Source: Spirochaetota bacterium
Lineage (GTDB): Bacteria > Spirochaetota > UBA4802 > UBA5550
NCBI GenBank assembly: GCA_050298055.1
Contig: JBNKTL010000020.1
Coordinates: forward strand, 2,028 to 66,027
DNA: 64,000 nt
Direction of reading: 5' to 3'
The notes beneath the pieces were generated by a model. The model had not been told where the DNA came from. It did no database searches and saw nothing but the letters and a program-made list of their open reading frames with translations. Positions within the stretch are counted from its first letter, which is position 1, and every line of letters begins with the position of its first letter. The translations under genes and the position numbers were made by a program. Below, piece after piece: positions 1 through 64,000 of the stretch.

Positions 1-250
1 CATCGGGCCCGGTATGTCAACGGCTCTTATTACCACACTTTACGGCGCCATCATGGCAAATGCCGTTCTTATCCCCATAGCCAACAAACTTGAAGTCCGC
101 AGCAACGAAGAGATCCTGTTGAAGCTGATAATGATTGAAGGGACCCTTTCCATACAGGCAGGTGATAATCCACGGATCGTAAGGGACAAGCTTATCGCGT
201 ATCTTGAGCCGGCCCAGAGGGATGAGATTACCCAGGAGGTTGGGGACTAA
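1..250 (+). CDS. motA: Flagellar motor stator protein MotA, C-terminal part (5' end lies outside the window)
   Basis: The translation TLYGAIMANAVLIPIANKLE...NPRIVRDKLIAYLEP matches the conserved MotA/TolQ/ExbB C-terminus. Its stop overlaps the motB start (TAATG). The reading frame is open back to position 1. Confidence 0.7.
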   Translation, partial: IGPGMSTALITTLYGAIMANAVLIPIANKLEVRSNEEILLKLIMIEGTLSIQAGDNPRIVRDKLIAYLEPAQRDEITQEVGD

Positions 251-1032
251 TGGCGGTAAAGAAGAAGAAAAAGGAGAAAAAAGGCGCTCCGGGCTGGATG
301 GTGTCCTGGTCGGATATGACCACGCTCCTTCTCACTTTCTTTATTGTTATGATGAGTTTTGCTGATATTGAGGGAAAGGACTTTTACCTTGTTCTCTCGT
401 CCTTCCGGGGTGCCCTGGGGATGTTTACAGGGGGTTACTCCCTCTCTGCGGGAAGGCTTGAGGAACTGGGACAGAACATGATGAACCTTCCCTCCACGGA
501 ATATGGGTCTGCTCTTGCCAAAAGTCTGAAAAAGGCCGTTTCAATCTTCAAACCGGAAATAGCCACCAGGAAAGTGAGGGTATCCGAAGATGAGAGAGGG
601 CTGGTCATAACCCTTTCCGGTGATGCTTTTTTTGATCCGGGAAGTGCCGTTCTGAAAAAAGGGACCAGGGATGTCCTCAACAAGGTTGCCCAGATAGTAA
701 ACAGAGTGGCCAATTTTGTCAGAATCGAAGGGCATACCGATGCCCGGCCTATTAATGTCACTGATGCGGCCAAAGGATACCCTACTAACTGGGAGCTCTC
801 AGCCAGCAGGAGTGTTAATGTACTCCGGTATCTTGAAGAAGAGGAGAGTGTCGATCCAAAAAAGCTCTCCGCTGTTGCCTTCGGGGAGCAGAGACCTCTT
901 GATGACAATAATACCCCTGAAGGAAGAGCATATAACAGGCGAGTTGATGTTGTTATTCTGCGGGACAAGGGTATTATAAAGAGTAAAAGCAGGAAGATCC
1001 AGAGACCGATACCTGATGAGGAGTGGAGATAA
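250..1032 (+). CDS. motB: Flagellar motor protein MotB (OmpA-like peptidoglycan-binding C-terminal domain)
   Basis: There is an N-terminal transmembrane segment followed by an OmpA_C-like motif (RIEGHTDARPI...NWELSASRSVNVLRYL...NRRVDVV). It is translationally coupled to motA. Confidence 0.8.
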   Translation: MAVKKKKKEKKGAPGWMVSWSDMTTLLLTFFIVMMSFADIEGKDFYLVLSSFRGALGMFTGGYSLSAGRLEELGQNMMNLPSTEYGSALAKSLKKAVSIFKPEIATRKVRVSEDERGLVITLSGDAFFDPGSAVLKKGTRDVLNKVAQIVNRVANFVRIEGHTDARPINVTDAAKGYPTNWELSASRSVNVLRYLEEEESVDPKKLSAVAFGEQRPLDDNNTPEGRAYNRRVDVVILRDKGIIKSKSRKIQRPIPDEEWR

Positions 1033-1090
1033 GGTGACCTCTGTTTATTGAGGCGCACCAGGGAACATTTCTCCGTAAATGAATAAATTA

Positions 1091-1119
1091 ATTGACATAA
1101 AAGGTGAAATATGATATTA
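1091..1119 (+). promoter_or_regulatory. Sigma-70-type promoter upstream of fliL: TTGACA-N17-TATTAT with an extended -10 TG
   Basis: TTGACA sits at 1091-1096. A 17-nt spacer is followed by TGnTATTAT ending at 1119, about 135 nt upstream of the fliL ATG. Confidence 0.5.
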
Positions 1120-1256
1120 TGTCGCATAGACAGAGTAATACATCTTTTTATTTACTGTTTTGCCAATTTTTATTATACTAATCATGTATCGGGTCCTGTG
1201 TCCGGATAAAGTGCGGAAAACAGGAGAGGGTATATAAAAAAAACAGGAATTGAGTT

Positions 1257-1787
1257 ATGGGTGACGAGGAAAGAGATGATTTAATGGAAGAGGAAGAGGG
1301 TGGCCAGGTCGAAGAGGCCCCGACCTCTACGGAGACTTCCAAAATTGTTAAAATTCTGCTCTATGTGGCAGGAGGGATACTCCTCATTGTGCTGGTTACA
1401 GGTATATCCTATCTTGTTTCCAAAAATGTGCAGGAGAGCAGCTACGAGAAGAGCCAGGACATTGTAGCGGCACCGCCTCCTCCTCCCCTTCATACTTTTG
1501 AGCTGCCCTCTTTCTCAAAGACGACGGCTGATGCGGAACCCCATTTTGTCAAGATGACAGTCTCCCTGGGGTATGAACTGAGTGTTGAGCTCAATAATGA
1601 ACTGGTGAGAAGAAAGGACGAGATACAGCATATTGTGAATATCATTATGCAGGGCAAGAAGTATGAGGACCTCAACTCCGTGGATGATGCGGTTATGCTC
1701 GCTGAAGAGATTAAGGCCCACATAAATATCAGGCTGATCTCCGGAAAGATAAAAGAAGTTTATTTTAAAGAATTTGTAGTAAATTAA
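1257..1787 (+). CDS. fliL: Flagellar basal-body-associated protein FliL
   Basis: It has a single N-terminal transmembrane segment and the FliL-family C-terminal region (HFVKMTVSLGYELS...EEIKAHINIRL). Its position after motAB is typical. Confidence 0.75.
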   Translation: MGDEERDDLMEEEEGGQVEEAPTSTETSKIVKILLYVAGGILLIVLVTGISYLVSKNVQESSYEKSQDIVAAPPPPPLHTFELPSFSKTTADAEPHFVKMTVSLGYELSVELNNELVRRKDEIQHIVNIIMQGKKYEDLNSVDDAVMLAEEIKAHINIRLISGKIKEVYFKEFVVN

Positions 1788-1881
1788 ACAAAGGCAGATT
1801 GTGCGGCAGTTCCGTCTGTCTGAAAGGAAATAAATTGCAGGTGTTGATGAATAATTTTTATGAATTTTACCGGGGGGCTTT

Positions 1882-2937
1882 ATGGGTGACGGCTCTTTAT
1901 CACAAGACGAAATAGATGCCCTGTTGCAGGGTGCGGATGATATGATGGCGCCTGTTGAAACGGCGCCTGCTATGGATTTTAAACAATCGAGCGGGGCTGT
2001 CTCACCGGCAGAACAGAATGCCATAAGGGACATTTTAAATACAACAATAAGTGCGGTTGCCCCTTCACTGAGCGGTTACCTGGGGGGTAAGGCGCTGACT
2101 ATCGGGAATCCTGTAGTTGAGGTAAAACCTCAGGATGCAATCAGGGGGGATTTCCCCGCCAAGTACGTGCAGGTCTCCATGGACTATTCCGGGGCCATCA
2201 GCGGCAAGAACCTTATCGTTTTTAATATGAAGGATGCGGGTGTCATCTCATCCCTTATGATGGGTGATGATCCCCCTGCCGCCCCGGCGGAACTTAACGA
2301 TGCTTATCTCAACACTTTGCAGGAATTCACGAACCAGCTTCTTTCGTCTCTGGCTACCCAGTTCAGCAATAAGCTGGGTGGCGGAATAAACACTACCCCG
2401 GCAACAGTCTCCGTCGTAAACTCTTCGGCGGAACTTCAGCTGCCCCCGGGTGAATCGGTTAAGGTCAGTTATGATATTATAATAGAAGGAATTTTAAGCT
2501 CCAGGCTTTTTCATATTATAGACCTGGGGATTTCCCAGGGGCTCTCACGGGGAAGTGCTCCGGCGTTTTCTTCTCAGCAGCAGCCGCAGCAGCAGTATCA
2601 GCAGGCCGGCCAGGTCGGCATAAGCCCGGTAAAATTTCCTCCGCTGGATGAAGGAATTTCATCCGGAATGGTCGGTGATATATCACTTCTTCTCGACGTG
2701 CCCATGACTCTCACTGTCGAGCTTGGAAGGACTACCCGGCTTGTTCAGGAGATCCTGGGACTGGGTGAAGGGTCAATCATTGAACTGGACAAACTTGCAG
2801 GTGAGCCGGTTGACCTTCTTGTTAACGGAAAGCTCATTGCAAAGGGCGAGGTCGTTGTTATCGATGAAAACTTCGGGGTCCGGGTCACAGATATCGTCAG
2901 TCCCGATGATAGACTTATGAGCCTGAGGCAGGAGTAG
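1882..2937 (+). CDS. fliY: Flagellar motor switch protein FliY/FliN (CheY-P-binding N-terminal peptide, CheC-like middle domain, FliN/SpoA C-terminal domain)
   Basis: The N-terminus carries LSQDEIDALL. The C-terminus (PMTLTVELGRTTRLVQEILGLGEGSIIELDKLAGEPVDLLVNGKLIAKGEVVVIDENFGVRVTDIV) is near-identical in pattern to the FliN SpoA domain. At 351 aa with a middle domain, it fits the FliY architecture. Confidence 0.75.
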   Translation: MGDGSLSQDEIDALLQGADDMMAPVETAPAMDFKQSSGAVSPAEQNAIRDILNTTISAVAPSLSGYLGGKALTIGNPVVEVKPQDAIRGDFPAKYVQVSMDYSGAISGKNLIVFNMKDAGVISSLMMGDDPPAAPAELNDAYLNTLQEFTNQLLSSLATQFSNKLGGGINTTPATVSVVNSSAELQLPPGESVKVSYDIIIEGILSSRLFHIIDLGISQGLSRGSAPAFSSQQQPQQQYQQAGQVGISPVKFPPLDEGISSGMVGDISLLLDVPMTLTVELGRTTRLVQEILGLGEGSIIELDKLAGEPVDLLVNGKLIAKGEVVVIDENFGVRVTDIVSPDDRLMSLRQE

Positions 2938-2999
2938 GACCGGACAATCAGCAAAACAGCCGGTCGGGAAAAATAATTGAACATGAATAATACGATTTA

Positions 3000-3782
3000 A
3001 TGAGACATAATTTGAGACATAATCCCAGGTTCTTATGTGACATAATCATCTTTTTGCTTACAGTGGTTCTTCTTCTCGATGCCTCGGCTCTCTCTGCAAA
3101 GAAGAAAGTGAAAAAGAGGCCGGGGAAAAAGGTTGCCGTTGCAAAGGTTGAAAAAAATGCTCCGAAGAATGTGCCTCTTCCTGAAAAAAACTCCGGTGAG
3201 AAAGAGGACAGGGACAAAAAGGAAAAAGCAGAAGACAGCCCGGTAAAGAAAGAGTATACCGATGAGGATTTTCAGCCTGTAGTGGAAGAGGAGTCCTACG
3301 GCTGGCTGATATTCAAGACTATCCTGATCATGGGCCTTATTGTGGCAGGGTTCTACTATTTCCTCAGGTATGTTACCCGGAAGACCGCAGTTCAGGTGCT
3401 GGGTCAGGATGCGGTACAGGTCCTTTCGATGGTCCCCATAGGCCAGAACAAGTATCTCCAGATAGTGGACCTTGCGGGAAAGCTCTTTGTCCTGGGGATT
3501 GCCGAGAACAGCATTAACCTTATAACCGAAATTGATGATAAGAGTGAAATCGACCGGATAAGGCTGCTCAGTACCAAATCATCCGGTGAGAGAGGAAAGG
3601 GCTTCCAGGAGTATATAGCCAGGCACCTTGGCGGCCTTCTGGGGAGACTTAACGAGAAGAGGAGCGGACCGGTTAAAGGGGACAGTGAGTTTCTGTCAGG
3701 CCGGGAGAGCGGTATCGATCTCGATTATCTGAAAAGACAGAGAAAAAGACTGAAAAATCTTAACGGTTTTAGCGATGAATAA
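3000..3782 (+). CDS. fliO: Flagellar biosynthesis protein FliO/FliZ family (start codon uncertain)
   Basis: A signal-like N-terminus and lysine-rich linker are followed by a single transmembrane segment (GWLIFKTILIMGLIVAGFYYFL). A FliO-like conserved region follows (LQIVDLAGKLFVLGIAENSINLI). It overlaps the fliP start. Confidence 0.55.
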   Translation: MRHNLRHNPRFLCDIIIFLLTVVLLLDASALSAKKKVKKRPGKKVAVAKVEKNAPKNVPLPEKNSGEKEDRDKKEKAEDSPVKKEYTDEDFQPVVEEESYGWLIFKTILIMGLIVAGFYYFLRYVTRKTAVQVLGQDAVQVLSMVPIGQNKYLQIVDLAGKLFVLGIAENSINLITEIDDKSEIDRIRLLSTKSSGERGKGFQEYIARHLGGLLGRLNEKRSGPVKGDSEFLSGRESGIDLDYLKRQRKRLKNLNGFSDE

Positions 3783-4539
3783 ACGAATATTCTATATTAC
3801 CCTATTTATTTTCCTGGCCATTCCGGCGGTATCATTTGCGCAGAATGTTGGCGGTTTGAGAATGCCGATACCGAAGATCGCGTTTGATATTGAGGAGGCA
3901 TCGTCTCCCAAGGATGTTGCTCTCAGCCTCCAGATACTCTTTCTTATTACCATACTGACGCTGGCGCCATCTATAATCATGATGCTTACGTCCTTTACCC
4001 GCGTGGTTATTGTCCTCGATTTTATCAAGCGTGCCCTCTCCCTTCAGCAGATGCCGCCCACCCAGGTTATTGTGGGGCTTGCTCTCTTCCTGACAATATT
4101 CATTATGGCACCTACATTGAAAGACGCGAACGATAACGCGCTGCAGCCCTATCTGAACGGTAAGATCAACAACCGGGTCTTTTTCGACCGCGGCGTGGAG
4201 CCATTTAAGAAGTTTATGTTTAAACATACCCGGGAAAAGGATATCGCCCTCTTTGTGAAGCTCGCGAAGATCGAAAAGCCGAAGACAAAAAAGGACGTTC
4301 CCCTTTACTGTCTCATCCCGGCTTTTATGATAAGTGAGCTGAAGGTTGCCTTTGAGATCGGGGTTTATCTTTTTATTCCTTTTATCGTGATCGATATGAT
4401 TGTTGCCAGCGCGCTCATGGCCATGGGGATGATAATGCTTCCCCCGGTTATGATTTCACTGCCCTTTAAGATTATCCTTTTTGTGCTGGTTGACGGATGG
4501 AACCTCATCACATATGAACTGGTAAGGTCCTATGGATAG
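3775..4539 (+). CDS. fliP: Flagellar type III secretion apparatus protein FliP
   Basis: It has a signal peptide and the conserved FliP motifs (LTSFTRVVIVLDFIKRALSLQQMPPTQVIVGLALFLTIFIMAP). Confidence 0.9.
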   Translation: MNKRIFYITLFIFLAIPAVSFAQNVGGLRMPIPKIAFDIEEASSPKDVALSLQILFLITILTLAPSIIMMLTSFTRVVIVLDFIKRALSLQQMPPTQVIVGLALFLTIFIMAPTLKDANDNALQPYLNGKINNRVFFDRGVEPFKKFMFKHTREKDIALFVKLAKIEKPKTKKDVPLYCLIPAFMISELKVAFEIGVYLFIPFIVIDMIVASALMAMGMIMLPPVMISLPFKIILFVLVDGWNLITYELVRSYG

Positions 4540-4550
4540 GAGTAACGGCG

Positions 4551-4826
4551 ATGACTGAACTGCTGGTAATTAAGATACTGAGAGAATCTCTCATGACCGT
4601 GCTCATTGTTTCCGCGCCGATACTGGGGGCGGGAATGATTGTGGGCCTTATCGTTTCAATTTTTCAGACCACAACTTCGCTGCAGGAACAGACCCTGACC
4701 TTTGTTCCGAAGATCATTGCCATCTTCGCGGCCATTATGATCTTCGCGTCATGGATCATCAGGACACTGGTCAACTATACGAACCATATATTTTCATTAA
4801 TTGAAAAACTGGGGACCGGCGGATGA
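4551..4826 (+). CDS. fliQ: Flagellar export apparatus protein FliQ
   Basis: A 91-aa protein with two transmembrane segments, showing a FliQ/HrpO/YscS-family pattern, lying between fliP and fliR. Confidence 0.85.
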   Translation: MTELLVIKILRESLMTVLIVSAPILGAGMIVGLIVSIFQTTTSLQEQTLTFVPKIIAIFAAIMIFASWIIRTLVNYTNHIFSLIEKLGTGG

Positions 4827-5602
4827 AATATTTTGTTTTCCATTTCCAGGTTTTCCTGCTGATAATGGTGCGGCTGACAGCAATGACTGTTGTCGCGCCA
4901 TTTTTTTCAAGCGGGCTTTTCCCTTTCAGGTTGAAGGTCATGCTGGCTTTTTTTATTTCGCTCCTGATTTTTCCGGGACTTCTCTCAAAGGGATTTAAGC
5001 TGCCCGATTCAATGGGAGCATACTACGTCCTCCTGGTTGGCGAAGTCCTTATCGGTATTTATATCGGCTTTCTTGTTTCCGTGGTTTTCGCGGCTTTCCA
5101 GCTGTCAGGACAGTATTTCGCGGTGCAGATAGGTTTCGGTATGAGTGAGGTCATGGACCCTGTTGCCCAGGTTTCCGTGCCCATCGTGGGACAGCTGAAA
5201 AACCTTATCGGGCTCCTTGTGTTTATGGCCATTAACGGGCACCACTTCATGATCGAAGCGATATACAGGTCCTATGAACTGGCGCCCTTTGTCAGCACCA
5301 GGAAAGCGGTCCTCGGGGGTATGCTGAAATATATGGTCCACTCATTCAGCGGGATGTTTGTTATTGCATTGAAGATTGCCCTTCCGGTTGTGGGGACAAT
5401 CTTCCTTATTTCGGTAAGCATGGGGATCCTGGCAAAGGCCGCGCCGCAGATGAATATCATGATGCTGGGATTTCCCTTTAAGATAGTGGTGGCCTTCGGG
5501 GTCCTTGTACTCATTACGCCCATGGTTGTAAGGATTATGCAGGTGAGCCTTGAGAGGACTTTCACGTTTATTACAAAAGTACTGGTTCACTGGCCGATTT
5601 AA
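4823..5602 (+). CDS. fliR: Flagellar export apparatus protein FliR
   Basis: A 259-aa polytopic membrane protein that overlaps fliQ by 4 nt, in the canonical position. Confidence 0.85.
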   Translation: MKYFVFHFQVFLLIMVRLTAMTVVAPFFSSGLFPFRLKVMLAFFISLLIFPGLLSKGFKLPDSMGAYYVLLVGEVLIGIYIGFLVSVVFAAFQLSGQYFAVQIGFGMSEVMDPVAQVSVPIVGQLKNLIGLLVFMAINGHHFMIEAIYRSYELAPFVSTRKAVLGGMLKYMVHSFSGMFVIALKIALPVVGTIFLISVSMGILAKAAPQMNIMMLGFPFKIVVAFGVLVLITPMVVRIMQVSLERTFTFITKVLVHWPI

Positions 5603-5680
5603 ACCGGGGGTAAATACGCCCTTTTCCGGGTGGTTCCGGGGCAGGGGCCGGTTTAAGCGGGGTATTTCTAAAAAAAGTTT

Positions 5681-6841
5681 ATGAGAGAATTTGTATTAGA
5701 AAAATATGACAGCCTGTGGGGCTCTTCGGTGTTTGACGGTTTCTGCTTTGATCTTCAGCTCTTTGCCGCTGAGGATGAAGGAAGAACCGAAGAACCGACG
5801 GAGAAGAAAATCCGTGAAGCAAGGGAGAAGGGACAGGTCGCAAAAACCCAGGAGCTTTCGCAGGCAATCGTTGTCATCTTTGGCTTCCTGGTCATTTTTA
5901 TGTTCAGTTCGTATATATTTGATTCCATAACAATGATCACGAAACACTACCTCTCTTCCTTCTCCACGAAAACACTGACAGCGAGAAACTTTCAAAAAGA
6001 GATGTTTGCTCTTATCTTCCAGTGCGGTAAAATACTGCTTCCCATATTCATCGCCGCAAGTGTTGCTGCCATACTGGGAAATATTGTACAGGTGGGCTTC
6101 CAGATATCCGCCCATCCTTTGAAATTCGATCTCAGCAAAATGAAATTTGACCCGGCAACAATGATGAAGAAGATCTTCTTTTCCAAGCAGGTGGCAATGA
6201 ACCTCTTCAAGTCTGTTTTCAAGGTCACGGTGATAGGGCTCATCTCGTACCTGATTATTATGGATGACTTTGACAAGATAATGGCGCTTCCCGATATCTC
6301 AGTGACCATGGCGCTGAAGACAGTGCTTGTATCGGGGCTGAAAATTATCATGTGGTCGTCTGTTCTCCTTCTTGTATTGTCGATACCCGACTATTTTTTT
6401 CAGAAAAAGGAATTTATTGAATCGTTAAAAATGACCAAGCAGGAAATCAAGGAGGAGCTCAAGGAAACAATGGGGGACCCGTATCTCCGGGCGCGGCTCC
6501 GGGAGATGCAGAGGGACCTTGTACTCCGGAACATGATAAGGGAGGTCCCTAAAGCGGATGTGGTGGTCACAAACCCCACGCACTTTGCGGTGGCGCTGAA
6601 ATATGAGAGGGCCACAATGGAAGCTCCCACTGTGATTGCCAAGGGTGTGGACAGCATGGCCCTGAAGATCAGGCAGATTGCAAAAGAGAATGATATTACA
6701 CTGATAGAAAACCGTCCGCTGGCCCGGGAGATGTACAGCAGGCTGGAAGTGGGAGATATTATTCCCGAGGACCTCTTCTACGCGGTATCGCTGGTTTACG
6801 CGGAACTCTATAAAAAGAACCGGTTCAGTGAGGCGATTTAA
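5681..6841 (+). CDS. flhB: Flagellar export switch protein FlhB
   Basis: The N-terminus has AEDEGRTEEPTEKKIREAREKGQVAKTQEL. The NPTH autocleavage motif is present (VVTNPTHFAVAL). Confidence 0.9.
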   Translation: MREFVLEKYDSLWGSSVFDGFCFDLQLFAAEDEGRTEEPTEKKIREAREKGQVAKTQELSQAIVVIFGFLVIFMFSSYIFDSITMITKHYLSSFSTKTLTARNFQKEMFALIFQCGKILLPIFIAASVAAILGNIVQVGFQISAHPLKFDLSKMKFDPATMMKKIFFSKQVAMNLFKSVFKVTVIGLISYLIIMDDFDKIMALPDISVTMALKTVLVSGLKIIMWSSVLLLVLSIPDYFFQKKEFIESLKMTKQEIKEELKETMGDPYLRARLREMQRDLVLRNMIREVPKADVVVTNPTHFAVALKYERATMEAPTVIAKGVDSMALKIRQIAKENDITLIENRPLAREMYSRLEVGDIIPEDLFYAVSLVYAELYKKNRFSEAI

Positions 6842-6874
6842 TGAGAAACGAAATGAACAGAGGGAGAAGAAATA

Positions 6875-8977
6875 ATGGCTGAAGCGGCAACAGGCGGATT
6901 ATTTTCCGGGGAAGGGGGACGGCTCTGGATGCAGAAGAACGACATCCTTATGGGGATAGGCATTATCGCCGTTGTGATTATGCTGGTCATTCCGCTTCCC
7001 ACGTTTCTGCTCGATTTTCTTATGGCCGTAAGCATCATGAGCGGACTCCTTGTTCTCATGATCGTCATGTTTGTGCACAAGTCGTTTGACTTTTCTGTTT
7101 TTCCTTCACTTCTCCTTATCTCAACAGTGTTCCGTCTCGCTCTTAATGTCTCTTCGACCCGTTTGATCCTTCTTGAAGGAGCCGCCTTTGACGGAAAGAT
7201 CATCAGGGCCTTCGGGAACTTTGTGGTGGGAGGGAACTATGTTGTCGGCGCCATTATCTTTATCATCCTTGTTGCCGTTCAGTTCATCGTCATAACAAAG
7301 GGCGCCACCCGAACGGCGGAAGTAGCGGCCAGGTTTACACTGGACGCAATGCCGGGCAAGCAGATGAGCATAGACTCCGATCTCTCCAACGGCGCGATTA
7401 CCGAAGAGGAAGCAAATGAAAGAAGAAGTGAGATCAGGAAGGAGGCGGACTTCTACGGGGCAATGGATGGTGCTTCGAAGTTCGTTCAGGGTGACGTCCG
7501 TGTTGGTCTTATTATTACCCTGATAAATGTGATCGGCGGTTTTATCGTGGGGATGGTTATGAGGGGAGAAACATTCGACATTGCCCTCAAGACCTATACA
7601 CTGCTGAGTATCGGTGACGGCCTGGTGAGCCAGATCCCGTCGCTTCTTATCACCACGGCAACAGGTGTGATTGTGACACGGGCGGTTTCCAATGAGAACA
7701 TGGGAGACCAACTCGCGAACCAGCTCGGTTCTCAGCCGCGGGCCCTCCTCATCACAGCCGGCGCCCTGGGGTTCTCGGTCCTTATTCCCGGTTTCCCGAA
7801 GATTTCGCTTCTCATTCTCGCTGCGGGGCTTGCCTCCCTGGGAGTGGTCCTCAACAGGACACAGTCCGAGGAGAGGGAAATTGCCGATAAGGAGAAAAAG
7901 GAAGCGGCCATGAAGGAGCACAGGCCGGAATCGGTTGTCCAGCTTATACAGGTTGATCCCCTTGAGGTGGAGATCGGGTACAACCTGATACCCCTTGTTG
8001 ATCCGGAACAGGGGGGTACGCTTCTTGACAGGATCACCAATATCAGAAGAAGGAGCGCCCTGGACATGGGGCTTATCGTTCCCCCCATCAGGATCAGGGA
8101 CAACATGGAGCTTGACCCCGAGGTCTACACCATTCTCATTAAAGGCGTGGAAGTGGGAAGGGGCGTCCTGCAGGTGGGAAACCTTATGGCAATGGATTCC
8201 GGTGAAGTTACCGAGAGGATAGAGGGCAAGGAGTTTATAGAACCTGTATTCAACCTCAAGGCCATATGGATTGAACCGGACCTCAGGGACCAGGCGGAAA
8301 GCAGGGGGTATACCGTGGTTGACTGTCCCACCATCATTGCCACGCACCTCACGGAGATCATCAAGGTCCATGCCGACGAGATACTGGGAAGGCAGGAGGT
8401 TCAGGAGCTCATTGATAACGTGAAGACCGACTATCCCGCCGTAGTGAGCGAGATAAACGAGAAGACCTCCACCGGTGAAGTGCAGAAGATACTGCAGAAC
8501 CTCCTCCGGGAGAGGGTCTCTATCAGGAACATGGTATCCATCCTTGAGGCAATCGCCAGCTATTCGGATGTCACAAAGGACACGGGGCTTCTTACGGAAT
8601 ATGTGAGAGTGGCTCTCTCCCGGCAGATTGTCAGCGACTACCTTGACGAAGAGAGGAACCTCCCGGTGATAACAGTGGACCCTGAAATTGAGAATATCAT
8701 AAGGGGGTCCATTCATGAAGATCCCGTTGAGGGGAAAATCCTCGGGCTTGATCCGGACACCCACAATATGATTCTCAAGGCGCTTATCGATGCTTTCAAC
8801 AGCGCCAGGAATACGGGGCATGCGGGAATATTCCTTGTGTCCCCCTATACCAGAAGTGTAACATTCTCACTGCTGGAGAGGGAGATACCTTCTCCGGTTG
8901 TACTTTCATATAATGAGATTCCGGGCAACATCAGGGTGAATGTGGTGGTATCAGCGCTGCTTTCAACCGCGGCATAG
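6875..8977 (+). CDS. flhA: Flagellar export gate protein FlhA
   Basis: A 700-aa protein with an FHIPEP-family N-terminal membrane domain ([16 protein letters not shown]) and a large cytoplasmic domain. Confidence 0.9.
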
Positions 8978-9006
8978 AGCCGGGGAAAATGCTTAATAAG
9001 GAGTAG

Positions 9007-10440
9007 ATGAAAATGAGGTACGTAAAGATCAGGGCCAAAACATATAATGAGGCCATGAAGAAACTGAAAATCGAACATGGGGATGAAGCCATACCCATCA
9101 GTCATAAATATGTAAAGGAGGGAGGGCTCTTTAACACGGGGCTTTTCTCCCGGCAGGTGGTCGAGGTTACGGCGGGGATCCATGACCGCCTGAAGAAAAC
9201 AGCTGCCGGTCCGGGCAGGAAAAAGGTTGATTTTCTTGTGGGAAGCAGGGATGACGATCCCGGCACGTTAACCGGCCGTAATCCCGGGAAAAGTGATAAA
9301 CCCGCAGGAGACCTGGTCCCCGTTGCAAAAGGGGATGCCGGTAAACCGGGATCGGAGGGGACCTCCCGGCGTGAAATGAATCTTGATTCGCTCTCCAGAA
9401 CAATTGATGCCCTGAACAGCAACCTGAACGGGCTGGGCCCGAAACCGGGGAACAAGTCGGCGAAAGATGCGCAGCCTGCAGCCGCCAGACCGGAAGACCC
9501 GGCAGCAAAGGCAGAGGCCGTTGATCAATCCTTTGCTGAACTCATGTCAACCCGGGAGAGAGAGCTCCTGAATTTACCCTTAAATGACAACAGTAACTTG
9601 ACAGAATCGGAAAAAAAGAGCATAATAAGTGAAAACCGGCAGGGCGGTTATGATGTGGAAGGCAATCTTGAAAAGTTCGACCATATCCTGAAGGACAATG
9701 ACTTCGATGATGAAGAGAGGAAGAAAATTCTCGGGAGGGTAAAGGACTCAATCAGCAGGGATGACCTGAAAGACAGGTATAAGATTGAAAAGAGCCTTAA
9801 GGAACTGATGAGGAGCAGGATCGTAACTACCGGCCTTATGGACACCGGTAGTAAGAAAAAGATCATTATGTTCATTGGACCTACCGGGGTGGGCAAGACC
9901 ACGACCATGGCAAAGCTTGGCGCCCTCTATTCTCTGCGGGAGGGGAAAAAAGTCGTTTTTCTTACGATTGACAACTATCGTATTGCCGCTACCGAACAGC
10001 TGAAAAAATATGCCGAAATAATGAGGATCCCTATCCATGCGGTAAATAACCAGAAAGACTTTACAGAAAAGATTGCAGAAGAAAACGCGGATATCATTCT
10101 TGTTGATACCTCGGGCAGGAGTCATAGAAATGATGTTAAGATTACCGAGATCAAGGCCTACGCGGACGCAATCGAGTATGATTTTGAGAAGGTCCTCTGT
10201 GTCAGCGCAAACATCAAGAAGAGGGACCTGGATGACGTTTTCCGGGCTTTCGATGTGATGGATTTTGATTCTGTCGTGATAACAAAGGTGGATGAAACTT
10301 CTTTTATTGGGAATATCGTGGATATTGCCGATAAGTATAAAAAACCTATAGCTTATTATACCAACGGGCAGGAAGTGCCCAATGACATTGAAGTAGCTGA
10401 TTCTGAAAAAATTGTCGACATGATGCTTGGCAATATTTAG
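9007..10440 (+). CDS. flhF: Flagellar biosynthesis SRP-type GTPase FlhF
   Basis: The C-terminal NG domain carries a P-loop FIGPTGVGKTTTMAKLG, a DTSGRS motif and TKVDET. The N-terminus is basic and low-complexity. Confidence 0.85.
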   Translation: MKMRYVKIRAKTYNEAMKKLKIEHGDEAIPISHKYVKEGGLFNTGLFSRQVVEVTAGIHDRLKKTAAGPGRKKVDFLVGSRDDDPGTLTGRNPGKSDKPAGDLVPVAKGDAGKPGSEGTSRREMNLDSLSRTIDALNSNLNGLGPKPGNKSAKDAQPAAARPEDPAAKAEAVDQSFAELMSTRERELLNLPLNDNSNLTESEKKSIISENRQGGYDVEGNLEKFDHILKDNDFDDEERKKILGRVKDSISRDDLKDRYKIEKSLKELMRSRIVTTGLMDTGSKKKIIMFIGPTGVGKTTTMAKLGALYSLREGKKVVFLTIDNYRIAATEQLKKYAEIMRIPIHAVNNQKDFTEKIAEENADIILVDTSGRSHRNDVKITEIKAYADAIEYDFEKVLCVSANIKKRDLDDVFRAFDVMDFDSVVITKVDETSFIGNIVDIADKYKKPIAYYTNGQEVPNDIEVADSEKIVDMMLGNI

Positions 10441-10465
10441 AATTTATTTTTTACGGAGGATTCCA

Positions 10466-11353
10466 GTGGACCAGGCAGCAAACCTTAGGAGACTTGTCCT
10501 CGAGAAAGGGGACCTATCGGAGAAAAAAACCAGGACTCTGGCGATTACCAGCGGCAAGGGAGGTGTGGGAAAAACCAGTGTGGCGGTAAGCCTCTCTATT
10601 GCTCTTGCCCAGGAGGGTTCATCGGTTACCCTGCTGGATGCGGATCTCGGCCTGGCTAATATAAATGTTATCCTGGGAATAATACCCAAATACAATCTGT
10701 ATCACGTCATAAAGGGCAAGAAAAAATTAAAGGACATCGTCATCGATGTACCGGAAGGAATAAAAATAATTGCCGGGGCCTCTGGCTTTCACCAGCTCGC
10801 GAATCTTGAGAGCAAGCAGAGGAACGATTTCATTCACTCTATCTCGGAACTGGAGGGAGATGATTTTATGATAATAGATACCGGCGCGGGTGTGGGTCAG
10901 AATGTGCTCAGTTTCGTTACCGCCGCAGACGAGATCCTGGTGGTCACAACCCCTGAACCCACGGCAATTACCGATGCTTACGGGATTATTAAGTCAATTG
11001 CTTCGCAGTCCTCGGACAAAATCATTAAGCTTATCGTCAACAGGGTACAGTCGGTATCGGAGGGGAAGCGTGTTGCGCAGAGGGTCATCAATATAGCAGG
11101 TCAGTTCCTGAACATCAAGGTGGAGAACCTGGGATTTATTTTTGACGATGTCCATGTTGCAAAATCTGTGAGGAACCAGAAACCCTTCCTGATCAACTAC
11201 CCGAAGTCAAAGGCCTCGGGTTGCATATCCATCATTGCAGACCGGATCTGTAATAAGGGAACGGAGGTTGAAAAAGGGTCCGGAATTGTCTCCTTTTTTA
11301 AAAACCTTCTGGGAAGCCAGGAGAGAGAGGACGAGGAAGAGCAGGTGATGTGA
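10466..11353 (+). CDS. flhG: MinD/ParA-family ATPase FlhG (FleN/YlxH); proposed GTG start with GGAGG RBS
   Basis: It has the deviant Walker A ITSGKGGVGKTSVAVSL. In frame with track ORF 10427-11353, GTG at 10466 is preceded by GGAGG and avoids a long overlap with flhF. Confidence 0.75.
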   Translation: MDQAANLRRLVLEKGDLSEKKTRTLAITSGKGGVGKTSVAVSLSIALAQEGSSVTLLDADLGLANINVILGIIPKYNLYHVIKGKKKLKDIVIDVPEGIKIIAGASGFHQLANLESKQRNDFIHSISELEGDDFMIIDTGAGVGQNVLSFVTAADEILVVTTPEPTAITDAYGIIKSIASQSSDKIIKLIVNRVQSVSEGKRVAQRVINIAGQFLNIKVENLGFIFDDVHVAKSVRNQKPFLINYPKSKASGCISIIADRICNKGTEVEKGSGIVSFFKNLLGSQEREDEEEQVM

Positions 11354-11377
11354 CCCGGTTAGGGGTTTAAAAATAGC

Positions 11378-11406
11378 TTGATTTGTCACATTGCGGAAAG
11401 TATATT
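11378..11406 (+). promoter_or_regulatory. Candidate sigma-70 promoter TTGATT-N17-TATATT upstream of ORF 11463
   Basis: A hexamer pair with a 17-nt spacer, about 55 nt upstream of the ATG. Confidence 0.3.
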
Positions 11407-11462
11407 GAAATTGGGATTGAATGTATATTTTCCGGTATTTTTAATCAACAGATTTAAATATT

Positions 11463-11993
11463 ATGCAGCTTTTACAGAACATATCTCTTGAATACAGGAT
11501 AGGATTAATTTTTGGGGTGACGGCACTTCTGTTTACCCTGCTTGTAGGGATAATATCCGGGATCCGTATTAATGTCATTGCAGTCAGGCTGCTGATAATG
11601 GCCCCTGTATATGCCCTCATGGGAACCGGGATTATCATGATTATAAAGAAATTTGTCCCTGAGTTCTATGAGTTCTTTAACAGGGAGATTCCTGAGGGTA
11701 CAGATGCTGATTCCGGAGCGGGAGGTGCGGAGGAGGAAGAGAGCAGTTTGTCTGATGGTGGCCGTGAAGAGACAGTCCCTGAAGAGGGAGAATTCAGGGA
11801 GATGGATACCGATGATCTTCCCAGGGTTGAAACCGGTGAAGCTCCCGATCTTGAAAATTCCCTTGATAATCCACTGGATGTTTCTCAGGGGAAACTGGGG
11901 AGGCATATTGTGGCAACGGAAAAGGTCGCAAAGTATGAACCAAAGGTAATGGCGGAAGCGGTCAGAACAATGATGAGTAGGGATGAAGATTAA
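11463..11993 (+). CDS. Hypothetical membrane protein (two transmembrane segments plus acidic C-terminal tail) between flhG and fliA
   Basis: A clean ORF with two hydrophobic helices followed by a D/E-rich tail. I recognise no known domain. Confidence 0.4.
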
Positions 11994-12010
11994 TCAGCCT
12001 GGAAGGTATA

Positions 12011-12811
12011 ATGAATAGAAAGAAATTTGATGAGTTTGACAAAATTGAAGAAGAGAAACTGTGGGAGAGGTTTGTTAAAAAGAAAGAGCAGACAGTAAGG
12101 GACTATTTTGTCATCAAGTATGCTCCTCTTGTTAAATATGTCGCGGGGAAGGTATCAATGGCCATGCCGCAAAACATTGAATTTGACGACCTTGTCTCCT
12201 ACGGAATTTTTGGTCTTATTGATGCGATCAGTAAATATGATCCTGCTAAAGGTACGAAGTTTAAAACATATGCAACAACAAGGATACGGGGCGCGATATT
12301 TGACGAATTGAGGTCTATTGACTGGATACCCCGTTCTATCAGGCAAAAAGCCAAACAGATTGAGCAGGTCATATCAGACCTCGAGAACAAACTGGGAAGG
12401 ACTGTTGAGGATGAGGAGATCGCAAAGGACCTGGGGATATCAACCGAGGAATTCCAGTCTCTTCTCAACAAACTCAGCGGGACCTCAATGCTCTCCCTGA
12501 ATGACATCTGGTATCTCGGTGATGAGAATGATGAGCTTTCAATTCTGGAGACCCTGGAAGCGCCTCCCAACATGAACCCGGATATCCTCATCGAAAAAGA
12601 AGAGATAAGAGACTTTATTATTGAAGCAATAAAAAAGCTTCCCGAGAAAGAGAAAAAAGTGATCGTTCTCTATTATTATGAAGACCTGACACTGAAGGAG
12701 ATCGGTGAAGTCCTTGAGGTTACCGAGAGCAGGGTCTCACAGCTCCATACCAAGGCGATCATGAGATTGAGAGGAAGACTTGGCAGAATAAAATCCAATA
12801 TTGTTGGTTAA
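12011..12811 (+). CDS. fliA: Flagellar sigma factor FliA (sigma-28)
   Basis: It has sigma-70 regions 2, 3 and 4 ([11 protein letters not shown]...[18 protein letters not shown]...[23 protein letters not shown]). It is 266 aa and sits after flhFG. Confidence 0.85.
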
Positions 12812-12813
12812 AA

Positions 12814-14790
12814 ATGACGAAACTAAAAGACCTTTTCATGGAAATTGAAGAGTCCGATGACTCCCGGGATGACAATGGGGTTGAGGTTTACGCGGACTCC
12901 GTGAAACAGGCACTGGAGCTTGCTGCCCGGGATCTCAATGTGGATATTTCAATGCTCGATTATGAGATACTGGAAAAGGGCACCAGGGGATTTTTAGGCA
13001 TCGGAAGACAGCCTTACCGGGTTCTTGTTATACCCATGGAAGCTAATGAAGAACATTCCGATCTGGAAGAGATCGAGAAGAAGCTCATAGGTGATTATCA
13101 TCCGGAGCTAAATGTAAAAGATTCAAAGCATCAAAACAGTACATATAAAATCCGTGTAACCAAAACAGGCATCTGGCTTACAGTCACCCCCCCCAAAGGG
13201 AAGGGGAAAAAAGCTGATATGATGGAAATCAGCAACAAGCTCTATTCCATGAGGATATCCAATCCCGATACCCAGCTCATTGAAAAGGCCGTAAACAGCC
13301 CCACGGGAGATCCGGTAAAACTCGGGGAATGGACACCTAATCCCGATTATGACAGTTCAATGAGGATTGAAATTACCGAAGACGAAATGGCTGCCTATGT
13401 TCATTTTACACCACCGAGATATTGCGGCAGACACATAGAGTTTGATGAGATCATGGATGCTCTGAGGAGCGCCGGTGTTCAGATAGGGATAGAGGAAGAA
13501 ACGATTAAGGAATACCTTGATACCATGAAATACAACCACCCCCTGAAGGCCGCAACGGGACAAAAGGCCCGCAACGGAAGAGATGCCTATGTTGATTATA
13601 AGGTGAGAGTTCAAAAGGGCGGTGTCAATTTTGAAGAGGATGAAAGCGGCAAGGTGGATTTCAGGAACCTCGAACTTCTTGAAAATGTTGTTGTTGGCCA
13701 GCTTCTCTGCGTGAAGGTCCCCGCGGAAGAGGGAATTCCGGGGAGAACGGTGATGAACAGGATTCTTCCCGCGAAAAACGGTAAAGATATAAACATATCC
13801 CACGGAAAAGGGACAATTCTCTCAGAGGACGGCACAGAGCTTACTGCGGAGATCAACGGGCAGGTTGTCTTTAAGGGAAACAAGGTCAGTGTTGAGCCGG
13901 TTTATGTTGTCAATGGTGACGTTTCCCTTGAAACGGGAAATATTGTTTTTCTCGGATCGGTTATTGTATCCGGGAGTGTGCAGGACAACTTTGTGGTGAA
14001 GGCTGCGGGGAACATTGAGGTCAAGGGTACCGTTCAGAAGGCTTTTCTCGAAGCAGAGGGAGATATCGTTGTTTACCAGGGTATTTCCGGAAGGGAGGAG
14101 GCAAAGATTGAGTCCACAGGAGGATCTGTTTACGCGAAGTTTGTGCAGGGGTGCAGGGTCATTGCCGAAAAGGATGTAGTTGTTCCGGAGGGTATACTTC
14201 ATTCCCGGGTTGACGCGGGAGAAGGGATATACTGTGTGGGCAGAAGGGCCAAGATCGTAGGCGGTGTGATAAGGGCCGGTGACGAGGTTAATGCCCGGTT
14301 TATCGGGGCGGATGTATCGACCAGTACGGAAGTGAGGGTTGGAATTAATCCCAAGGTCCTCCAGCAGATGTCCGAAATTGAGAGTGTCAAGGAAAAGATT
14401 GAGGAAGAGCTGGGACAGATTAAACTCAATATTAAAACCCTCACAACCCAGAAAAAAACATCCAGGCTCACAGCTGATAAGCAGAAGATGCTTGATGATC
14501 TCACGGCAAGGGACGAGAAGCTCTCCGGCCGCCTTGAAGAGTTAAACCTTGAACTTGAAGAACTGGTTTCCTATATCGGTATGCTGGAGCACAAGGGGAA
14601 AATATGCGGGGAGAAATCCATATATCCCGGCGTAGACATTTATATTAAAGACCAGAAATTTGCCGTAAAGGACGAATATAATTTTATAAAGTTTACCCTT
14701 GAGGGTGAAGAGATCAGGCTCTCTGAGTATGAACCTCCAGAATCTATTGATATGAGACAGAGAGTCGGACTTGTGGGGAGAAGAAGATGA
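12814..14790 (+). CDS. FapA/DUF342-family protein (flagellar-assembly-associated, beta-helix repeats plus coiled coil)
   Basis: Repeated G-x-I/V beta-helix motifs (GNIVFLGSVIVSGSVQDNFVVKAAGNIEVKGTV...) are followed by a coiled-coil segment. It sits immediately downstream of fliA. Confidence 0.55.
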   Translation: MTKLKDLFMEIEESDDSRDDNGVEVYADSVKQALELAARDLNVDISMLDYEILEKGTRGFLGIGRQPYRVLVIPMEANEEHSDLEEIEKKLIGDYHPELNVKDSKHQNSTYKIRVTKTGIWLTVTPPKGKGKKADMMEISNKLYSMRISNPDTQLIEKAVNSPTGDPVKLGEWTPNPDYDSSMRIEITEDEMAAYVHFTPPRYCGRHIEFDEIMDALRSAGVQIGIEEETIKEYLDTMKYNHPLKAATGQKARNGRDAYVDYKVRVQKGGVNFEEDESGKVDFRNLELLENVVVGQLLCVKVPAEEGIPGRTVMNRILPAKNGKDINISHGKGTILSEDGTELTAEINGQVVFKGNKVSVEPVYVVNGDVSLETGNIVFLGSVIVSGSVQDNFVVKAAGNIEVKGTVQKAFLEAEGDIVVYQGISGREEAKIESTGGSVYAKFVQGCRVIAEKDVVVPEGILHSRVDAGEGIYCVGRRAKIVGGVIRAGDEVNARFIGADVSTSTEVRVGINPKVLQQMSEIESVKEKIEEELGQIKLNIKTLTTQKKTSRLTADKQKMLDDLTARDEKLSGRLEELNLELEELVSYIGMLEHKGKICGEKSIYPGVDIYIKDQKFAVKDEYNFIKFTLEGEEIRLSEYEPPESIDMRQRVGLVGRRR

Positions 14791-14805
14791 CGGAGGGGTA
14801 GTCCC

Positions 14806-15138
14806 ATGTCTGTAAAACCTATTGATCTGCAAACCAACATCACTCAGATGCTTGAAGTGGGGAAGAATGAACATGCACGGTCCGCGACACTGGTAGAACA
14901 GCAGCATCACCTGGATAAGGAATCTGCGGATAAATCAAACCTCGTAAACACCAAACTTGAAGAATCCAAAAAGGCTGAAAAAACGGCAATCAGGGAGGAT
15001 GACAGCAGGAATAAAAAGAGAGAATCCAGGGAAAAGAAAGGGGAAAAAGATAAAAAGGAAACAGAACATGCCGGTAAGCCGGCAAAGAAGCTTGTTAAAG
15101 ATGAAAAAATGGGCCGCTTCATCGATGTCTTAAAGTAA
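14806..15138 (+). CDS. Hypothetical K/E-rich small protein
   Basis: An ORF with a GGAGGGG RBS. The C-terminal half is low-complexity and basic/acidic. Confidence 0.4.
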   Translation: MSVKPIDLQTNITQMLEVGKNEHARSATLVEQQHHLDKESADKSNLVNTKLEESKKAEKTAIREDDSRNKKRESREKKGEKDKKETEHAGKPAKKLVKDEKMGRFIDVLK

Positions 15139-15496
15139 AAAATAAATGATTTTATTCCAGAAATTATTATTAACTGCATAAACTGATGTTCAAAAGATAA
15201 GAAAGATTTAGCCGCGTATAAACGCAGATTAACGCGGAGTTAAAGAAAATGTTAAATTTTGAATTTTAAATGTTAAGTTATCAGATCAACAAACAGTTTC
15301 TTTAATTTAACATTCAACATTCAAAATTAAGCACTGAAAAAACTCCGCGTGAATCCGTGGCTCCCAATCTTATCTTCTCTCTATTTTTTATTAGTTAATC
15401 ATGTTCAGTAATAAGTAATGAAAAATAAAAAATTTGTTTTGACATTTTTCAAGTCCTGTATTAGGTAAGTTTTAAGAGACATAATGAGGAGAGGTA

Positions 15497-16309
15497 ATGC
15501 AGTACCTGCTTATCATATTAATTAACATCTTCATGTGGGCGATATTTTATCTTGTTATCAGCCTTAAACTGGAGAAATCAGCGTCACACTTCAGGGAAAG
15601 AAAATTCAGGGAGGAGATGGACAGGCTCATGACCGAATTCAATTCTGCCGCGGACAGGAATATCTCCCTTCTGGAAAACCGTATTTCCACGCTGAAAAAG
15701 CTCCTTGAAAGAGCGGGAAACCTTGATTCTGTGGATCTCATTCTGGGAGGTAAAGAGAAAAAAGCAGGTGAGATTAATGATTCAATTCCCCGGGAAAGAG
15801 AGAGGAGTGAAAGTCATGAGAGGATAAACATTGAAATGGCAGAAGTCTCCTCTCAGACAAAACCGGCATTTCTCAAAAAGAGCGGTGAAAGCTTCAAGCT
15901 CCTCACGCGGAAATTTAACCACCTTGTGGAAAGATTAAAAAACTTACCGCTGGAAAAGAGAATAGAAAATGAGAAAAAATATACTCAATTCGGAGAATTC
16001 CCGGAAAGGGAGAGTTCGGACGGAAAGAGGGGGAGCATGCTTGATATGGTTCTTGAAAGCGGACCCTACTCCGAGATCATCAAAGAGGATGAGGACCCGG
16101 ATAATGTGAGTTCCCAATCTGAAGAAAAGGCCCGGGAATTACCGGGAGATGAGGATATTTCACAGATGTTTTCAGCTTCCGATGACAAATTTTCGGTTAT
16201 CTCCCGGCTTTACGGCATGGGTTATTCCATTGAAAAGATTTCCGAATATTCGGGTATGCCCGCAGGTGAAGTTAAGCTGGTTTTAAATCTCCAGGAACCT
16301 GCAGGTTGA
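15497..16309 (+). CDS. Hypothetical membrane-anchored coiled-coil protein with a C-terminal HTH-like segment
   Basis: It has an N-terminal transmembrane helix and a coiled-coil region. The C-terminus (VISRLYGMGYSIEKISEYSGMPAGEVKLVLNL) resembles a helix-turn-helix. Confidence 0.35.
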   Translation: MQYLLIILINIFMWAIFYLVISLKLEKSASHFRERKFREEMDRLMTEFNSAADRNISLLENRISTLKKLLERAGNLDSVDLILGGKEKKAGEINDSIPRERERSESHERINIEMAEVSSQTKPAFLKKSGESFKLLTRKFNHLVERLKNLPLEKRIENEKKYTQFGEFPERESSDGKRGSMLDMVLESGPYSEIIKEDEDPDNVSSQSEEKARELPGDEDISQMFSASDDKFSVISRLYGMGYSIEKISEYSGMPAGEVKLVLNLQEPAG

Positions 16310-16473
16310 TTCTATCATCAGGAAACATGCCCAAAAATATCTGGACAAATCCTTCGCAGTAAATATTGTTGTTTTTTCAAAAAAATGAGAATGGTCATGA
16401 TTTTCTTGTTGAATAAATTGAGTTTAACATAATATATTTTCCTATTCTCATTTGCATTTGAGGTTTTGCCGGA

Positions 16474-17319
16474 ATGGAACTAAATATAAAACGACTTACG
16501 GAAGAAGAGTTTAAAAAATTTTCACAGCTTATTTATGAGGAAAGCGGCATTTTTCTCAAGGAGACAAAACTCACACTTCTTTCAAACAGGCTCAGGAAAA
16601 GGCTGCAGAAGCTCAAGCTCGGTGAGTTCTCGGAATATTATAATTATCTTCAAAAACTCAGCGGAGAAAATAAAAGGCAGGAATATGAAGAGCTCATTGA
16701 CGTTGTTTCTACCAATGAAACCTATTTTTTTCGAAATGAAAGGCACTTTGATGCTTTTCAGAACCACTGCCTGCCCGATATTGCCGCGAAGAAGGGAAGA
16801 AAAAAATTGCGGATATGGAGTGCCGCATGTTCAACCGGTGAGGAGCCTTACACAATAGCGATCTGCATAAAAGAAAAGATGAATCTTTTTTACGGATGGG
16901 ATATAAAGATAATTGCCACGGATATTGCTCCCACAGTTCTGGACTTCGCGCGGATAGGTGAATACTCAGGGAGAAGAATAGAAAAAGTCCCCCGACCGCT
17001 TCTGGAGAAATATTTTACGAAAAAGAGCAGTGATTCGGAAGTACTTGTCATTAATAAGGATGTAAAAAGTCTTGTAGATTTCAGTTACCTTAATTTTTTT
17101 AAAAGCCCTTTTCCCACGGATATTGATATTGTTTTTTGCAGAAACGTCATGATATACTTTGACAAACTTCATCAGAAGAAACTTATTGCTGAATTTTTTA
17201 AGATAATCAACAGCGGGGGCTATCTCTTTATCGGCCACTCTGAAACGCTGCATTCAATATCTGATGATTTTATTTATAAAAAAGTTCTCGATTCTCCTGT
17301 GTATATACCCAACAAATAG
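16474..17319 (+). CDS. cheR: Chemotaxis protein methyltransferase CheR
   Basis: It has the CheR N-terminal domain and a SAM-methyltransferase fold (TNETYFFRNERHF...IWSAACSTGEEPYTIAI). Confidence 0.85.
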   Translation: MELNIKRLTEEEFKKFSQLIYEESGIFLKETKLTLLSNRLRKRLQKLKLGEFSEYYNYLQKLSGENKRQEYEELIDVVSTNETYFFRNERHFDAFQNHCLPDIAAKKGRKKLRIWSAACSTGEEPYTIAICIKEKMNLFYGWDIKIIATDIAPTVLDFARIGEYSGRRIEKVPRPLLEKYFTKKSSDSEVLVINKDVKSLVDFSYLNFFKSPFPTDIDIVFCRNVMIYFDKLHQKKLIAEFFKIINSGGYLFIGHSETLHSISDDFIYKKVLDSPVYIPNK

Positions 17320-17331
17320 GTGAGAGGTTAA

Positions 17332-17814
17332 ATGAATTTTAACTTAATCAATATTGGAATTGCAGAAATAGGCATATCAACAGCTCCTGATATATTGAGG
17401 ACCATCCTGGGATCATGTGTGGGAATATGTCTCTATGAACCTGAATCGAAAACAGGCGGTATATCCCATATTATGCTTCCCACTTACAAGCCGACTATTT
17501 CTTCGGGAAAGGAGAAGTTTGCTGATACTGCAATACCCCTCTTAATTGAAAAATTTGAGAAAAGAGGACTGGAAAGAGAGAAGATCGTTGCCAAGATAAT
17601 TGGCGGAGCAACCATGTTCAAACTTTCAGAAGACAGCGCCATGTCGAAGATTGGTATAAATAATTCAACAAAGGCAGTTGAAATACTGAATGAACATAAT
17701 ATTGAAATTGCAGCCCAGGACATTGGCGGTGATTTCGGCCGGACTATCGATTTTTATCTGGATACCGGTATGATCAAAATCAAATCCCTGGGAAAGGAAG
17801 AAAGGATTTTATAG
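17332..17814 (+). CDS. cheD: Chemoreceptor glutamine deamidase CheD
   Basis: It carries the CheD family motif ILGSCVGICLYEP and is 160 aa. Confidence 0.8.
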   Translation: MNFNLINIGIAEIGISTAPDILRTILGSCVGICLYEPESKTGGISHIMLPTYKPTISSGKEKFADTAIPLLIEKFEKRGLEREKIVAKIIGGATMFKLSEDSAMSKIGINNSTKAVEILNEHNIEIAAQDIGGDFGRTIDFYLDTGMIKIKSLGKEERIL

Positions 17815-17823
17815 GTGTGAAAA

Positions 17824-18690
17824 ATGGAGAGTATGACCGGTTATTCGTTTATTGAAAAAAGTAATGAGCAGTTTTCATATGCCGTTGAGTTAAAATCTCT
17901 CAACTCCAGGTATCTTGAAATAAATTTGAATCTTCCCCGGATTCTGAGAAACGAAGAGTCCAACTTTAATAATGTCATCAGGGAGTATTTCAGCAGGGGA
18001 AAGATCGATTTAACAATTGATATTCTTGAATGGAACACAAGAAAAAATATTTCGTTAAACAGCGAGCTTATTACAAAGTATTACAGGGAACTGAAAAAGA
18101 TTCATGAATCTCTTGGCCTGGATGAAGAACTGAGATTTGAATCGGTACTTTCTCTTGACGGAATTACACAGAGAGTGGCAACACATATCTCGGAAAAGAC
18201 AATGGGCCAGATGATGGTTTCCCTTAAACAGGTCATCGGCAAAACAATTCAAATGAGAAAGAGGGAAGGGCAGATTATCAGGAAGGACATAACAAACTCG
18301 CTTAATTTCATAAAGAATGAGGCTTCCCGTATAAAAAAAATTGTGGGAAAGATTGCAATAGAGAAAAAAAGTAAGCTCAAAAACAGGCTGGAAACCCTTG
18401 CAGGGAACAGTATCGATGATAACAGGCTCTACTCGGAGATAGCCATACTGGCTGATAAGCTTGATATAAACGAGGAACTTGTGAGGTTGAATGATCACCT
18501 GGTAAAGTTCAGAAACACTTTAAGTCAGGGGCATCAGATTGGGCGGAAGCTCGATTTCCTGGCACAGGAAATTTTTCGGGAAGCCAACACAATCGGATCA
18601 AAATCAAACAGTTCGGATGTATCGCATCACGTGGTTGAGATAAAAAATCACATTGACAAAATGCGTGAACACTGCAGAAATATTGTCTAG
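17824..18690 (+). CDS. yicC: YicC-family protein (YicC_N plus DUF1732)
   Basis: It has MTGYSF at the N-terminus and a conserved C-terminal region (EEL(V)RLNDHL...NTIGSKSN). Its position before remA-gmk-rpoZ is conserved synteny. Confidence 0.8.
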   Translation: MESMTGYSFIEKSNEQFSYAVELKSLNSRYLEINLNLPRILRNEESNFNNVIREYFSRGKIDLTIDILEWNTRKNISLNSELITKYYRELKKIHESLGLDEELRFESVLSLDGITQRVATHISEKTMGQMMVSLKQVIGKTIQMRKREGQIIRKDITNSLNFIKNEASRIKKIVGKIAIEKKSKLKNRLETLAGNSIDDNRLYSEIAILADKLDINEELVRLNDHLVKFRNTLSQGHQIGRKLDFLAQEIFREANTIGSKSNSSDVSHHVVEIKNHIDKMREHCRNIV

Positions 18691-18698
18691 GGTGAATT

Positions 18699-18947
18699 AT
18701 GAAAGTATCGCTTCTTAATATCGGTTTTGGGAATGCTGTCATTGCTGAAAGGGTCATCGCGGTTATAACCCCTGCATCAGCTTCGGGAAAGAGGCTCAGG
18801 GAAGAGGCGAAGGAGAATAATTACCTGATAGACGCGACCCATGGCCGTAAAACACGTGCTATTATCATAATGGACAGCAACCATATTATTTTATCCGCAA
18901 TGCAGCCTGAAACTCTTTCAAACAGGCTTATGAGCAATGCTGAATGA
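18699..18947 (+). CDS. remA: DUF370 / RemA-family protein
   Basis: The protein ([21 protein letters not shown]...[31 protein letters not shown]) closely follows the RemA/YlzA pattern. Confidence 0.8.
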
Positions 18948-19543
18948 TCATGAATGTTGTAATCTCAGCTCCTTCGGGAAGTGGAAAAACAACGATAATA
19001 AGTGAACTTATGTCCTCTGACCAGAGGTTTGAGTTTTCTCTTTCCACAACCACCAGGGAAAAGAGGGGCGGTGAGGAGGAAGGGAAGGACTATCATTATG
19101 TAAAACCGGCAGAATTTAAAATGATGATAGAACAGGGTGAGTTCCTGGAATGGGCAGTTGTCCATGGTAACTATTACGGGACCCTGAAAAAAGAGATTGA
19201 CAGAATATCAGACACTGGGAATATCCCTATATTTGATGTTGATGTCCAGGGCGGTATGTCTCTGAGGGAAAAGCTGGAAGATGCCGTATTTATTTTTATC
19301 ATACCGCCGTCACGGGCAGCCCTTGAAGAAAGACTGGTACAAAGAAAAACTGACAATAAAGACATTATAGAGTTAAGGCTTAAAAATGCCGATGAAGAGC
19401 TGAAATCATACCAGATATATGATTATATTGTGGTAAATGATAATCTTGATCACGCAGTTGAGAGGCTTAAGGCAATAATAACTGCAGAATTATGCAGACT
19501 CGATAGAATGAGAAATTTTATAACAAACTGGAGGTCGAAGTGA
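18944..19543 (+). CDS. gmk: Guanylate kinase
   Basis: It has the P-loop [11 protein letters not shown] and a guanylate kinase fold. It overlaps remA by 4 nt. Confidence 0.85.
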
Positions 19544-19755
19544 TTATTCCCTTCGAAAAGCTGTTATCTGTTAAAGATAATAAATATGTTTTTACCAAGG
19601 CGCTTATGCAGGCCGTTGATAAGATTGGTAATATAAAAGATTACCCGGAAGAAAATATTAACTGGAAGGTTGTGCCAAATATAATAAAACTTGTCATGGA
19701 GGGCAAGTTACAGTACAATGTCCTGGAAAATCCCGAGGAAGAGAAAAAGTCATAA
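19540..19755 (+). CDS. rpoZ: DNA-directed RNA polymerase subunit omega
   Basis: A 71-aa protein after gmk, translationally coupled, with an RpoZ-like N-terminus. Confidence 0.7.
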   Translation: MIIPFEKLLSVKDNKYVFTKALMQAVDKIGNIKDYPEENINWKVVPNIIKLVMEGKLQYNVLENPEEEKKS

Positions 19756-19773
19756 GCCGGAGAGCATTCTAAA

Positions 19774-20688
19774 ATAAGGGCGATAGTAATAACAGGGCCT
19801 ACTGCATCGGGAAAGACAGATATTTCTCTCTCTCTTGCAGGGGACAATTTTGAGATTATTTCCGCTGATTCCGTACAGGTTTACAGGTACATGGATATTG
19901 GAAGCGGAAAACCTGAGAAAAGTGATCTTGAAAGGATAAGGCATTACCTTATTGATATTGTTGACCCTGATTACGAATTTTCCGCGGGGGATTTTTGCAG
20001 GCATTCCATTGATGCCGCAGAGAAGATCAGGCTGAAGGGTAAGATCCCGATGTTCGTTGGGGGAACGGGTCTCTACATAGATTCCTTTTTTAAGGGAATT
20101 TCCAATATTCCGGAGATTGAGAGTTCTGTGAGAAAAGAGCTTCTTTTCGAGCTTAAAGAATCCGGACTTGAAGGTTTATATAGAAAACTGGAAAAGGTTG
20201 ACAGCCGGTTTGCCGCGGGAGTCCATCCCAATGACAAACAGAGAATACTGAGAGGTCTTGAAGTATTCAGGTTTACCGGAAGGCCTATCAGCAGTTTCTA
20301 TGATACCGTATCCGGGCATGAATCTGCAGAGACGCTCTATATCGGAATTGGTATGGAGAGGGCCCTTTTAAGGGAGAGGATCAGCAGCAGGGTCGACCAG
20401 ATGATTGCCAGGGGACTGGTTGCCGAGGTGGAATCTCTGCACAATAGGGGGTTCGGCCCGGACCTCAAATCCATGCGTTCTATTGGATATGCTGAGATAA
20501 GTCAGTACCTCATGGGCGCAATTGATAAAGATGAAGCTGTAAACAGGATGAAACTTGAGACAGGCAGGTATGCTAAAAGGCAGATGACCTGGTTTCGAAG
20601 GAATAAAAAAATAGAATGGTTCAATCATGAAGAAACCGGTCCGCTGGGGAAACTTGTGGATGGCTGGCTGAAAGAGTCGGCTGTTTGA
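19774..20688 (+). CDS. miaA: tRNA dimethylallyltransferase MiaA (no canonical start codon; start placed at in-frame ATA)
   Basis: The P-loop RAIVITGPTASGKTDISL is encoded at 19777-19830, upstream of the first ATG (19891). No ATG/GTG/TTG exists in frame between the rpoZ stop (19753-55) and the P-loop. The remainder is the MiaA fold (QVYRYMDIGSGKP...). Confidence 0.75.
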   Translation: MRAIVITGPTASGKTDISLSLAGDNFEIISADSVQVYRYMDIGSGKPEKSDLERIRHYLIDIVDPDYEFSAGDFCRHSIDAAEKIRLKGKIPMFVGGTGLYIDSFFKGISNIPEIESSVRKELLFELKESGLEGLYRKLEKVDSRFAAGVHPNDKQRILRGLEVFRFTGRPISSFYDTVSGHESAETLYIGIGMERALLRERISSRVDQMIARGLVAEVESLHNRGFGPDLKSMRSIGYAEISQYLMGAIDKDEAVNRMKLETGRYAKRQMTWFRRNKKIEWFNHEETGPLGKLVDGWLKESAV

Positions 20689-20768
20689 TCACGTTAAACC
20701 TGTTAACGGCAAATACAGATAGACCGGTTAACCGGAAATAAAAAAAAATACGTAAAAGGTTTATTATT

Positions 20769-21014
20769 ATGGCGAAACAATCAAGCTCACTGCAGGACAT
20801 TTTTTTGAATACTGCCAGAAAGGAAAAGATAGATATCACTATCTATCTTATGAATGGGGTTCCGATCAAAGGAAGAGTACTCAGTTTCGATACTTTCACA
20901 ATTTTACTGGATGTTGATAAAAAGCAGAACCTTATATATAAACATGCAGTATCAACACTGGCGCCGACAAAGCCGATTTCATATAAGTTGGATGAGAACC
21001 ATAGTGAGGTTTAA
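20769..21014 (+). CDS. hfq: RNA chaperone Hfq
   Basis: It has the Sm motifs (LQDIFLNTARKEKIDITIYLMNGVPIKGRVLSFDTFTILL...YKHAVSTL). miaA-hfq linkage is conserved. Confidence 0.9.
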   Translation: MAKQSSSLQDIFLNTARKEKIDITIYLMNGVPIKGRVLSFDTFTILLDVDKKQNLIYKHAVSTLAPTKPISYKLDENHSEV

Positions 21015-21038
21015 TTTCTGATTTATAATAATTTTGTC

Positions 21039-21073
21039 TGCACCTACTGTTCAATAACAGTGGGTGCGGCTTT
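21039..21073 (+). terminator. Candidate intrinsic terminator after hfq
   Basis: A 12-bp stem with one mismatch (gcacctactgtt / aacagtgggtgc), a 4-nt loop and a short T tract. Confidence 0.45.
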
Positions 21074-21091
21074 TGTGAGATCCTGTTTATT

Positions 21092-21985
21092 ATGAAGAAG
21101 TTTTTTATATTTTTCCTGTTTCTGATAATCATCGCATTATCGGGCTACCTTTATCTTTTTGCGGTTAAAACACCGGGAGAATGTAGGGTAGGTGTTGTGG
21201 AAGATCTCCGAAACCGGAAAGTCGTAAAGGTGTTTGCCGGGGATAAGCGTTTTATCTGGCAGGGTGCCATGCCCTGGTGGTTTTCAACATATGATATCTC
21301 CCTGAAAAGGAATGTGGAATATAATATCACCGTGTATCCGCCTCCCCTGGAAAAGTTGAAGAAAAGCTCTTATGAGATCAGGCTGCTTTATAATGTCAGT
21401 TATAAAATTGATCCCGAGCGGTATATTGACACTGTCAATTCAGGCAGGAGTTCCGATGATATTGACAAAATAATCAGTTCATTTCTCAGGGAGATTTCTG
21501 CAAAAGTCGTCTTCAGATACTATGTTCCTCTCTACAGGGCAGATTTTCTTTCAAGGGAAAAAGACACAATCGTAAAGGAGGTCTCTGCCAGCCTGAAAGC
21601 AAAATATGAGAATCTTGTCGGTGAAATGACAGGCATGAGTCTTACCGGGGATATTGAGTATCCGGACAGGGCTGTATACAACGAGGGAAAAGCTTATATC
21701 AAAGAACTTAGAAAGCTGGACCGGGAAAACGAGAAGGAACTGAGAAGAGTAAAAAACAGGCTTGAGCAGGTAAGGGTAGAGGAAGAGGACCGGTATAAGA
21801 ACTACCGGGAAATGTCGAAGATAATTCAGGAAAATCCGGATATTTTAAAATATATTTATATTGACAAAATTGGGGGCAACGTAAAAGTAATCATTTCATC
21901 GGATTCGGGTTATCCCTTGAATCTTGAGAGTAAAACCGGTAAAAGCAGCCGGCAGACTAAAGGTGAGATTAACAATCTCAGGTAG
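21092..21985 (+). CDS. Hypothetical membrane-anchored protein, possibly a divergent SPFH/band-7 (HflC/K-like) protein
   Basis: It has an N-terminal transmembrane segment, a beta-rich region and a C-terminal coiled coil. Its position after hfq, where hflKC often sit, supports a weak assignment. Confidence 0.3.
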   Translation: MKKFFIFFLFLIIIALSGYLYLFAVKTPGECRVGVVEDLRNRKVVKVFAGDKRFIWQGAMPWWFSTYDISLKRNVEYNITVYPPPLEKLKKSSYEIRLLYNVSYKIDPERYIDTVNSGRSSDDIDKIISSFLREISAKVVFRYYVPLYRADFLSREKDTIVKEVSASLKAKYENLVGEMTGMSLTGDIEYPDRAVYNEGKAYIKELRKLDRENEKELRRVKNRLEQVRVEEEDRYKNYREMSKIIQENPDILKYIYIDKIGGNVKVIISSDSGYPLNLESKTGKSSRQTKGEINNLR

Positions 21986-22039
21986 TTTTTCTGATGCCGA
22001 CCTGCTGTATATGAACACTAGTAATAAGAGGAGAGATTT

Positions 22040-22135
22040 ATGCCTTGTGGTAAGAAAAAAAAGAGAAAAAAGATCGCTAATCATAAGAGAAAGAAAAGAA
22101 GAAGACAAAATCGGCATAAGAAGAAATTAACCTAA
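22040..22135 (+). CDS. Unannotated 31-aa extremely basic small protein (MPCGKKKKRKKIANHKRKKRRRQNRHKKKLT)
   Basis: An ATG at 22040 is preceded by AGGAGAG, and the ORF is below the track cutoff. It resembles a small basic protein family I recall from the Bacteroidetes/FCB lineage (MPSGKKRKRHKMATHKRKKRLRKNRHKKK-like). Confidence 0.55.
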   Translation: MPCGKKKKRKKIANHKRKKRRRQNRHKKKLT

Positions 22136-22180
22136 TACTATAACCTGAATGAGATTGGTTAATCGGACTGCCAATCTCAT

Positions 22181-22912
22181 TTGTTATGGAATTTCATGGC
22201 AACCATCGATTACAACAGCAGTTTGAGCTATCAGAATTCCTGGAAAAGACGTCCTTCTGAGATAAGAGGATACCACAGAACACTCTATTTAACCTCTGAT
22301 AACAACGATTACCTAAGGGTTGACTACAACCTGAAAGAGAAACTTGTGCGATTGTATATCGAAGTTGCCGATGAAGGGGGCAATTCATATTATTCTGTCA
22401 TTAGAAACGGGAAGATAACCGCGGAGAAGAGTGTTGTAAGCGGCAGGTCCTTCGGTTTTGCCGATAAATTCAGAGAGAGGGCGGAAATCTTCTCGACAAT
22501 TCCCAACAGGGAAGTTGTTAAGCTCATCAATAGCAATTATAATATTACAGGACCCGGGAAGAAAAAAACCCCGCCTTCTGAAAAAAAGAAGATGCTGGAA
22601 GATACCCGGAAAAAGTACTTCCGTCCATCTGACAAGACCGGGAAAAAATCCACCGGAAATATTGGCCTTTCCCTCAATGAACTGAAGTTTATTGATCTTA
22701 TAGATGTACTTATTGGCATGGTCATTTCTGCCGGAATATTCATTCTCCTGAAGTACGATTATATTGCGCTGGGTGTTGTTGCTTCATTTTACGGCATATC
22801 CATTGGACTTATTGACATGGCCTTCCGGGGAAGACCTCCAATAATATTAAAAATGGTCCTCTTTCTCTTTGCAGGTGTCTTCATTTATATCTACGGTTAT
22901 TTTTTCCCGTAG
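22181..22912 (+). CDS. Hypothetical protein with C-terminal transmembrane helices
   Basis: An ORF with an N-terminal soluble part, a K-rich linker and two or three C-terminal hydrophobic segments. Confidence 0.4.
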   Translation: MLWNFMATIDYNSSLSYQNSWKRRPSEIRGYHRTLYLTSDNNDYLRVDYNLKEKLVRLYIEVADEGGNSYYSVIRNGKITAEKSVVSGRSFGFADKFRERAEIFSTIPNREVVKLINSNYNITGPGKKKTPPSEKKKMLEDTRKKYFRPSDKTGKKSTGNIGLSLNELKFIDLIDVLIGMVISAGIFILLKYDYIALGVVASFYGISIGLIDMAFRGRPPIILKMVLFLFAGVFIYIYGYFFP

Positions 22913-23028
22913 GGGGAAATGTCTCACCTTTCTTTTCGCGGGAAATAAATCGTCCCGTCCTTTTTCCCTTTTTTTCAATTTTATACTTGATTAGTTTATT
23001 CACTGTTTTATATTATGTGATGTTTAAT

Positions 23029-23163
23029 GGTAACTCAGTTATGGAGAGAAATCATATTCATTGAAAAATAACTGGTATGTCCCCGCCGCCTTCGGCGGCG
23101 GGGACATATTACTTATGTTTTAGTAAATATATTTATTTTATCCATATAGCTGAGTAGTAATGT
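23029..23163 (+). repeat. Family-1 palindromic repeat element, copy A (14-bp GC stem ATGTCCCCGCCGCC/GGCGGCGGGGACAT at 23077-23107 plus downstream AGCTGAGTAGTAATG motif; degenerate left TIR GGTAACTCAG)
   Basis: A perfect 14-bp inverted repeat with a 3-nt loop. The conserved 3' motif lies about 40 nt downstream. The same architecture recurs 5 more times in the window. Confidence 0.7.
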
Positions 23164-23252
23164 TTAATTAATCAGCTACATGGCTATTCTTAAACATTGT
23201 CTAAAATGCATTAACCTGAAAAATATCTCCGGGATGAAAAGGGAACAACTCA

Positions 23253-23717
23253 ATGGCTAATAAAGTGGAAACCACAACAACAGCGCTGCAGATAGTCTGT
23301 TTTAAGATAGGAAAAGAAGAGTACGGAATTGATATATTAAAAGTGCAGGAGATATTGAAACTTCCAAAGGTGACAAAGCTTCCAAAATCTCAGGAATATA
23401 TTATCGGTGTTATCGACCTCAGGGGAAAAGTTATTCCCATAACAGACCTCAGTAAAAAATTCGGGACCGAATCGGGAAAGCTTGATGAAAGCAGCCGTGC
23501 AATTGTTGTTGATATTGAAGGAAAGAAGGTTGGACTGGCTATTGACTCGGTAAGTCATGTGATCAAGATCAAGCAGGAAGATATCGAACCTCCACCGCCA
23601 ATCGTTAAAGGTATATCCGGAAAGTATATTGTTGGCATAGCCAAGCTTGAGAACAGTTTTGTGGTGATCCTTGATATCAGCAAGATCTTCTCTTCACAGG
23701 AACTCAGGGCCCTTTAG
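23253..23717 (+). CDS. cheW: Chemotaxis coupling protein CheW
   Basis: A 154-aa CheW-like domain (EYGIDILKVQEI...VIGVIDLRGKVIPITDL...AIVVD...VGLAIDSV). Confidence 0.85.
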   Translation: MANKVETTTTALQIVCFKIGKEEYGIDILKVQEILKLPKVTKLPKSQEYIIGVIDLRGKVIPITDLSKKFGTESGKLDESSRAIVVDIEGKKVGLAIDSVSHVIKIKQEDIEPPPPIVKGISGKYIVGIAKLENSFVVILDISKIFSSQELRAL

Positions 23718-23718
23718 A

Positions 23719-24912
23719 TTAATATGATGCTATCAGGATAGATTCTATCTCACTGGCATTGAGCTGCCGGGGCGTGTTCTCGTTAAAGGGGTAGGATATG
23801 GCAAGCTTAGCAATATCCTTTAATGCAGTTTTCGGTAAATCATATTGTGAGAGTCTCTGCGGAATGTTTATATCGAGCTCAAGTTTTCTAATTGCTTCAA
23901 CTGCCTTGATAGCAGCTTCAATGACGGTTATATCCCTGACATCTTCTCCCATAACCTTTGACATCTGCACATATTTTCCCGGTGAAGATGTCAGGTTAAA
24001 TTCCATAATATGCGGGAGAATGACACTCATTGCGCTCTCAATATCCATATCGGTTACTGATGAAATGGCAAGAGATATTGAGAGTGTAACTGATAGATAG
24101 GCAATTGCAAAAGTGATTCCGGACATAACCGACGCAGTAGAGAGGTAAGTCCGGGGATTGGGATTTTGAAGATCCCTGTAAGAAAGGGGGAGGTTCCTGA
24201 AGATCAGGTCAATTGATTTGAGCGCATATGTATTTATGATGTCATTGTTCATGGTTGATATTACTGATTCCGTTGATATTGCCAGCGTACTCAGTGATGA
24301 CTTCATGGACAGATCTTCATCAATCTTTGTGGATATTACAGGGTCAACGATTGTTGCCACCGGGTAGAGGGATTCATGATAGTACGTTTTGTTTGTGGCA
24401 TGGTGTATCTCCTTCATGAAGAGAACCGGGGCAATTTCAAAACCGTATACCGGGTATGCAGGCATTGTAATCAGAGAGACCGGCGGATTATATAATTCGG
24501 GTTTTGTCAACAGGTCGTAACAGAAGATATAGTTGTTAATGAGCAGAGCAATCAGTTTCCCGGCATTTATTGAGTGGACTCCCCCCAGCCCGATTACCAG
24601 GTCACAGTTTGTTTTTTTTATGAATGAAACCGCAAGATCAATATCTTCCGTGTTGGGCATTGCAGGAAGCTGATCGTACACAATACACCCGATATCAGCT
24701 CCCTTGAGGAGACGGGTTATCGTATCAACACTATCATGGAAAAGGCCAAGGTCTTCCGATGTAATAACAATAATTACCCGTGAACCGTATTTAGATATAA
24801 TCTGATCAACCTCCTCCAGAATATTCTGCCGGATATAGATCTCTGTTGGAAGATGAAAGTCGGGTTTTATGCCCTCAATGGTTCTGTTCATAGTCCCCTG
24901 CGGTGCTGACAA
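23719..24912 (-). CDS. Iron-containing alcohol dehydrogenase-family protein, apparently degenerate (GGGS motif GGVHS; the HxxxH metal-ligand motif is replaced)
   Basis: Fe-ADH fold landmarks are present (VIIVTS, D.LPAMP, IGLGGVHSINAGK, LITMPAYP, LPHIMEFN). The canonical His ligands in the GxxHxxAHxxG region appear substituted (LSISLAISSVT). Confidence 0.5.
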   Translation of the reverse strand: MSAPQGTMNRTIEGIKPDFHLPTEIYIRQNILEEVDQIISKYGSRVIIVITSEDLGLFHDSVDTITRLLKGADIGCIVYDQLPAMPNTEDIDLAVSFIKKTNCDLVIGLGGVHSINAGKLIALLINNYIFCYDLLTKPELYNPPVSLITMPAYPVYGFEIAPVLFMKEIHHATNKTYYHESLYPVATIVDPVISTKIDEDLSMKSSLSTLAISTESVISTMNNDIINTYALKSIDLIFRNLPLSYRDLQNPNPRTYLSTASVMSGITFAIAYLSVTLSISLAISSVTDMDIESAMSVILPHIMEFNLTSSPGKYVQMSKVMGEDVRDITVIEAAIKAVEAIRKLELDINIPQRLSQYDLPKTALKDIAKLAISYPFNENTPRQLNASEIESILIASY

Positions 24913-24924
24913 GCCATAAAAAGA

Positions 24925-24962
24925 GCGGACATAAAATCACTATCTCCGCTCTCCATGAATCA
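24925..24962 (-). terminator. Candidate terminator downstream of flgM (minus strand)
   Basis: An 8-bp stem (agagcgga/tccgctct) with a 15-nt loop, followed on the minus strand by TTTTTA. Confidence 0.4.
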
Positions 24963-25001
24963 CTCAGCATCAAATAATTTAGTGAACTAATTCAATCTCA
25001 G

Positions 25002-25292
25002 TTACCTCAGAAGGAAATTAGCAATTCTATCAGCTACCAGTTCAAGTACTTTGGAATCATTAAAGTCATAGGAGCCGTTAGCAATTTTTTCCTTTATTTC
25101 TTTGACTTTTTCAGTCCTTACATCTGAAGCCTGGGTAATAAGCTGAGCATCTTTTGCAATTTCAGCAGCTTTTTTACCTTCAGAGGATATCTGTATGGAA
25201 TCATTCTTCTTGGTTTCTTTTGCACCAGGAGATGGTTTTGTCTTCTTTGGCTCAACAATGTTATTTACATTTCCTATCTTATTGATAACCAT
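25002..25292 (-). CDS. flgM: Anti-sigma-28 factor FlgM
   Basis: The C-terminal region (DVRTEKVKEIKEKIANGSYDFNDSKVLELVADRI) matches the conserved FlgM sigma-28-binding region. It is 96 aa. Confidence 0.8.
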   Translation of the reverse strand: MVINKIGNVNNIVEPKKTKPSPGAKETKKNDSIQISSEGKKAAEIAKDAQLITQASDVRTEKVKEIKEKIANGSYDFNDSKVLELVADRIANFLLR

Positions 25293-25322
25293 AATAATTT
25301 AACCCTTTTATTTTCTGTTTTA

Positions 25323-25350
25323 ATTATCGGTAAAAAACAGCAAATCTTTA
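25323..25350 (-). promoter_or_regulatory. Sigma-28 (FliA) promoter for flgM: TAAAG-N15-CCGATAAT on the minus strand
   Basis: The reverse complement of 25323-25350 reads TAAAGatttgctgttttttaCCGATAAT. This is an exact match to the class-III flagellar promoter consensus, about 30 nt upstream of the flgM ATG. Confidence 0.75.
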
Positions 25351-25416
25351 ATGAAAAGTTCTCTCTTTTTCACATATAGAAGTTACAAAAACGCACTTTA
25401 TTTTTCAAGTATTATT

Positions 25417-26100
25417 TTATCTCTCATGATTTAAAACGGCAATTGTAAACTCTCCCTTTTCCCTTATTTCATCGCTGTTTTCCCATAATTCTTCCGCTGT
25501 TCCCGTATAAAACTCCTCAAAAAGTTTGGTCATCTCTCTTCCGATTATCATTCTGTTTCCGGGAAATATTTCGGCGAGAATTTTCAGAAGTTTTTTAATC
25601 CTGTAGGGTGATTCATATATCACAAGAATACCCTTGAAACTTCTGAGTTCAAGGAGTTCCCGTTTCATTTTTCCCTCTTTTTTACTTAAAAATCCTGTAA
25701 AGATAAGCCTCTTTTCGGGAAAGCCTGCAACTGAAATGATTGATGTCAATGCCGAGGGACCCGGTATGGGGACAATGTGTATGTTCATTGATCGCGCCCT
25801 GCTCACAAGCCTGCTCCCCGGATCAGAAATCGAGGGTGTTCCCGAGTCGGTAAGATATGCCGCGTTTTTCCCTTCGCTTATCTGTCTGCAGATATTATCA
25901 ATTTTTCTATCACCGGTATGTGAGTGAAGGGAAGTCTTTGTTTTTTTTATGGAGAAATTGTTCAGGAGTTTACCGCTCTGTCTTGTGTCTTCACAGATGA
26001 TAATATCAGCCTCCTCTTTGAGAATTTTTACCGCCCTGAAACTGATATCGTCCATATTCCCTATGGGAGTTGCAACAATGTAGAGTTTTCCTTTATTCAT
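25417..26100 (-). CDS. rsmI: 16S rRNA (cytidine1402-2'-O)-methyltransferase RsmI
   Basis: The N-terminus has LYIVATPIGNMDDISFRAVKILKEEADIIICEDTR and a tetrapyrrole-methylase fold. Confidence 0.85.
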   Translation of the reverse strand: MNKGKLYIVATPIGNMDDISFRAVKILKEEADIIICEDTRQSGKLLNNFSIKKTKTSLHSHTGDRKIDNICRQISEGKNAAYLTDSGTPSISDPGSRLVSRARSMNIHIVPIPGPSALTSIISVAGFPEKRLIFTGFLSKKEGKMKRELLELRSFKGILVIYESPYRIKKLLKILAEIFPGNRMIIGREMTKLFEEFYTGTAEELWENSDEIREKGEFTIAVLNHER

Positions 26101-26139
26101 GGTGATAAATAGTAATTAACTGCTGATCAGTGTAAAGAA

Positions 26140-26203
26140 ATATTTTGTTCCGAAGGTCCCGAAGGCGGGGTCCCTAAGGGGGGGTCCCGTGACCCCGCCT
26201 TCG
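26140..26203. repeat. 64-nt perfect palindrome (23-bp arms) in the divergent rsmI/tgt intergenic region
   Basis: ccgaaggtcccgaaggcggggtc ...18 nt... gaccccgccttcgggaccttcgg. The loop itself contains cccTAAggggg. Confidence 0.7.
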
Positions 26204-26290
26204 GGACCTTCGGGATAAAACTCTTTTTATTCTTGTCATAATACCGGTCCTTCTGTCACTTGATACTTCTATTATAAAGGAAAAATCATT

Positions 26291-27403
26291 ATGTTTTTTA
26301 AAGTATTATCAACAAACAGCGGTTCCTCCGCGCGGAGGGGTGTACTTAATACAAAAAGGGGAAGGGTCAATACTCCCGCATTCATGCCTGTTGCCACAAG
26401 GGGAACAATAAGGGCAATGGGTTTCCGGGAGCTTGATGAGATAGGATTTGAAATGCTCCTTTCAAATACCTATCATATGTATATCAGGCCGGGGCTGGAT
26501 GTTCTCACAAAGGCAGGAGGACTGAACAATTTTATGAATTACCACAGGCCTCTCCTTACTGATTCCGGCGGTTTCCAGGTTTTCTCCCTGGCGGATCTGT
26601 GTAAAATTTTTGACCACGGCGTTGAGTTTCGGTCGCACCTTGACGGCTCAAAACATCTTTTCACTCCCGAGAAGGTCCTGGATATACAGAGAGTGATCGG
26701 TTCGGATATTATGATGGTTCTGGACCAATGTACCGAGTTTCCCCTTTCAGAGGAAAAAGCAAGGGAGGCTCTTGAGAGGACCGTAAACTGGGCGGAGGAC
26801 TCGGTTCATTACTGGAAAAAAAGCTTTGATACGGATGCACAGAAACTCTTTGCCATTGTCCAGGGAAGTGTCTATAAGGACCTCAGGAGAGAGTGTGCTG
26901 AAAGACTTGTTCATCTGGATTACCCCGGTTATGCTGTGGGGGGGTTGTCTGTGGGTGAACCGAAAGGTCTCTACCAGGAGATTACCGAACACACCCTGCA
27001 GTTTCTTCCCGAAGAGAGGCCGAGGTACATGATGGGAGTGGGTAGCCCCATGGAGATTCTCTTTGCCGTTAAACAGGGAGTGGACATGTTTGATTGTGTC
27101 ATGCCCACCAGGATTGCCAGAAACGGTACCCTTTTTACAAGCAGCGGCAGGATAAATATTAAGGGAGCCCAGTATGAGACGGACTTCACTCCCCTTGATG
27201 AGAACTGTGACTGTTTTGTCTGTAAAACATATACCCGGGCATACCTCAGGCACATATACAGGATGGGTGAGATCTCGGCTCTTCTTTATACAACCTATCA
27301 TAACCTTAACTTTATGAAAAAGTTCATGAACGAAATCCAGGAGAGTATTGAAAAGGGAGAATTTCTCAAGACATATGGAAAATGGGAGAATGTCTATGCT
27401 TAA
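26291..27403 (+). CDS. tgt: Queuine tRNA-ribosyltransferase
   Basis: The TGT fold is present, including the zinc site CxCxxC (CDCFVCKTYTRAYLRH) and LLTDSGGFQV. Confidence 0.9.
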   Translation: MFFKVLSTNSGSSARRGVLNTKRGRVNTPAFMPVATRGTIRAMGFRELDEIGFEMLLSNTYHMYIRPGLDVLTKAGGLNNFMNYHRPLLTDSGGFQVFSLADLCKIFDHGVEFRSHLDGSKHLFTPEKVLDIQRVIGSDIMMVLDQCTEFPLSEEKAREALERTVNWAEDSVHYWKKSFDTDAQKLFAIVQGSVYKDLRRECAERLVHLDYPGYAVGGLSVGEPKGLYQEITEHTLQFLPEERPRYMMGVGSPMEILFAVKQGVDMFDCVMPTRIARNGTLFTSSGRINIKGAQYETDFTPLDENCDCFVCKTYTRAYLRHIYRMGEISALLYTTYHNLNFMKKFMNEIQESIEKGEFLKTYGKWENVYA

Positions 27404-27625
27404 TACATTAAATTAAACTTAATTTTTCTCTGCATTTCCTGGTTCTTTATCCATCTTCATCCTGTAAATCCTGTCTAAAAATCTTTTCCCGGGATTCCGG
27501 AAAGAATTAAACATCTTTATATATTGAGTCATAATGGTTGTTAGTATAAAAATTCATTTTTTTGTCGGATGAAGCAACTAGTGAGAGGGATATTGCCTGA
27601 ATTGCACAAGGAGTAATAATTAATC

Positions 27626-27654
27626 TTGACATCAATTGTAAAAAGAAATAATAT
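27626..27654 (+). promoter_or_regulatory. Sigma-70-type promoter TTGACA-N17-TAATAT upstream of the STAS gene
   Basis: A consensus -35 at 27626-27631, a 17-nt spacer and TAATAT at 27649-27654, about 55 nt upstream of ATG 27711. Confidence 0.5.
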
Positions 27655-27710
27655 TGTCTTACCTATACTTTCAATTACATGTTACCCAATTTCAGGAGGA
27701 ACTTAAGGTA

Positions 27711-28046
27711 ATGGATATAAATACAAGATCAAAGGGTGATATTGTTATTCTTGATATATCAGGTGAAATTGACCTTTATAATGCGCCGGAAATCAAAGAC
27801 ATTATCAACAAACTGATTGATGAGAAGAAGTACAATGTAGTTATAAATCTTGAAGAAGTTTCCTATATTGATTCCTCCGGAATAGGAGCGCTTATATCGA
27901 GCCTTTCCAATTTAAAAAAATACCAGGGTGGTTTGAAGATCATTAATGTTTTTGCCTCTGTAAGAAAGGTATTTGAGCTGACGAAGCTAACATCCTTTTT
28001 TGAAATATTCGATTCGGAAGATGAAGCGATTAATTCTTTTGCATAG
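27711..28046 (+). CDS. STAS-domain anti-sigma-factor antagonist (SpoIIAA/RsbV-like)
   Basis: A 111-aa STAS fold. The phosphorylatable Ser lies in the DSSGIGALI motif. The internal ATG was chosen because it has an AGGAGGAA RBS. Confidence 0.75.
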   Translation: MDINTRSKGDIVILDISGEIDLYNAPEIKDIINKLIDEKKYNVVINLEEVSYIDSSGIGALISSLSNLKKYQGGLKIINVFASVRKVFELTKLTSFFEIFDSEDEAINSFA

Positions 28047-28107
28047 TTTTTTGAGCATCTCATTTTTTTTTCCAGGTTTTAATTATCAATTAATAAAGAG
28101 GACAATT

Positions 28108-29310
28108 ATGAGGTTTATTACGAAAAGCACTCTTATCTTAATTTCTACTGTAATTATGCTGGTCAGTTGTGGCGAACCCATCCCCATAAAGGAGATGGCA
28201 ATGGCAAGGAAAGAGATTGCCCGTGCAATGTCTGTTAAAGCTGATAAATACGCTCCCAAGCTGACGGAAGAAGCCACGAATAAGCTCATGGAATGCCATG
28301 ACTTAATAAAGAAAGATGAACTTGAAAAATGTAAAAAATCTGCTGAAGAATCTTCTCAGAAGGCGATAGCAGCATATAACAAGGCCATACCTCTCCTTGC
28401 CAAAGATACTATTGAAATAGCGGAAAAGAGCATTGAAGAGGCGGATAAGGCTTATGCGGAAAAGCTTGCCGCCAAAGAATTCCAGTCTTCAAAGGAGCTT
28501 CTTGCCAAAGCAAAGGAAGAAAACAATAACAAAAAGTACTATGAAGCATATGTTAAGGCACTTGAAGCGGATAAGACGGCAAAGAATGCCAGAAACCAGT
28601 CACTGGGGCAGAAGAATATTCTGAAAGAATCCATTGATGAGGTGAAGGTTGTTCTGAATAAGGCAAAGGGCTATGAGAAGAGTGATGCTGAATCGGCAAA
28701 GATAAGCCTTGCGGAGGAGAACCTCAGGATTGCCGAGGAGTCCTACAACAACCTCGAACTTAAAAAGGGATTTGCCGCCATAGAGGTGGCAAAAATCAAT
28801 GCCGATGAAGCGTATATCGGTTCTGCGGGAGCCACCGCAAAGGAATATGTTGCAAAGGCTGAAACAGGATATGGCAAGGCGGAAGGTTCCGCAGGAGCCT
28901 CAGTGGCGGTTGACGAACTGGCTGCTGCAAAGGAATCCCTTGATAATGCAAAGGCCATGCTTGCAGAATCAAAATTTAATGAATCCATAGAATTTGCCAA
29001 AGAGTCATCACGGCTTTCCGCGATTGTCGTGGAAACGAAAAAAACTGCTGCTACCGGGACAACAGGCCATAAAACCTCCGTCGGGAAGGGAAGCGCATCA
29101 GTGAAAGCACCCGGAGAGGATGAGAATTATTACTACTACAAGGTGAAGTACAGGGAATCCTTAAAAGATTGTCTCTGGAGAATTGCCGGAAAATATTATA
29201 AAAATCCCTGGCTCTGGAAGAAAATCTATGCTGAAAACAAGGACCTGATAAGAAATCCTCATTTGATCAAACCGGGATGGATTATCCGTGTGCCAAAATT
29301 GAAAAAATAA
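28108..29310 (+). CDS. Lipoprotein with an Ala/Lys/Glu-rich coiled-coil region and a C-terminal LysM domain
   Basis: It has a lipobox (LVSCG) after the signal peptide. The LysM motif (YKVKYRESLKDCLWRIAGKYY...PHLIKPGWIIRVP) is at the C-terminus. Confidence 0.6.
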   Translation: MRFITKSTLILISTVIMLVSCGEPIPIKEMAMARKEIARAMSVKADKYAPKLTEEATNKLMECHDLIKKDELEKCKKSAEESSQKAIAAYNKAIPLLAKDTIEIAEKSIEEADKAYAEKLAAKEFQSSKELLAKAKEENNNKKYYEAYVKALEADKTAKNARNQSLGQKNILKESIDEVKVVLNKAKGYEKSDAESAKISLAEENLRIAEESYNNLELKKGFAAIEVAKINADEAYIGSAGATAKEYVAKAETGYGKAEGSAGASVAVDELAAAKESLDNAKAMLAESKFNESIEFAKESSRLSAIVVETKKTAATGTTGHKTSVGKGSASVKAPGEDENYYYYKVKYRESLKDCLWRIAGKYYKNPWLWKKIYAENKDLIRNPHLIKPGWIIRVPKLKK

Positions 29311-29345
29311 GAGAGAAATATTGTCTCAGGAGTGAAGCGGGAAAC

Positions 29346-29378
29346 GCATAAGGTTCCCGCTTTTTTTATGTTAACAAT
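29346..29378 (+). terminator. Intrinsic terminator after the LysM lipoprotein gene
   Basis: A 7-bp stem (gcgggaa/ttcccgc) with a 10-nt loop, followed by TTTTTTT. Confidence 0.65.
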
Positions 29379-29562
29379 GAAACATAATCCTGCACATAAG
29401 ACCAATAGTGTATGGGGATAACCGACGCGTCCCGTAGGTCATTGATGGGGCACATTACGGATATTTTATTAAATTTGTATATTTTAGCTGGAGACGTGAG
29501 TAATTTCAAAAAATAATTTTTTTATGTTTGTACTTTTGTTAAAAAAAAGATAGTATTAGATG

Positions 29563-29591
29563 TTGACTGATAGATGTTGTTTCTCAATAAT
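29563..29591 (+). promoter_or_regulatory. Candidate promoter TTGACT-N17-AATAAT upstream of the sigma factor gene
   Basis: Hexamers with a 17-nt spacer, about 20 nt upstream of the ATG. The -10 match is weak. Confidence 0.3.
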
Positions 29592-29608
29592 ATCCATGGT
29601 AATATAAA

Positions 29609-30598
29609 ATGAGTCAAAAGGACAATGATTATAATGACCTTGACGAAGCATTTGACGGTGAATCTTTGAGACCCGATATAATGCTTGAAAAGCTGTCATC
29701 CGAGGACGATAAAAACCACCAGGATGAGACGGAAAAGAGGAAGGTCCGAAAGAGAAAAAAGAGCAACTTTTCCGATTCTTCGATTTCCTGGTATCTTGAA
29801 CAGATCAATAAGATACCGCTTCTTTCCCGGGAAGATGAAGACAAACTCGCACGGGCATCCCGGGAGGGTGATGAGCTTGCCAAGAATAAGATTATCCAGG
29901 CCAATCTCAGGTTTGTGGTATCAATCGCAAAGAAGTACCAGACAAGCGGTATTTCACTTCTCGACCTGATAAATGAAGGAAACATGGGACTCATTAAGGC
30001 CGCGGAGAAATTTGATCCCGACAGGGGCTATCACTTCATCTCCTATGCGGTCTGGTGGATAAGGCAGGCAATTATTCTTGCTATTTCCCAGAAGGCCTCG
30101 CTTATCAGGCTGCCCCTGAACAGGACGGCCGACATCCAGAAGATTGAAAAAGTCAACAAGAAACTTGAAAACAAATTGGGCAGGGAACCCACTCCGGCGG
30201 AGATAGCGGAAGATATTGACCTGAACGACGAAGAGATAAACCACCTGAGGAACATAACCCAGGACTTTATCTCCCTTGATTCCTTCTATGGGGATTCCGA
30301 AGATACAACCATCCTCAGCATGATTGTGGATTCACGGATTGATTCTCCGGACAGGAAGGTCCTGGATGAGTCTCTTAAGAACGCGCTGGATGATATTCTC
30401 AGCACTCTTACCGAATCCGAGAGGGAGATACTGAGGATGAGATACGGCCTCAACGGATACGAGCCCATGTCGCTGCAGCAGATTGGTGACAGGTTTCATC
30501 TCTCCAAGGAGAGGATAAGACAGATAGAGAAAAAAGCAATCAGGCGCCTGAGACATCCCTCCAGGAGCCAGAAGCTCAAGAGCTTTTTACAGGACTAA
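29609..30598 (+). CDS. RpoD-family sigma-70 factor (329 aa; short housekeeping-type or group-2 sigma)
   Basis: Regions 1.2, 2, 3 and 4 are present ([12 protein letters not shown]..., [40 protein letters not shown]). The acidic N-terminus is short. Confidence 0.8.
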
Positions 30599-30600
30599 AG

Positions 30601-31671
30601 ATGATCTTCACACTGCTTGGTTTCCTTGCGGGATTCATATTGAACTTCTTCCTCCTCGTTCCGGAAACAGGTGCGGGTATAACACCGCAATTTTACGGTT
30701 CCCCTGATAATATGGAAATGATTGAGAAGGGGCATTCTCCTGCCGGAGAAAAATCTGAATTTTCCGTGAAAACCGAAAAGGGGATCTATCTTGTTGATAA
30801 TACCGGCAGTCTCATTGCCCGGAAGGAACTCTCCGACGGACTTGCCGCCGCAAGCGGAAACGGCAGGTTTTTTGTAAAGTATACAAAGACGGGTAATTCC
30901 GCCGAACTCTATAACATCAGCGGGGACCGGTTCTGGAAGATCAGGAGCCTCGAGTATCCCTCTCTCTCTTACAGCGGAAAGCTTATCCTGCTTCTCAACG
31001 GAGACCACAGCAGAGTGAGGGCCGTGGATGAGAATTGCCGTTTTATCCTGAAGGAGGGTATCCAGGGACGATTCTGCACTGTTCTCTCATTTTCCGAAAA
31101 GTCGGATATTGCCGCCCTGGGGTTCCTGGATGGGAGTTACCATGTTGTCAGCAGGGGGAAGGGTGTTCTTCTCAGCGGCCATCTTCCCGCGGGTAACAGT
31201 GTAAAGGGAATATCTCCCAGTAACAACGGCAAATATTGCGCGATACGTTACGGGGACACGGAGAGTGATACTCTGAGACTTGTCAACATTCAGGAAAATT
31301 CCAGCAGGAATGTAAAACTTGCAGATGTAAGATATACAAAATCTCCGCTCCATGTCACCGATGCCGGGTTTACCACTGTTCTGGGAAAAGAGAGTATTCT
31401 TAATATGGGGAGAAACGGTGACCTGATTTTCAGGATACTTGTCCCTCCCGCCAGAGATTCATTTGCCAGGATCAGCTTTAACGGCAACTATTATAGTGTT
31501 ACCTACTCAATGAAATCGGGGGGCTCCAAGCTGATCCTCTTTAACAGGGAAGGGAAGATCCTCTTCTCCCGGGAGTATGCAGATGAGGCCTACCTGGACA
31601 ACGAGATTAACGGGCACTTTATCCTGTTAAAAGGTCCCGGGCATATTTACTGTTATAGACTTCACGGTTAA
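30601..31671 (+). CDS. Hypothetical membrane-anchored beta-rich (propeller-like) protein
   Basis: It has an N-terminal transmembrane segment and a repetitive beta-strand-rich sequence. The ORF lies 2 nt downstream of the sigma factor gene. Confidence 0.4.
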   Translation: MIFTLLGFLAGFILNFFLLVPETGAGITPQFYGSPDNMEMIEKGHSPAGEKSEFSVKTEKGIYLVDNTGSLIARKELSDGLAAASGNGRFFVKYTKTGNSAELYNISGDRFWKIRSLEYPSLSYSGKLILLLNGDHSRVRAVDENCRFILKEGIQGRFCTVLSFSEKSDIAALGFLDGSYHVVSRGKGVLLSGHLPAGNSVKGISPSNNGKYCAIRYGDTESDTLRLVNIQENSSRNVKLADVRYTKSPLHVTDAGFTTVLGKESILNMGRNGDLIFRILVPPARDSFARISFNGNYYSVTYSMKSGGSKLILFNREGKILFSREYADEAYLDNEINGHFILLKGPGHIYCYRLHG

Positions 31672-32491
31672 CATCACGGGAAACCCGTTTTAAGATTTCC
31701 TCAAGTCTTTTGTTGGACCTCTTTGCCGCTCCGTCTGCGACCACTTTTATTTTTTTTCTCAGTGATTTGACCGCTGCTTTTTCGTAACCGGGGGGCAGCT
31801 CTTCGCGGTCTCTTTCAAGAAGTTTTATAATGGAGTAGATCCGGAACCTGTCCATGCCCCAGAACCTCGCGGAAAGCTGGTCGCTGTGGCCGCCAAATTT
31901 TTTCACATGGTATTCATCAATCAGCCCGGTTTTTTCCCGGGACGTTATCCTGAGCCAGAGGTCGTAGTCTTCACAGGCGGGCATCTTTTCATCGAAGGTC
32001 CCGTATGTCTCCAGGATTTCTCTGTGGATACAGACGGCAGAGGGGCTGATCAGGCAGAGTTCCAGTGATTCCGTGAAAATATCCCCCTCTCTTTTTTTAT
32101 GCTTTAACCGGGGGTTGATCCTTTTCCCGTTTCGTATCCAGATTTCATTTGTCTGGTGAATGAAGATGCCGTTGTTCTCTTCAATGTATTCCCTGTGGAC
32201 CCGGAGCTTCTCCTTCATCCAGAGATCGTCGGAGTCGAGAAAGAGGACGCAGTGTGAATCGCTCTCCTCTATCCCCCTGTTCCGGGCGGAGCTGACCCCG
32301 GAATTCTCCTGGCGGATGTACCTGATCTTTCCCCGGTTGAGTTCCTCAAGCCGGAAGGTCCCGTCCTCGGACCCGTCATCCACAACGATGAGCTCGAAGT
32401 CCCGAAAGCTCTGGTCCAGTACGGAGTCGATGGCGTTCTTCACCACGGCGAACCTGTTGTGGGTGGGAATGATGACGGAGAAGTAGGGCAT
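31619..32491 (-). CDS. Family-2 glycosyltransferase
   Basis: It has the GT-A N-terminus (FSVIIPTHNR...LDQSF.DFELIVVDDGSEDGT) and a DxD motif. Confidence 0.8.
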   Translation of the reverse strand: MPYFSVIIPTHNRFAVVKNAIDSVLDQSFRDFELIVVDDGSEDGTFRLEELNRGKIRYIRQENSGVSSARNRGIEESDSHCVLFLDSDDLWMKEKLRVHREYIEENNGIFIHQTNEIWIRNGKRINPRLKHKKREGDIFTESLELCLISPSAVCIHREILETYGTFDEKMPACEDYDLWLRITSREKTGLIDEYHVKKFGGHSDQLSARFWGMDRFRIYSIIKLLERDREELPPGYEKAAVKSLRKKIKVVADGAAKRSNKRLEEILKRVSRDVNREVYNSKYARDLLTG

Positions 32492-32494
32492 GGA

Positions 32495-32848
32495 TTAATA
32501 AAAATCAGTTAACGATTCAGACAATCTCTTCAATTGCGTTAACAATTCCGGAATATTTCTTTTGACTGTGTCCCAGACAATTTCATCCTCGATAACATCG
32601 TAACCGTGAATTATTACGTTTCTAAAACCTATAATCTCCTTCCAGTTATCGATATTTGAAAGCAGTTCAATATTGATATTTTTTATCCTGTTTAATGCTT
32701 CACCAATTATTTCAAATTCCCTTTCTATTGCGGCTTTTGTCTTTGAATCGTTAAAATATTCTTCACCATCTAATCCTTCAGTGAATTCCAGGATCAGTTC
32801 GCAGGCTTTTATAGCATCTTCAATACATACAAGCGGATCATGCAGCAT
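32495..32848 (-). CDS. hepT: HepT-like (DUF86) toxin of a HepT/MntA toxin-antitoxin pair
   Basis: The DUF86 motif RNVIIHGYDVIEDEIVWDTV is present. It is 117 aa and is paired with the upstream nucleotidyltransferase. Confidence 0.75.
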   Translation of the reverse strand: MLHDPLVCIEDAIKACELILEFTEGLDGEEYFNDSKTKAAIEREFEIIGEALNRIKNINIELLSNIDNWKEIIGFRNVIIHGYDVIEDEIVWDTVKRNIPELLTQLKRLSESLTDFY

Positions 32849-33191
32849 ATATTTCCCTTACATTTGAAAAAATATATTTCTTTATACGCTGGTTTTTTAT
32901 GGCACCGGGCATGACAATATCAACAGATCGGTTAAAAAGTTTTTCAAGTTCAAACTTTATATTCATATATCGCACCATTCCGTTCTCCGGATTATCCAGT
33001 TCTAACAAAACATCAATATCACTGCTTTCTTTAAAATCCTCGGTTAGTACGCTTCCGAAAACCGCAAGTGACCTCACATTGTAAGTCTGACATATCTTTA
33101 TAATATCGTCTTTATTTTCTTCGATTATTTTCATGTTTGATCCTTTGATTGCATCATAATAACAATTTCTCATATAAAAAAAATATGTCAA
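32838..33191 (-). CDS. mntA: MntA-like minimal nucleotidyltransferase antitoxin
   Basis: It has the nucleotidyltransferase motif LAVFGSVLTEDFKESSDIDVLLELD. It overlaps hepT by 11 nt. Confidence 0.75.
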   Translation of the reverse strand: MTYFFYMRNCYYDAIKGSNMKIIEENKDDIIKICQTYNVRSLAVFGSVLTEDFKESSDIDVLLELDNPENGMVRYMNIKFELEKLFNRSVDIVMPGAIKNQRIKKYIFSNVREIYAA

Positions 33192-33322
33192 TACTGATTT
33201 GATGATGTTGATTTGCTTTTTTTTAATCGAGAAATGTCTGCTTTTTTCCCTTATTTTCTGGAAGGATGGGAGAGAAGTTATATTTTTCTTGTAATATTCA
33301 TTGTATTTGTTAGGGTGAATTT

Positions 33323-33370
33323 GAATTTTGTGCCCTTACCCCCCGTCCCCCTCTCCCAGGGGGAGAGGGG
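33323..33370. repeat. Family-2 C-run/G-run hairpin (ccccctctccc AGG gggagaggggg), partial copy upstream of ispG
   Basis: An 11-bp perfect stem. It resembles the C5-N3-G5 hairpins at 34511-34590 and 39851-39940. Confidence 0.5.
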
Positions 33371-33403
33371 GTGAGGGAATTAAATATAACCAGGTAAATA
33401 CCT

Positions 33404-34483
33404 TTGAGAAAACGAAGAAAAACACGAAACGTAAAAATCGGAAAAACCGGGATCGGCAGCGATTACCCGGTCTCCATTCAGTCCATGACCAATGTCCCCA
33501 TAGAGGATGTTCCCGGGACAATAAGCCAGGTCAACGAGCTTGCTGAGAACGGCGCGGATTTTGTCCGCCTGGCTGTCCGCAACGAGAGCTCCGTTTTGAA
33601 CTTAAAAAAGATCATTGAGGCGGTGAATGTCCCCCTTATCGCGGACATACACTTCAACTATAAAATAGCCATAAAGTCAATTGAGGCGGGGATAAAAAAG
33701 ATCCGCCTCAATCCCGGCAACATCCCCAACCCGGCGCACGTAAAGGAAGTAATCAAGGCGGCAAAGGAGCGTTCCGTGCCCATACGGATCGGTGTAAACG
33801 GAGGCTCCATCAACAGGAAGAAGTACAGCCATGTGGACCCGGAAAGCCTTGTGGACTCGGCCCTGGAGCATATAAAGATCCTTGAGGAGAACGACTTCCA
33901 TGATATTGTCGTATCCATTAAAACATCGGATATCTACCAGACCATAGACTCCAATATCCTTTTCGCGGAGCAGAGGGACTACCCGGTCCATATCGGGCTC
34001 ACGGAGGCGGGATACGGCATCTACTGCGCGGTGCAGAGCTCCCTGGTCATGGGGCATCTTTTGATGCGGGGGATCGGCGACACCATCAGGGTCTCCATGA
34101 CCGGCAACCCGGTTCATGAACTTGAGGTGGCCCGGAACATCCTTGAGACCACCGGCGACCGGAAAGCAAGCGTAAGGATGATATCCTGCCCCACCTGCGG
34201 AAGGACCGACACGCGGATTGACGTCCTTGAACTGAGCCGCAGCGTGGAAAAGGAATGCAGGGAGAGGTTCGGGAAGAAACTAGCGGAGGAGAAGAGGACA
34301 TTGACCGTGGCGGTCATGGGCTGCGAAGTGAACGGTCCGGGAGAGGCAGCCGAGGCCGATGCGGGCATAGCGGGAGGCCGTGACGGCAATATGCTCCTCT
34401 TTGCCCGGGGAGAAAAGATCAGGATGGTGAAGAGTGATGAGGCGGTGGAGATGCTGATAAAGGAAGTGGAGAAGATCGTTTAG
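33404..34483 (+). CDS. ispG: 4-hydroxy-3-methylbut-2-enyl diphosphate synthase IspG (GcpE)
   Basis: The GcpE TIM-barrel is present (YPVSIQSMTN..., VRLAV) together with a C-terminal Fe-S domain (CPTCGRT...MGCEVNGPGE). Confidence 0.9.
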   Translation: MRKRRKTRNVKIGKTGIGSDYPVSIQSMTNVPIEDVPGTISQVNELAENGADFVRLAVRNESSVLNLKKIIEAVNVPLIADIHFNYKIAIKSIEAGIKKIRLNPGNIPNPAHVKEVIKAAKERSVPIRIGVNGGSINRKKYSHVDPESLVDSALEHIKILEENDFHDIVVSIKTSDIYQTIDSNILFAEQRDYPVHIGLTEAGYGIYCAVQSSLVMGHLLMRGIGDTIRVSMTGNPVHELEVARNILETTGDRKASVRMISCPTCGRTDTRIDVLELSRSVEKECRERFGKKLAEEKRTLTVAVMGCEVNGPGEAAEADAGIAGGRDGNMLLFARGEKIRMVKSDEAVEMLIKEVEKIV

Positions 34484-34510
34484 TTATTAAAAATTCAATT
34501 CTCAGTCTTC

Positions 34511-34590
34511 AGAGCCCCCCATCCCCCGGAGGGGGCGTAAGATTTTATTGCATAAACTCTCTTATGCCCCCTTAGGGGGTTAGGGGGTCT
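34511..34590. repeat. Family-2 hairpin-pair repeat (ccccc-GGA-ggggg and ccccc-TTA-ggggg), inverted copy of 39851-39927
   Basis: The reverse complement aligns at roughly 85% identity over about 80 nt with 39851-39927. It lies between convergent ispG and the M23 peptidase gene. Confidence 0.65.
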
Positions 34591-34615
34591 TTCTTCGTGT
34601 GAAATCTTTTTATCT

Positions 34616-35593
34616 TTACCTTCCCCTCACAAAGACTCCCGGATTAATCGGCCTCCCGCTCTTCCTGATCTCAAAGTGGAGGTGGGGACCGGTGGTCTGT
34701 CCCGTATTTCCCGAGAGGGCGATCATCTCTCCCCGTTTAATGATGCTGCCTGTTTTTACCTTTATCCTGTTGAGGTGGCCGTAGTAGCTCCGGTAGCCAT
34801 GTTCATGACCCAGGATAACCAGGTTTCCGTAACCGCCCTTATACCCCGTAAAGAGCACCTTCCCCCCCCTGGCCGCGTAGACCCGTGTGTTTATCCTGCA
34901 TGCCAGGTCCACTCCCGTATGAAACTGGAATTTCCGCCTGTTAAAGGGATTTCTTCTCATCCCGAAACCGGAAGTTCTTTTTCCCCTCACGAGGGGATAC
35001 ATAAAACCTGTTCCGAGAAAGAGTGAGCGCTGCAGACCGGTCAGTTTACCGCAGGGGACAAAGAGAATTTTTTTGGAAAGATCTTCGCTTCCGTTTACCC
35101 GTGCCACATACTCCCGGGTAATCCTGCTTCGTTTAATGATCTCGTTGATCCTTTCCCTTTCGGAGGGATTTATGATAATTCCCCGCATGTTGGGGATAAA
35201 GATGATCTTTCCCGGCCTGATATCCCGGGGAGTTGAGAGGGAGTTTACGGAGATAAGGGTGTCCATGTCCAGTGATGTCCGGGAGAGAATAATCCAGAAA
35301 GTTTCTTCTTTCTTTACCCGGTACCGGTAAAATTTCAGATCGGGCAGTGTTTCCGTGGGACGCCTGCTCTTTACGGTGAAAATTGATCTTCGGATATCTT
35401 TTCTGATAGACTTTAAAAGCTCTGATTTTACCGGATCAAGCTCTTTGAGAAACGGGATCCTCGGAGGAGTGCCGGAGGAAATCTCCGGTAACATCATCAC
35501 GGAGATAAGAAGGAGTAATATTTTCAATTTAATATTTTTTCCGGTCCGTATCATTACAGCAGGCCTTTTTATGTCACTAAGCATATGTTTCAT
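34616..35593 (-). CDS. M23-family metallopeptidase (LytM-like) with a LysM-like region
   Basis: The M23 catalytic motifs HxxxD and HxH are present (FQFHTGVDLA..., GNTGQTTGPHLHFEIR). It has an N-terminal signal/transmembrane segment. Confidence 0.8.
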   Translation of the reverse strand: MKHMLSDIKRPAVMIRTGKNIKLKILLLLISVMMLPEISSGTPPRIPFLKELDPVKSELLKSIRKDIRRSIFTVKSRRPTETLPDLKFYRYRVKKEETFWIILSRTSLDMDTLISVNSLSTPRDIRPGKIIFIPNMRGIIINPSERERINEIIKRSRITREYVARVNGSEDLSKKILFVPCGKLTGLQRSLFLGTGFMYPLVRGKRTSGFGMRRNPFNRRKFQFHTGVDLACRINTRVYAARGGKVLFTGYKGGYGNLVILGHEHGYRSYYGHLNRIKVKTGSIIKRGEMIALSGNTGQTTGPHLHFEIRKSGRPINPGVFVRGR

Positions 35594-35768
35594 TTTCGGT
35601 TGATCAAGGGTCCCGGTTAAGGGATATTTTTAGGTTTTTACTGTTTGACTCAAAAATAAAAAAGTGATAAAAATGAGGGCCTCAGCGGACCATAATGATG
35701 GCTGCTGTTATCCTAAAATAAGGAGGAATACTGCCCCGGGCAATAAAGAGGGGCAGTTGATTTTGCAC

Positions 35769-36311
35769 ATGAAAAATCATTTTATCAGGAAAGTTCTTAT
35801 CGGTTCCCTGCTTGTTGCTTTTTTTACGGCAACAGGATGTTACTACAATTCAACTTATCCCATTGATAACCCGTCAATGAAAAGGGACCCGAAACTCCTG
35901 GGGCAGTGGAAACCGGGTAAATACTCCAAGGAGTATTACGACATAAAAGCCGGGAAGGGCCCCTTTCTCTACAACATAGATCACTATAAGTATGACAGTA
36001 AGTTAAAGAAAGTGGTCCTGAAGATAAAATATACGGGGTATCTTTCGAGAGTGAAGAGTTATAACTTCATGAATGTGAAAAAGATCTGGGAACTGGACTA
36101 TAAGGGGAGAGGAAAGAGTATTCCGGCAGGCAGGCAGAAATACATGTTTTACAAGCTGAACAGACAGGGGGCAAACTTTTCAGCGGATATTGTAACCAGT
36201 AATATCAGGGAGAAGTTCTCTTCGTCAAATGATCTGAAATCTTTTTTCGAAAAATACGCGGACCTGAGCTTTTTTTATCACAGCCAGACTGTAAAATTTC
36301 TTAAGAAATAA
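35769..36311 (+). CDS. Hypothetical lipoprotein
   Basis: The internal ATG gives a canonical lipoprotein signal (MKNHFIRKVLIGSLLVAFFTATGC). Confidence 0.45.
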   Translation: MKNHFIRKVLIGSLLVAFFTATGCYYNSTYPIDNPSMKRDPKLLGQWKPGKYSKEYYDIKAGKGPFLYNIDHYKYDSKLKKVVLKIKYTGYLSRVKSYNFMNVKKIWELDYKGRGKSIPAGRQKYMFYKLNRQGANFSADIVTSNIREKFSSSNDLKSFFEKYADLSFFYHSQTVKFLKK

Positions 36312-36332
36312 AAGAGATTGAAAAAATTAAAA

Positions 36333-36422
36333 AATGCCGGCAATGTGTCCCCGCCGCCTTGAGCGGCGGGGACACATCTATTATTTTTTATTCATTAATA
36401 TATCTATTCTCAACAGAGCTGA
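36333..36422 (+). repeat. Family-1 palindromic repeat element, copy B (15-bp stem ATGTGTCCCCGCCGC, 3' motif AGCTGAGCAGTAACC)
   Basis: The hairpin is at 36333-36367 and the conserved motif at 36408-36422. It starts 22 nt after the stop of the upstream lipoprotein gene. Confidence 0.65.
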
Positions 36423-36560
36423 GCAGTAACCTTAATTCTATTAAAACAAATAAGCAAAAAAATCATATTGACATTTATCCCATATTGAGTAATTTTGAAA
36501 AAACAGCGGGACAATTTACCTTTCAAGAGTCATTGAATATATTTATATAAAGAGGGAATT

Positions 36561-36989
36561 ATGGCATTCACAAAAACCGGGGAAGTTGTAGATAATATTA
36601 TCGGTGAGAATTCTTTTTTTACCGGTAATTTCGTTATAAACGGGTCCCTTAAAATTGACGGCAGGTTTGAAGGGAAATACCTGCAGGCGGAACAACTCTA
36701 TGTTGGACAGGGCGGTAAAATAAAAACCAACATAAGTGCGGTATCGGTCATTGTTGAAGGCCTTATCCTTGGCAATATCAGCGCGAAAAGCCGGGTTATT
36801 CTCATGCCTACCGCAATGGTATACGGGGACATTAAGACCCCGGAACTTATAATCCAGAATGGCGTAATCCTGGAGGGCAGATGCACGATTTCAAATGATC
36901 TCAAGTCCTCTGCCCGTGAGCTTCTTGAAGCAGAATACAAGAAGAACAGGATCATACCCAAAGAGTTTCTTGAAAAGAAAACCGGTTAA
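36561..36989 (+). CDS. Bactofilin (DUF583) cytoskeletal protein
   Basis: It has the beta-helical bactofilin repeats (GSLKIDGRFEG...GKIKTNISAVSVIVEGLILGNISAKSRVIL). Confidence 0.8.
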   Translation: MAFTKTGEVVDNIIGENSFFTGNFVINGSLKIDGRFEGKYLQAEQLYVGQGGKIKTNISAVSVIVEGLILGNISAKSRVILMPTAMVYGDIKTPELIIQNGVILEGRCTISNDLKSSARELLEAEYKKNRIIPKEFLEKKTG

Positions 36990-37962
36990 AATTGGTATAA
37001 CAATCGGTGATCCCGCGGGCATTGGTCCGGAGGTGTCACTGAAAGCCGCGGCCTGTCTTGAAGAAAAATCTCTCATACCTGTGCTTATCGGGAGGAGCGA
37101 AGTGGTTACGGAACTCTATCCCGGCCTCTCCAAAGATTACAGGATAATTGATAACCCTGACATGGAACCTCTGCGGGGGAACAGGTATTTTTACACTACA
37201 GGATCTCACAGGCCTCTCCCGGAACCGGGACGGGGAAGTCCCGAAACCGGGGGCGAATCCCTTGAGTACATAGACACGGCCCTTGAACTCTGGAAAAAGG
37301 GCTTTATTGATGCCGTCGCAACCGCGCCTGTGAACAAGGGATTTATCCAGAAATCGGGAGTGGAGTTTTCCGGCCATACTGAATATATCGCCCGTAAAAC
37401 CGGTGAAGCAAGCCCCCTGATGCTCATGTACTCTCCCGTATTCAGGGTCATACCGGTGACCACCCACATCCCGGTATCAGGTATCATAAATAACCTCAGC
37501 GAAGAGAGAATAACAGAAGCGATCATATCCGGGGCAGGAGCCATTGAAGAGCTTGACGGAAAGAAGGCCCGGGTAGCCGTGGCAGGCCTTGATCCCCACT
37601 GCGGGGACAGCGGCGCCATCGGGGACTTTGATGAGAGGGTCACAAAAATTGCCGTGGAAAACGCGGTGAGGAAGGGGATCGATGTTGAAGGCCCCCTCTC
37701 CGCGGACACTCTCTTTATGCGGGACATCTGGAAGAAGTACAGCCTGGCCATTGCCCTCTACCATGACCAGGGACTCATTCCCTTTAAAGTCCTGGCATTC
37801 GAGAGGGGAGTAAATGTAACCCTGGGGCTGAAGATCATCAGAACATCGGCGGATCATGGGACCGCGTACAACATGGCCGGGAGAGGGGAAGCAGACCACA
37901 GGAGCATGCTTGAGGCCATACTTCTCGCGTACAGGCTTGTCCTGAATAAAAAAGAGGTTTGA
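36970..37962 (+). CDS. pdxA: 4-hydroxythreonine-4-phosphate dehydrogenase PdxA (start uncertain; TTG at 36970 proposed)
   Basis: The PdxA motifs are present (IGITIGDPAGIGPEV, GHTEY, ALYHDQGLIPFKV). The in-frame ATG at 36895 would overlap the bactofilin gene by 95 nt. Confidence 0.75.
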   Translation: MKRKPVKIGITIGDPAGIGPEVSLKAAACLEEKSLIPVLIGRSEVVTELYPGLSKDYRIIDNPDMEPLRGNRYFYTTGSHRPLPEPGRGSPETGGESLEYIDTALELWKKGFIDAVATAPVNKGFIQKSGVEFSGHTEYIARKTGEASPLMLMYSPVFRVIPVTTHIPVSGIINNLSEERITEAIISGAGAIEELDGKKARVAVAGLDPHCGDSGAIGDFDERVTKIAVENAVRKGIDVEGPLSADTLFMRDIWKKYSLAIALYHDQGLIPFKVLAFERGVNVTLGLKIIRTSADHGTAYNMAGRGEADHRSMLEAILLAYRLVLNKKEV

Positions 37963-37971
37963 GGGCGGGTA

Positions 37972-38424
37972 TTACCTTTGCTTTATAAGATTGTTTATAT
38001 TGACGGTGAGTTTTTTGATAATCTCTTCTCTGGTCCTGCCGCTGGCTGAGGTAAATTTTATCTCTCTCACTCTCCCTGACCTTTTAAATTTTATCATTGC
38101 GCTTATTTTCCCCTTGGAAAAGTACTGTTTAAGGCCCCCCTTCTCGCTGTATTCAATAATTTCCGCCCCCGATGAATATGAATAAACAAATATTTCGATT
38201 GTTCCCGATCCCTTCTGCCTGTCCAGTTTGACTTTTATGAGATTTTTAACAGCTTCCGCCCGCAGGTCCAGATCGCTGTTTATTATAACATCCAGGTTCC
38301 TGTAGCTTTTTATGTTTTGCATACATCCGGAGAGAAGTATCGTTGCAAGGAGCAGCAGTTTGATTTTTAAAATTGCTTTTTTTGTTGTACCGGTTGTTAA
38401 TATCATATATACCCAAAAGTACAT
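37972..38424 (-). CDS. Hypothetical lipoprotein
   Basis: It has a signal peptide with a lipobox-like LLSGC. Confidence 0.4.
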   Translation of the reverse strand: MYFWVYMILTTGTTKKAILKIKLLLLATILLSGCMQNIKSYRNLDVIINSDLDLRAEAVKNLIKVKLDRQKGSGTIEIFVYSYSSGAEIIEYSEKGGLKQYFSKGKISAMIKFKRSGRVREIKFTSASGRTREEIIKKLTVNINNLIKQR

Positions 38425-38616
38425 TCAGTATCATTGAACAGGAAAAATCCAATAATTTTTTCTGCTATAATACTTTTTGTTTTACATTGGTCAATCATGT
38501 TAATGAATTATTAGTGATCATTTTACAGAAACCATCCGAAAATAAAAACAGTTGAAAAAATTATATACGTAATCGATCTTGAGTTCAAATATTGACCGGA
38601 AAACCTTTCATCACTT

Positions 38617-39060
38617 ATGAATGAAGCTTTAATTATTAAATCTGTTTTTATCTTTGTCTCTCTCTGGGGGATCGGGATTGTTATGCTCTGGTTCAGGCCG
38701 AGGATCGAGATTTTCTGGAAGATCATCGCGACCCTTATTCTGGGGTTCTATATTTGGTTTTTCTTTGATGAGATTGTCAGCGGGCTCAGCACATTCAAAA
38801 GCGGGTGGGCCGCCTCATCACTCCAGTTCCTCAAGGAGCTGATAACCCTTGTCTTTGTAAACATGTTTTTCTTCTGGCCCCTTGCCCTCATCCTCATCTT
38901 TTACAAGGCCGATGACATCGGGGCGGAGAAACTTCTTAAATTCCTCTGTATTCTCACCCTTATACTCTGGATAGTCTTTGTGGTATATTTTACCTTCAGT
39001 TCAGGTATTGATAAATACCTCTATGAGAACCTGAAGAAGATAATTCCCGATGCTCAATGA
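38617..39060 (+). CDS. Hypothetical polytopic membrane protein
   Basis: It has four hydrophobic helices. Confidence 0.4.
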   Translation: MNEALIIKSVFIFVSLWGIGIVMLWFRPRIEIFWKIIATLILGFYIWFFFDEIVSGLSTFKSGWAASSLQFLKELITLVFVNMFFFWPLALILIFYKADDIGAEKLLKFLCILTLILWIVFVVYFTFSSGIDKYLYENLKKIIPDAQ

Positions 39061-39559
39061 ACGTATCATTTCTCTTCTTTTCCTGTTCTTCCTGATATTC
39101 AGCAGTGCTCTCTATTCCCTGGAGAATTCCACGGCACTCTATAAAAAGGGGGCCGCCCTTGCCGCGGAGGGAAAGATCTCAGAGGCCGTGGAAGTCTTTA
39201 AAAAAGTCATTGTGACAAACCGGTACTACGCTCTCGGGCATTACGGGCTGGGGAAAGCGTATCTCTATCTTCCGGGTAAACTTGATGAATCGATTATCCA
39301 CCTTCGACAGTCGGTCCAGCTGGACCGAAGACTTTCAAAGGGGCACTTCTACCTGGGGATGGCTTACCTCTTCGCCAATAAACTGCCCCGGGCGGCAGGT
39401 TCATTCCATACGGCATACAGGCTTGATGATTCCCTGGTTGAAGCACTCTACAATCTTGGTGTTGTCTATGACAGGATGAAAAATAAATACAAGTCGGAAT
39501 TTTACTACAGGCTGTATCTCAAGAGGAAATACAAAAAGGGAGAGGAGAGGATCTTCTGA
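39050..39559 (+). CDS. TPR-repeat protein with signal peptide
   Basis: TPR-like repeats are present (YYALGHYGLGKAY..., GHFYLGMAYLFANK..., ALYNLGVVY). Confidence 0.6.
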   Translation: MLNERIISLLFLFFLIFSSALYSLENSTALYKKGAALAAEGKISEAVEVFKKVIVTNRYYALGHYGLGKAYLYLPGKLDESIIHLRQSVQLDRRLSKGHFYLGMAYLFANKLPRAAGSFHTAYRLDDSLVEALYNLGVVYDRMKNKYKSEFYYRLYLKRKYKKGEERIF

Positions 39560-39850
39560 GAGTCCTAACCGGATTTTTCTGTCTGCCTTCTGACCATGTC
39601 CCCCACCCGGGGTCCGTAAATGTCCCTGATTGCCCTGAGACACCTTCTGCGTTCGGCACCCTTTACTCCGTGGATATAACCGGAAAGACAGAGTCCTGCT
39701 ATTTTTTCTTCAAATTTCATTTTAAACTCCATAGTAACCTATCGGCGCAGGTTGAAGGAAAATTGATCTCTCACAAGGAAAATCAAAATTTGAAGATCCT
39801 GTTTTTGTCTTGTAAAAATAGCGTCTCTTTTCACTATTAATTCCCACGCT

Positions 39851-39940
39851 CTTGCCCCCCTAACCCCCTGAGGGGGCACAAGAGTTCAGGAAAAGAATCT
39901 TTCGCCCCCTCAGGGGGATGGGGGGCTCAGGGGGATGGGG
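39851..39940. repeat. Family-2 hairpin-pair repeat (ccccc-TGA-ggggg and ccccc-TCA-ggggg), upstream of the response regulator gene
   Basis: An inverted copy of 34511-34590. It contains two 13-nt C5-N3-G5 hairpins about 40 nt apart and a third partial GGGGGATGGGG motif. Confidence 0.65.
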
Positions 39941-39954
39941 AAAAATAAAGTACT

Positions 39955-40644
39955 ATGTTAAACACAACGAAAAAACAGATACTTATCATTGAGGATGAAC
40001 CGGGAATTGCCGATACCATCACCTATTCCCTTGAAACGGAGGGTTTCATCACACAGAGGGTCGCTACCGGCCTGGAGGGCCTCAAGGCCCTGAAGGAGGG
40101 AGATCCGTCACTTATTGTTCTTGATGTGGGTTTGCCCGATATTAATGGTTTTGACCTGGTCAAGAAGATCAGGGAGATATCGGATCTTCCCGTTGTTTTT
40201 TTGACTGCCCGGGGAGAGGAGATAGACAGGATCCTCGGGTTTGAGCTGGGGGGGGACGATTATATCGTAAAGCCGTTCAGCCCCCGGGAGCTTACAGTGA
40301 GAATAAAGGCCATTTTAAGAAGGGCGGATACGGAGAACAGGGGTGAGGACGAAAAGGTCTTCAGTATCGATTATAACAGGAGGACAATTAAATATTTCGG
40401 TCAACAGGTGGTCCTGACCCGGTATGAATATGAACTTCTGGTGCTCCTCATATCAAGGCCCGGCTGGGTCTTCAGCAGGGAAAAGATCATGGAGATGGTC
40501 TGGGAGGACCCTGAAGAGAGCTTTGACAGAACAGTTGATACGCATATCAAGTCAATCAGGGGAAAGCTCCGGGAGATAAAAGACGATTATGAACCCATCG
40601 TCACACACAGGGGCGTGGGTTATTCCGTGAGGGAGGACATATGA
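39955..40644 (+). CDS. OmpR-family response regulator (CreB-like)
   Basis: It has a receiver domain (LIIEDEPGIADTI...LDVGLPDINGF) and a winged-helix output domain. Confidence 0.85.
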   Translation: MLNTTKKQILIIEDEPGIADTITYSLETEGFITQRVATGLEGLKALKEGDPSLIVLDVGLPDINGFDLVKKIREISDLPVVFLTARGEEIDRILGFELGGDDYIVKPFSPRELTVRIKAILRRADTENRGEDEKVFSIDYNRRTIKYFGQQVVLTRYEYELLVLLISRPGWVFSREKIMEMVWEDPEESFDRTVDTHIKSIRGKLREIKDDYEPIVTHRGVGYSVREDI

Positions 40645-42077
40645 GGATACGGACGAGGATAATTCTCGGTTACGCGATTTTATTTTCCCTCGGTTTTTAT
40701 TTTATCGGTGATTTTATGGTCCGTGAAATCAGGCCCCGTTATCTCGAGGCGGTAGAGGAATCGCTGAATGATACGGTGAATATACTGGCGTCTCTCATTG
40801 AGTCCGAACTGCTGGGGGAGCATATGGACCTGGTTCTCCTCAGAAGGACTTTTTCCTCGGCCTTTAAAAGAAAATTCGATGCCAGGATCTACGGATTCAG
40901 GAAAACCGGCGTGGAATTAAATGTCTATGTGACTGACGGGAAGGGAATTGTGGTCTATGATTCCAACGGCGGCCTTAACCGGGGGAAGGACTTTTCTGAC
41001 TGGAATGACGTCCATCGCACCCTGAAGGGGAAATACGGCGCCAGGTCAACCAGGAGGAACAAAGACGATCCCTCTTCCAGCCTTCTCCATGTTGCCGCGC
41101 CAATCAGGAGCGGGGGGAAGATCATCGGATCGGTTACCGTGGTCAAGCCCCTTGACAGCGTGACCGTGTTTATTCAGCTTGCCCGGAGCAGGATATTTTT
41201 GACCGGTTTTATTGCAGTGGCTGCATTCCTTGTACTGAGCGTTATCATATCGGTATGGATAAGCAGGCCCGTGATGAAACTGACGGATTACATAAATTCT
41301 CTCAGGGAGAAAAAGCACCCGGTCTTTCCGGACTTAAGCGGCAGGGAGATAAGGGACCTGGGAAAAGCATTCCGGGAACTCCTGGAAGAACTGGAGGGGA
41401 AAAAATATATTGAAGACTATATCCAGAGCCTGACACATGAGCTTAAAAGCCCCCTCTCCTCCATCCGGGGTGCTGCTGAACTCCTCATGGAGGACAACAT
41501 GGAGAAGGTCCATGCTGACAGGTTCTGCGGCAATATCCTTACGGAGAGCAGGAGGATTGACACAATTATTGAGAAGATGCTCCTTATTTCGTCACTTGAA
41601 AGGAGGGACAGGCTGGAGAATATTGAGGACATGGATCTTCACGTTCTTGTTGAAGAAGTCCTGGAGAGCCTCTCCCCGCAGATTGCCCTTAAGAATATCC
41701 GGATTGAAAACAGGACAGAAAAAAAGATTATTCTGCAGGGTGAGAAATTCCTGCTCCGTCACGCGGTTGCCAACCTCATCCAGAACGGGATAAACTTCAG
41801 CGGGGAGAATGAGAGGATAATCATCTCTTCGGAGTTTGACGGTGGAAACCTGCTCATTAAAATATCCGACAATGGCTGCGGTATCCCGGAATACGCGGAG
41901 GAGAAGATCTTCCGCAGGTTTTATTCCCTTCCCCGGGGAGAATCGGGGAGGAGGGGAACGGGCCTGGGGCTGACCTTTGTCCTGGAGGCAGTCAAGCTTC
42001 ACGGAGGGAGCGTATCAGTCAAAAACAACAGCAAAGGGGGCGTCACCTCCACACTTACACTCCCTGCAAAGAATTAA
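40641..42077 (+). CDS. Sensor histidine kinase (CreC-like)
   Basis: It has two transmembrane segments, a periplasmic domain, an H-box (LTHELKSPLSSIRGAAELL) and a HATPase_c domain (GTGLGLTFV). Confidence 0.8.
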   Translation: MRIRTRIILGYAILFSLGFYFIGDFMVREIRPRYLEAVEESLNDTVNILASLIESELLGEHMDLVLLRRTFSSAFKRKFDARIYGFRKTGVELNVYVTDGKGIVVYDSNGGLNRGKDFSDWNDVHRTLKGKYGARSTRRNKDDPSSSLLHVAAPIRSGGKIIGSVTVVKPLDSVTVFIQLARSRIFLTGFIAVAAFLVLSVIISVWISRPVMKLTDYINSLREKKHPVFPDLSGREIRDLGKAFRELLEELEGKKYIEDYIQSLTHELKSPLSSIRGAAELLMEDNMEKVHADRFCGNILTESRRIDTIIEKMLLISSLERRDRLENIEDMDLHVLVEEVLESLSPQIALKNIRIENRTEKKIILQGEKFLLRHAVANLIQNGINFSGENERIIISSEFDGGNLLIKISDNGCGIPEYAEEKIFRRFYSLPRGESGRRGTGLGLTFVLEAVKLHGGSVSVKNNSKGGVTSTLTLPAKN

Positions 42078-42214
42078 TAATATGGCTGAAGAGGAAAAAA
42101 TTCAAAATTTTCCCATTAAGCTATAAAAAAATCTCCACTTCACACAGACTTCACAATCAGTTCACAGGGTGCTTTTACAATAATATTAAAAGTAATCGCT
42201 AAAGGAGTGTTCTT

Positions 42215-43558
42215 ATGAATTTTGAAAAAATGAAGAATTCAACCATGCTGAAACTGGGAATAACCGGTTTTATGACCCTTCTTTTTCTCATTCCCCTGGG
42301 GATGATATCCGACCAGGTCAGGGAGAGGACGGTGAGAAGGGACACCGCGGTCAACGAGGTGAGCGCAAAGTGGGGGTACAGTCAGAAAGTTATCGGCCCC
42401 GTACTGGCCATTCCTTATAATCACTACTACCTTGACCAGAAAAATGTGGTCAGGAAGAAACGCAGGCTGGCATATTTTCTTCCCGAACAGCTGAAAATAA
42501 ACGGCAGGGTTGAAACGGAGAAGAGGGCCCGGGGGATTTTCGAGGTTGTCCTCTACAGGGTGGACAACCTTGACCTGTCGGGAAAGTTCAGGTTTCCCGA
42601 TTTTAAAAAACTGAAGATCGAAGAAGAGAATGTGTTCTGGAACGATGCCTTTCTCTCCGTTGGGATATCCGATACCCGGGGAATAAAAAAGAATGTTCTC
42701 CTCAAGATGAACGGAAAGAAGTATAACTTTGAACCGGGTGTGAACAATGTGGGCATATTCGGATCGGGGATTCATGTTCCCCTGAAAAGGATCAGAAATA
42801 TGAGGGGAAGGGATATCGATTTCGGGTTTTCGGTAAATATCCAGGGAAGCTCATCCCTGAGTTTTGCCCCCTTCGGGAAGGAGACCCATGTTTACCTCCA
42901 TTCCCCCTGGGAGCATCCCAGTTTTTTCGGGTCCTACCTGCCTGTGAACAGGGAGATATCAGAGGAGGGATTTAATGCCAGCTGGAAGGTCTCCTATTTC
43001 GGACGGAACTTCCCCCAGGAGTGGACAGAGGAGAATAACCCGCAGAGCTCTGATATAGACAACGTTATGTTCGGTGTGAGTCTCTATATGCCGGTTGATT
43101 TTTACCAGAAGTGTCAGAGGGCAGTCAAATACAGTTTCCTGGTCATATCCCTCACCTTCCTGGTTTTTTTCCTCTTCGAGGTACTGAACGGTTTGAGTAT
43201 CCACCCCATACAATACCTCATGGTGGGATTTGCCCTCTCGATTTTTTATATGCTTTTTCTCTCCATATCGGAGCACCTCAATTTTGTTCTTTCATACATA
43301 ATATCAGCTGCCGCGACAATCGGGCTGATATCCGCTTACAGCATTAAGGTCTTAAAGGCAAAGGGAAGAACATCCGTATTGTCCGGACTCCTGGTCTGTC
43401 TCTACGGTTATCTCTTTGTTCTGCTGCAGAACCAGGACTACGCTCTGCTCATCGGTTCCCTGGGACTCTTCCTGATACTTGCTACGATCATGTATATTAC
43501 ACGGAACATCGACTGGTATAATATCAAGCTCAACAGGCGCTTTGTCCGGGAGAGTTGA
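42215..43558 (+). CDS. creD: Cell envelope integrity inner-membrane protein CreD
   Basis: CreD-family topology and motifs are present (GMISDQVRERTVRRDTAVNEVSAKWGYSQKVIGPVLAIPY), with C-terminal multi-transmembrane segments. Confidence 0.7.
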   Translation: MNFEKMKNSTMLKLGITGFMTLLFLIPLGMISDQVRERTVRRDTAVNEVSAKWGYSQKVIGPVLAIPYNHYYLDQKNVVRKKRRLAYFLPEQLKINGRVETEKRARGIFEVVLYRVDNLDLSGKFRFPDFKKLKIEEENVFWNDAFLSVGISDTRGIKKNVLLKMNGKKYNFEPGVNNVGIFGSGIHVPLKRIRNMRGRDIDFGFSVNIQGSSSLSFAPFGKETHVYLHSPWEHPSFFGSYLPVNREISEEGFNASWKVSYFGRNFPQEWTEENNPQSSDIDNVMFGVSLYMPVDFYQKCQRAVKYSFLVISLTFLVFFLFEVLNGLSIHPIQYLMVGFALSIFYMLFLSISEHLNFVLSYIISAAATIGLISAYSIKVLKAKGRTSVLSGLLVCLYGYLFVLLQNQDYALLIGSLGLFLILATIMYITRNIDWYNIKLNRRFVRES

Positions 43559-43625
43559 TTGTAAAGCAAAATGAGTTCCTTTTCCAGTTTATAAAATAGG
43601 GGATAGGGAGATAAAGAGGGGATAT

Positions 43626-43670
43626 GGGGATAAGTTATTATTAAAACTTATCCCATCTCCTTTATCCCCA
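43626..43670 (+). terminator. Candidate terminator or imperfect hairpin after creD
   Basis: ggggataagtt / aacttatccc stem with a 9-nt loop, followed by a T-rich run. It is embedded in GGGGATA direct repeats. Confidence 0.35.
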
Positions 43671-43802
43671 TTTTACTCGGGCATGAATTAAATTCCGGGA
43701 AATTATGGTATTAATGCACTTTTAGTAAAAAGTTTTAATTAATCTCACTCCTCAATCGTATTAATATTTGGAAAGAATAACTCTCTTTCTGAATTATACA
43801 TT

Positions 43803-44264
43803 GTGAGGATGGATAATATGAGAACGACTATTAATGCAGACACATTACTGGTCTTAAGGCTGAGAGAAGCCATGGCTGAAGTTGGTTTGCCAAAGGATGA
43901 ACTGATCAAACTTTTAATAATACGGACCATTAAGAAAAACAGCTTTATTCCTCAACCCTGTAAAACAGTGAAGTACCAGGATGGCGGACCGGAGAGAGTT
44001 TGGAAAATTGAACATATCAACCTGGAGTCTTTATTCTATGAGAAGGTCCTTGATTTGAGGAGACATTTTAAGTTTTCCGTTTCGTGGTTTGTTGCTTTTG
44101 CTATTATTAATTATCTTGATGAACTGGTAAACGATTTAATTAATTCAGGAAATAGTGCAAAAAGTATGGATAACTATACTGGAAATTATGTTTATATCTC
44201 TGAAATAATAGGTAATATGCTCGTATTTATCACAATGATTAAAACACAAAACAAAAAAACCTGA
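43803..44264 (+). CDS. Hypothetical protein
   Basis: A 153-aa ORF with no recognisable domain. Confidence 0.35.
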   Translation: MRMDNMRTTINADTLLVLRLREAMAEVGLPKDELIKLLIIRTIKKNSFIPQPCKTVKYQDGGPERVWKIEHINLESLFYEKVLDLRRHFKFSVSWFVAFAIINYLDELVNDLINSGNSAKSMDNYTGNYVYISEIIGNMLVFITMIKTQNKKT

Positions 44265-44476
44265 AAAAACCGGTATATCCAAATAAGTACGAAATTTTTA
44301 CTAAAACCAGGCATCCGGTTTCTGTCCCGGATTTTCAATCACGCCCTTATACTCTTACTTTCTCTCTTTTAATTTCTCATTTACACATAAGGTTATAAAA
44401 AATAGAGTGTCTCATTCGAGGCAATTATTCAATTTTATTTTCTCAAATTAATTATTTTGAAAATGGCAATAAAACC

Positions 44477-45985
44477 GTGACAGACTTTCCGGAAAAACAT
44501 CCATCAAAAACCCTCATGGTACAGGGGACCACTTCGGACGCGGGGAAGAGTACCCTTGTTGCGGGGCTCTGCCGGGTCTTTAAGCGCCGCAATATAAAGG
44601 TCGCCCCTTTTAAGCCGCAGAATATGGCCCTGAACAGCGCGGTGACCCTGGACGGAGGGGAGATCGGCCGGGCGCAGGCGGTACAGGCACAGGCCTGCGG
44701 GCTGGAACCTCATACGGACATGAACCCCGTGCTTCTGAAACCGAATACCGATACCGGCGCCCAAGTGATTATTCAGGGCAGGGCGCTGAAGGATATGGAT
44801 GCCCGGAGTTACCATAACTACAAAGCGGTTGCCCGGGAAGCGGTGCTGGAATCCCACGGCCGCCTGGCAGAACGGTATGAAAAAATTATCGTTGAAGGTG
44901 CGGGGAGCCCCGCGGAGATCAACCTTCGTGAGGGTGATATCGCCAACATGGGATTTGCCGAGGCCGTGGATTGCCCGGTGATCCTCATTGCCGATATCGA
45001 CCGCGGGGGCGTCTTCGCGCACCTTGTGGGTACCCTTGATCTTTTAAGCCGGCCGGAACAAAACCGTATCAAGGGCTTTGTCATCAACCGCTTTCGGGGT
45101 GATATCACTCTGCTGCAGCCCGGACTTGACTGGCTGGAGAAAAAAACCGGGAAACCGGTCCTGGGTGTGTTGCCCTATCTCCACGGCCTGCACATAGAAG
45201 CGGAAGATGCCCTGGTTGAAACTCCCGCAAAGGCGGAAACAGGTGCCGGAATAAAAATTATTGTTCCGGCGCTGCCCCGCATCAGCAATCACACCGATTT
45301 TGATCCGCTTCGCCTGCATCCGCAGGTTGATTTTGAATTTATCGGCCCGGCCCGGACCATCCCTCCCGCCGACCTGATTATCCTGCCGGGGAGTAAGTCA
45401 GTGCGGAGTGACCTGCAGTTTCTCCGTGAGCAGGGATGGGAGCAGGTCATCGGGAAACATCTTCGTTACGGAGGAAAGCTGCTGGGTATCTGCGGCGGAT
45501 TTCAGATGCTGGGCAAAAAAATTCACGACCCGGAGGGCCTCGAGGGCCCCGGGGGAAGCTGTGACGGCCTGGGGTTCCTTGATCTTGAAACCACCCTGGA
45601 ACCGGAAAAGCAGCTGCATGGTGTCAGGGGTGAAATAATTTTTCACTGGGGAACTCAGGGAGTAACCGGCTATGAAATTCACTGCGGGATTTCCCGGGGC
45701 AGGGCAATGGAACGGCCCTTTGCAAAGATCAGGGATACCCATGACCGGGAAAAATTTGACGGCGCTGTTTCGGAAGACGGGCAGATCATCGGGACCTATC
45801 TCCATGGTGTTTTTAATGAAAAGTCAGCGCAGGAGATCCTTTTGCCCTGGGCAGGACTGGAGCCGGGTTCGGGACAAAGAGGAATCGAGCTCCTGGATTA
45901 CCGGGAAATATGCGAAGAGGGGATCAACCGCCTGGCCGATGCCTGTGAAGAGCACCTTGATATGGAGAAAATATTTTCTCTATAA
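44477..45985 (+). CDS. cobQ: Cobyric acid synthase CobQ/CbiP
   Basis: It has a DRTGT-like ATPase N-domain ([11 protein letters not shown]) and a glutamine amidotransferase C-domain ([10 protein letters not shown]). Confidence 0.9.
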
Positions 45986-46040
45986 TTTAACTCTTTATTC
46001 CTTAAATTTTTTAGTCTGCAACAAATCTTTTTTTTCCTGT

Positions 46041-47057
46041 TCAAAAACGGGACAGGAAAAAAAACAGCGCGAAGAGTGCCATTACCAGAAAAGATGCTCT
46101 TCCGGCGGTGCGGATGATCCGGACAGCTTTTTCCAGATGAGCCCTGCGGGGAATTTCGATGCCGCTGCCTATCCAGCCTTTGTCAACAACACTGTCTCCG
46201 TAGACAATGGGTCCCGCAAGGGGAATATTCAATGCCCCGGCCATAAAGCTTTCCGGATATCCGGAATTGGGAGAGGGGGTGCTGTTCCCATAGCGAAAAA
46301 AATCAGATATTGCCCTTTTGAGATTGCCCTTATGTGTCGCAACCCCCGCTGCCAGGGGAAAAAGCGAAAGCCGGGCGGGGAGGTAATTTAAAATGTCATC
46401 CAGTCGCGCCGACGCCCATCCGAAATACCGGTACCTGTCATTCTTATATCCCACCATGGCATCCAGTGTATTTACGGTCCGAAAGAAGACCGCCCAGATC
46501 AAAACAGGGACCAGGGGGTGGTAACCTGAAAAAAGGGACACCGCAAGGATTATCATTGTGCCGGATAAAAGAGTGAAGGAGCCGTCTACATAATTTTCCG
46601 CAACGCTTTCAATTGCCGCCCTGATTATCCCCGGTTCATCCAGGACCTCGGTATTTCTTCCCACCATGTAAGAAACCCGTTGCCGGGCCGCAGCGAGGGA
46701 ATTTTTTTCCAGGGCAGTGAAAACCTTTTCAGCGTGGAGAAGCAGGTCTTTCTGAGCGTACATTGAGAAAAAAACATAGATGCCGAAAAGCCAGGTCAGG
46801 GGCCTCCAGAGGAAGAACAGTCCCCGGTATGTGAGAGAGAGGAGTGTCAGGGGAAGAGTGCAGCAGAGCAGCAGGTAGAAAACACCCAGGAGCCGTTCAG
46901 CCGTAACATTCTGAAAGTGGTGCCCCTTTCGGATTATTTCTTCTATTCTCCGAAAGAGGGTCCCCATCAAACGGACCGGATGAAACCTGTATACCGGGTC
47001 GCCGGTGAGTTCATCGAGAAACATTGCAAGAAAAAGAACAATAAATGTTTCACTCAT
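46041..47057 (-). CDS. cbiB: Adenosylcobinamide-phosphate synthase CbiB/CobD
   Basis: It has CobD/CbiB-family membrane protein motifs. Confidence 0.85.
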   Translation of the reverse strand: MSETFIVLFLAMFLDELTGDPVYRFHPVRLMGTLFRRIEEIIRKGHHFQNVTAERLLGVFYLLLCCTLPLTLLSLTYRGLFFLWRPLTWLFGIYVFFSMYAQKDLLLHAEKVFTALEKNSLAAARQRVSYMVGRNTEVLDEPGIIRAAIESVAENYVDGSFTLLSGTMIILAVSLFSGYHPLVPVLIWAVFFRTVNTLDAMVGYKNDRYRYFGWASARLDDILNYLPARLSLFPLAAGVATHKGNLKRAISDFFRYGNSTPSPNSGYPESFMAGALNIPLAGPIVYGDSVVDKGWIGSGIEIPRRAHLEKAVRIIRTAGRASFLVMALFALFFFLSRF

Positions 47058-48142
47058 GATGCGGTGATCCGTTGGAAGGCATGGAGGAGCAGGTCATTTT
47101 CTTCCGGACGGGACAGAGCAAAGCGAAAGGCCTCTGACCGGATACCGGTAAAGTTTCTGCAGTCACGGATAAAAAGGTCCCGCTGAAGCAGAGATTTCAG
47201 GAGATCATCCAGATCAGCTGTTTTTTCCCACTCTCCGAATGCGAAATTGGCGGCCCCGAACCGGACGGAAATCCCGCTCAGTTTTTTATATTCCCTGTTC
47301 AGCCGGTCTTTCTCCCGGGAAAGCTCTTCCCGGGTCTCTTTTTCATACTCAGTGCATTGTAAAAGAAGCGGGGCCATCCTTTCCGCAATCGAGTTCACCA
47401 TCCAGGGGGGAGACTTGGCAGACAGTTTCCGGACCAGGTCCGGATTTGAAATTACAGCTCCGAGGCGGATGCCGGGGAGAGAATAAAATTTTGTCAGCGA
47501 ATGAAATATGATGATATTGGGTTCATGAACAGAGTCTTTAAGGAGTGAAGATCTCTCACTCCCTTCTGTAAATTGCATAAACGCTTCATCCACAAGCAGC
47601 CACTTATTTCGGTTGGAGCGGGCAAATTGCAGTAACGGTCCCCCGGGGAAAAGATCTCCCGTGGGGTTATTGGGATTTCCGAGAAAGAGTATATCAGCAT
47701 CTGTAACGTGGCGGGATAGTTCCTCAGTTGAGAGTTTCCCGTCCCGCAGCGCCTGTTGGATGGGGATAAATTCTATGGATGAATTATTGACTTTCAAGGC
47801 ATTTTGATAATGAAAAAATGCCGGGGAGAGGACCGCTGCCTTCGCGGGTTGCAGGTAATCTGCTACCCGGTAGATCAGTTCCGCGGAACCGTTTCCCGGT
47901 AAAATGGACTCAGGAGGAATTTCATACCTGCTTGAATAGTAATCTCTCAGGGGGGCCCCTTCCACTGACGGGTATATCATGGCAGACCGGAGCATTTCGG
48001 GCCACTCTTCCCGGATGACCCGGGGCGGTCCCTTCCAGTTGAGGTTTACGCTGAAGTCTGTAAGGGGCCGTTGGGGAATTCCCAGGCGTCGGAACAAGCT
48101 CTCCGGTTCTCCCCCGTGCTCATAGCGGTGATAGGTGCTCAT
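47054..48142 (-). CDS. cobD: L-threonine-O-3-phosphate decarboxylase (CobD, class I/II aminotransferase fold)
   Basis: It has a PLP aminotransferase fold (NPNNPTG, SLTKFYSLPGIRLG). It overlaps cbiB by 4 nt. Confidence 0.75.
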   Translation of the reverse strand: MSTYHRYEHGGEPESLFRRLGIPQRPLTDFSVNLNWKGPPRVIREEWPEMLRSAMIYPSVEGAPLRDYYSSRYEIPPESILPGNGSAELIYRVADYLQPAKAAVLSPAFFHYQNALKVNNSSIEFIPIQQALRDGKLSTEELSRHVTDADILFLGNPNNPTGDLFPGGPLLQFARSNRNKWLLVDEAFMQFTEGSERSSLLKDSVHEPNIIIFHSLTKFYSLPGIRLGAVISNPDLVRKLSAKSPPWMVNSIAERMAPLLLQCTEYEKETREELSREKDRLNREYKKLSGISVRFGAANFAFGEWEKTADLDDLLKSLLQRDLFIRDCRNFTGIRSEAFRFALSRPEENDLLLHAFQRITAS

Positions 48143-48167
48143 TGCCGTACCCGTCTGTTTCTCATTT

Positions 48168-49025
48168 TCAGATTGAACACGAATATCTTATAAACCTGTT
48201 ATACGCCACTGTGAGGGCAACCACAAAAAGAGAGGCACCGGCGCCAATGGCAATGTTAAAGTAATGAGGAGCAATAAGGGCAAGCCGAATAGTCACCGTG
48301 GCAAGCGCGAAACCTGAATTCCTGAAGACAACATGGTACGTATGACTGAAACTGAGAGAGATAAGAACAATAAGTATATCCGCAAAAATTAAAATAGTGT
48401 AAAATGTCTCAAAGAACTTAAAAAATCGCCCTGTCTGCAGATATTCAACTATATTAAACAGGCCGATTATCGTGTAGATCCCCAGGAGAGAAAGTGACAA
48501 TGTCTTTTTGACTGATATAAAGCTTTCCTTTTGATCTTCGTCTATTACAGGATGGTGACAGATTATTTTATAATAAACAACAAGTGCGGCAAATACAAAA
48601 AGGGCCCCCACGGCGCCTGATAATATGGGCAATACCGATCTTGATATCTCCTCCCACTCCAGTGGTCCCGAAAAAAATGTAAACTCTTTGAATGACTGCC
48701 TGAGCAGTATAAGTGAAAAAATCTCCAGCTGCTTGCCCATGGCTTCCGAAACGGAACGGGTTATACCGAAAACAAGGTCAACCACTTCAACAAGAAGGAG
48801 AAGAGAAAAGGCGATATGTATGGCATAAAACCGGTTATCGGGAATGTATGATTCTAACGGCAATGGCAGTAAATTCCTGATATTAAGTTCAATGACCGCA
48901 AGGGAGAGGAGGTAGGAGAGAACGAGTACCATCCCTGTTGATTTTTTCCTGATACCGCCTTCCCAGGTTTCTTCCACCCTGTCATAGAATTTACAAATTG
49001 CTGTTAATATCCTGTTCACTTTCAT
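48168..49025 (-). CDS. Hypothetical polytopic membrane protein (first gene of the minus-strand cob operon)
   Basis: It has 6-7 hydrophobic helices and no recognisable domain. Confidence 0.45.
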   Translation of the reverse strand: MKVNRILTAICKFYDRVEETWEGGIRKKSTGMVLVLSYLLSLAVIELNIRNLLPLPLESYIPDNRFYAIHIAFSLLLLVEVVDLVFGITRSVSEAMGKQLEIFSLILLRQSFKEFTFFSGPLEWEEISRSVLPILSGAVGALFVFAALVVYYKIICHHPVIDEDQKESFISVKKTLSLSLLGIYTIIGLFNIVEYLQTGRFFKFFETFYTILIFADILIVLISLSFSHTYHVVFRNSGFALATVTIRLALIAPHYFNIAIGAGASLFVVALTVAYNRFIRYSCSI

Positions 49026-49176
49026 TATTCAATATAAGAGGTTAATAATTAACGGCTACTCTTTATCAATTTTTGTTCCCTGTCAAACATTTATGGGTTT
49101 CTAAAATTAAATTTACAGCTACGTTACTACCCAAGCTTTGTATAAAATAGATATATTAGTGAATAAACGATAAGTA

Positions 49177-49272
49177 ATGTGTCTCCGCCGTTGACCGCGG
49201 CGGGGATACATGGATGTTATCCTATTAAATATGTTTCGCCATACGGCTAAGTCGTTTCGTAACTACTCAGCT
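49177..49272. repeat. Family-1 palindromic repeat element, copy C (degenerate stem; downstream motif present in inverted form GTAACTACTCAGCT)
   Basis: The hairpin at 49177-49213 has 2 mismatches. The conserved motif appears reverse-complemented at 49259-49272. Confidence 0.55.
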
Positions 49273-49505
49273 GAATGCAGAGTGACAATAAGGATATCCT
49301 GAAAATAATTTATGGAGGTTCTCTTAATATTATTGACAATATTTCAGAAGATCTTTCGTTATTGTTTTTTTGTCTCTGAATTGTTTTTTATGTGACAAAT
49401 AATGTATAATTATATATTATTGTTTTATATAAAAAAAGATAACTAATTAGATATTAAATAATTAAATATATGATCAAAATAACCTTTTTCTAAAAGATTA
49501 ATAAT

Positions 49506-49590
49506 ATGTCCCCGCCGCCGAAGGCGGCGGGGACATAAAAATTATGTTTTTCCATGGATATAATTATTCTAAGCATGTGTAGTTACGCAA
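49506..49590 (+). repeat. Family-1 palindromic repeat element, copy D (14-bp perfect stem, loop GAA; degenerate 3' motif GTGTAGTTAC)
   Basis: The hairpin at 49506-49536 has a stem sequence identical to copy A. Confidence 0.65.
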
Positions 49591-49716
49591 AAGTCTTAAA
49601 TTATATGGAAAGATCATTATTGTTTGGTAGTTTCGATTTTTTCTCAGTATGAGTTCCAAAACTTGATTTACAGCTTAAAATTTTTCCCGTATAAATTCAA
49701 TTACAAGGATAAAACG

Positions 49717-50223
49717 ATGAATATACAAAAGCACAAACATGTAAAAATAAATTATTCAATAAAAGATGACAACGGAGGAATAATTGACAGTTCGGAGGCA
49801 AGTGGTCCTCTTGAGTATATCCACGGGACAGGAAGTATAATAGACGGTCTCGAAGATCTTCTTGAAGGGAAAACCGCCGGAGAGAAAGTCTCTTCGGAAA
49901 TCCCTCCGGAAAAAGGTTACGGTAAGAGAGACGAGTCGATGATGCACCAGATGGAAAGGGAGTTATTCAATGAAATTGAAGATCTCCAGCCCGGGATACA
50001 GCTCCTCATCCAGGACCAGGAATTAAACCAGGTGATGACAGTGGTTGAAGTCCGGGAGGACAAAGTGACCCTTGATGGGAACCATCCCCTTGCCGGAGTA
50101 AAGATAAATGTTGATGCGGAGATCCTTGAAGTCCGTGACGCAACAACTTCCGAGCTGGAACAGGTGTACAGTGCCAAAATAGGCTGTGACGGAGGATGCA
50201 GCAGCGGTTGTGATTCCTGCTGA
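49717..50223 (+). CDS. slyD: FKBP-type peptidyl-prolyl isomerase, SlyD-like, with Cys-rich metal-binding tail
   Basis: It has an FKBP domain with an inserted flap (YIHGTGSIIDGLEDLLEGKTAGE) and a C-terminal GCDGGCSSGCDSC tail. Confidence 0.7.
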   Translation: MNIQKHKHVKINYSIKDDNGGIIDSSEASGPLEYIHGTGSIIDGLEDLLEGKTAGEKVSSEIPPEKGYGKRDESMMHQMERELFNEIEDLQPGIQLLIQDQELNQVMTVVEVREDKVTLDGNHPLAGVKINVDAEILEVRDATTSELEQVYSAKIGCDGGCSSGCDSC

Positions 50224-50242
50224 GTTGTTGAATAGTGTTATT

Positions 50243-51475
50243 ATGCGCCAGGAACATTATAAAGAAATACTAACTATTCTCAGTAACATTCCTGTCTTCA
50301 ACGGCCTTGATGACAGTGAGCTGGAAGAGATAGTCCCCCTGCTTGAACCCCAGGTCTATCCCCCTGACGTCCAGATAATTGAAGAGGGGAGTACGGGAGA
50401 CTCCATGTTTATCATAAAGAAGGGAACTGTCAATGTGTCAAAGTCAGAAAACAGTAACGAAAAGGTAAACCTGGGAAATATCTACTCCGGGTCCTATTTT
50501 GGTGAACTTTCACTCATTGACAACCTTCCCCGGTCTGCCACTGTCAGGACTGTTGATGAGACTGAGATATTCTGTCTGAATAAGAGCAATTTCGATAATC
50601 TGCTCAGTACGAACAAAAAGATAGCCAATGTTTTTTATAAGAACTGTTTAAACGAAACATTCTCCCGGTTCAGGAACATCGTTTCAAACTTCACATTCTC
50701 CCAGCATATACTCAGGGAAAAAACCGCGCAGCTTACCGAAATAGACAAAGACCTCTCATCCGCAAAGGAGGTGCAGAATTTCTTCCTCAGCACAGACGGG
50801 CGCAGTTCGGAAAAAGTCTTCAAAAGGATCAAGTACACGAACTACTATAATCCCTGTATTGCCATTGGCGGTGATTTTTTTAATATTACCCGGCTTGATT
50901 CGGGGAAAATCAGCATCATCATTGCGGACCTTGAGGGTCACGGTATCACTGCCGCACTGGGTACCGGTGTTCTGAAAAGCGCTTTTTCCATTTTCCTTGA
51001 AAAACTTGGTGAAAAACCCATGGAACTTCTCGAGTTTCTCAACAGGCATTTCTACCAGGTTATTAATCAGTTGTATGCTACCTGCTACTACGCGGTTGTT
51101 GACGAAGAGAACAAAAAAATCACCCTGGCAAAGGCCGGTCATCATCATCCGGTATTCTGGAAAAAAAGACTTGATGATTTCCAGGAGATTGAATGCGGCG
51201 GTATCGGACTGGGGATTATACCGGATGGTAAATTTCACCAGATTGAACTTACCTATGAAGAAGGGGACAAGATGCTCTTTTACACCGATGGGATAATTGA
51301 GCAGATGAATAAAAAAAATGAAATGTACTCAAAGATGCGTCTCAATTTCATGTTCCGCGAGCTGATACAGAACGGTGAGAAGGATATTCTCGAAAAACTT
51401 GTGAAGGACATGGAAAACTTCTCTGACGGGATGCAGCCTGAGGATGATGTCACCCTTTTACTCTTCGAGTTCTAA
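50243..51475 (+). CDS. Cyclic-nucleotide-binding domain protein fused to a PP2C/SpoIIE-family phosphatase (RsbU-like)
   Basis: It has a cNMP-binding beta-barrel (GDSMFIIKKGTV...FGELSLIDNLPRSATVRT) and a PP2C domain (GGDFFNI...IIIADLEGHGITAAL...FYTDGIIE). Confidence 0.75.
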   Translation: MRQEHYKEILTILSNIPVFNGLDDSELEEIVPLLEPQVYPPDVQIIEEGSTGDSMFIIKKGTVNVSKSENSNEKVNLGNIYSGSYFGELSLIDNLPRSATVRTVDETEIFCLNKSNFDNLLSTNKKIANVFYKNCLNETFSRFRNIVSNFTFSQHILREKTAQLTEIDKDLSSAKEVQNFFLSTDGRSSEKVFKRIKYTNYYNPCIAIGGDFFNITRLDSGKISIIIADLEGHGITAALGTGVLKSAFSIFLEKLGEKPMELLEFLNRHFYQVINQLYATCYYAVVDEENKKITLAKAGHHHPVFWKKRLDDFQEIECGGIGLGIIPDGKFHQIELTYEEGDKMLFYTDGIIEQMNKKNEMYSKMRLNFMFRELIQNGEKDILEKLVKDMENFSDGMQPEDDVTLLLFEF

Positions 51476-51518
51476 GAAATAATTTCTCTTTCAATAACTA
51501 TAAACTTTGTATTAAGGT

Positions 51519-51659
51519 AACTACTCGAGCTTAGTATAAGAATAACCATATTCATTAAAAATGATAACTGATATGTTCCCGCCGCCCACGGCGGCGGGAA
51601 CATATTGTTGATATTTTAGTAAATAGGATTATTTTGGTCATAGAGCTGAGTAGTTACAG
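51519..51659 (+). repeat. Family-1 palindromic repeat element, copy E, full-length (left TIR GGTAACTACTCGAGCT, 16-bp stem ATATGTTCCCGCCGCC, right TIR AGCTGAGTAGTTAC)
   Basis: The left and right ends are reverse complements of each other. The central perfect 16-bp hairpin is at 51571-51605. Confidence 0.75.
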
Positions 51660-51664
51660 GACTT

Positions 51665-52495
51665 TCAGTTGAGAATAGTGACGTGGTAACAGCGTTGTCT
51701 TTTCTCAAGGATTGCGTAGAGTTTTCCCTGGTCCTGGAGTTCTATGAGTGTCTCCATGAGTATGGACCTCAATTGTCTCCGGAGCGCCTCGCCCATCATG
51801 TAGCCAATCCTGGTCCTCATCCTGTTCAGCATATCTTCCGATATCTTGTTTGATACTTCCTGAAGGGGGACTGAAACAAAGTAATTGTCATAGAATATAT
51901 CGAAGCTTGTCCCATATGAATGGGTTGAAATGAAGCTCGCGTTCATGTTTCTTTGCATCAGTTTTTTCTGGTAGCTGGCAGGTCTTATGACCGATGAAAG
52001 GGCTATCTTTACAGGGGGAAGGTCCGCTCTTTTTTTCAGGTTTTCCTGAAGCCTCTCCGTTAAAAGCTGCAGCCCTTTGAGAGCATTTTTCGTCAGGTAC
52101 CTGTATTTCTTTCTCACATTGTGAAAATAATAGAGCCGGTTCTTCGGTTCTTCGATATTTACCAGTTTTCCATTTTGCGCGCTTCCACTGATCCCGCTGT
52201 CATCGGTTACCGGTTTTATTCCGTATCTTTCGGCGGCATGAATATGGTCCATTAAAAGGTGTTTTCTCAGTTCCTGTTCCTTTGCCGGTGTGGCAAAATC
52301 CCGGTAGATGGGAATATTCTCGATAAACTTCCTCTCAATATTATAGGCTCGTGAGAGATAGCTGTTTATATCAACCCTTATTCCTTCGATCTTTTTCTCC
52401 TGGCAGGTAAAGGAGAAGTAGTGGGAGATTATCAGGACGAATACCAGAAAAAGCAGTATCTTTATTTTTAGGTTAAATGATTTTTCAGAAGACAT
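51665..52495 (-). CDS. Putative M15-family (VanY-like) D,D/L,D-carboxypeptidase with signal anchor
   Basis: It has the HxxGxAxD-like motif STHSYGTSFDI and a later E...H (EKRQRCYH). Confidence 0.4.
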   Translation of the reverse strand: MSSEKSFNLKIKILLFLVFVLIISHYFSFTCQEKKIEGIRVDINSYLSRAYNIERKFIENIPIYRDFATPAKEQELRKHLLMDHIHAAERYGIKPVTDDSGISGSAQNGKLVNIEEPKNRLYYFHNVRKKYRYLTKNALKGLQLLTERLQENLKKRADLPPVKIALSSVIRPASYQKKLMQRNMNASFISTHSYGTSFDIFYDNYFVSVPLQEVSNKISEDMLNRMRTRIGYMMGEALRRQLRSILMETLIELQDQGKLYAILEKRQRCYHVTILN

Positions 52496-52513
52496 AAATT
52501 TTTCCTCCCGAAT

Positions 52514-52831
52514 TTACTTCACGGCGGAATTTCCGTGCCCTTTCAGCTCCTTTATCTTCATCTCCCCCAGGTTCTTTTCCAGAAGTTCCTTCCCTTTTTG
52601 AGTGCCCTCCCTGATTTTCCCGGAGACGTGATCAATGACCTCCCTGCGGGTTTTGGGGATTTTCTCACCGGTGTAAGAGAGATAAGCAATGTATATGATG
52701 ATGATCGCTATTGATATCAATGCCATCTTGATCACCTTCTTTACCAGGGAATATAAAATAAATATCCCCAGGATAATTGCCACTGCAAGATAGAGGTTAT
52801 TTGAGGTAATTGCTTTGATTATGTTTTCCAT
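52514..52831 (-). CDS. Small membrane protein (two transmembrane segments)
   Basis: A 105-aa ORF with two hydrophobic helices. Confidence 0.4.
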   Translation of the reverse strand: MENIIKAITSNNLYLAVAIILGIFILYSLVKKVIKMALISIAIIIIYIAYLSYTGEKIPKTRREVIDHVSGKIREGTQKGKELLEKNLGEMKIKELKGHGNSAVK

Positions 52832-52853
52832 GGCTGATATTCCGGATCATCCG

Positions 52854-54374
52854 TCAGAGATTTTTTTTCGCGAAGTTGTGGTGTTTAATAATTAACTTAT
52901 AATAATACCCGCTGTTTATCTTCAACTCTTTTTGTAAAAATTCACGTCCTTCCCTGTAGATTCTGTCTGCCTCTCTCCAGTCCCGGGCGTTCAGCTTTTT
53001 TATGCCCAGGTTGTCGATGAAGATGCAGATATTTCCTCTGTACTGTTCCCGGTATTTCTGTATGAAGTTTACGTTGTTAAAAACAGGGTCATTGAGCATT
53101 TCCATGATCAACCTGCCGTATTTTTTTATATTCTCAAGGTCTCCGGGAGTGTATTTCTTTCCCAGGAGGGAGTTGAATTCAACAATTGAGTTGTTCCAGA
53201 GGCTGTTCAGGATATCTCTGTTTTCCCTGATATATTTTTTTGCTGTCATTGATTCATTGATAAAGAGTTTAAGTACTTCCCTCATGTTATTCTTATCTGT
53301 ATTTTTCACCTGTTTCCTTCTTATAGCTGTGACAGCATTGCCGGAAAGGACCTCAATGTTGTAGCGGTGCTTGGCTGAAAATCTTTCGAAAATTTCATGG
53401 TCCAGTATTTTCGTATATCTCACATATTCTCTATGGATCTTTTCCGGATTTTTTTCTATGATACTCCTGGTAAACTGGAATACCTTGTAGAGGGTGTTAT
53501 TCACAATATAGTTTTCATCACCGGAGCTGAGATATGAACCAATGAGGGAAAGTGCAGCAGCCCTGCTGTAACTCTTTTCAACAGGAACTCCGGAATAGTT
53601 CATATCCCCTGAGAAGAGAAGAGACCTGTTGTTGTAGACCTGGACTACAGCAGAGATGTTGTCCATGGGTATCTTCTTCCTGTAATACACCACATCGAAT
53701 TTTATATTTTTCTTGTCAAAGATCCTCCTGTACCGGCCCTTTCCCGCATTGTATGGATCAAAACCGTACCTGTTGGTGGTCTCAACATCGATGGCGGTAC
53801 CGTTAATATCAATAAGTGAATAGATATGATCCGGTACCGATACCAGGCTTGTCCTGTACCCGAAGTATTGGAGAAAGGCATTATAGATGAGTGCCGACTT
53901 GTAGCAGTTGAACTTCCCGGAATCCAGTGTCTCCCTTATGCCGATGTTGTAACCCGCGGCATTTCCTCTCTGCTGGGTAAGAAAGTATTCGTCGTGCAGA
54001 AAATGAAGAAGGAATTCTGCCAGGTTATACCTGTTGAGTTTTCTGTCATATCCCTTTTCCCTTATAATCTTCCCGGCTTTTTCAACCCTGCTTCTGAAGT
54101 TTTCAAGGTAGCTGTTAAAGGTCTGTTCATGGGTAATGTCAGAAGAGAGAATGTATAGCCTGATCAGTTTGTCAGGATACTTTACTCCGTCGTCGGCAAC
54201 AATGGTCCTGTTCATCTCACGGAATTCCAGCCGGCTTATCTTTTCCGTAATCTCGGGGTAATCGAATATCCGGAGGTATGAACTGAAATTTCCCTCACGT
54301 CCATATAATGCTGCCTGGATAAGAAGCAGCATGATAATCAGCAGTTTCTTTTTTTTGTTCAATAATTGTGTCAT
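52854..54374 (-). CDS. Secreted transglutaminase-like cysteine-protease-fold protein
   Basis: It has a signal peptide and a Cys...His...Asp arrangement (GKFNCYKSALIYNAFL...SVPDHIYSLIDINGTAIDVETT). Confidence 0.5.
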   Translation of the reverse strand: MTQLLNKKKKLLIIMLLLIQAALYGREGNFSSYLRIFDYPEITEKISRLEFREMNRTIVADDGVKYPDKLIRLYILSSDITHEQTFNSYLENFRSRVEKAGKIIREKGYDRKLNRYNLAEFLLHFLHDEYFLTQQRGNAAGYNIGIRETLDSGKFNCYKSALIYNAFLQYFGYRTSLVSVPDHIYSLIDINGTAIDVETTNRYGFDPYNAGKGRYRRIFDKKNIKFDVVYYRKKIPMDNISAVVQVYNNRSLLFSGDMNYSGVPVEKSYSRAAALSLIGSYLSSGDENYIVNNTLYKVFQFTRSIIEKNPEKIHREYVRYTKILDHEIFERFSAKHRYNIEVLSGNAVTAIRRKQVKNTDKNNMREVLKLFINESMTAKKYIRENRDILNSLWNNSIVEFNSLLGKKYTPGDLENIKKYGRLIMEMLNDPVFNNVNFIQKYREQYRGNICIFIDNLGIKKLNARDWREADRIYREGREFLQKELKINSGYYYKLIIKHHNFAKKNL

Positions 54375-54533
54375 GGTATTGAACTTCCTTTATAGATAAA
54401 AGCTCCTTTTAATCAAGAAGATTTTTCATACAGATTTTTCCCAAACCTCCGCTCAACTATTATTAGTTGACATTTTTGGTATTGTATATTAAAAACTGCA
54501 GTTGATCTTATTAGTAATATCCGGAAACCAGAA

Positions 54534-55211
54534 ATGAATCCTGTTCTCTTTATTATCGCAACACTTGCCGTAACTGTTACTCTTTTAATCAGGGCTGAGT
54601 TTGTTGAAAACAGGAAGTTGATCTATCTCTTTAAACCTCTTTCAACATTGCTGGTCCTCCTGCTGCCGGTCCTGGCCCTGCAGCAGGACATTGCCGGTCT
54701 CTATTACATAAAGGCCATACTTGCCGGTCTCATTGTCTCCCTGGCAGGCGACTGCGCGCTTATGTTCAGGAGCCAGGTCTCATTCAGGGCCGGGCTTTTT
54801 TTATTCCTTACTGCGCATCTCATTTACAGTATCGCCTTCCTGTCACTGAGCGGCTTCAAGATGTTTGATTTTATTCCCGCGCTCCTGATTGCCATTGCGG
54901 GAGTGTTCATCTATGTGTACCTCTATCCCGGACTTGAGGGGATGCAGGTCCCTGTCTTTCTCTATGTGGTGATTGTAAGTTTTATGGTTACCCGGGCCGC
55001 GTCGGTCCTTATGGACAAAAATATATTCTTTACAACGGGACTCCTTGTTACACTGGGGGCTGTTCTCTTTTACGTGTCGGATATTATTCTGGCGGTGGCA
55101 AGGTTCAGGAATCCCTTCAGGTATAACCGGATCAGCCTGGCCTTCTACTACTCAGGCCAGTTGCTTATTGCCCTGAGTACACTTTTTGTGGCTGAGGGAC
55201 ATCCTCTGTGA
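54534..55211 (+). CDS. YhhN-family (lysoplasmalogenase-like) membrane protein
   Basis: It has seven to eight transmembrane helices in a YhhN-like pattern. Confidence 0.55.
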   Translation: MNPVLFIIATLAVTVTLLIRAEFVENRKLIYLFKPLSTLLVLLLPVLALQQDIAGLYYIKAILAGLIVSLAGDCALMFRSQVSFRAGLFLFLTAHLIYSIAFLSLSGFKMFDFIPALLIAIAGVFIYVYLYPGLEGMQVPVFLYVVIVSFMVTRAASVLMDKNIFFTTGLLVTLGAVLFYVSDIILAVARFRNPFRYNRISLAFYYSGQLLIALSTLFVAEGHPL

Positions 55212-56602
55212 GTATGAAGTACGACCTTATCATTGTGGGGGCGGGCCCCGCAGGGATTTTCGCGGCCCTTGAGTATAACAGGCTGAACAGGGGGAAAAAG
55301 GTACTCGTCCTTGAAAAAGGGAGGAGCATTGAAAAAAGAAAATGCCCGAAGAGAAGTACCGGCATCTGTGAAAACTGCAAACCCTGCAACATAACCTCGG
55401 GATTTTCCGGGGCCGGGGCTTTCAGTGACGGTAAACTCATCCTTTCACCGGAGATAGGCGGGTTTCTCAAAGACTACCTCCCGGAGAGTAAGCTCGCGGA
55501 ACTCATAAAATATACTGATGAACTCTATCTCTCATACGGTGCCGATAGAACTGTCTTCGGGATACATGAAAGTGAGACCCTTAAGAGGCTCAGGCAGAAC
55601 GCCATTAAAAGCAACCTCAAATTTATTGAAAGCCCCATACGCCATATCGGTACGGAGGAGAGCTACCAGCTCTATTCAAGGATACAGGATGAACTGATAA
55701 ACAGGGGGATAGAAATATCCTTCAACAATCCCGTGACCGAACTGATTATTCACGATAATATTATCAAGGGTGTGGTTGCCGATAAGGATTACTTTTCCGA
55801 TGACGTGATCATATCAGTAGGCAGAGAAGGGGCCCACTGGCTCAAAAAGATATCAGTGAAGCATGGGATTGAGACCAGTGTGGGCGGTGTTGATATAGGA
55901 GTCAGGGTAGAAGTCAGGAACGAAATCATGCAGGAGATAAACGACGAGCTCTACGAGAGCAAGCTGATCTACTATACGCCGACATTTGATGACAGGGTGA
56001 GGACTTTTTGCCACAACCCGTCGGGAGTAGTCTCCACGGAATATTATGACGGGGACCTGGCAGTGGTCAACGGACACAGTTACAAGTCAGGTGACTTCAA
56101 GACGGAAAACACGAATTTTGCACTGCTGGTTTCCAATTACTTCACTGATCCTTTCAAGGAGCCCATAGAATATGGAAAGTATATAGCGCGGCTGGGAAAC
56201 CTCCTCTCAGGGAACAAGATCATTGTCCAGAGATACGGCGATTTAAAAAGGGGAAGGAGGACAACCGTAAAGAGGCTTAAGAGGAACAACATACAGCCCA
56301 CACTTGTGGATGCCGTACCCGGTGATTTGAGTCTTGTCCTTCCCTACAGGATAATGCTTGATATCAAGGAGATGATTGAGGCCCTGGACAATATCTTCCA
56401 CGGAATAGTCAGTGACGAGACACTTATCTACGGGATAGAGGTGAAATTCTATTCAAATATCATAAAGATAAATAACAGGTTTGAGTCGAGCATAAAGGGC
56501 CTCTATGCCGCGGGAGACGGAGCGGGAATTACCCGAAGCCTTATGCAGGCAAGTATAAACGGAGTAGAACTGGGAAGAATTATCGGGAACTCCAAAAATT
56601 AA
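55208..56602 (+). CDS. FAD-dependent oxidoreductase (COG2509-like)
   Basis: It has the Rossmann motif DLIIVGAGPAGIFAAL and a C-terminal GD motif (LYAAGDGAG). Confidence 0.7.
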   Translation: MSMKYDLIIVGAGPAGIFAALEYNRLNRGKKVLVLEKGRSIEKRKCPKRSTGICENCKPCNITSGFSGAGAFSDGKLILSPEIGGFLKDYLPESKLAELIKYTDELYLSYGADRTVFGIHESETLKRLRQNAIKSNLKFIESPIRHIGTEESYQLYSRIQDELINRGIEISFNNPVTELIIHDNIIKGVVADKDYFSDDVIISVGREGAHWLKKISVKHGIETSVGGVDIGVRVEVRNEIMQEINDELYESKLIYYTPTFDDRVRTFCHNPSGVVSTEYYDGDLAVVNGHSYKSGDFKTENTNFALLVSNYFTDPFKEPIEYGKYIARLGNLLSGNKIIVQRYGDLKRGRRTTVKRLKRNNIQPTLVDAVPGDLSLVLPYRIMLDIKEMIEALDNIFHGIVSDETLIYGIEVKFYSNIIKINNRFESSIKGLYAAGDGAGITRSLMQASINGVELGRIIGNSKN

Positions 56603-56621
56603 ATTTTCTTTTTTTAACAAT

Positions 56622-56662
56622 AAAAAAAGCTGTCATTCTATTTCATCATGACAGCTTTTTTG
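56622..56662. terminator. Bidirectional intrinsic terminator between convergent genes
   Basis: A 14-bp stem (aaaaaagctgtcat / atgacagctttttt) flanked by an A run and a T run. Confidence 0.65.
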
Positions 56663-56702
56663 CTTTATCTCTGTTTTTAAGTCATGAGGCTTTTTTATTT
56701 GA

Positions 56703-56909
56703 TCAAATGAGTCGCTCCTTCTTTGCAATTTCTCTCAATTCAAGTGCCTTCAATTCATCATACTTTATCAAATCATAAAATGAATTGACTTCGTACTCCA
56801 TGAAGGTCTTTCTGACAACATCATTGAAGCTGATCTTGCTGATCTTCAGCATCTTTCTGATGTTCATTTCTGCTAAAACTAAATCCGTGAGAAGCTGCTG
56901 GTCAACCAT
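56703..56909 (-). CDS. Hypothetical 68-aa protein
   Basis: A GAGGAGG RBS lies 6 nt upstream on the minus strand. Confidence 0.4.
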   Translation of the reverse strand: MVDQQLLTDLVLAEMNIRKMLKISKISFNDVVRKTFMEYEVNSFYDLIKYDELKALELREIAKKERLI

Positions 56910-57095
56910 CTATTCCTCCTCTGTATTAAGTTTCCCGCAGAGGAGCTTATAACATATAACGGGTAATATGCAATAGGAGAAATCCCTATTGTTTTGTAAT
57001 ACAAAGGAGAAAAGTTTTGTAGGTGTTTGTCCTACAAAATATCATTATTCTGTGACTATTCTGTTATGCATAAAAATTGATATTAATGACAACTG

Positions 57096-57186
57096 ATATG
57101 TTCCCGCCCCCTTCAGCGGCGGGAACATATTGTCTGTTCTTTATTAGGCAGATATATTTTTAGCCATACAGTTGAGTCGTTACTTT
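57096..57186 (+). repeat. Family-1 palindromic repeat element, copy F (13-bp stem ATATGTTCCCGCC; 3' motif AGTTGAGTCGTTAC)
   Basis: It shares the 5' flank ATGA(C/T)AACTGATATGTTCCCGCC with copy E. Confidence 0.6.
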
Positions 57187-57973
57187 ATTTTTTGTTGATA
57201 AATCGTGCAAGCTTATAATAAAATTCATTAGGATTATCGTTCATGGGGAAATGACCGCTCTTCGATATGCTCACAATTTGGATTTCGCTTATCAGGTCCA
57301 GCACTTTTCTGTGGGAGTTCTTCTCTCCGCAGAAATAGATTTTTTTGCATTTCAGGTCCTTAAACTTTTGTAATAACATACCGCTGTCAGTCCACCGGAC
57401 AAGTGATTTGGCACTTTTATTAAAGGCAGCGGGACTGGATTTTTCAATCCATTCAGCCCAGAGCTTTGTTCCCCTGTCGGTTTTTAGTATGTCAAAGTAT
57501 TTAAGTCTGTTAAACAGCGTCTGCTTAAATGATTCGAATGATGGTGATGTGACGGCACTCCTGCTGATACTGCAGTCAGTATTGAAAAGATTTCCTTCGA
57601 CGTTGGTGAAGGAGGCAATTCGGCCGGGAGAAAGATCAATGAGCAGGAGAGCAATTGCTCCCCCCATGCTGTGCCCCACAAGGTGGACTTTATCCCCGGG
57701 ATATTTTTCCAGGAGCAGCCTGCATATTTCCGCGTGGTCTTCCAGCCTGTATGAGAATTTACTGTTTTCCGGGGATTCGCCGAAGCCGGGAAGGTCCGGT
57801 GATATCAGGGAATAGTCTGTAAGTCTGTGAGAATTCCAGGCATCAACAAAAGATTCTCTCGTACAGCCCAGGCCGTGTATGAAAAAGATAATTTCGCTGC
57901 CGGTATCCCTCACATCTGCTGTGATTTCAATGGTGGTTTTCCCTTCAGGGATATTTAAGGTAAAAATATTCAT
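57185..57973 (-). CDS. Alpha/beta-fold hydrolase
   Basis: It has the HG oxyanion motif (IFFIHGLGCT) and the nucleophile elbow GHSMGG. Confidence 0.75.
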   Translation of the reverse strand: MNIFTLNIPEGKTTIEITADVRDTGSEIIFFIHGLGCTRESFVDAWNSHRLTDYSLISPDLPGFGESPENSKFSYRLEDHAEICRLLLEKYPGDKVHLVGHSMGGAIALLLIDLSPGRIASFTNVEGNLFNTDCSISRSAVTSPSFESFKQTLFNRLKYFDILKTDRGTKLWAEWIEKSSPAAFNKSAKSLVRWTDSGMLLQKFKDLKCKKIYFCGEKNSHRKVLDLISEIQIVSISKSGHFPMNDNPNEFYYKLARFINKK

Positions 57974-58276
57974 TATCTGTTTTTTTCTTGATTTCAGCCA
58001 GCAGGGGATCAATTGTTCATATGGGTACCTTTAATAATTTTTCATAATGATGTATTGTTTCCCGTTACAGTAAACATCATAGGATCGTGATTTTTTTCTG
58101 TCCAGAAAATAAAATACTTTTTTTAAGAATATCCGGAAATGATATATGGGTCCGGACTTCGGAATAGTATTTGAAAGGTCTTTGTTGATTTAAGAAAGTA
58201 TGAAAAAAACCGGAACTATTGAGCAGTGTATTGCTGCCACATGGTTGAACAGTAAAATAAAATAAGGATATGTGTT

Positions 58277-59065
58277 ATGAACCAGGACCAGGTAAAGAGA
58301 ATTCTTCTCAACCTTGAGGAGAATGTTCAGGAATTCAGTGTTGTCTTCTCAGGAAAAAAGAGCAAGAAAGTTGACGGTCTTTACAAGCCTGAAAGCAGAG
58401 AAATTCTCATTCACAATAAGAACTTTCCGGATGACAACCCGCTGATCTATACAGCCATCCATGAATTCGCACACCATATTCACCTCACCGGTTCTCAGGG
58501 AATAATGTCCGCAAGGGCCCACACGGGCAAGTTCTGGGAGATATTTCACAGGCTCCTCTACCTGGCCGAAGAGAAGGGGGCCTATGTAAATATTTTCAGA
58601 AAGGACACACGCTTTCTGGATCTCACAAAAAAGATCAGGGAAAATTACCTGAATGTGGATGCGCGTCTCATGAAGGAGCTGGGTTCGCTTCTCCTTGAGG
58701 CATTTAACCTCTGTGTTGAGAAACATGCAAGCTTTGACGACTATGTGGACAGGGAGCTTAAGCTCCACAGAAGTTCCGCCAGGTCCATCATACATATCCA
58801 CTCTAAAGATATAAATCCCGATATCGGTTATGAGAACATGAAGATCGTCGCCCGGGTAAGTGACTCTGATGAGATGAGAAAAGCAGAGGAGGCCTTTCTC
58901 AAAGGTGACAGTCCCGATATGGTTGTGCAGGAATACATCTCGCGAAAGGTCCCGGAGGACCTGCTGGAAAGTCTCCTTGTTGAGAAGTCAAGGACAGAGC
59001 AGAGTATCGAAAGGCTTAAAAGGAAGCTGACAAACATTGAAGAGAAGATAAAAAAGTACTCGTAA
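58277..59065 (+). CDS. SprT-like zinc metalloprotease-domain protein
   Basis: The core SGKKSKKVDGLYKPESREILIHNKNF...PLIYTAIHEFAHHIHL fits the SprT-like domain pattern, including HExxH. Confidence 0.5.
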   Translation: MNQDQVKRILLNLEENVQEFSVVFSGKKSKKVDGLYKPESREILIHNKNFPDDNPLIYTAIHEFAHHIHLTGSQGIMSARAHTGKFWEIFHRLLYLAEEKGAYVNIFRKDTRFLDLTKKIRENYLNVDARLMKELGSLLLEAFNLCVEKHASFDDYVDRELKLHRSSARSIIHIHSKDINPDIGYENMKIVARVSDSDEMRKAEEAFLKGDSPDMVVQEYISRKVPEDLLESLLVEKSRTEQSIERLKRKLTNIEEKIKKYS

Positions 59066-59142
59066 AATATATTTTTTAGAATTTTCTCTATGTCCTGTTC
59101 AGACTTTATAGTATAATTAATACGGATCTCTATGGAGAATCA

Positions 59143-59523
59143 ATGGCAGTGAAAAATATCTACTGGATATATATACTCCTGTGTGACAACGGAAGCTATT
59201 ACACGGGATATACCGATGACCTTGTGAAACGTTACCGTCTGCACAGGAGCGGAAAGGGCGGCGCGAAATATACAAGGAGTTTTAAACCGGTGAGGATCGC
59301 GCAATGCTGGAAACTTACGGGAGGAAAGGGAACAGCCCTGAAGCTTGAAAATTTTATTAAGAGCAGGGAGCGGAAAGAGAAAGAAAAAATCGTTGCGAAT
59401 CCCGGGCTGCTTGAGAATCTCTTCAGCGGTGAAACAGGGATTAGTATTGAAATCAACCCCTGTGATCCCGATATAATTGAGAGTGAGGCCGGGAATATCA
59501 GACCGGATAAAGGGGCCGGGTGA
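59143..59523 (+). CDS. GIY-YIG nuclease-domain protein
   Basis: The GIY-YIG motif is present (IYWIYILLCDNGSYYTGYTDDLVKRYRLH...GGAKYT). Confidence 0.75.
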   Translation: MAVKNIYWIYILLCDNGSYYTGYTDDLVKRYRLHRSGKGGAKYTRSFKPVRIAQCWKLTGGKGTALKLENFIKSRERKEKEKIVANPGLLENLFSGETGISIEINPCDPDIIESEAGNIRPDKGAG

Positions 59524-62500
59524 AGAGATTGAAAGGAAGAGAGAAAGAAATCGCGGCCTTTATCGACGAGCTCAGGGACAGCCCGGGAAAGAGCGGCAGG
59601 CTTATAAATGGGCTTGTTGAAAAAACAAACCGCCTCTATCTGAACTTCCCCTTCATCGGACCGGCCAGGAGGATATCATCTGCTCTCAAGAAAGGCCCCT
59701 TTTCATATTTCTATGTTTTCGAAAGAACCCTTGCCCACAAACTCCATCCTCTTCTCTACAGGTTTGGGTTCAATATTATCTCCAACAGTGTCATCGATAG
59801 CCTCTATGATCAGAAGATGGAATACTATAAACCCCTTATGCCTCTGAAAGCCGGTAAAGTCCCCGGCAAAACCGTTGATCTCAAAATGAAAAACCTGGTC
59901 ATGATGAAGGATCTTATACTGCGGATGGTATTCAAGGATGGTCATTTCATGGTCATCAAATACTATGATAACAACTTCAGCAGGCTTGACCGGGAGCTTT
60001 CATCTATTCTGAAAAGTATTGAGCTCTCCATGCATAATATGAAGAGGGGGCTGACGGATGATAAAAAGAGCAACAGTGAAATGATAGGGAAGAGGTTTAA
60101 AATCTTCAGAGAAAACCGGGGAAAGGAAAACGGTCCCCTCTTTATTGAGAGAATGAAGTGGGATGAAGAGCTGAAGGAATATGCGGATATGCTCGGCGAG
60201 CTGAAAGAGGACAGATATGGTGAAAACAGTGACTCTGATCTCCGCACAATCGACCTTGAGAGTGGTGAGATTCCCGGTGGTGGTGAGGAAATGAGTGCAG
60301 ATGAACCTGCCGGTGAAGAGGATGATGATGCCCCAAAAGACCGGGAGAAGAAGACCGGGATTAACGGTTATGCGGACACCATTAAAGTGACGTACCTTGA
60401 CACAATCAGTGATGAAGATGCCCGTGCCGTTAAGAAAATCCTTGAGACCATATATACCACAAACCGGGAAAAGTCCGGTGAAGCAAAAGCAGAGGAGATC
60501 GTAACTGACATAGTCGGGATATGGCTCAATGATGAATTAATCAGCGGTGCAAAGAAGGATTTCCTGAGATCTGTACACCGGGAAATGTTCGGCAAGAATG
60601 AAGGTGAACCGGATGTTGAGAGGAGACTTGATGCCATAAGTGACTTTATGGATAATTTTGAGAAGGAAAATAAAGAACCTGTACCTGAAAATACCCTGTT
60701 TCAGAATGAAGATGAATTAAGAGGAGGTGTTCCCCATACTGAAGATAATGATGAACATGAAAGATCTTTCGATGTTGAGGAACCTTTTATAGAAGAGGAG
60801 CAAGGGGTTGAGATAAAAGATGATAATGTTCCGGAATTGGGTGAGTTCCCCGTATCGGGACCGGGAGAGGTTTCGGAACCGGGTGAGTTCCCCGTATCGG
60901 GACCGGGAGAGGTTCCGGAATTGGGTGAGTTCCCCGTATCGGGACCGGGAGATGTTTCGGAATTGGATGAGTTCCCCGTATCGGGACCGGGAGATGTTTC
61001 GGAATTGGATGAGTTTTCCGTATCGGGACCGGGAGAGGTTCCGGAATTGGGTGAGTTTTCCGTATCGGGACCGGGAGAGGTTGAGGAGCAGGAAAAACAT
61101 CTTCTTGAGGGAAGGAACGGCAGTGATACCGGTGATATCCGGGAACAGGGAGAGAAGAGATTACAGGAGATAGAGGACCGCCTTGATAAGAGGACCAGGG
61201 AGCTTGAAGAGGAGGCCGGTGATATATTAAACGGCAGTGATGAGGAGAAGAAAACAGCTTTTGTCATAAAGATGCTGGGGAGCGAAACAGGAAGTCAATC
61301 CCTCTTTAAAATTCTCCCTGATGCTGAAAGTTCCGGCGGCGAGAACCTCTTCATTAAAATTGTCCGCAAACTTGAGGAAGGGCCCTTCAGGTATATGACA
61401 CCTTCGGAAAAAGCCGCTTTTATCCGCAGGCTTATTGAGGTTTTCAGCGCGGATAAAAAACTCGTATCACAGCTTGAAAACTATAAGAAACTTATTGAAA
61501 GTCCTTCTGAGCTCCTGGGAAGCGTTACAAACAACCTGGAGAGAATAGGGAAAGAGAATCCTGATACCGGGTCAGCCATGGTGAAACAATTGAAGTATCT
61601 TGAAGAGGTCCTGAAGAATGAGGAATATGAACCTGTCTGGTTTACTGTGAAAACACTCTACAAAAATATTATAAAACAAAAAAAGAGCAATGTGATAGAA
61701 AATGTTACAGGTGACATGTCCGGGCAGCCGCAGTGGAAGCAGGCGGTCATTCTGCAATTTCTTAAGAGGTTCTACCGGGGAGACAGCAGGAAACAGGATG
61801 AACTGGGAAAGAAACTTGCTTTCCGGGAGCTGCAGTCACTCACGGAAAGAATTGAAAATGAAAGGAAGGGGGGAACAGCCGATATTAATGAGATCTTTAA
61901 AAAATTCACCGGGGGAAGTGCCGGGATCTCCCAATGGGCTGAGACCGTTATAAAGGAGCAAAGGAAGAAAAGGCCCGCCGGGGATGATCTTTATGATGAG
62001 AAGGAGATGACTCAGGAGGAGAAAATCTACAACAGGGCTCTCGAGCTGGTCAGGTCCTTCCGTGATAATATGGATGCCCTTGGCCCCATTATCAATGCTC
62101 TTGCGGGATTAAACAGGGGGGATTTTCAGTCACAGTTGATGAATGAATACCGGTCCGGCCTGAAAAAGAGGGAGGTACTTGTTAACAGGACGGTCAATGT
62201 TATTAAAACCGGAAAGCCGGACGGGAAACTGGTTGAAGTACTTCATAAATCACCTCCACTGTTCCAGTATGACTGGAGTGAAAGTGTAAAGAAAAAACTG
62301 GGTGCCGGAAGCCTTGAAGAAGCAATTAAACCTGTTGAAAAAAACAGGGACGCATATAGTGAACTCAACCGCATAGCCATGATAATAAAAACCAATAACA
62401 AGAATGATTTTCTCAAAAAGGCAGTTGAGAAGGAGAAGAAACTGGTCTCTGATATTGCAGGAGACCTCTCACTTGAAGGACTCAGGAAACTCAAATCCAG

Positions 62501-63026
62501 GACTGTGAGCATCAGGGACAAGGAGAAGATAAACCTCTTCAGGGACCTCGTGAAAATCGCAGGGGGGGCTGTTGATTCGACAAAAAACCAATATCAGGCT
62601 GTATCTGAGAAAAATGCTGCCGGTGAAGAGAAAAGCAGAGTTCATAAGAGGGAGGAATCGGAGCAGAAAACCGCAGCGGTGAAAGTGAAAAAAGATAAAC
62701 CGGAAGAACCGGAAATCCGGAACGGACCGGGTATCAGGGATATTCTCACTGAGATGAATAACTTTATCAATCTCTGCAAGTCGGAGAGAACCAGAAATAT
62801 GGCCATAAAGAGCAGTAAGAGACGGGTGACCATTGACAGCTTTTTTCAGCACCTGGCATCGGGGGATAAACCCAGTGTGGAAGCAGCAAAGAAAAATACC
62901 GATGAATTGATTGAAGTTTTTAAAGGGATCATTAAGCACCGGTTTCATAAAGCATTTCCCACTGCGGGACCGGCATTGAAATACTGTCTTGATAACGGAC
63001 TGATAAAAAGATCGGACCTTACCTGA
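59520..63026 (+). CDS. Large (1168 aa) acidic hypothetical protein with internal 13-aa tandem repeats
   Basis: A long uninterrupted ORF overlapping the GIY-YIG gene by 4 nt. It contains seven to eight G-E-F-P-V-S-G-P-G-E-V-P-E-L repeats. Confidence 0.6.
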   Translation: MKRLKGREKEIAAFIDELRDSPGKSGRLINGLVEKTNRLYLNFPFIGPARRISSALKKGPFSYFYVFERTLAHKLHPLLYRFGFNIISNSVIDSLYDQKMEYYKPLMPLKAGKVPGKTVDLKMKNLVMMKDLILRMVFKDGHFMVIKYYDNNFSRLDRELSSILKSIELSMHNMKRGLTDDKKSNSEMIGKRFKIFRENRGKENGPLFIERMKWDEELKEYADMLGELKEDRYGENSDSDLRTIDLESGEIPGGGEEMSADEPAGEEDDDAPKDREKKTGINGYADTIKVTYLDTISDEDARAVKKILETIYTTNREKSGEAKAEEIVTDIVGIWLNDELISGAKKDFLRSVHREMFGKNEGEPDVERRLDAISDFMDNFEKENKEPVPENTLFQNEDELRGGVPHTEDNDEHERSFDVEEPFIEEEQGVEIKDDNVPELGEFPVSGPGEVSEPGEFPVSGPGEVPELGEFPVSGPGDVSELDEFPVSGPGDVSELDEFSVSGPGEVPELGEFSVSGPGEVEEQEKHLLEGRNGSDTGDIREQGEKRLQEIEDRLDKRTRELEEEAGDILNGSDEEKKTAFVIKMLGSETGSQSLFKILPDAESSGGENLFIKIVRKLEEGPFRYMTPSEKAAFIRRLIEVFSADKKLVSQLENYKKLIESPSELLGSVTNNLERIGKENPDTGSAMVKQLKYLEEVLKNEEYEPVWFTVKTLYKNIIKQKKSNVIENVTGDMSGQPQWKQAVILQFLKRFYRGDSRKQDELGKKLAFRELQSLTERIENERKGGTADINEIFKKFTGGSAGISQWAETVIKEQRKKRPAGDDLYDEKEMTQEEKIYNRALELVRSFRDNMDALGPIINALAGLNRGDFQSQLMNEYRSGLKKREVLVNRTVNVIKTGKPDGKLVEVLHKSPPLFQYDWSESVKKKLGAGSLEEAIKPVEKNRDAYSELNRIAMIIKTNNKNDFLKKAVEKEKKLVSDIAGDLSLEGLRKLKSRTVSIRDKEKINLFRDLVKIAGGAVDSTKNQYQAVSEKNAAGEEKSRVHKREESEQKTAAVKVKKDKPEEPEIRNGPGIRDILTEMNNFINLCKSERTRNMAIKSSKRRVTIDSFFQHLASGDKPSVEAAKKNTDELIEVFKGIIKHRFHKAFPTAGPALKYCLDNGLIKRSDLT
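60829..61084 (+). repeat. 39-bp tandem DNA repeat (about 6.5 copies) encoding the GEFPVSGPGEV(P/S)EL repeats
   Basis: Near-identical 39-nt units ccggaattgggtgagttccccgtatcgggaccgggagaggtt. They generate spurious ORFs on both strands. Confidence 0.8.
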
Positions 63027-63031
63027 ACCTT

Positions 63032-63337
63032 CTATCCTTTGAAGAGGCTCTTGGCTTTATCCTTCCCGGTGAGATAGAGGTAATCATCATAATCAACAAA
63101 GGTCAGTTCGGGGAGCTTCTTCCTTGTCCTTATTACAATTTCTGATTTTCCTTTCCCGGCCTCTTTGGATGTTACGTACTTTATCTCCCTGCCGCAGGAA
63201 GGACATTTTTCCAGGTCAGTGAGTTCAATCCCGATTGTTTTACACTTGTGGCAGTGGGCAAACTTATCATCGACCATTATGATGTGCTCTTCAATATCCT
63301 TTATATCCATCTCTGTCCATATCCTGATATAATCCAT
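63032..63337 (-). CDS. Hypothetical zinc-ribbon protein
   Basis: It has CHKC...CPSC and an AGGAGG RBS upstream on the minus strand. Confidence 0.4.
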   Translation of the reverse strand: MDYIRIWTEMDIKDIEEHIIMVDDKFAHCHKCKTIGIELTDLEKCPSCGREIKYVTSKEAGKGKSEIVIRTRKKLPELTFVDYDDYLYLTGKDKAKSLFKG

Positions 63338-63440
63338 GATTCCTCCTTACATCTTTTTTCTGGAACCATTAATGAGTTCCTTGGAACTAATGACTCATTT
63401 TAAACGCTTGCATCAGAATGTAAAATATTTTTTTTGGTAA

Positions 63441-64000
63441 TTATTCAGACTTATCAGTTATTATGATAGAGTCGGGCAGGAATGAGCTTCTGTCTCTCCC
63501 GTTCTCATAATGAAATTCCCTGTATATTTCATGGGGATTTCGGGCATAATATCCGTCGATGATCTCTATAATATCATCTATTTTTTCTTTCTGCCTTATG
63601 AGAGTAAAAAGATGGTGGGCGAACTTCACGTTTCCTGAAAAGTAGTAACAGAACCTCAGGCTCCTGCTCTTTTGAAGATTGGGGGGGAGATATTTTTTCA
63701 GGGAGAGGAGTGTGCTGATAAAGATTTCTTTCAGGTTCACCTTCAGGCTGATAGAACCTTCACCATTCAGGATCTTCCTGCAGAGGGTGAAAATCCATGG
63801 GGACTTTACCGCTTCCCTCCCTATCATGATTCCGTGACATCCATACTTCAACATCTTTGATACACCGGTTTCAGGTTCCGTTATATCTCCGTTACCAATT
63901 ATCGGGATATCTACATTTTCTCTTATTAATCGTATCAGGTCCCAGTCGGCCTTTCTCTTGAATGATATTTTCGCGGACCGGGGATGGACGGTAATAAAAT
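63441..64000 (-). CDS. tRNA-dihydrouridine synthase (Dus family), C-terminal part; gene continues beyond the window end
   Basis: The TIM-barrel C-terminal motifs are present (GCHGIMIGREAVKSPWIF). The reading frame remains open to the window edge. Confidence 0.7.
   Translation of the reverse strand, partial: FITVHPRSAKISFKRKADWDLIRLIRENVDIPIIGNGDITEPETGVSKMLKYGCHGIMIGREAVKSPWIFTLCRKILNGEGSISLKVNLKEIFISTLLSLKKYLPPNLQKSRSLRFCYYFSGNVKFAHHLFTLIRQKEKIDDIIEIIDGYYARNPHEIYREFHYENGRDRSSFLPDSIIITDKSE

Follow-up and report, generated by a model that had tools for sequence, protein, structure and literature searches.

A small family of C-run/G-run extragenic palindromes, probably REP/REPIN-like or MITE-like, in an uncultured Spirochaetota lineage

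Results

Gene context of the repeat elements

The window (the whole 64-kb stretch of DNA that was analyzed) represents core chromosome, in which flagellar, chemotaxis, tgt and cobalamin genes are found, and holds three related repeat elements, A, B and C, all at extragenic sites (Table 1). Element A lies 28 nt past the stop codon of ispG and 26 nt from that of the convergent M23 peptidase gene, which opens a 5.3-kb gene block. At the other end of this block, element B has the start of a 51-aa ORF on one side and, on the other, the start codon of a response-regulator gene, the latter 15 nt past the end of B and its adjoining duplication; as the 51-aa ORF is on the minus strand at the block end, these two genes are divergent and B lies between them. 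Element C is found further upstream, with its 3' end 26 nt from the start codon of ispG. An earlier note on this DNA had described the two long copies as bracketing a block that runs from an M23 peptidase to a TPR protein, which was borne out, the block additionally containing the 51-aa ORF.

Table 1. Positions of the repeat elements, their units and the adjoining genes in the window.
Feature	Coordinates	Strand	Description
Element C	33333..33377	+	Degenerate single long hairpin; R1 22.5 bits
ispG (GcpE)	33404..34483	+	Pfam PF04551, E=2.9e-125; flanks A upstream
Element A	34512..34589	+	Full doublet, family orientation; R1 101 bits, E=1.5e-23
Left 28-nt unit of A	34515..34542	+	CCCCCC-AT-CCCCC-GGA-GGGGG-CGTAAGA
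Right 28-nt unit of A	34560..34587	-	Minus-strand reading CCCCC-TAA-CCCCC-TAA-GGGGG-CATAAGA
LysM/M23 peptidase gene	34616..35593	-	Pfam; convergent with ispG, first gene of the block
51-aa ORF	39565..39720	-	Conserved; gene call in L001 and L132; protein sequence conserved; last of the block
Element B	39854..39926	-	Full doublet, family orientation on the minus strand; R1 89.7 bits
CTCAGGGGGATGGGG	39926..39940	+	15-nt tandem partial duplication of the right end of B
OmpR-type (CreB-like) response-regulator gene	39955..40644	+	Pfam; JGI source names homologue CreB

Structure and predicted folding of the repeat unit

Each full element consists of two inverted copies of a 28-nt unit, CCCCC-N3-CCCCC-N3-GGGGG-C-RN-AAGA, varying within the form C5-6 / 2-3 nt / C5-N3-G5 / C-RN-AAGA and arranged as a head-to-head doublet around an AT-rich centre of 17 nt in A and 14 nt in B. 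Element A thus reads GAG-C6-AT-C5-GGA-G5-CGTAAGA ... TCTTATG-C5-TTA-G5-TTA-G5-TC, and the flanks of the units are GAG or GA on the 5' side and CGTAAGA, CATAAGA, CGAAAGA or CACAAGA on the 3' side. A 22-nt unit, CCCCCNNNCCCCCNNNGGGGGC, has an exact match in all four half-elements of A and B and, when up to three mismatches are allowed, nine matches in the window against 0.59 expected; exact CCCCC-N3-GGGGG occurs four times in the window, always within A or B, against 0.12 expected from shuffles. The terminal inverted repeats take up the whole of each element, which is an inverted repeat over its full length. No ORF is present inside the elements, and the GTAG or CGTC (TGTC/CCTC) tag found beside the stem-loops of other repeats is absent from the units of A and B.

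The CCCCC-N3-GGGGG motifs had been taken as two 13-nt hairpins per copy. The motifs are present, but not as independent hairpins: each copy is one long imperfect palindrome, and each element is predicted to fold, as RNA or as single-stranded DNA, into a single hairpin of ~30 bp. Predicted folding energies range from -52 to -63 kcal/mol for RNA (z ~ -5 to -6) and from -24 to -31 kcal/mol for single-stranded DNA, compared to ~ -4.6 for each small hairpin, and the models strongly favour the long hairpin over two small ones. The "loop" triplets of the small hairpins are complementary between arms (e.g. TGA/TCA, AAA/TTT), and an alignment of 12 sequences has compensatory changes at 10 of 23 pairs. 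Element B, identical in L001 and L002, is the most perfect palindrome in the set.

Alignment of the reverse complement of A with B gave a local score of 94, against 50 in direct orientation, with global identities of 64/78 (82%) inverted and 72% direct; inverted arms of 38 nt (I7, 89%) and 29 nt (I13, 93%) were recovered by the repeat search. The inverted orientation is real, by a margin that is modest because each copy is itself palindromic. Both the sequence and these scores uphold the proposal of a second repeat family with inverted copies at the two ends of the block, with the identity at ~82% rather than the approximately 85% put forward earlier.

Members of the family in and beyond the window

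Within the window, the covariance model R1 retrieved A, B, weakly C and an unrelated long palindrome (26141-26223), and nothing else. The sequence of C is CCC-TTA-C6-GT-C5-TCTCCC-A-G5-AGA-G5-TGA-GGG. A third relative upstream of ispG had indeed been reported, at 33323-33370, but it is better placed as in Table 1 and is loosely related to the others (22.5 bits versus 101 and 90). Variants of C occupy the same site in relatives (L132, 184-251; L133, at its start; L135, 1419-1455), and strong R1 members were detected in L132, L131 and L125. The units are arranged singly in L120 and L122, as direct arrays in L130 and L118, and as inverted doublets in L125 and L131. Near-identical arms were also found in metagenome contigs of Bacteroidales, a likeness imposed in part by the search pattern; there the unit is embedded in a ~230-nt repeat with terminal inverted repeats of its own, TAAGTAAT...ATTACTTA. 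No match in the window reached the gathering scores of Rfam 15, and a permissive search gave only sub-threshold hairpins resembling miRNA precursors, so that the repeat family documented here is one that curated RNA libraries lack.

Gene order between A and B

The presence of ~80-nt copies, 82% identical and inverted, at both ends of the block had raised the possibility that A and B are recombination sites, homologous or site-specific, at which the segment from 34.6 to 39.9 kb inverts, flipping its M23 peptidase, bactofilin, pdxA and TPR genes. However, inspection of the assemblies of the window strain (L001, L134) and of seven relatives (L132, L133, L136/L139, L137, L138, L140, L141) revealed one orientation only: wherever an assembly overlaps the region, the genes of the M23-to-TPR block have an unchanged order and face the same way with respect to ispG and the response-regulator gene, even in relatives without A, without B or without either. 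No recombinase, invertase or transposase domain was identified by Pfam in the block or in any other of the 58 ORFs scanned across the 64 kb, three ORFs of the block having no Pfam match of any kind. A and B have at most 16 nt in common as an exact run, whereas efficient RecA-dependent exchange needs roughly 23-27 bp. Invertons such as Hin/Gin, fimS and the promoter switches of Bacteroides share with this locus the inverted repeats around a DNA segment, but here there is no recombinase gene, and what lies between the repeats is a 5.3-kb run of housekeeping genes without promoter-switch logic, instead of a promoter or a variable gene, in a single orientation that relatives maintain with one or both repeats missing. 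Inversion is thus largely refuted and, in our judgement, highly improbable, and the inverted orientation of A and B is without consequence for gene order. The outcome that the earlier note had set against its own proposal, a dispersed repeat with no sign of inversion between copies, is essentially what was found, "dispersed" being a label that refers to few copies (two full and one degenerate in 64 kb). A false lead is thereby removed, in that the M23 peptidase, bactofilin and pdxA genes need not be regarded as under a DNA switch in a phase-variable or invertible segment.

The same inverted repeats at the two ends of a gene block could also mark, as terminal inverted repeats, the ends of a genomic island or large composite mobile element with the 5.3 kb as cargo. 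Against this, the block is ancestral core genome without mobility genes, present in the same place and order in L139, where both repeats are missing, and in the distant L137, whose ispG is 65% identical and which has no family members there. Synteny refutes this explanation and leaves it practically no probability.

Gain and loss of the elements among relatives

Element A is present at the orthologous site in the window strain and in L132; L133 and L136/L139 lack it and have a fragment of another repeat instead. Among the assemblies compared, B was found only in the window's own strain; L132, L138, L139, L140 and L141 are without it, and the corresponding spacer in relatives without B contains a hairpin of family 1, a third repeat of ~200 nt, or nothing. 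Both elements are missing in L139 and L137, and no family copies were detected in the sequence compared from two close relatives (26 kb of L138 and L139) or from the syntenic L137 (21 kb). Close relatives therefore differ by gains and losses of copies in their intergenic spacers, which other repeat families colonize as well; with three repeat families swapping there, this one can usefully serve as a marker of recent intergenic turnover. Short-read assemblies of this uncultured spirochaete lineage also break at the family, the contig of L134 ending inside A and that of L133 beginning inside C. No consistent direct repeat that could represent a target-site duplication flanks A, B or the members in L125 and L131, and no clean empty site was found, the spacers of relatives without the element being unalignable near the insertion points.

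Conservation and possible function of element A

Between the window strain and L132, A is identical at 75 of 80 positions (94%), compared to 76-87% for neighboring genes and 56-73% for their third codon positions (binomial P 2e-6 or lower), and all five substitutions fall in loop or centre positions. This comparison makes it clear that A is far better conserved than neutral sites, as would be expected under constraint. Given this conservation and its distances of 28 and 26 nt to the stop codons of two convergent genes, A is probably used as a transcript-end hairpin, most likely a two-way one that would terminate transcription or protect 3' ends. A terminator scan flagged its 3' half, which is followed by a weak T-rich plus-strand tail, TCTTTCTTC, that is not conserved in L132. 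With intrinsic and bidirectional terminators A thus shares a GC-rich hairpin midway between convergent stop codons and a partly T-rich plus-strand tail, but its hairpin greatly exceeds the usual length, the T-rich stretch is weak and unconserved, and neither B nor C follows a gene. The latter two are located upstream of genes, without a tail, and between divergent genes, and therefore a terminator role does not apply to them.

These features fit an alternative in which the elements are immobile regulatory or terminator hairpins of the host that arose or were duplicated locally, each kept only for what it does locally (terminating transcripts after ispG, forming leader hairpins upstream of ispG and of the response-regulator gene). 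The constraint on A and its central position in a convergent gene pair, the terminator call on its 3' half and the C-type hairpins at one site upstream of ispG in four lineages all argue for it, as does a conserved G-T wobble (5/5 close members, 7/12 in the wider set), which hints at a strand-specific, possibly RNA, role. On the other hand, L133 and L136/L139 do without A and five relatives do without B, the same unit recurs at unrelated loci and inside the ~230-nt Bacteroidales repeat that has its own terminal inverted repeats, the spacers pass from one repeat family to another, and no Rfam family matches. We consider this alternative unlikely, though not negligible.

G-quadruplex and i-motif potential

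The G- and C-runs could instead form a G-quadruplex or i-motif and in this way modulate how the adjacent genes are transcribed or translated. A G-quadruplex pattern scan placed two of the window's four canonical four-run motifs in B (plus strand, 39913-39940) and C (minus strand, 33333-33357) and none in the conserved copy A. The motif in B is placed just upstream of the response-regulator start codon, but it is owed entirely to the 15-nt slippage duplication, in which 39913-39925 and 39926-39940 together provide four consecutive G-runs, and B is missing from all relatives carrying the same operon. Moreover, each G-run has a complementary C-run on the same strand, and the duplex hairpin (-24 to -63 kcal/mol) would compete strongly with a quadruplex. 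This mode of action is very unlikely. The more general fallback in the earlier note, that these are G-run/C-run structural elements, fits the data.

Discussion

The best reading of these results, to which we assign a probability of about 70%, is that A, B and the decayed C are separate members of a small non-coding family of REP/REPIN-like or MITE-like extragenic palindromes in an uncultured Spirochaetota lineage, an addition to an already known class of elements and not a new class. Such a family would spread by means of a trans-acting enzyme encoded outside the window, the obvious candidate mover being a Y1 transposase of the RAYT/IS200 type that recognizes single-strand hairpins, and resident copies would be open to co-option by the host. 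B may represent a recent strain-specific insertion in the divergent promoter/leader region of the creB-like two-component operon. Among the 58 window ORFs scanned with Pfam there is no RAYT, IS200-type, Y1_Tnp or other transposase, and the window contains no parent insertion sequence with matching ends.

REPINs are recognized by tens to hundreds of copies per genome and by a cognate RAYT gene flanked by the same units. The RAYT-mobilized REPINs of Pseudomonas and enterobacteria (PMC3116915, PMC3337134) share with the present family two inverted units, each with its own small palindrome, a short spacer and a long hairpin, as well as a non-coding, extragenic character, presence or absence between relatives, and occurrence as single units and clusters. 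The family described here differs in having no GTAG tag, no RAYT gene in the window, a locally low copy number and stems of pure C5/G5 runs, and in its Spirochaetota host, with look-alikes in Bacteroidales. The position of B and C between divergent genes is unusual for classical REPs and speaks against a REP assignment. A GTAG or CGTC tag marks most described REPs (PMC3733652), and these two superfamilies resemble our elements in their short GC-rich stem-loops, present as singletons or head-to-head dimers, in stem G-T pairs that suggest an RNA function and in a frequent location downstream of genes; in our elements, by contrast, no tag adjoins the hairpins, and the 5-bp stem, at the short extreme, is preceded by an extra C-run.

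Likeness to MITEs (Correia/NEMIS, ERIC/IRU, RUP, Nezha, Chunjie) is found in the non-coding length of 80-230 nt, essentially made up of long terminal inverted repeats, in intergenic insertion and strain polymorphism, in the capacity to supply terminators or alter the expression of neighboring genes, and in the Bacteroidales relatives of ~230 nt with their own terminal inverted repeats. The differences are that no target-site duplication was found for A, B or the copies in L125 and L131, and no parent IS with matching ends.

A more speculative proposal, which we hold to be distinctly doubtful, is that the nested-hairpin unit of C-run and C5-N3-G5 constitutes an undescribed third REP-like kind, untagged by GTAG or CGTC and common to Spirochaetota and Bacteroidales, with elements of similar architecture in Planctomycetota, Cytophagales and further phyla. 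Copies such as A would then have been domesticated under purifying selection as strand-specific elements, a role at which the conserved G-T wobble hints. If true, this sharing would imply cross-phylum transfer or a conserved hairpin-recognizing mobilizing enzyme, and it would provide a way to track down the enzyme responsible for moving untagged REP-like elements.

The other repeat family of the window, TGTC-CCCGCCGCC-N4-GGCGGCGGG-GACA, fits the CGTC/TGTC type of REP much better.

Anatomy of the palindromic repeats

Two repeats, A and B, had been described in the earlier note as inverted copies on either side of a 5.3-kb gene block, and both sequences were found where it had placed them. The 64-kb window has four exact matches to CCCCC-N3-GGGGG, all within A or B, against an expectation of 0.12 from dinucleotide-preserving shuffles. 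A repeat search of the window recovered two pairs of inverted arms, of 38 nt (89% identity) and 29 nt (93%), as well as an internal inverted repeat (I23) within B. The reverse complement of A aligned to B with a local score of 94 compared to 50 in direct orientation, and global identity was 82% inverted and 72% direct, so the inverted orientation is genuine, each copy being in addition palindromic itself. One unit, CCCCC-N3-CCCCC-N3-GGGGG-C followed by RN-AAGA, fits all four half-elements of A and B, the full element consisting of two 28-nt units head-to-head with an AT-rich centre between them (17 nt in A, 14 nt in B). The family has a polarity, with one arm reading C6-AT-C5 and the other G5-TTA-G5, found in this direction on the plus strand for A and on the minus strand for B.

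Each copy had been read as two separate 13-nt hairpins, in place of which a single long hairpin is now favoured. A and B are each predicted to fold into one hairpin of ~30 bp, with RNA folding energies of -51.6 and -62.7 kcal/mol, respectively (z about -5 to -6), and single-stranded DNA energies of -23.7 and -30.8 kcal/mol, compared with ~-4.6 kcal/mol for each small C5-N3-G5 hairpin alone. On these predicted energies, and on the complementarity of the "loop" bases between arms, two independent small hairpins were rejected as the main structure. A tandem partial duplication in B gives rise to the sole canonical four-run G-quadruplex motif found in a full element. The degenerate relative C is a shorter single hairpin built of C-runs and G-runs like those of A and B, and its kinship is weak: the covariance model of the A/B palindrome family (R1) scored it at 22.5 bits vs 101 for A and 90 for B. 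Rfam searches, at gathering and permissive thresholds, gave no meaningful match for the A/B/C family.

Positions of the repeats and of neighbouring or comparable features
Feature	Contig	Position	Setting or content
A	window (+)	34512-34589	between convergent ispG (stop 34483) and LysM/M23 peptidase gene (stop 34616), 28 and 26 nt from the respective stop codons
B	window (family orientation -)	39854-39926	between start of conserved 51-aa ORF (39565-39720, minus) and start of CreB-like response-regulator gene (39955)
C	window	33333-33377	between HepT/MNT toxin-antitoxin pair (minus) and ispG
Inverted arms, 38 nt	window	34512-34549/39891-39928	
Inverted arms, 29 nt	window	34559-34587/39856-39884	
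Tandem partial duplication in B	window	39926-39940	15 nt
HepT-like/MNT nucleotidyltransferase pair	window (-)	32495-33191	immediately upstream of ispG
Family 1	window	23068-23158, 36343-36420, 49134-49231, 49486-49587, 51539-51654, 57089-57179	
Family 1	L132	5634-5745, 7059-7201	
Family 1	L140	about 395-500	
Third family	L132	about 7280-7460	
Third family	L133	about 1140-1330	
Third family	L139	about 6150-6335	
Third family	L140	about 590-760	
Third family, fragment	L136	1058-1093	
Third family, fragment	L139	about 777-812	
Nested palindrome	window	26141-26223	between divergent TP_methylase-family gene and tgt
Variable segment	window	39955-48142	response-regulator to aminotransferase gene; compared with L137 16765-17845
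Gene following the 51-aa ORF in L137	window	48168-49025	
GIY-YIG nuclease-domain protein	window	59143-59523	126 aa
1168-aa ORF	window	59520-63026	
42-nt tandem repeat	window	60784-61119	within 1168-aa ORF
Look-alike doublets	L057	942-1030, 1584-1681	flank cytochrome c gene
Inverted arrays	L118	1-120, 3690-3857	contig ends

Genomic setting and gene order in relatives

The window is ordinary core chromosome, carrying a flagellar export operon, chemotaxis genes, tgt, ispG, pdxA and cobalamin genes, and no transposase, recombinase or Y1-transposase domain was detected in the 58 ORFs scanned. Homologues of ispG with source names came from Spirochaetota MAGs, and an exact look-up of the window's M23 peptidase protein returned no record. 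A terminator role for B and C was ruled out, as both lie between divergent genes. The HepT/MNT pair is missing from the position upstream of ispG in the related contigs L137 and L135, and thus represents a small accessory insertion next to C.

Related contigs gathered by exact-protein and homologue look-ups belong to the same strain (L001, L002, L134) and to seven other lineages, namely L132 (GCA_975964425.1; ispG 89% identical to the window protein), L133 and L140 (GCA_050294425.1; ispG 91%), L135 (JGI; ispG 85%), L136 and L139 (JGI; ispG 85%, response regulator 85%), L138 (Logan; response regulator 88%), L141 (GCA_050303555.1; response regulator 85%) and L137 (GCA_024276015.1; ispG 65%). The order in the window is ispG (+), M23 peptidase (-), hypothetical (+), bactofilin (+), pdxA (+), hypothetical (-), hypothetical (+), TPR (+), 51-aa ORF (-) and response regulator (+). 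Every junction spanned by a related contig shows the identical order, with L132 and L139 spanning the whole block. L137 keeps it across 21 kb with two exceptions around the M23 gene, an HD-domain gene between ispG and M23 and the loss of the hypothetical gene after M23. Same-strain contigs also match the window, L001 with TPR, B and response regulator, and L134 with ispG followed by the left half of A. The recombinational inversion between A and B that had been raised earlier is not supported: the block differs from invertons both in its single orientation among the assemblies and in the lack of a recombinase among the ORFs scanned. Because L137 and L139 keep the synteny, a composite transposon carrying the block was rejected.

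Gain and loss of A, B and C

L132 carries A at the orthologous site; L133 and L136/L139 lack it, and their spacer contains part of a different repeat. B is missing in all five relatives having the same operon (L132, L138, L139, L140 and L141); its spacer holds a hairpin of another repeat family of the window (family 1) plus a third repeat of ~200 nt in L132 and L140, the third repeat in L139, and neither in L138 or L141. C-like hairpins, of a different form in each, lie upstream of ispG in L132, L133 and L135. Neither R1 nor simple pattern scans found a family member in L138 and L139 (26 kb together) or in L137 (21 kb). This pattern of presence and absence, with the interchange of repeats in the same spacers, identifies the spacers upstream of the response-regulator gene and after ispG as sites where three repeat families replace one another, as elements do that are mobile, or that are at least often gained and lost, and not as fixed recombination sites do. 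Comparing occupied with unoccupied sites of A and B defined no target-site duplication, because other repeats have overwritten the spacers, which do not align. Two contigs end inside elements (L134 stops mid-A, L133 begins mid-C), breaks which repetition or sequencing difficulty at G/C runs would explain.

Conservation of A

A is identical between the window and L132 at 75 of 80 positions (94%), compared to 76-87% for the flanking genes and 56-73% for their third codon positions (binomial tail probability 6e-14 to 2e-6, by neutral rate assumed). All five substitutions fall in the centre or at a small-hairpin loop position, and none in the C-runs, G-runs or CGTAAGA/TCTTATG segments. This excess identity and the placement of the changes indicate that A is either subject to purifying selection or kept similar by homogenisation with other copies. 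Its position leads us to favour a role for A as a hairpin at the transcript ends of both convergent genes; the T-rich tail on its plus strand is weak and not conserved in L132, and A is dispensable in two relatives.

Family members and look-alikes elsewhere

Searching metagenomes with the pattern of the 28-nt unit gave 14 stretches, four of them GC-rich contigs that look like chance matches. The others comprise singleton units (L120/L126, L122/L127, L128), directly repeated units (L130, L123), arrays in tandem at the two ends of a contig (L118) and inverted doublets (L125, L131). The doublets have arms near-identical to those of A (CGTAAGA ... TCTT(T)ATG-C5-TTT-G5-TTA-G5-TC) around a longer centre, and score 76-90 bits with R1. 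In L125, assigned to Bacteroidales from its RNase G gene, a ~230-nt repeat with its own terminal inverted repeats has the palindrome as its core, and the contexts of the two copies differ. The search pattern itself accounts for part of the resemblance between the metagenome members and A. Two shared features are not forced by it, the G5-TTA-G5 asymmetry and a stem position with a G-T wobble (5/5 close members, 7/12 of the wider set), and these suggest, without proving, homology of the spirochaete and metagenome copies.

Scanning genome contigs with the self-complementary pattern CCCCCNNNGGGGGC-N15-45-GCCCCCNNNGGGGG proved too generic, with at least 115 loci, many in GC-rich genomes and none among those listed from the genome of the window itself. 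Among the matches listed, nested GCCCCC-N3-GGGGGC hairpins within long palindromes are a common architecture across several phyla, frequently enclosed by a further C-run/G-run pair. Across 12 such sequences, compensatory changes occur in 10 of 23 stem pairs, including "loop" positions of the small hairpins. The unit pattern had no match in viral contigs.

In L057, a Cytophagales MAG contig, two look-alike C4-5-AA-C5-N3-G5 doublets were seen, the second of which overlaps the start (first codons, Tat signal peptide included) of a gene resembling molybdopterin oxidoreductase. A RAYT between these paired elements was ruled out, the intervening gene encoding a cytochrome c and not a transposase. 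The inverted arrays of L118 (Ga0233369_1004081, 3.9 kb) are built of a 31-32-nt unit (GAAAGCCCCCCTGCCCCCCTTGGGGGCAAAA), and may represent either the ends of a linear element or an artefact of assembly.

Classification

A REPIN is structurally defined as two inverted REPs plus a spacer forming a hairpin (PMC3337134, PMC3116915), an arrangement that A and B share; no cognate RAYT gene lies within the window. Most described REPs are marked by a GTAG or CGTC tag (PMC3733652); the A/B family has neither, and was therefore placed in neither REP superfamily. A and B also resemble MITEs in having terminal inverted repeats and no coding capacity. A, B and C are best regarded as a palindrome family of REP/REPIN-like or MITE-like type, not catalogued before and low-copy as far as seen, whose host is an uncultured spirochaete lineage. 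A is an old copy that was probably co-opted, and B is a recent, strain-specific one.

Other repeats and features nearby

Family 1 consists of ATATGTCCCCGCCGCC-N4-GGCGGCGGGGACATAT plus a ~50-nt tail, and its TGTC tag, 9-bp stem and 4-nt loop fit the type of REP with a CGTC/TGTC tag that has been reported for Spirochaetes (PMC3733652). In relatives it is also found at non-orthologous sites. A direct repeat, AATTTAAA, flanks the insert in L132 and L140, and L141 has what looks like the empty site. The third family (...GTCACAGCGAGCGAAGCG...CCTCATGATGACAG...) is not present in the window, and fills in relatives the very spacers that hold A or B there. Another long nested palindrome of the window, CCGAAGGTCCCGAAGGCGGGGTCCC ... 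GACCCCGCCTTCGGGACCTTCGG followed by a T-run, scored 31 bits with R1, for structure only.

B lies at the left edge of a variable segment containing a creBC-like two-component system, creD, cobQ and cobD. The segment is missing in the distant relative L137, in which the homologue of the gene beyond it directly follows the 51-aa ORF; L132 also differs beyond creD, with a D-Ala-D-Ala ligase gene next. Towards the right of the window, ~8 copies of the 42-nt tandem repeat, which would encode a 14-residue protein repeat, lie in a 1168-aa ORF with no Pfam match, and just upstream of this ORF is the gene for a small stand-alone GIY-YIG nuclease-domain protein.

What the first reader, a model, noticed from the sequence alone, without database searches (positions are those of the whole stretch)
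51519..51659. Family of at least 6 intergenic palindromic MITE/REP-like elements, with a full-length copy carrying terminal inverted repeats
Six intergenic sites share one architecture: 23077-23107, 36333-36367, 49177-49213, 49506-49536, 51571-51605 and 57096-57130. Each has a GC-rich perfect or near-perfect hairpin of the form ATGT(C/T)CCCGCCGCC-loop-GGCGGCGGG(G/A)ACAT, with a 13-16 bp stem. About 40 nt downstream lies a conserved motif AGCTGAGTAGTTAC. Copies E and F also share a 5' flank ATGA(C/T)AACTGATATG. In copy E the element is bounded by GGTAACTACTCGAGCT and AGCTGAGTAGTTACC, which are reverse complements of each other, giving a roughly 140-bp element with TIRs. Copy A has a degenerate left TIR, and copy C carries the 3' motif in inverted orientation. 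This looks like a non-autonomous mobile element or REP-like family rather than a set of terminators. It could also be a structured small-RNA family. I know of no described element with this exact sequence.
Basis: seen in the sequence. Interest (0 to 1): 0.75.

Follow-up and report, generated by a model that had tools for sequence, protein, structure and literature searches.

The report
Hairpin-tipped MITE family in a spirochaete
The six palindromic intergenic repeats are real copies of a small non-coding "jumping" DNA element (a MITE) in an uncultured spirochaete; it is a new family of a common, well-known kind, and its only odd feature is a strongly conserved GC-rich hairpin at its centre.

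Summary
The window holds six full copies and one end fragment of a 132-148 bp AT-rich, non-coding element. Each copy is an imperfect palindrome along its whole length. The ends are 5'-GTAACTACTCAGCT...AGCTGAGTAGTTAC-3', and the centre is a 13-16 bp GC-rich hairpin.

The host is an uncultured Spirochaetota bacterium. Related genomes show presence/absence differences. Sites A and E are empty in relatives, and one relative carries a copy at a site that is empty in the window. Flanking 8-9 bp direct repeats (target-site duplications) occur in most full-length copies.

A 121-bp sister family in other Spirochaetota has the same hairpin tip and a homologous end core. It shows perfect 9-bp duplications in 3 of 3 copies. 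In a 93%-related genome the matching site is empty and holds a single copy of the 9-mer.

This is a MITE: a non-autonomous transposon moved in trans by a DDE-type transposase. The parent insertion sequence was not found. The ends and duplication length fit IS66-like or IS1-like elements, and these are only leads.

REP/RAYT, plain terminator and primary small-RNA readings are disfavoured. The strong conservation of the tip hairpin is not explained. Verdict: a new member of a known kind, of modest interest.

The parts
23030..23161 (+). Copy A, full length (132 bp). Ends are GTAACTCAG... and ...GAGTAGTAAT. Tip hairpin at 23077-23107. Flanking direct repeats are GTTTAATG (23022-23029) and GTTTAATT (23162-23169). 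Read as an exact 9-mer, they are ATGTTTAAT at 23020-23028 and 23160-23168.
   Evidence: (E 3e-37). The site is empty in the 95% relative L014 and in L013.
36290..36430 (+). Copy B. Tip hairpin at 36333-36367, right end ...GAGCAGTAAC at 36430. The left arm is diverged and overlaps the last codons and stop of ORF 35664-36311, so the left boundary is approximate.
   Evidence: (E 9e-35)
49123..49258 (-). Copy C, full length on the minus strand (136 bp). The tip hairpin at 49177-49213 has 2 mismatches. Both ends are diverged.
   Evidence: (E 2e-33)
49259..49302 (-). C', a solo right-end fragment (AGCTGAGTAGTTAC plus about 30 nt of arm). It abuts the left end of copy C directly.
   Evidence: weak hit 49302-49258, E 0.11
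49439..49586 (+). Copy D (about 148 bp). The tip hairpin at 49506-49536 is perfect. Right end is ...TGTGTAGTTAC; the left end ATAACTAATTAG is diverged.
   Evidence: (E 1e-28)
51517..51657 (+). Copy E, full length (141 bp), with the best inverted repeats: GTAACTACTCGAGCT and AGCTGAGTAGTTAC. Tip hairpin at 51571-51605 has a perfect 16-bp stem. No target-site duplication is recognisable.
   Evidence: (E 9e-36). The site is empty in L019 (18-nt intergenic gap) and L020.
57052..57183 (+). Copy F, full length (132 bp). Ends are GTGACTATTC... and ...GAGTCGTTAC. Tip hairpin at 57096-57130. The 8-bp flanks ATTATTCT and TTTATTTT match at 6 of 8 positions. The right end lies 1 nt from the stop codon of the hydrolase gene 57185-58012.
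   Evidence: (E 3e-31)

Best explanation
[quoted passage not shown] Each unit is 132-148 bp, AT-rich and non-coding. It has about 15-20 bp terminal inverted repeats with consensus 5'-GTAACTACTCAGCT. It is an imperfect palindrome along its whole length, and a 13-16 bp GC-rich stem forms the tip.

Inferred mechanism: a DDE-type transposase, encoded elsewhere by an autonomous insertion sequence with matching ends, binds the two inverted repeats. It inserts the element into AT-rich intergenic DNA through staggered cuts 8-9 bp apart, and repair of those cuts produces the flanking direct repeats.

Shown here: the repeat family, the inverted repeats, the flanking duplications, the insertion polymorphism between relatives, and the absence of a transposase in the window.

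Inferred only: the transposase class and its identity (IS66-like or IS1-like ends are leads), and any effect of the hairpin on transcription.
For: 1) Family and architecture. There are six copies at E = 1e-28 to 3e-37. The alignment has conserved ends and tip. The folds are about 140-nt hairpins with z about -9.

2) Mobility. Site A is empty in L014 (CheW 95% identical), whose left flank is identical right up to the junction. It is also empty in L013 (99-nt intergenic gap). At almost the same spot, L026 (88% relative) carries an inverted, tip-deleted 85-bp derivative. Site E is empty in L019 (80% relative; 18-nt gap between the convergent genes). In L020 it is occupied by an ordinary small terminator. 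L020 has a copy in the YhhN/498-aa divergent region that is empty in the window at 54375-54533. L020 also has a copy at a different position within the site-F intergenic region, and L019 has a copy near site D in the opposite orientation.

3) Target-site duplications. An unbiased scan found exact 9-bp flanking repeats in 5 of 8 full-length elements. Mismatched-pair controls never exceeded 7. With the ends fixed at GTAAC/GTTAC, the 8-bp flanks match 7/8 (A), 8/8 (L020F), 6/8 (F) and 6/8 (L020G). The AT-rich null gives P(>=6) = 0.008.

4) Sister family. L004, L008 and L010 carry a 121-bp element that is also from Spirochaetota. It has the same tip hairpin and a homologous end core (GTAATTATTC against GTAACTACTC). 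All 3 copies have perfect 9-bp duplications. The 93% relative L023 has a single AAATGATAC where L008 has AAATGATAC-[121 bp]-AAATGATAC.

5) Genomic context. Copies lie in tandem, convergent and divergent intergenic regions and in both orientations.

6) Known background. Published MITE descriptions match these traits: AT-rich elements in AT-rich intergenic sites, with stable stem-loop transcripts (PMC10969869). Only some copies keep their duplications (40% for MITEAba12; PMC6382973). Spirochaetes are MITE-rich (PMC11602168).
Against: - No autonomous partner or transposase was found. None is in the window (Pfam), and the public collection scans could not be repeated.
- Copy E, the best palindrome, has no recognisable duplication (0/8).
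- The duplication length is ambiguous in the window family. It is 8 bp if the ends are held constant, or an exact 9 bp if the ends are shifted by 1-2 nt.
- Copies are diverged: 53-74% pairwise overall and about 50-58% in the inner arms. This is an old or multi-lineage family, not a recent burst.
- Genome-wide copy number is unknown.
- The tip stem is conserved (75-81%) well above the arms and shows compensatory changes. A plain MITE model does not predict this.
Confidence: 0.85

Rival explanations
1. The elements are MITEs, but the GC-rich tip hairpin is a selected functional module. It could be a portable two-way transcription stop or an RNA-end stabiliser that the host tolerates or uses. Alternatively it could be a fold-back clamp that brings the two ends together for the transposase. 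This extends the best explanation rather than excluding it.
For: The tip stems are 75-81% conserved, against 50-58% for the inner arms. Three stem pairs show compensatory double changes: AU5/GC2/CG1, GC7/CG1 and CG6/UA3. Copy D keeps a perfect stem although its arms and ends have decayed. The same tip is shared by subfamilies whose outermost bases and duplication lengths differ. Copies E, F and B sit at gene 3' ends, and a lenient scan flags D(-) and E(+) as terminator-like. A terminator-like mobile element, SPRITE, is already known (PMC10969869).
Against: No U-tract follows the stem directly (it reads GGGGACAUAUU...). Native terminators in the same window do have one. Four of twelve copies lie in divergent promoter regions, where nothing needs terminating. 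Intrastrand repair within a palindrome could keep the two stem halves matched without any selection. A tip-deleted copy exists. (GCC)n hairpins are simple and also occur as ordinary terminators in unrelated GC-rich contigs (L003, L005).
Confidence: 0.25
2. A REP/REPIN family: short extragenic palindromes copied by a RAYT (IS200/IS605-like tyrosine transposase) that acts on single-stranded hairpins.
For: The hairpins are GC-rich, extragenic and present in several copies, and a GTAG tetranucleotide lies inside the terminal motif GAGTAGTTAC.
Against: Most full-length copies have 8-9 bp target-site duplications, and there is an exact filled/empty pair. REP/RAYT and IS200/IS605 elements do not make duplications (established knowledge). 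The GTAG lies about 45 nt from the hairpin rather than next to it, as it does in GTAG-tagged REPs (abstract of PMC3733652, listed). The units have long inverted repeats and occur singly rather than in clusters. No Y1 transposase is present in the window.
Confidence: 0.03
3. A family of structured small RNAs or cis-regulatory RNA leaders, whose conserved 3' motif is part of the transcript.
For: The folds are very stable and some stem pairs covary. In A-D the right end points toward the start of the next gene. Weak sigma-70-like hexamers occur in the right arm of E and F. Small RNAs derived from MITEs are known in Coxiella (PMC10969869).
Against: There is no Rfam match even at E <= 10. Both strands score as the element because it is a palindrome. 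In E and F the same end faces a gene's 3' end. Insertion polymorphism and duplications show that the unit is mobile DNA. Covariation over the whole structure is only modest (14 pairs with double changes against 10.8 in shuffles).
Confidence: 0.05
4. Ordinary intrinsic terminators that merely share a local sequence context.
For: The stems are GC-rich, and B, E and F lie just after stop codons.
Against: Conserved inverted repeats lie 45 nt away on both sides. C, D, L019, L020G and L008 sit between divergent gene starts. No U-tract lies adjacent to the stem. Relatives lack the element at the same gene ends.
Confidence: 0.02

Closest known systems
Bacterial MITEs in general (for example QMITE2 of Coxiella burnetii and MITEAba12 of Acinetobacter)
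   Same: Small, AT-rich and non-coding, with terminal inverted repeats. The flanking direct repeats are of similar length (QMITE2 7-9 bp; MITEAba12 9 bp). Insertions are intergenic and AT-rich, and the transcripts are predicted to form long stable stem-loops. Only some copies keep intact duplications (PMC10969869; PMC6382973).
   Different: There is no sequence similarity to described elements: no match in Rfam, plasmids or phages. The host is an uncultured Spirochaetota lineage. The GC-rich clamp at the palindrome centre is the best-conserved part and is shared across subfamilies. No parent insertion sequence has been identified.
SPRITE of Streptococcus pneumoniae, a repeat that resembles a Rho-independent terminator
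   Same: A dispersed small repeat whose core is a terminator-like hairpin (PMC10969869).
   Different: The hairpin here has no adjacent U-tract. The element also has clear inverted repeats and target-site duplications.
ERIC/IRU (MITEEc1) and Correia/NEMIS elements
   Same: Imperfect palindromes of about 100-150 bp in intergenic DNA that can fold into one long hairpin when transcribed. These properties are recalled from general knowledge; only the name MITEEc1 was seen in a text read here (PMC11602168).
   Different: The ends are different. Correia elements duplicate TA (from memory), whereas these elements duplicate 8-9 bp. There is no sequence similarity.
IS66-family insertion sequences, as candidate parent
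   Same: IS66 inverted repeats start with GTAA (GTAAGCG... or GTAACCG...) and make 8-bp direct repeats (PMC11946415; PMC12888890). The window family ends in GTAAC and fits an 8-bp duplication.
   Different: Beyond GTAAC the repeats differ (GTAACTACTC against GTAACCGTCC). The sister family starts CAGTAAT and makes 9-bp duplications. No IS66 transposase was seen.
IS1-family insertion sequences, as candidate parent
   Same: The IS1 end GGTAATGACTCCAACTTATTGAT was verified on plasmid R100. It matches the left end of copy E at 15 of 20 positions in register. IS1 makes 8-9 bp duplications and prefers AT-rich targets (from memory).
   Different: Only A and E start with GG. The family hallmark GGnnnTG (from memory) is not met, since the sequence is GGTAACT. 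After correcting for multiple comparisons the similarity is only suggestive. No IS1 transposase was seen.

Membership tests
MITE (non-autonomous DDE-transposon derivative) | Small size (under about 300 bp) and no coding capacity | tested here: met
   Units are 132-148 bp in the window family and 121 bp in the sister family. No ORF of 100 aa or more overlaps any copy except at the ends of neighbouring genes. Coding capacity within the elements was not tested directly.
MITE (non-autonomous DDE-transposon derivative) | Terminal inverted repeats | tested here: met
   GTAACTACTC(G)AGCT pairs with AGCTGAGTAGTTAC in E. Recognisable inverted repeats are present in A, F, C, D, L020F and L020G.
MITE (non-autonomous DDE-transposon derivative) | Target-site duplication of fixed length | tested here: met
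   Exact 9-bp repeats flank 5 of 8 elements, against a control maximum of 7. The 8-bp flanks match 6-8/8 in 4 of 6 window-family copies, with a null P(>=6) of 0.008. Copy E lacks one. Whether the length is 8 or 9 bp is unresolved for the window family.
MITE (non-autonomous DDE-transposon derivative) | Multiple dispersed copies with insertion polymorphism (filled versus empty orthologous sites) | tested here: met
   Sites A and E are empty in relatives. Site G is filled in L020 and empty in the window. The L008/L023 pair is an exact filled/empty comparison.
MITE (non-autonomous DDE-transposon derivative) | A cognate autonomous insertion sequence with matching inverted repeats in the same or related genomes | not testable with these tools
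   No transposase is in the window. Viral, plasmid and phage searches were empty.
REP / REPIN (RAYT-mobilised) | No target-site duplication | tested here: not met
   Duplications are present.
REP / REPIN (RAYT-mobilised) | A GTAG or CGTC tag immediately next to the 20-40 bp palindrome | tested here: not met
   The hairpin is flanked by ATATGT and ACATAT. The only GTAG lies about 45 nt away, in the terminal repeat. The criterion is taken from the abstract of PMC3733652 (listed).
REP / REPIN (RAYT-mobilised) | An associated RAYT gene | tested here: inconclusive
   None is in the 64-kb window. The rest of the genome is not available.
Intrinsic (Rho-independent) terminator | A GC-rich stem followed immediately by a U-tract, located at transcript ends | tested here: not met
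   The stem is followed by ACAUAUU..., and the T-run starts about 10 nt later. Several copies lie between divergent gene starts. Only a lenient scan flags two copies.
Any described RNA family (Rfam 15) | A match to a covariance model | tested here: not met
   There are no hits at gathering score. With E <= 10 only sub-threshold microRNA and snoRNA noise appears.
IS66-derived element | Ends start with GTAA, and direct repeats are 8 bp | tested here: inconclusive
   The window family meets both criteria (criteria from PMC11946415 and PMC12888890). The sister family (CAGTAAT, 9 bp) does not fit cleanly. No TnpC was seen.
IS1-derived element | Ends fit GGnnnTG, and direct repeats are 8-9 bp | tested here: inconclusive
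   The duplication length fits, and copy E's left end matches the IS1 right end at 15/20 positions. The GGnnnTG rule (from memory) is not met, and GG is present in only 2 copies.

The most novel reading that the evidence does not exclude
The GC-clamped tip hairpin may be a functional module that the element must keep, rather than a by-product of the palindrome. It could be a fold-back device that pairs the two ends on single-stranded DNA for the transposase. It could also be a portable two-way transcription barrier that lets the element settle next to genes. This would explain three things: it is the best-conserved part, it shows compensatory changes, and it is shared by Spirochaetota MITE subfamilies whose outermost bases and duplication lengths differ.
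Probability: 0.25. Interest if true: 0.45.

Novelty: new member of a known kind. Interest (0 to 1): 0.3.

Why it matters
The element explains unannotated conserved intergenic sequence. It may also contribute to breaks in short-read assemblies of this uncultured Spirochaetota lineage. It provides markers of recent insertion for comparing strains. It adds a case of a MITE superfamily whose centre, not only its ends, is conserved. If the hairpin acts on transcription, these insertions would rewire the 3' ends and promoter regions of chemotaxis and housekeeping genes. None of this changes what is known about the mechanisms of mobile DNA.

Tried and rejected
- Rfam scans of the whole window at gathering score, and of 48.9-51.8 kb at E <= 10, found nothing relevant. 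No tRNA genes were found.
- The single genome-collection scan used a pattern that was too strict: the full 31-nt palindrome with ATGT flanks. It returned only a GC-rich Chloroflexia contig, where the hairpin looks like an ordinary two-way terminator. The scan could not be repeated, so genome-wide copy number and the parent insertion sequence remain unknown.
- Viral-contig scans for the hairpin and for the end motif returned nothing and one chance hit inside a coding region.
- BLAST of copy E against plasmids and phages found no match.
- A literature search by assembly and run accessions returned nothing.
- Short-read contigs that begin inside copy A (L001, L002) were first taken as evidence of high copy number. 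This was rejected as weak, because a self-complementary 31-mer can by itself break a de Bruijn assembly.
- The REP/RAYT, plain-terminator and primary-small-RNA readings were considered and disfavoured (see the rival explanations).
- IS1 parentage was tested by verifying the IS1 ends on plasmid R100. The 15/20 match is suggestive, but the family hallmark is not met.
- Covariation over the full 62-pair fold is only modest. The clear signal is confined to the tip stem.

Full report
OBSERVATION. The six hairpins lie at the coordinates given. The core CCCGCCGCC-N3-GGCGGCGGG occurs three times, with none expected in 100 shuffles. The motif AGCTGAGTAGTTAC with up to 3 mismatches occurs 8 times against 2.65 expected, and six of those lie about 40 nt from a hairpin. 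A profile built from the six sites finds exactly these six in the 64-kb window (E = 1e-28 to 3e-37), and nothing else scores better than E = 0.03. Each site also scores on the opposite strand, because the whole unit is an imperfect palindrome. Copies E and A fold into single hairpins of about 140 nt (-65.2 and -59.7 kcal/mol; z = -9.8 and -8.8). The window is 44.5% G+C. The arms of the element are 20-31% G+C and the tip stem is 62-69%.

ANATOMY. The unit is 132-148 bp. It has five parts:
- A left terminal repeat, GTAACTACTC(G)AGCT.
- An AT-rich left arm.
- A 13-16 bp GC-rich stem with a 3-4 nt loop.
- An AT-rich right arm.
- A right terminal repeat, AGCTGAGTAGTTAC.

Copy C is a complete minus-strand copy at 49123-49258. 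The perfect motif at 49259-49272 belongs to a separate truncated copy (C') that abuts it. Copy B's left arm overlaps the last codons and stop of ORF 35664-36311.

Pairwise identity between copies is only 53-74%. By region, the tip stems are 75-81% identical, the right terminal repeat 71%, and the inner arms 50-58%. Three tip-stem pairs show compensatory double changes: AU5/GC2/CG1, GC7/CG1 and CG6/UA3. Covariation over all 62 pairs is modest.

HOST AND CONTEXT. Homologues of the flanking CheW and DUF5715 proteins are named Spirochaetota or Spirochaetes bacterium by their sources. The window is a housekeeping chromosomal region with flagellar export, chemotaxis, cobalamin and sigma-factor genes, and it has no transposase. 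Copies lie between tandem genes (A, B), between divergent gene starts (C, D) and between convergent gene ends (E). F lies just after a gene stop and upstream of a small ORF.

MOBILITY. Several orthologous sites differ between relatives:
- Site A is empty in L014 (CheW 95% identical). Its left flank is identical up to the junction, but its right flank is diverged, so that empty site is supportive rather than exact. Site A is also empty in the syntenic L013 (77% identical; 99-nt intergenic gap).
- In L026 (88% identical) an inverted 85-bp derivative lies 8 nt away. It has lost the tip and inner arms, and its 8-bp flanks match 6/8 by manual comparison.
- Site E is empty in L019 (80% identical), where the convergent genes are 18 nt apart. 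In L020 (70% identical) the site holds an ordinary small terminator.
- L020 has a copy in the YhhN/498-aa divergent region, which is empty in the window at 54375-54533. It also has a copy at a different position within the site-F intergenic region.
- L019 has one copy near site D, in the opposite orientation.

The same-species assembly L018 has copies C, D and E with the same profile scores as in the window.

TARGET-SITE DUPLICATIONS. I scanned for flanking direct repeats while allowing the ends to slide by up to 3 nt. This found exact 9-bp repeats in 5 of 8 full-length elements:
- A: ATGTTTAAT
- L020F: ATTTCATCC
- L004: TATGATAAT
- L008: AAATGATAC
- L010: AAATTTTTT

Pairing the left flank of one element with the right flank of another never gave more than 7. 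With the window-family ends fixed at GTAAC/GTTAC, the 8-bp flanks match 7/8 (A), 8/8 (L020F), 6/8 (F), 6/8 (L020G), about 5/8 (C, by a manual recount after correcting the boundary; one search scored 2/8 with boundaries 2 nt off) and 0/8 (E). In AT-rich parts of the window the chance of 6 or more matches is 0.008. The duplication is therefore 8 or 9 bp. The targets are AT-rich.

SISTER FAMILY. The one metagenome scan for the hairpin returned six AT-rich contigs. L004, L008 and L010 carry a 121-bp element with the same tip (TGTCCCCGCCGCC-N3-GGCGGCGGGGACA). Its ends are CAGTAATTATTCC and CAGTGTTAATTCC. The core GTAATTATTC differs from the window's GTAACTACTC only by two C/T transitions, by direct comparison of the sequences. 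L008 also comes from an uncultured Spirochaetota, and its CheD is 49% identical to the window's. The 93% relative L023 has a single AAATGATAC exactly where L008 has AAATGATAC-[121 bp]-AAATGATAC. This is a textbook filled/empty pair. L012, L007 and L011 carry the same tip with yet other arms (ATTATYAGACTTGTTG) and were not followed further.

INTERPRETATION. Size, lack of coding capacity, inverted repeats, fixed-length duplications, AT-rich intergenic targets, insertion polymorphism and long stem-loop potential are the defining traits of bacterial MITEs (PMC10969869; PMC6382973). Spirochaetes are reported to be MITE-rich (PMC11602168). I therefore file the family as a MITE with confidence 0.85.

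The inferred mechanism is mobilisation in trans by a DDE transposase that makes cuts staggered by 8-9 bp. The parent element was not found. There are two leads:
- IS66-family elements have ends starting GTAA and make 8-bp repeats (PMC11946415; PMC12888890). This fits the window family.
- The right end of IS1, verified on plasmid R100, matches the left end of copy E at 15/20 positions in register. However, the GG start is not general in this family, and the similarity is only suggestive once the number of comparisons is taken into account.

RIVALS. REP/RAYT is contradicted by the duplications and by the lack of a tag next to the hairpin. Plain terminators are contradicted by copies lying between divergent gene starts, by the missing adjacent U-tract (native terminators in the window have one) and by the empty sites. 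A small-RNA family has no Rfam support and no consistent orientation relative to genes. Transcripts from copies remain possible, as for other MITEs.

UNEXPLAINED. The tip hairpin is conserved far above the arms, with compensatory changes, and it is shared across subfamilies. This could reflect selection, for example as a fold-back clamp or a transcription barrier. It could also reflect intrastrand correction within a palindrome. The tip-deleted copy in L026 shows that the hairpin can be lost. The same (GCC)n hairpin also occurs as an ordinary terminator in unrelated GC-rich contigs, so independent origin is conceivable.

LIMITS. Copy number is known only locally:
- 6-7 copies per 64 kb in the window.
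- 2 copies per 13 kb in L020.
- 1 copy per 6.6 kb in L019.
- 0 copies per 20 kb in L013 and in L015.

VERDICT. It is a new, undescribed family of a well-known kind, and of modest interest (0.3).

Noticed in passing
window 56703-56909 (minus strand): An unannotated 68-aa ORF (MVDQQLLTDLVLAEMNIRKM...) lies between the FAD-protein gene and copy F. A canonical hairpin-plus-T-run terminator sits near 56650, and a second hairpin lies at 57014-57040. Copy F therefore sits upstream of this small gene, not simply between two convergent genes.
   Followed up: partly
window 49378-49398 (minus strand): TTGTCACATAAAAAACAATTC in the FKBP/285-aa divergent intergenic region is conserved in the 80% relative, with weaker similarity in the 70% relative (L019, L020), while the surrounding sequence has diverged. 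It is probably an operator or promoter element. It occurs once in the window against 0 expected.
   Followed up: partly
window 59143-63026 (+): A 126-aa GIY-YIG nuclease-domain protein overlaps the start of a 1168-aa ORF that has no Pfam domain at E <= 1e-5. Other sizeable ORFs also lack Pfam hits: 52854-54374 (506 aa), 30601-31671 and 58277-59065.
   Followed up: no
window 35664-36311 / 36290-36332: The last roughly 7 codons and the stop of ORF 35664-36311 lie inside the diverged left arm of copy B. The insertion may have replaced the original C-terminus of the gene.
   Followed up: no
L026 207-291: An 85-bp derivative of the window family keeps both ends but lacks the GC tip and inner arms. 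It is inverted relative to copy A and lies 8 nt from A's insertion point. This suggests an insertion hot spot upstream of cheW, and loss of the palindrome centre.
   Followed up: partly
L012 about 1940-2050; L007 about 60-175; L011 about 1960-2080: Further AT-rich metagenome contigs carry the identical tip hairpin with a third type of arm (ATTATYAGACTTGTTG). In L007 and L011 a direct repeat ATGAATAAT brackets the left arm plus hairpin. Their host and boundaries were not resolved.
   Followed up: partly
L003 4704-4734; L005 2575-2603; L009 2283-2311; L006 320-348: The same (GCC)3-loop-(GGC)3 hairpin occurs in GC-rich contigs. In the Chloroflexia contig L003 it is flanked by T-runs on both sides, like an ordinary two-way terminator. 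The tip sequence is therefore simple enough to arise independently.
   Followed up: no
tip loops of copies A (23091-23093), D (49520-49522), and L004/L010: The loop triplets TTC and GAA are reverse complements of each other among copies that share the same arm orientation. This suggests occasional flipping of the hairpin tip within the palindrome. Many loops read as C(UNCG)G or C-GAA-G, which are unusually stable loop types (from general knowledge).
   Followed up: no
L020 10841-10931 (orthologue of site E): Where the window has copy E, the 70% relative has a short ordinary hairpin, TTTTCCCGTCTTTGGCGGGGGAAAA, between the convergent SpoIIE-domain and DUF5715 genes.
   Followed up: no
L001 1-90; L002 1-30: Short-read contigs of the same species begin inside copy A, and L001 starts exactly at the GC stem. 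This is consistent with the self-complementary hairpin or the repeat breaking de Bruijn assemblies.
   Followed up: partly
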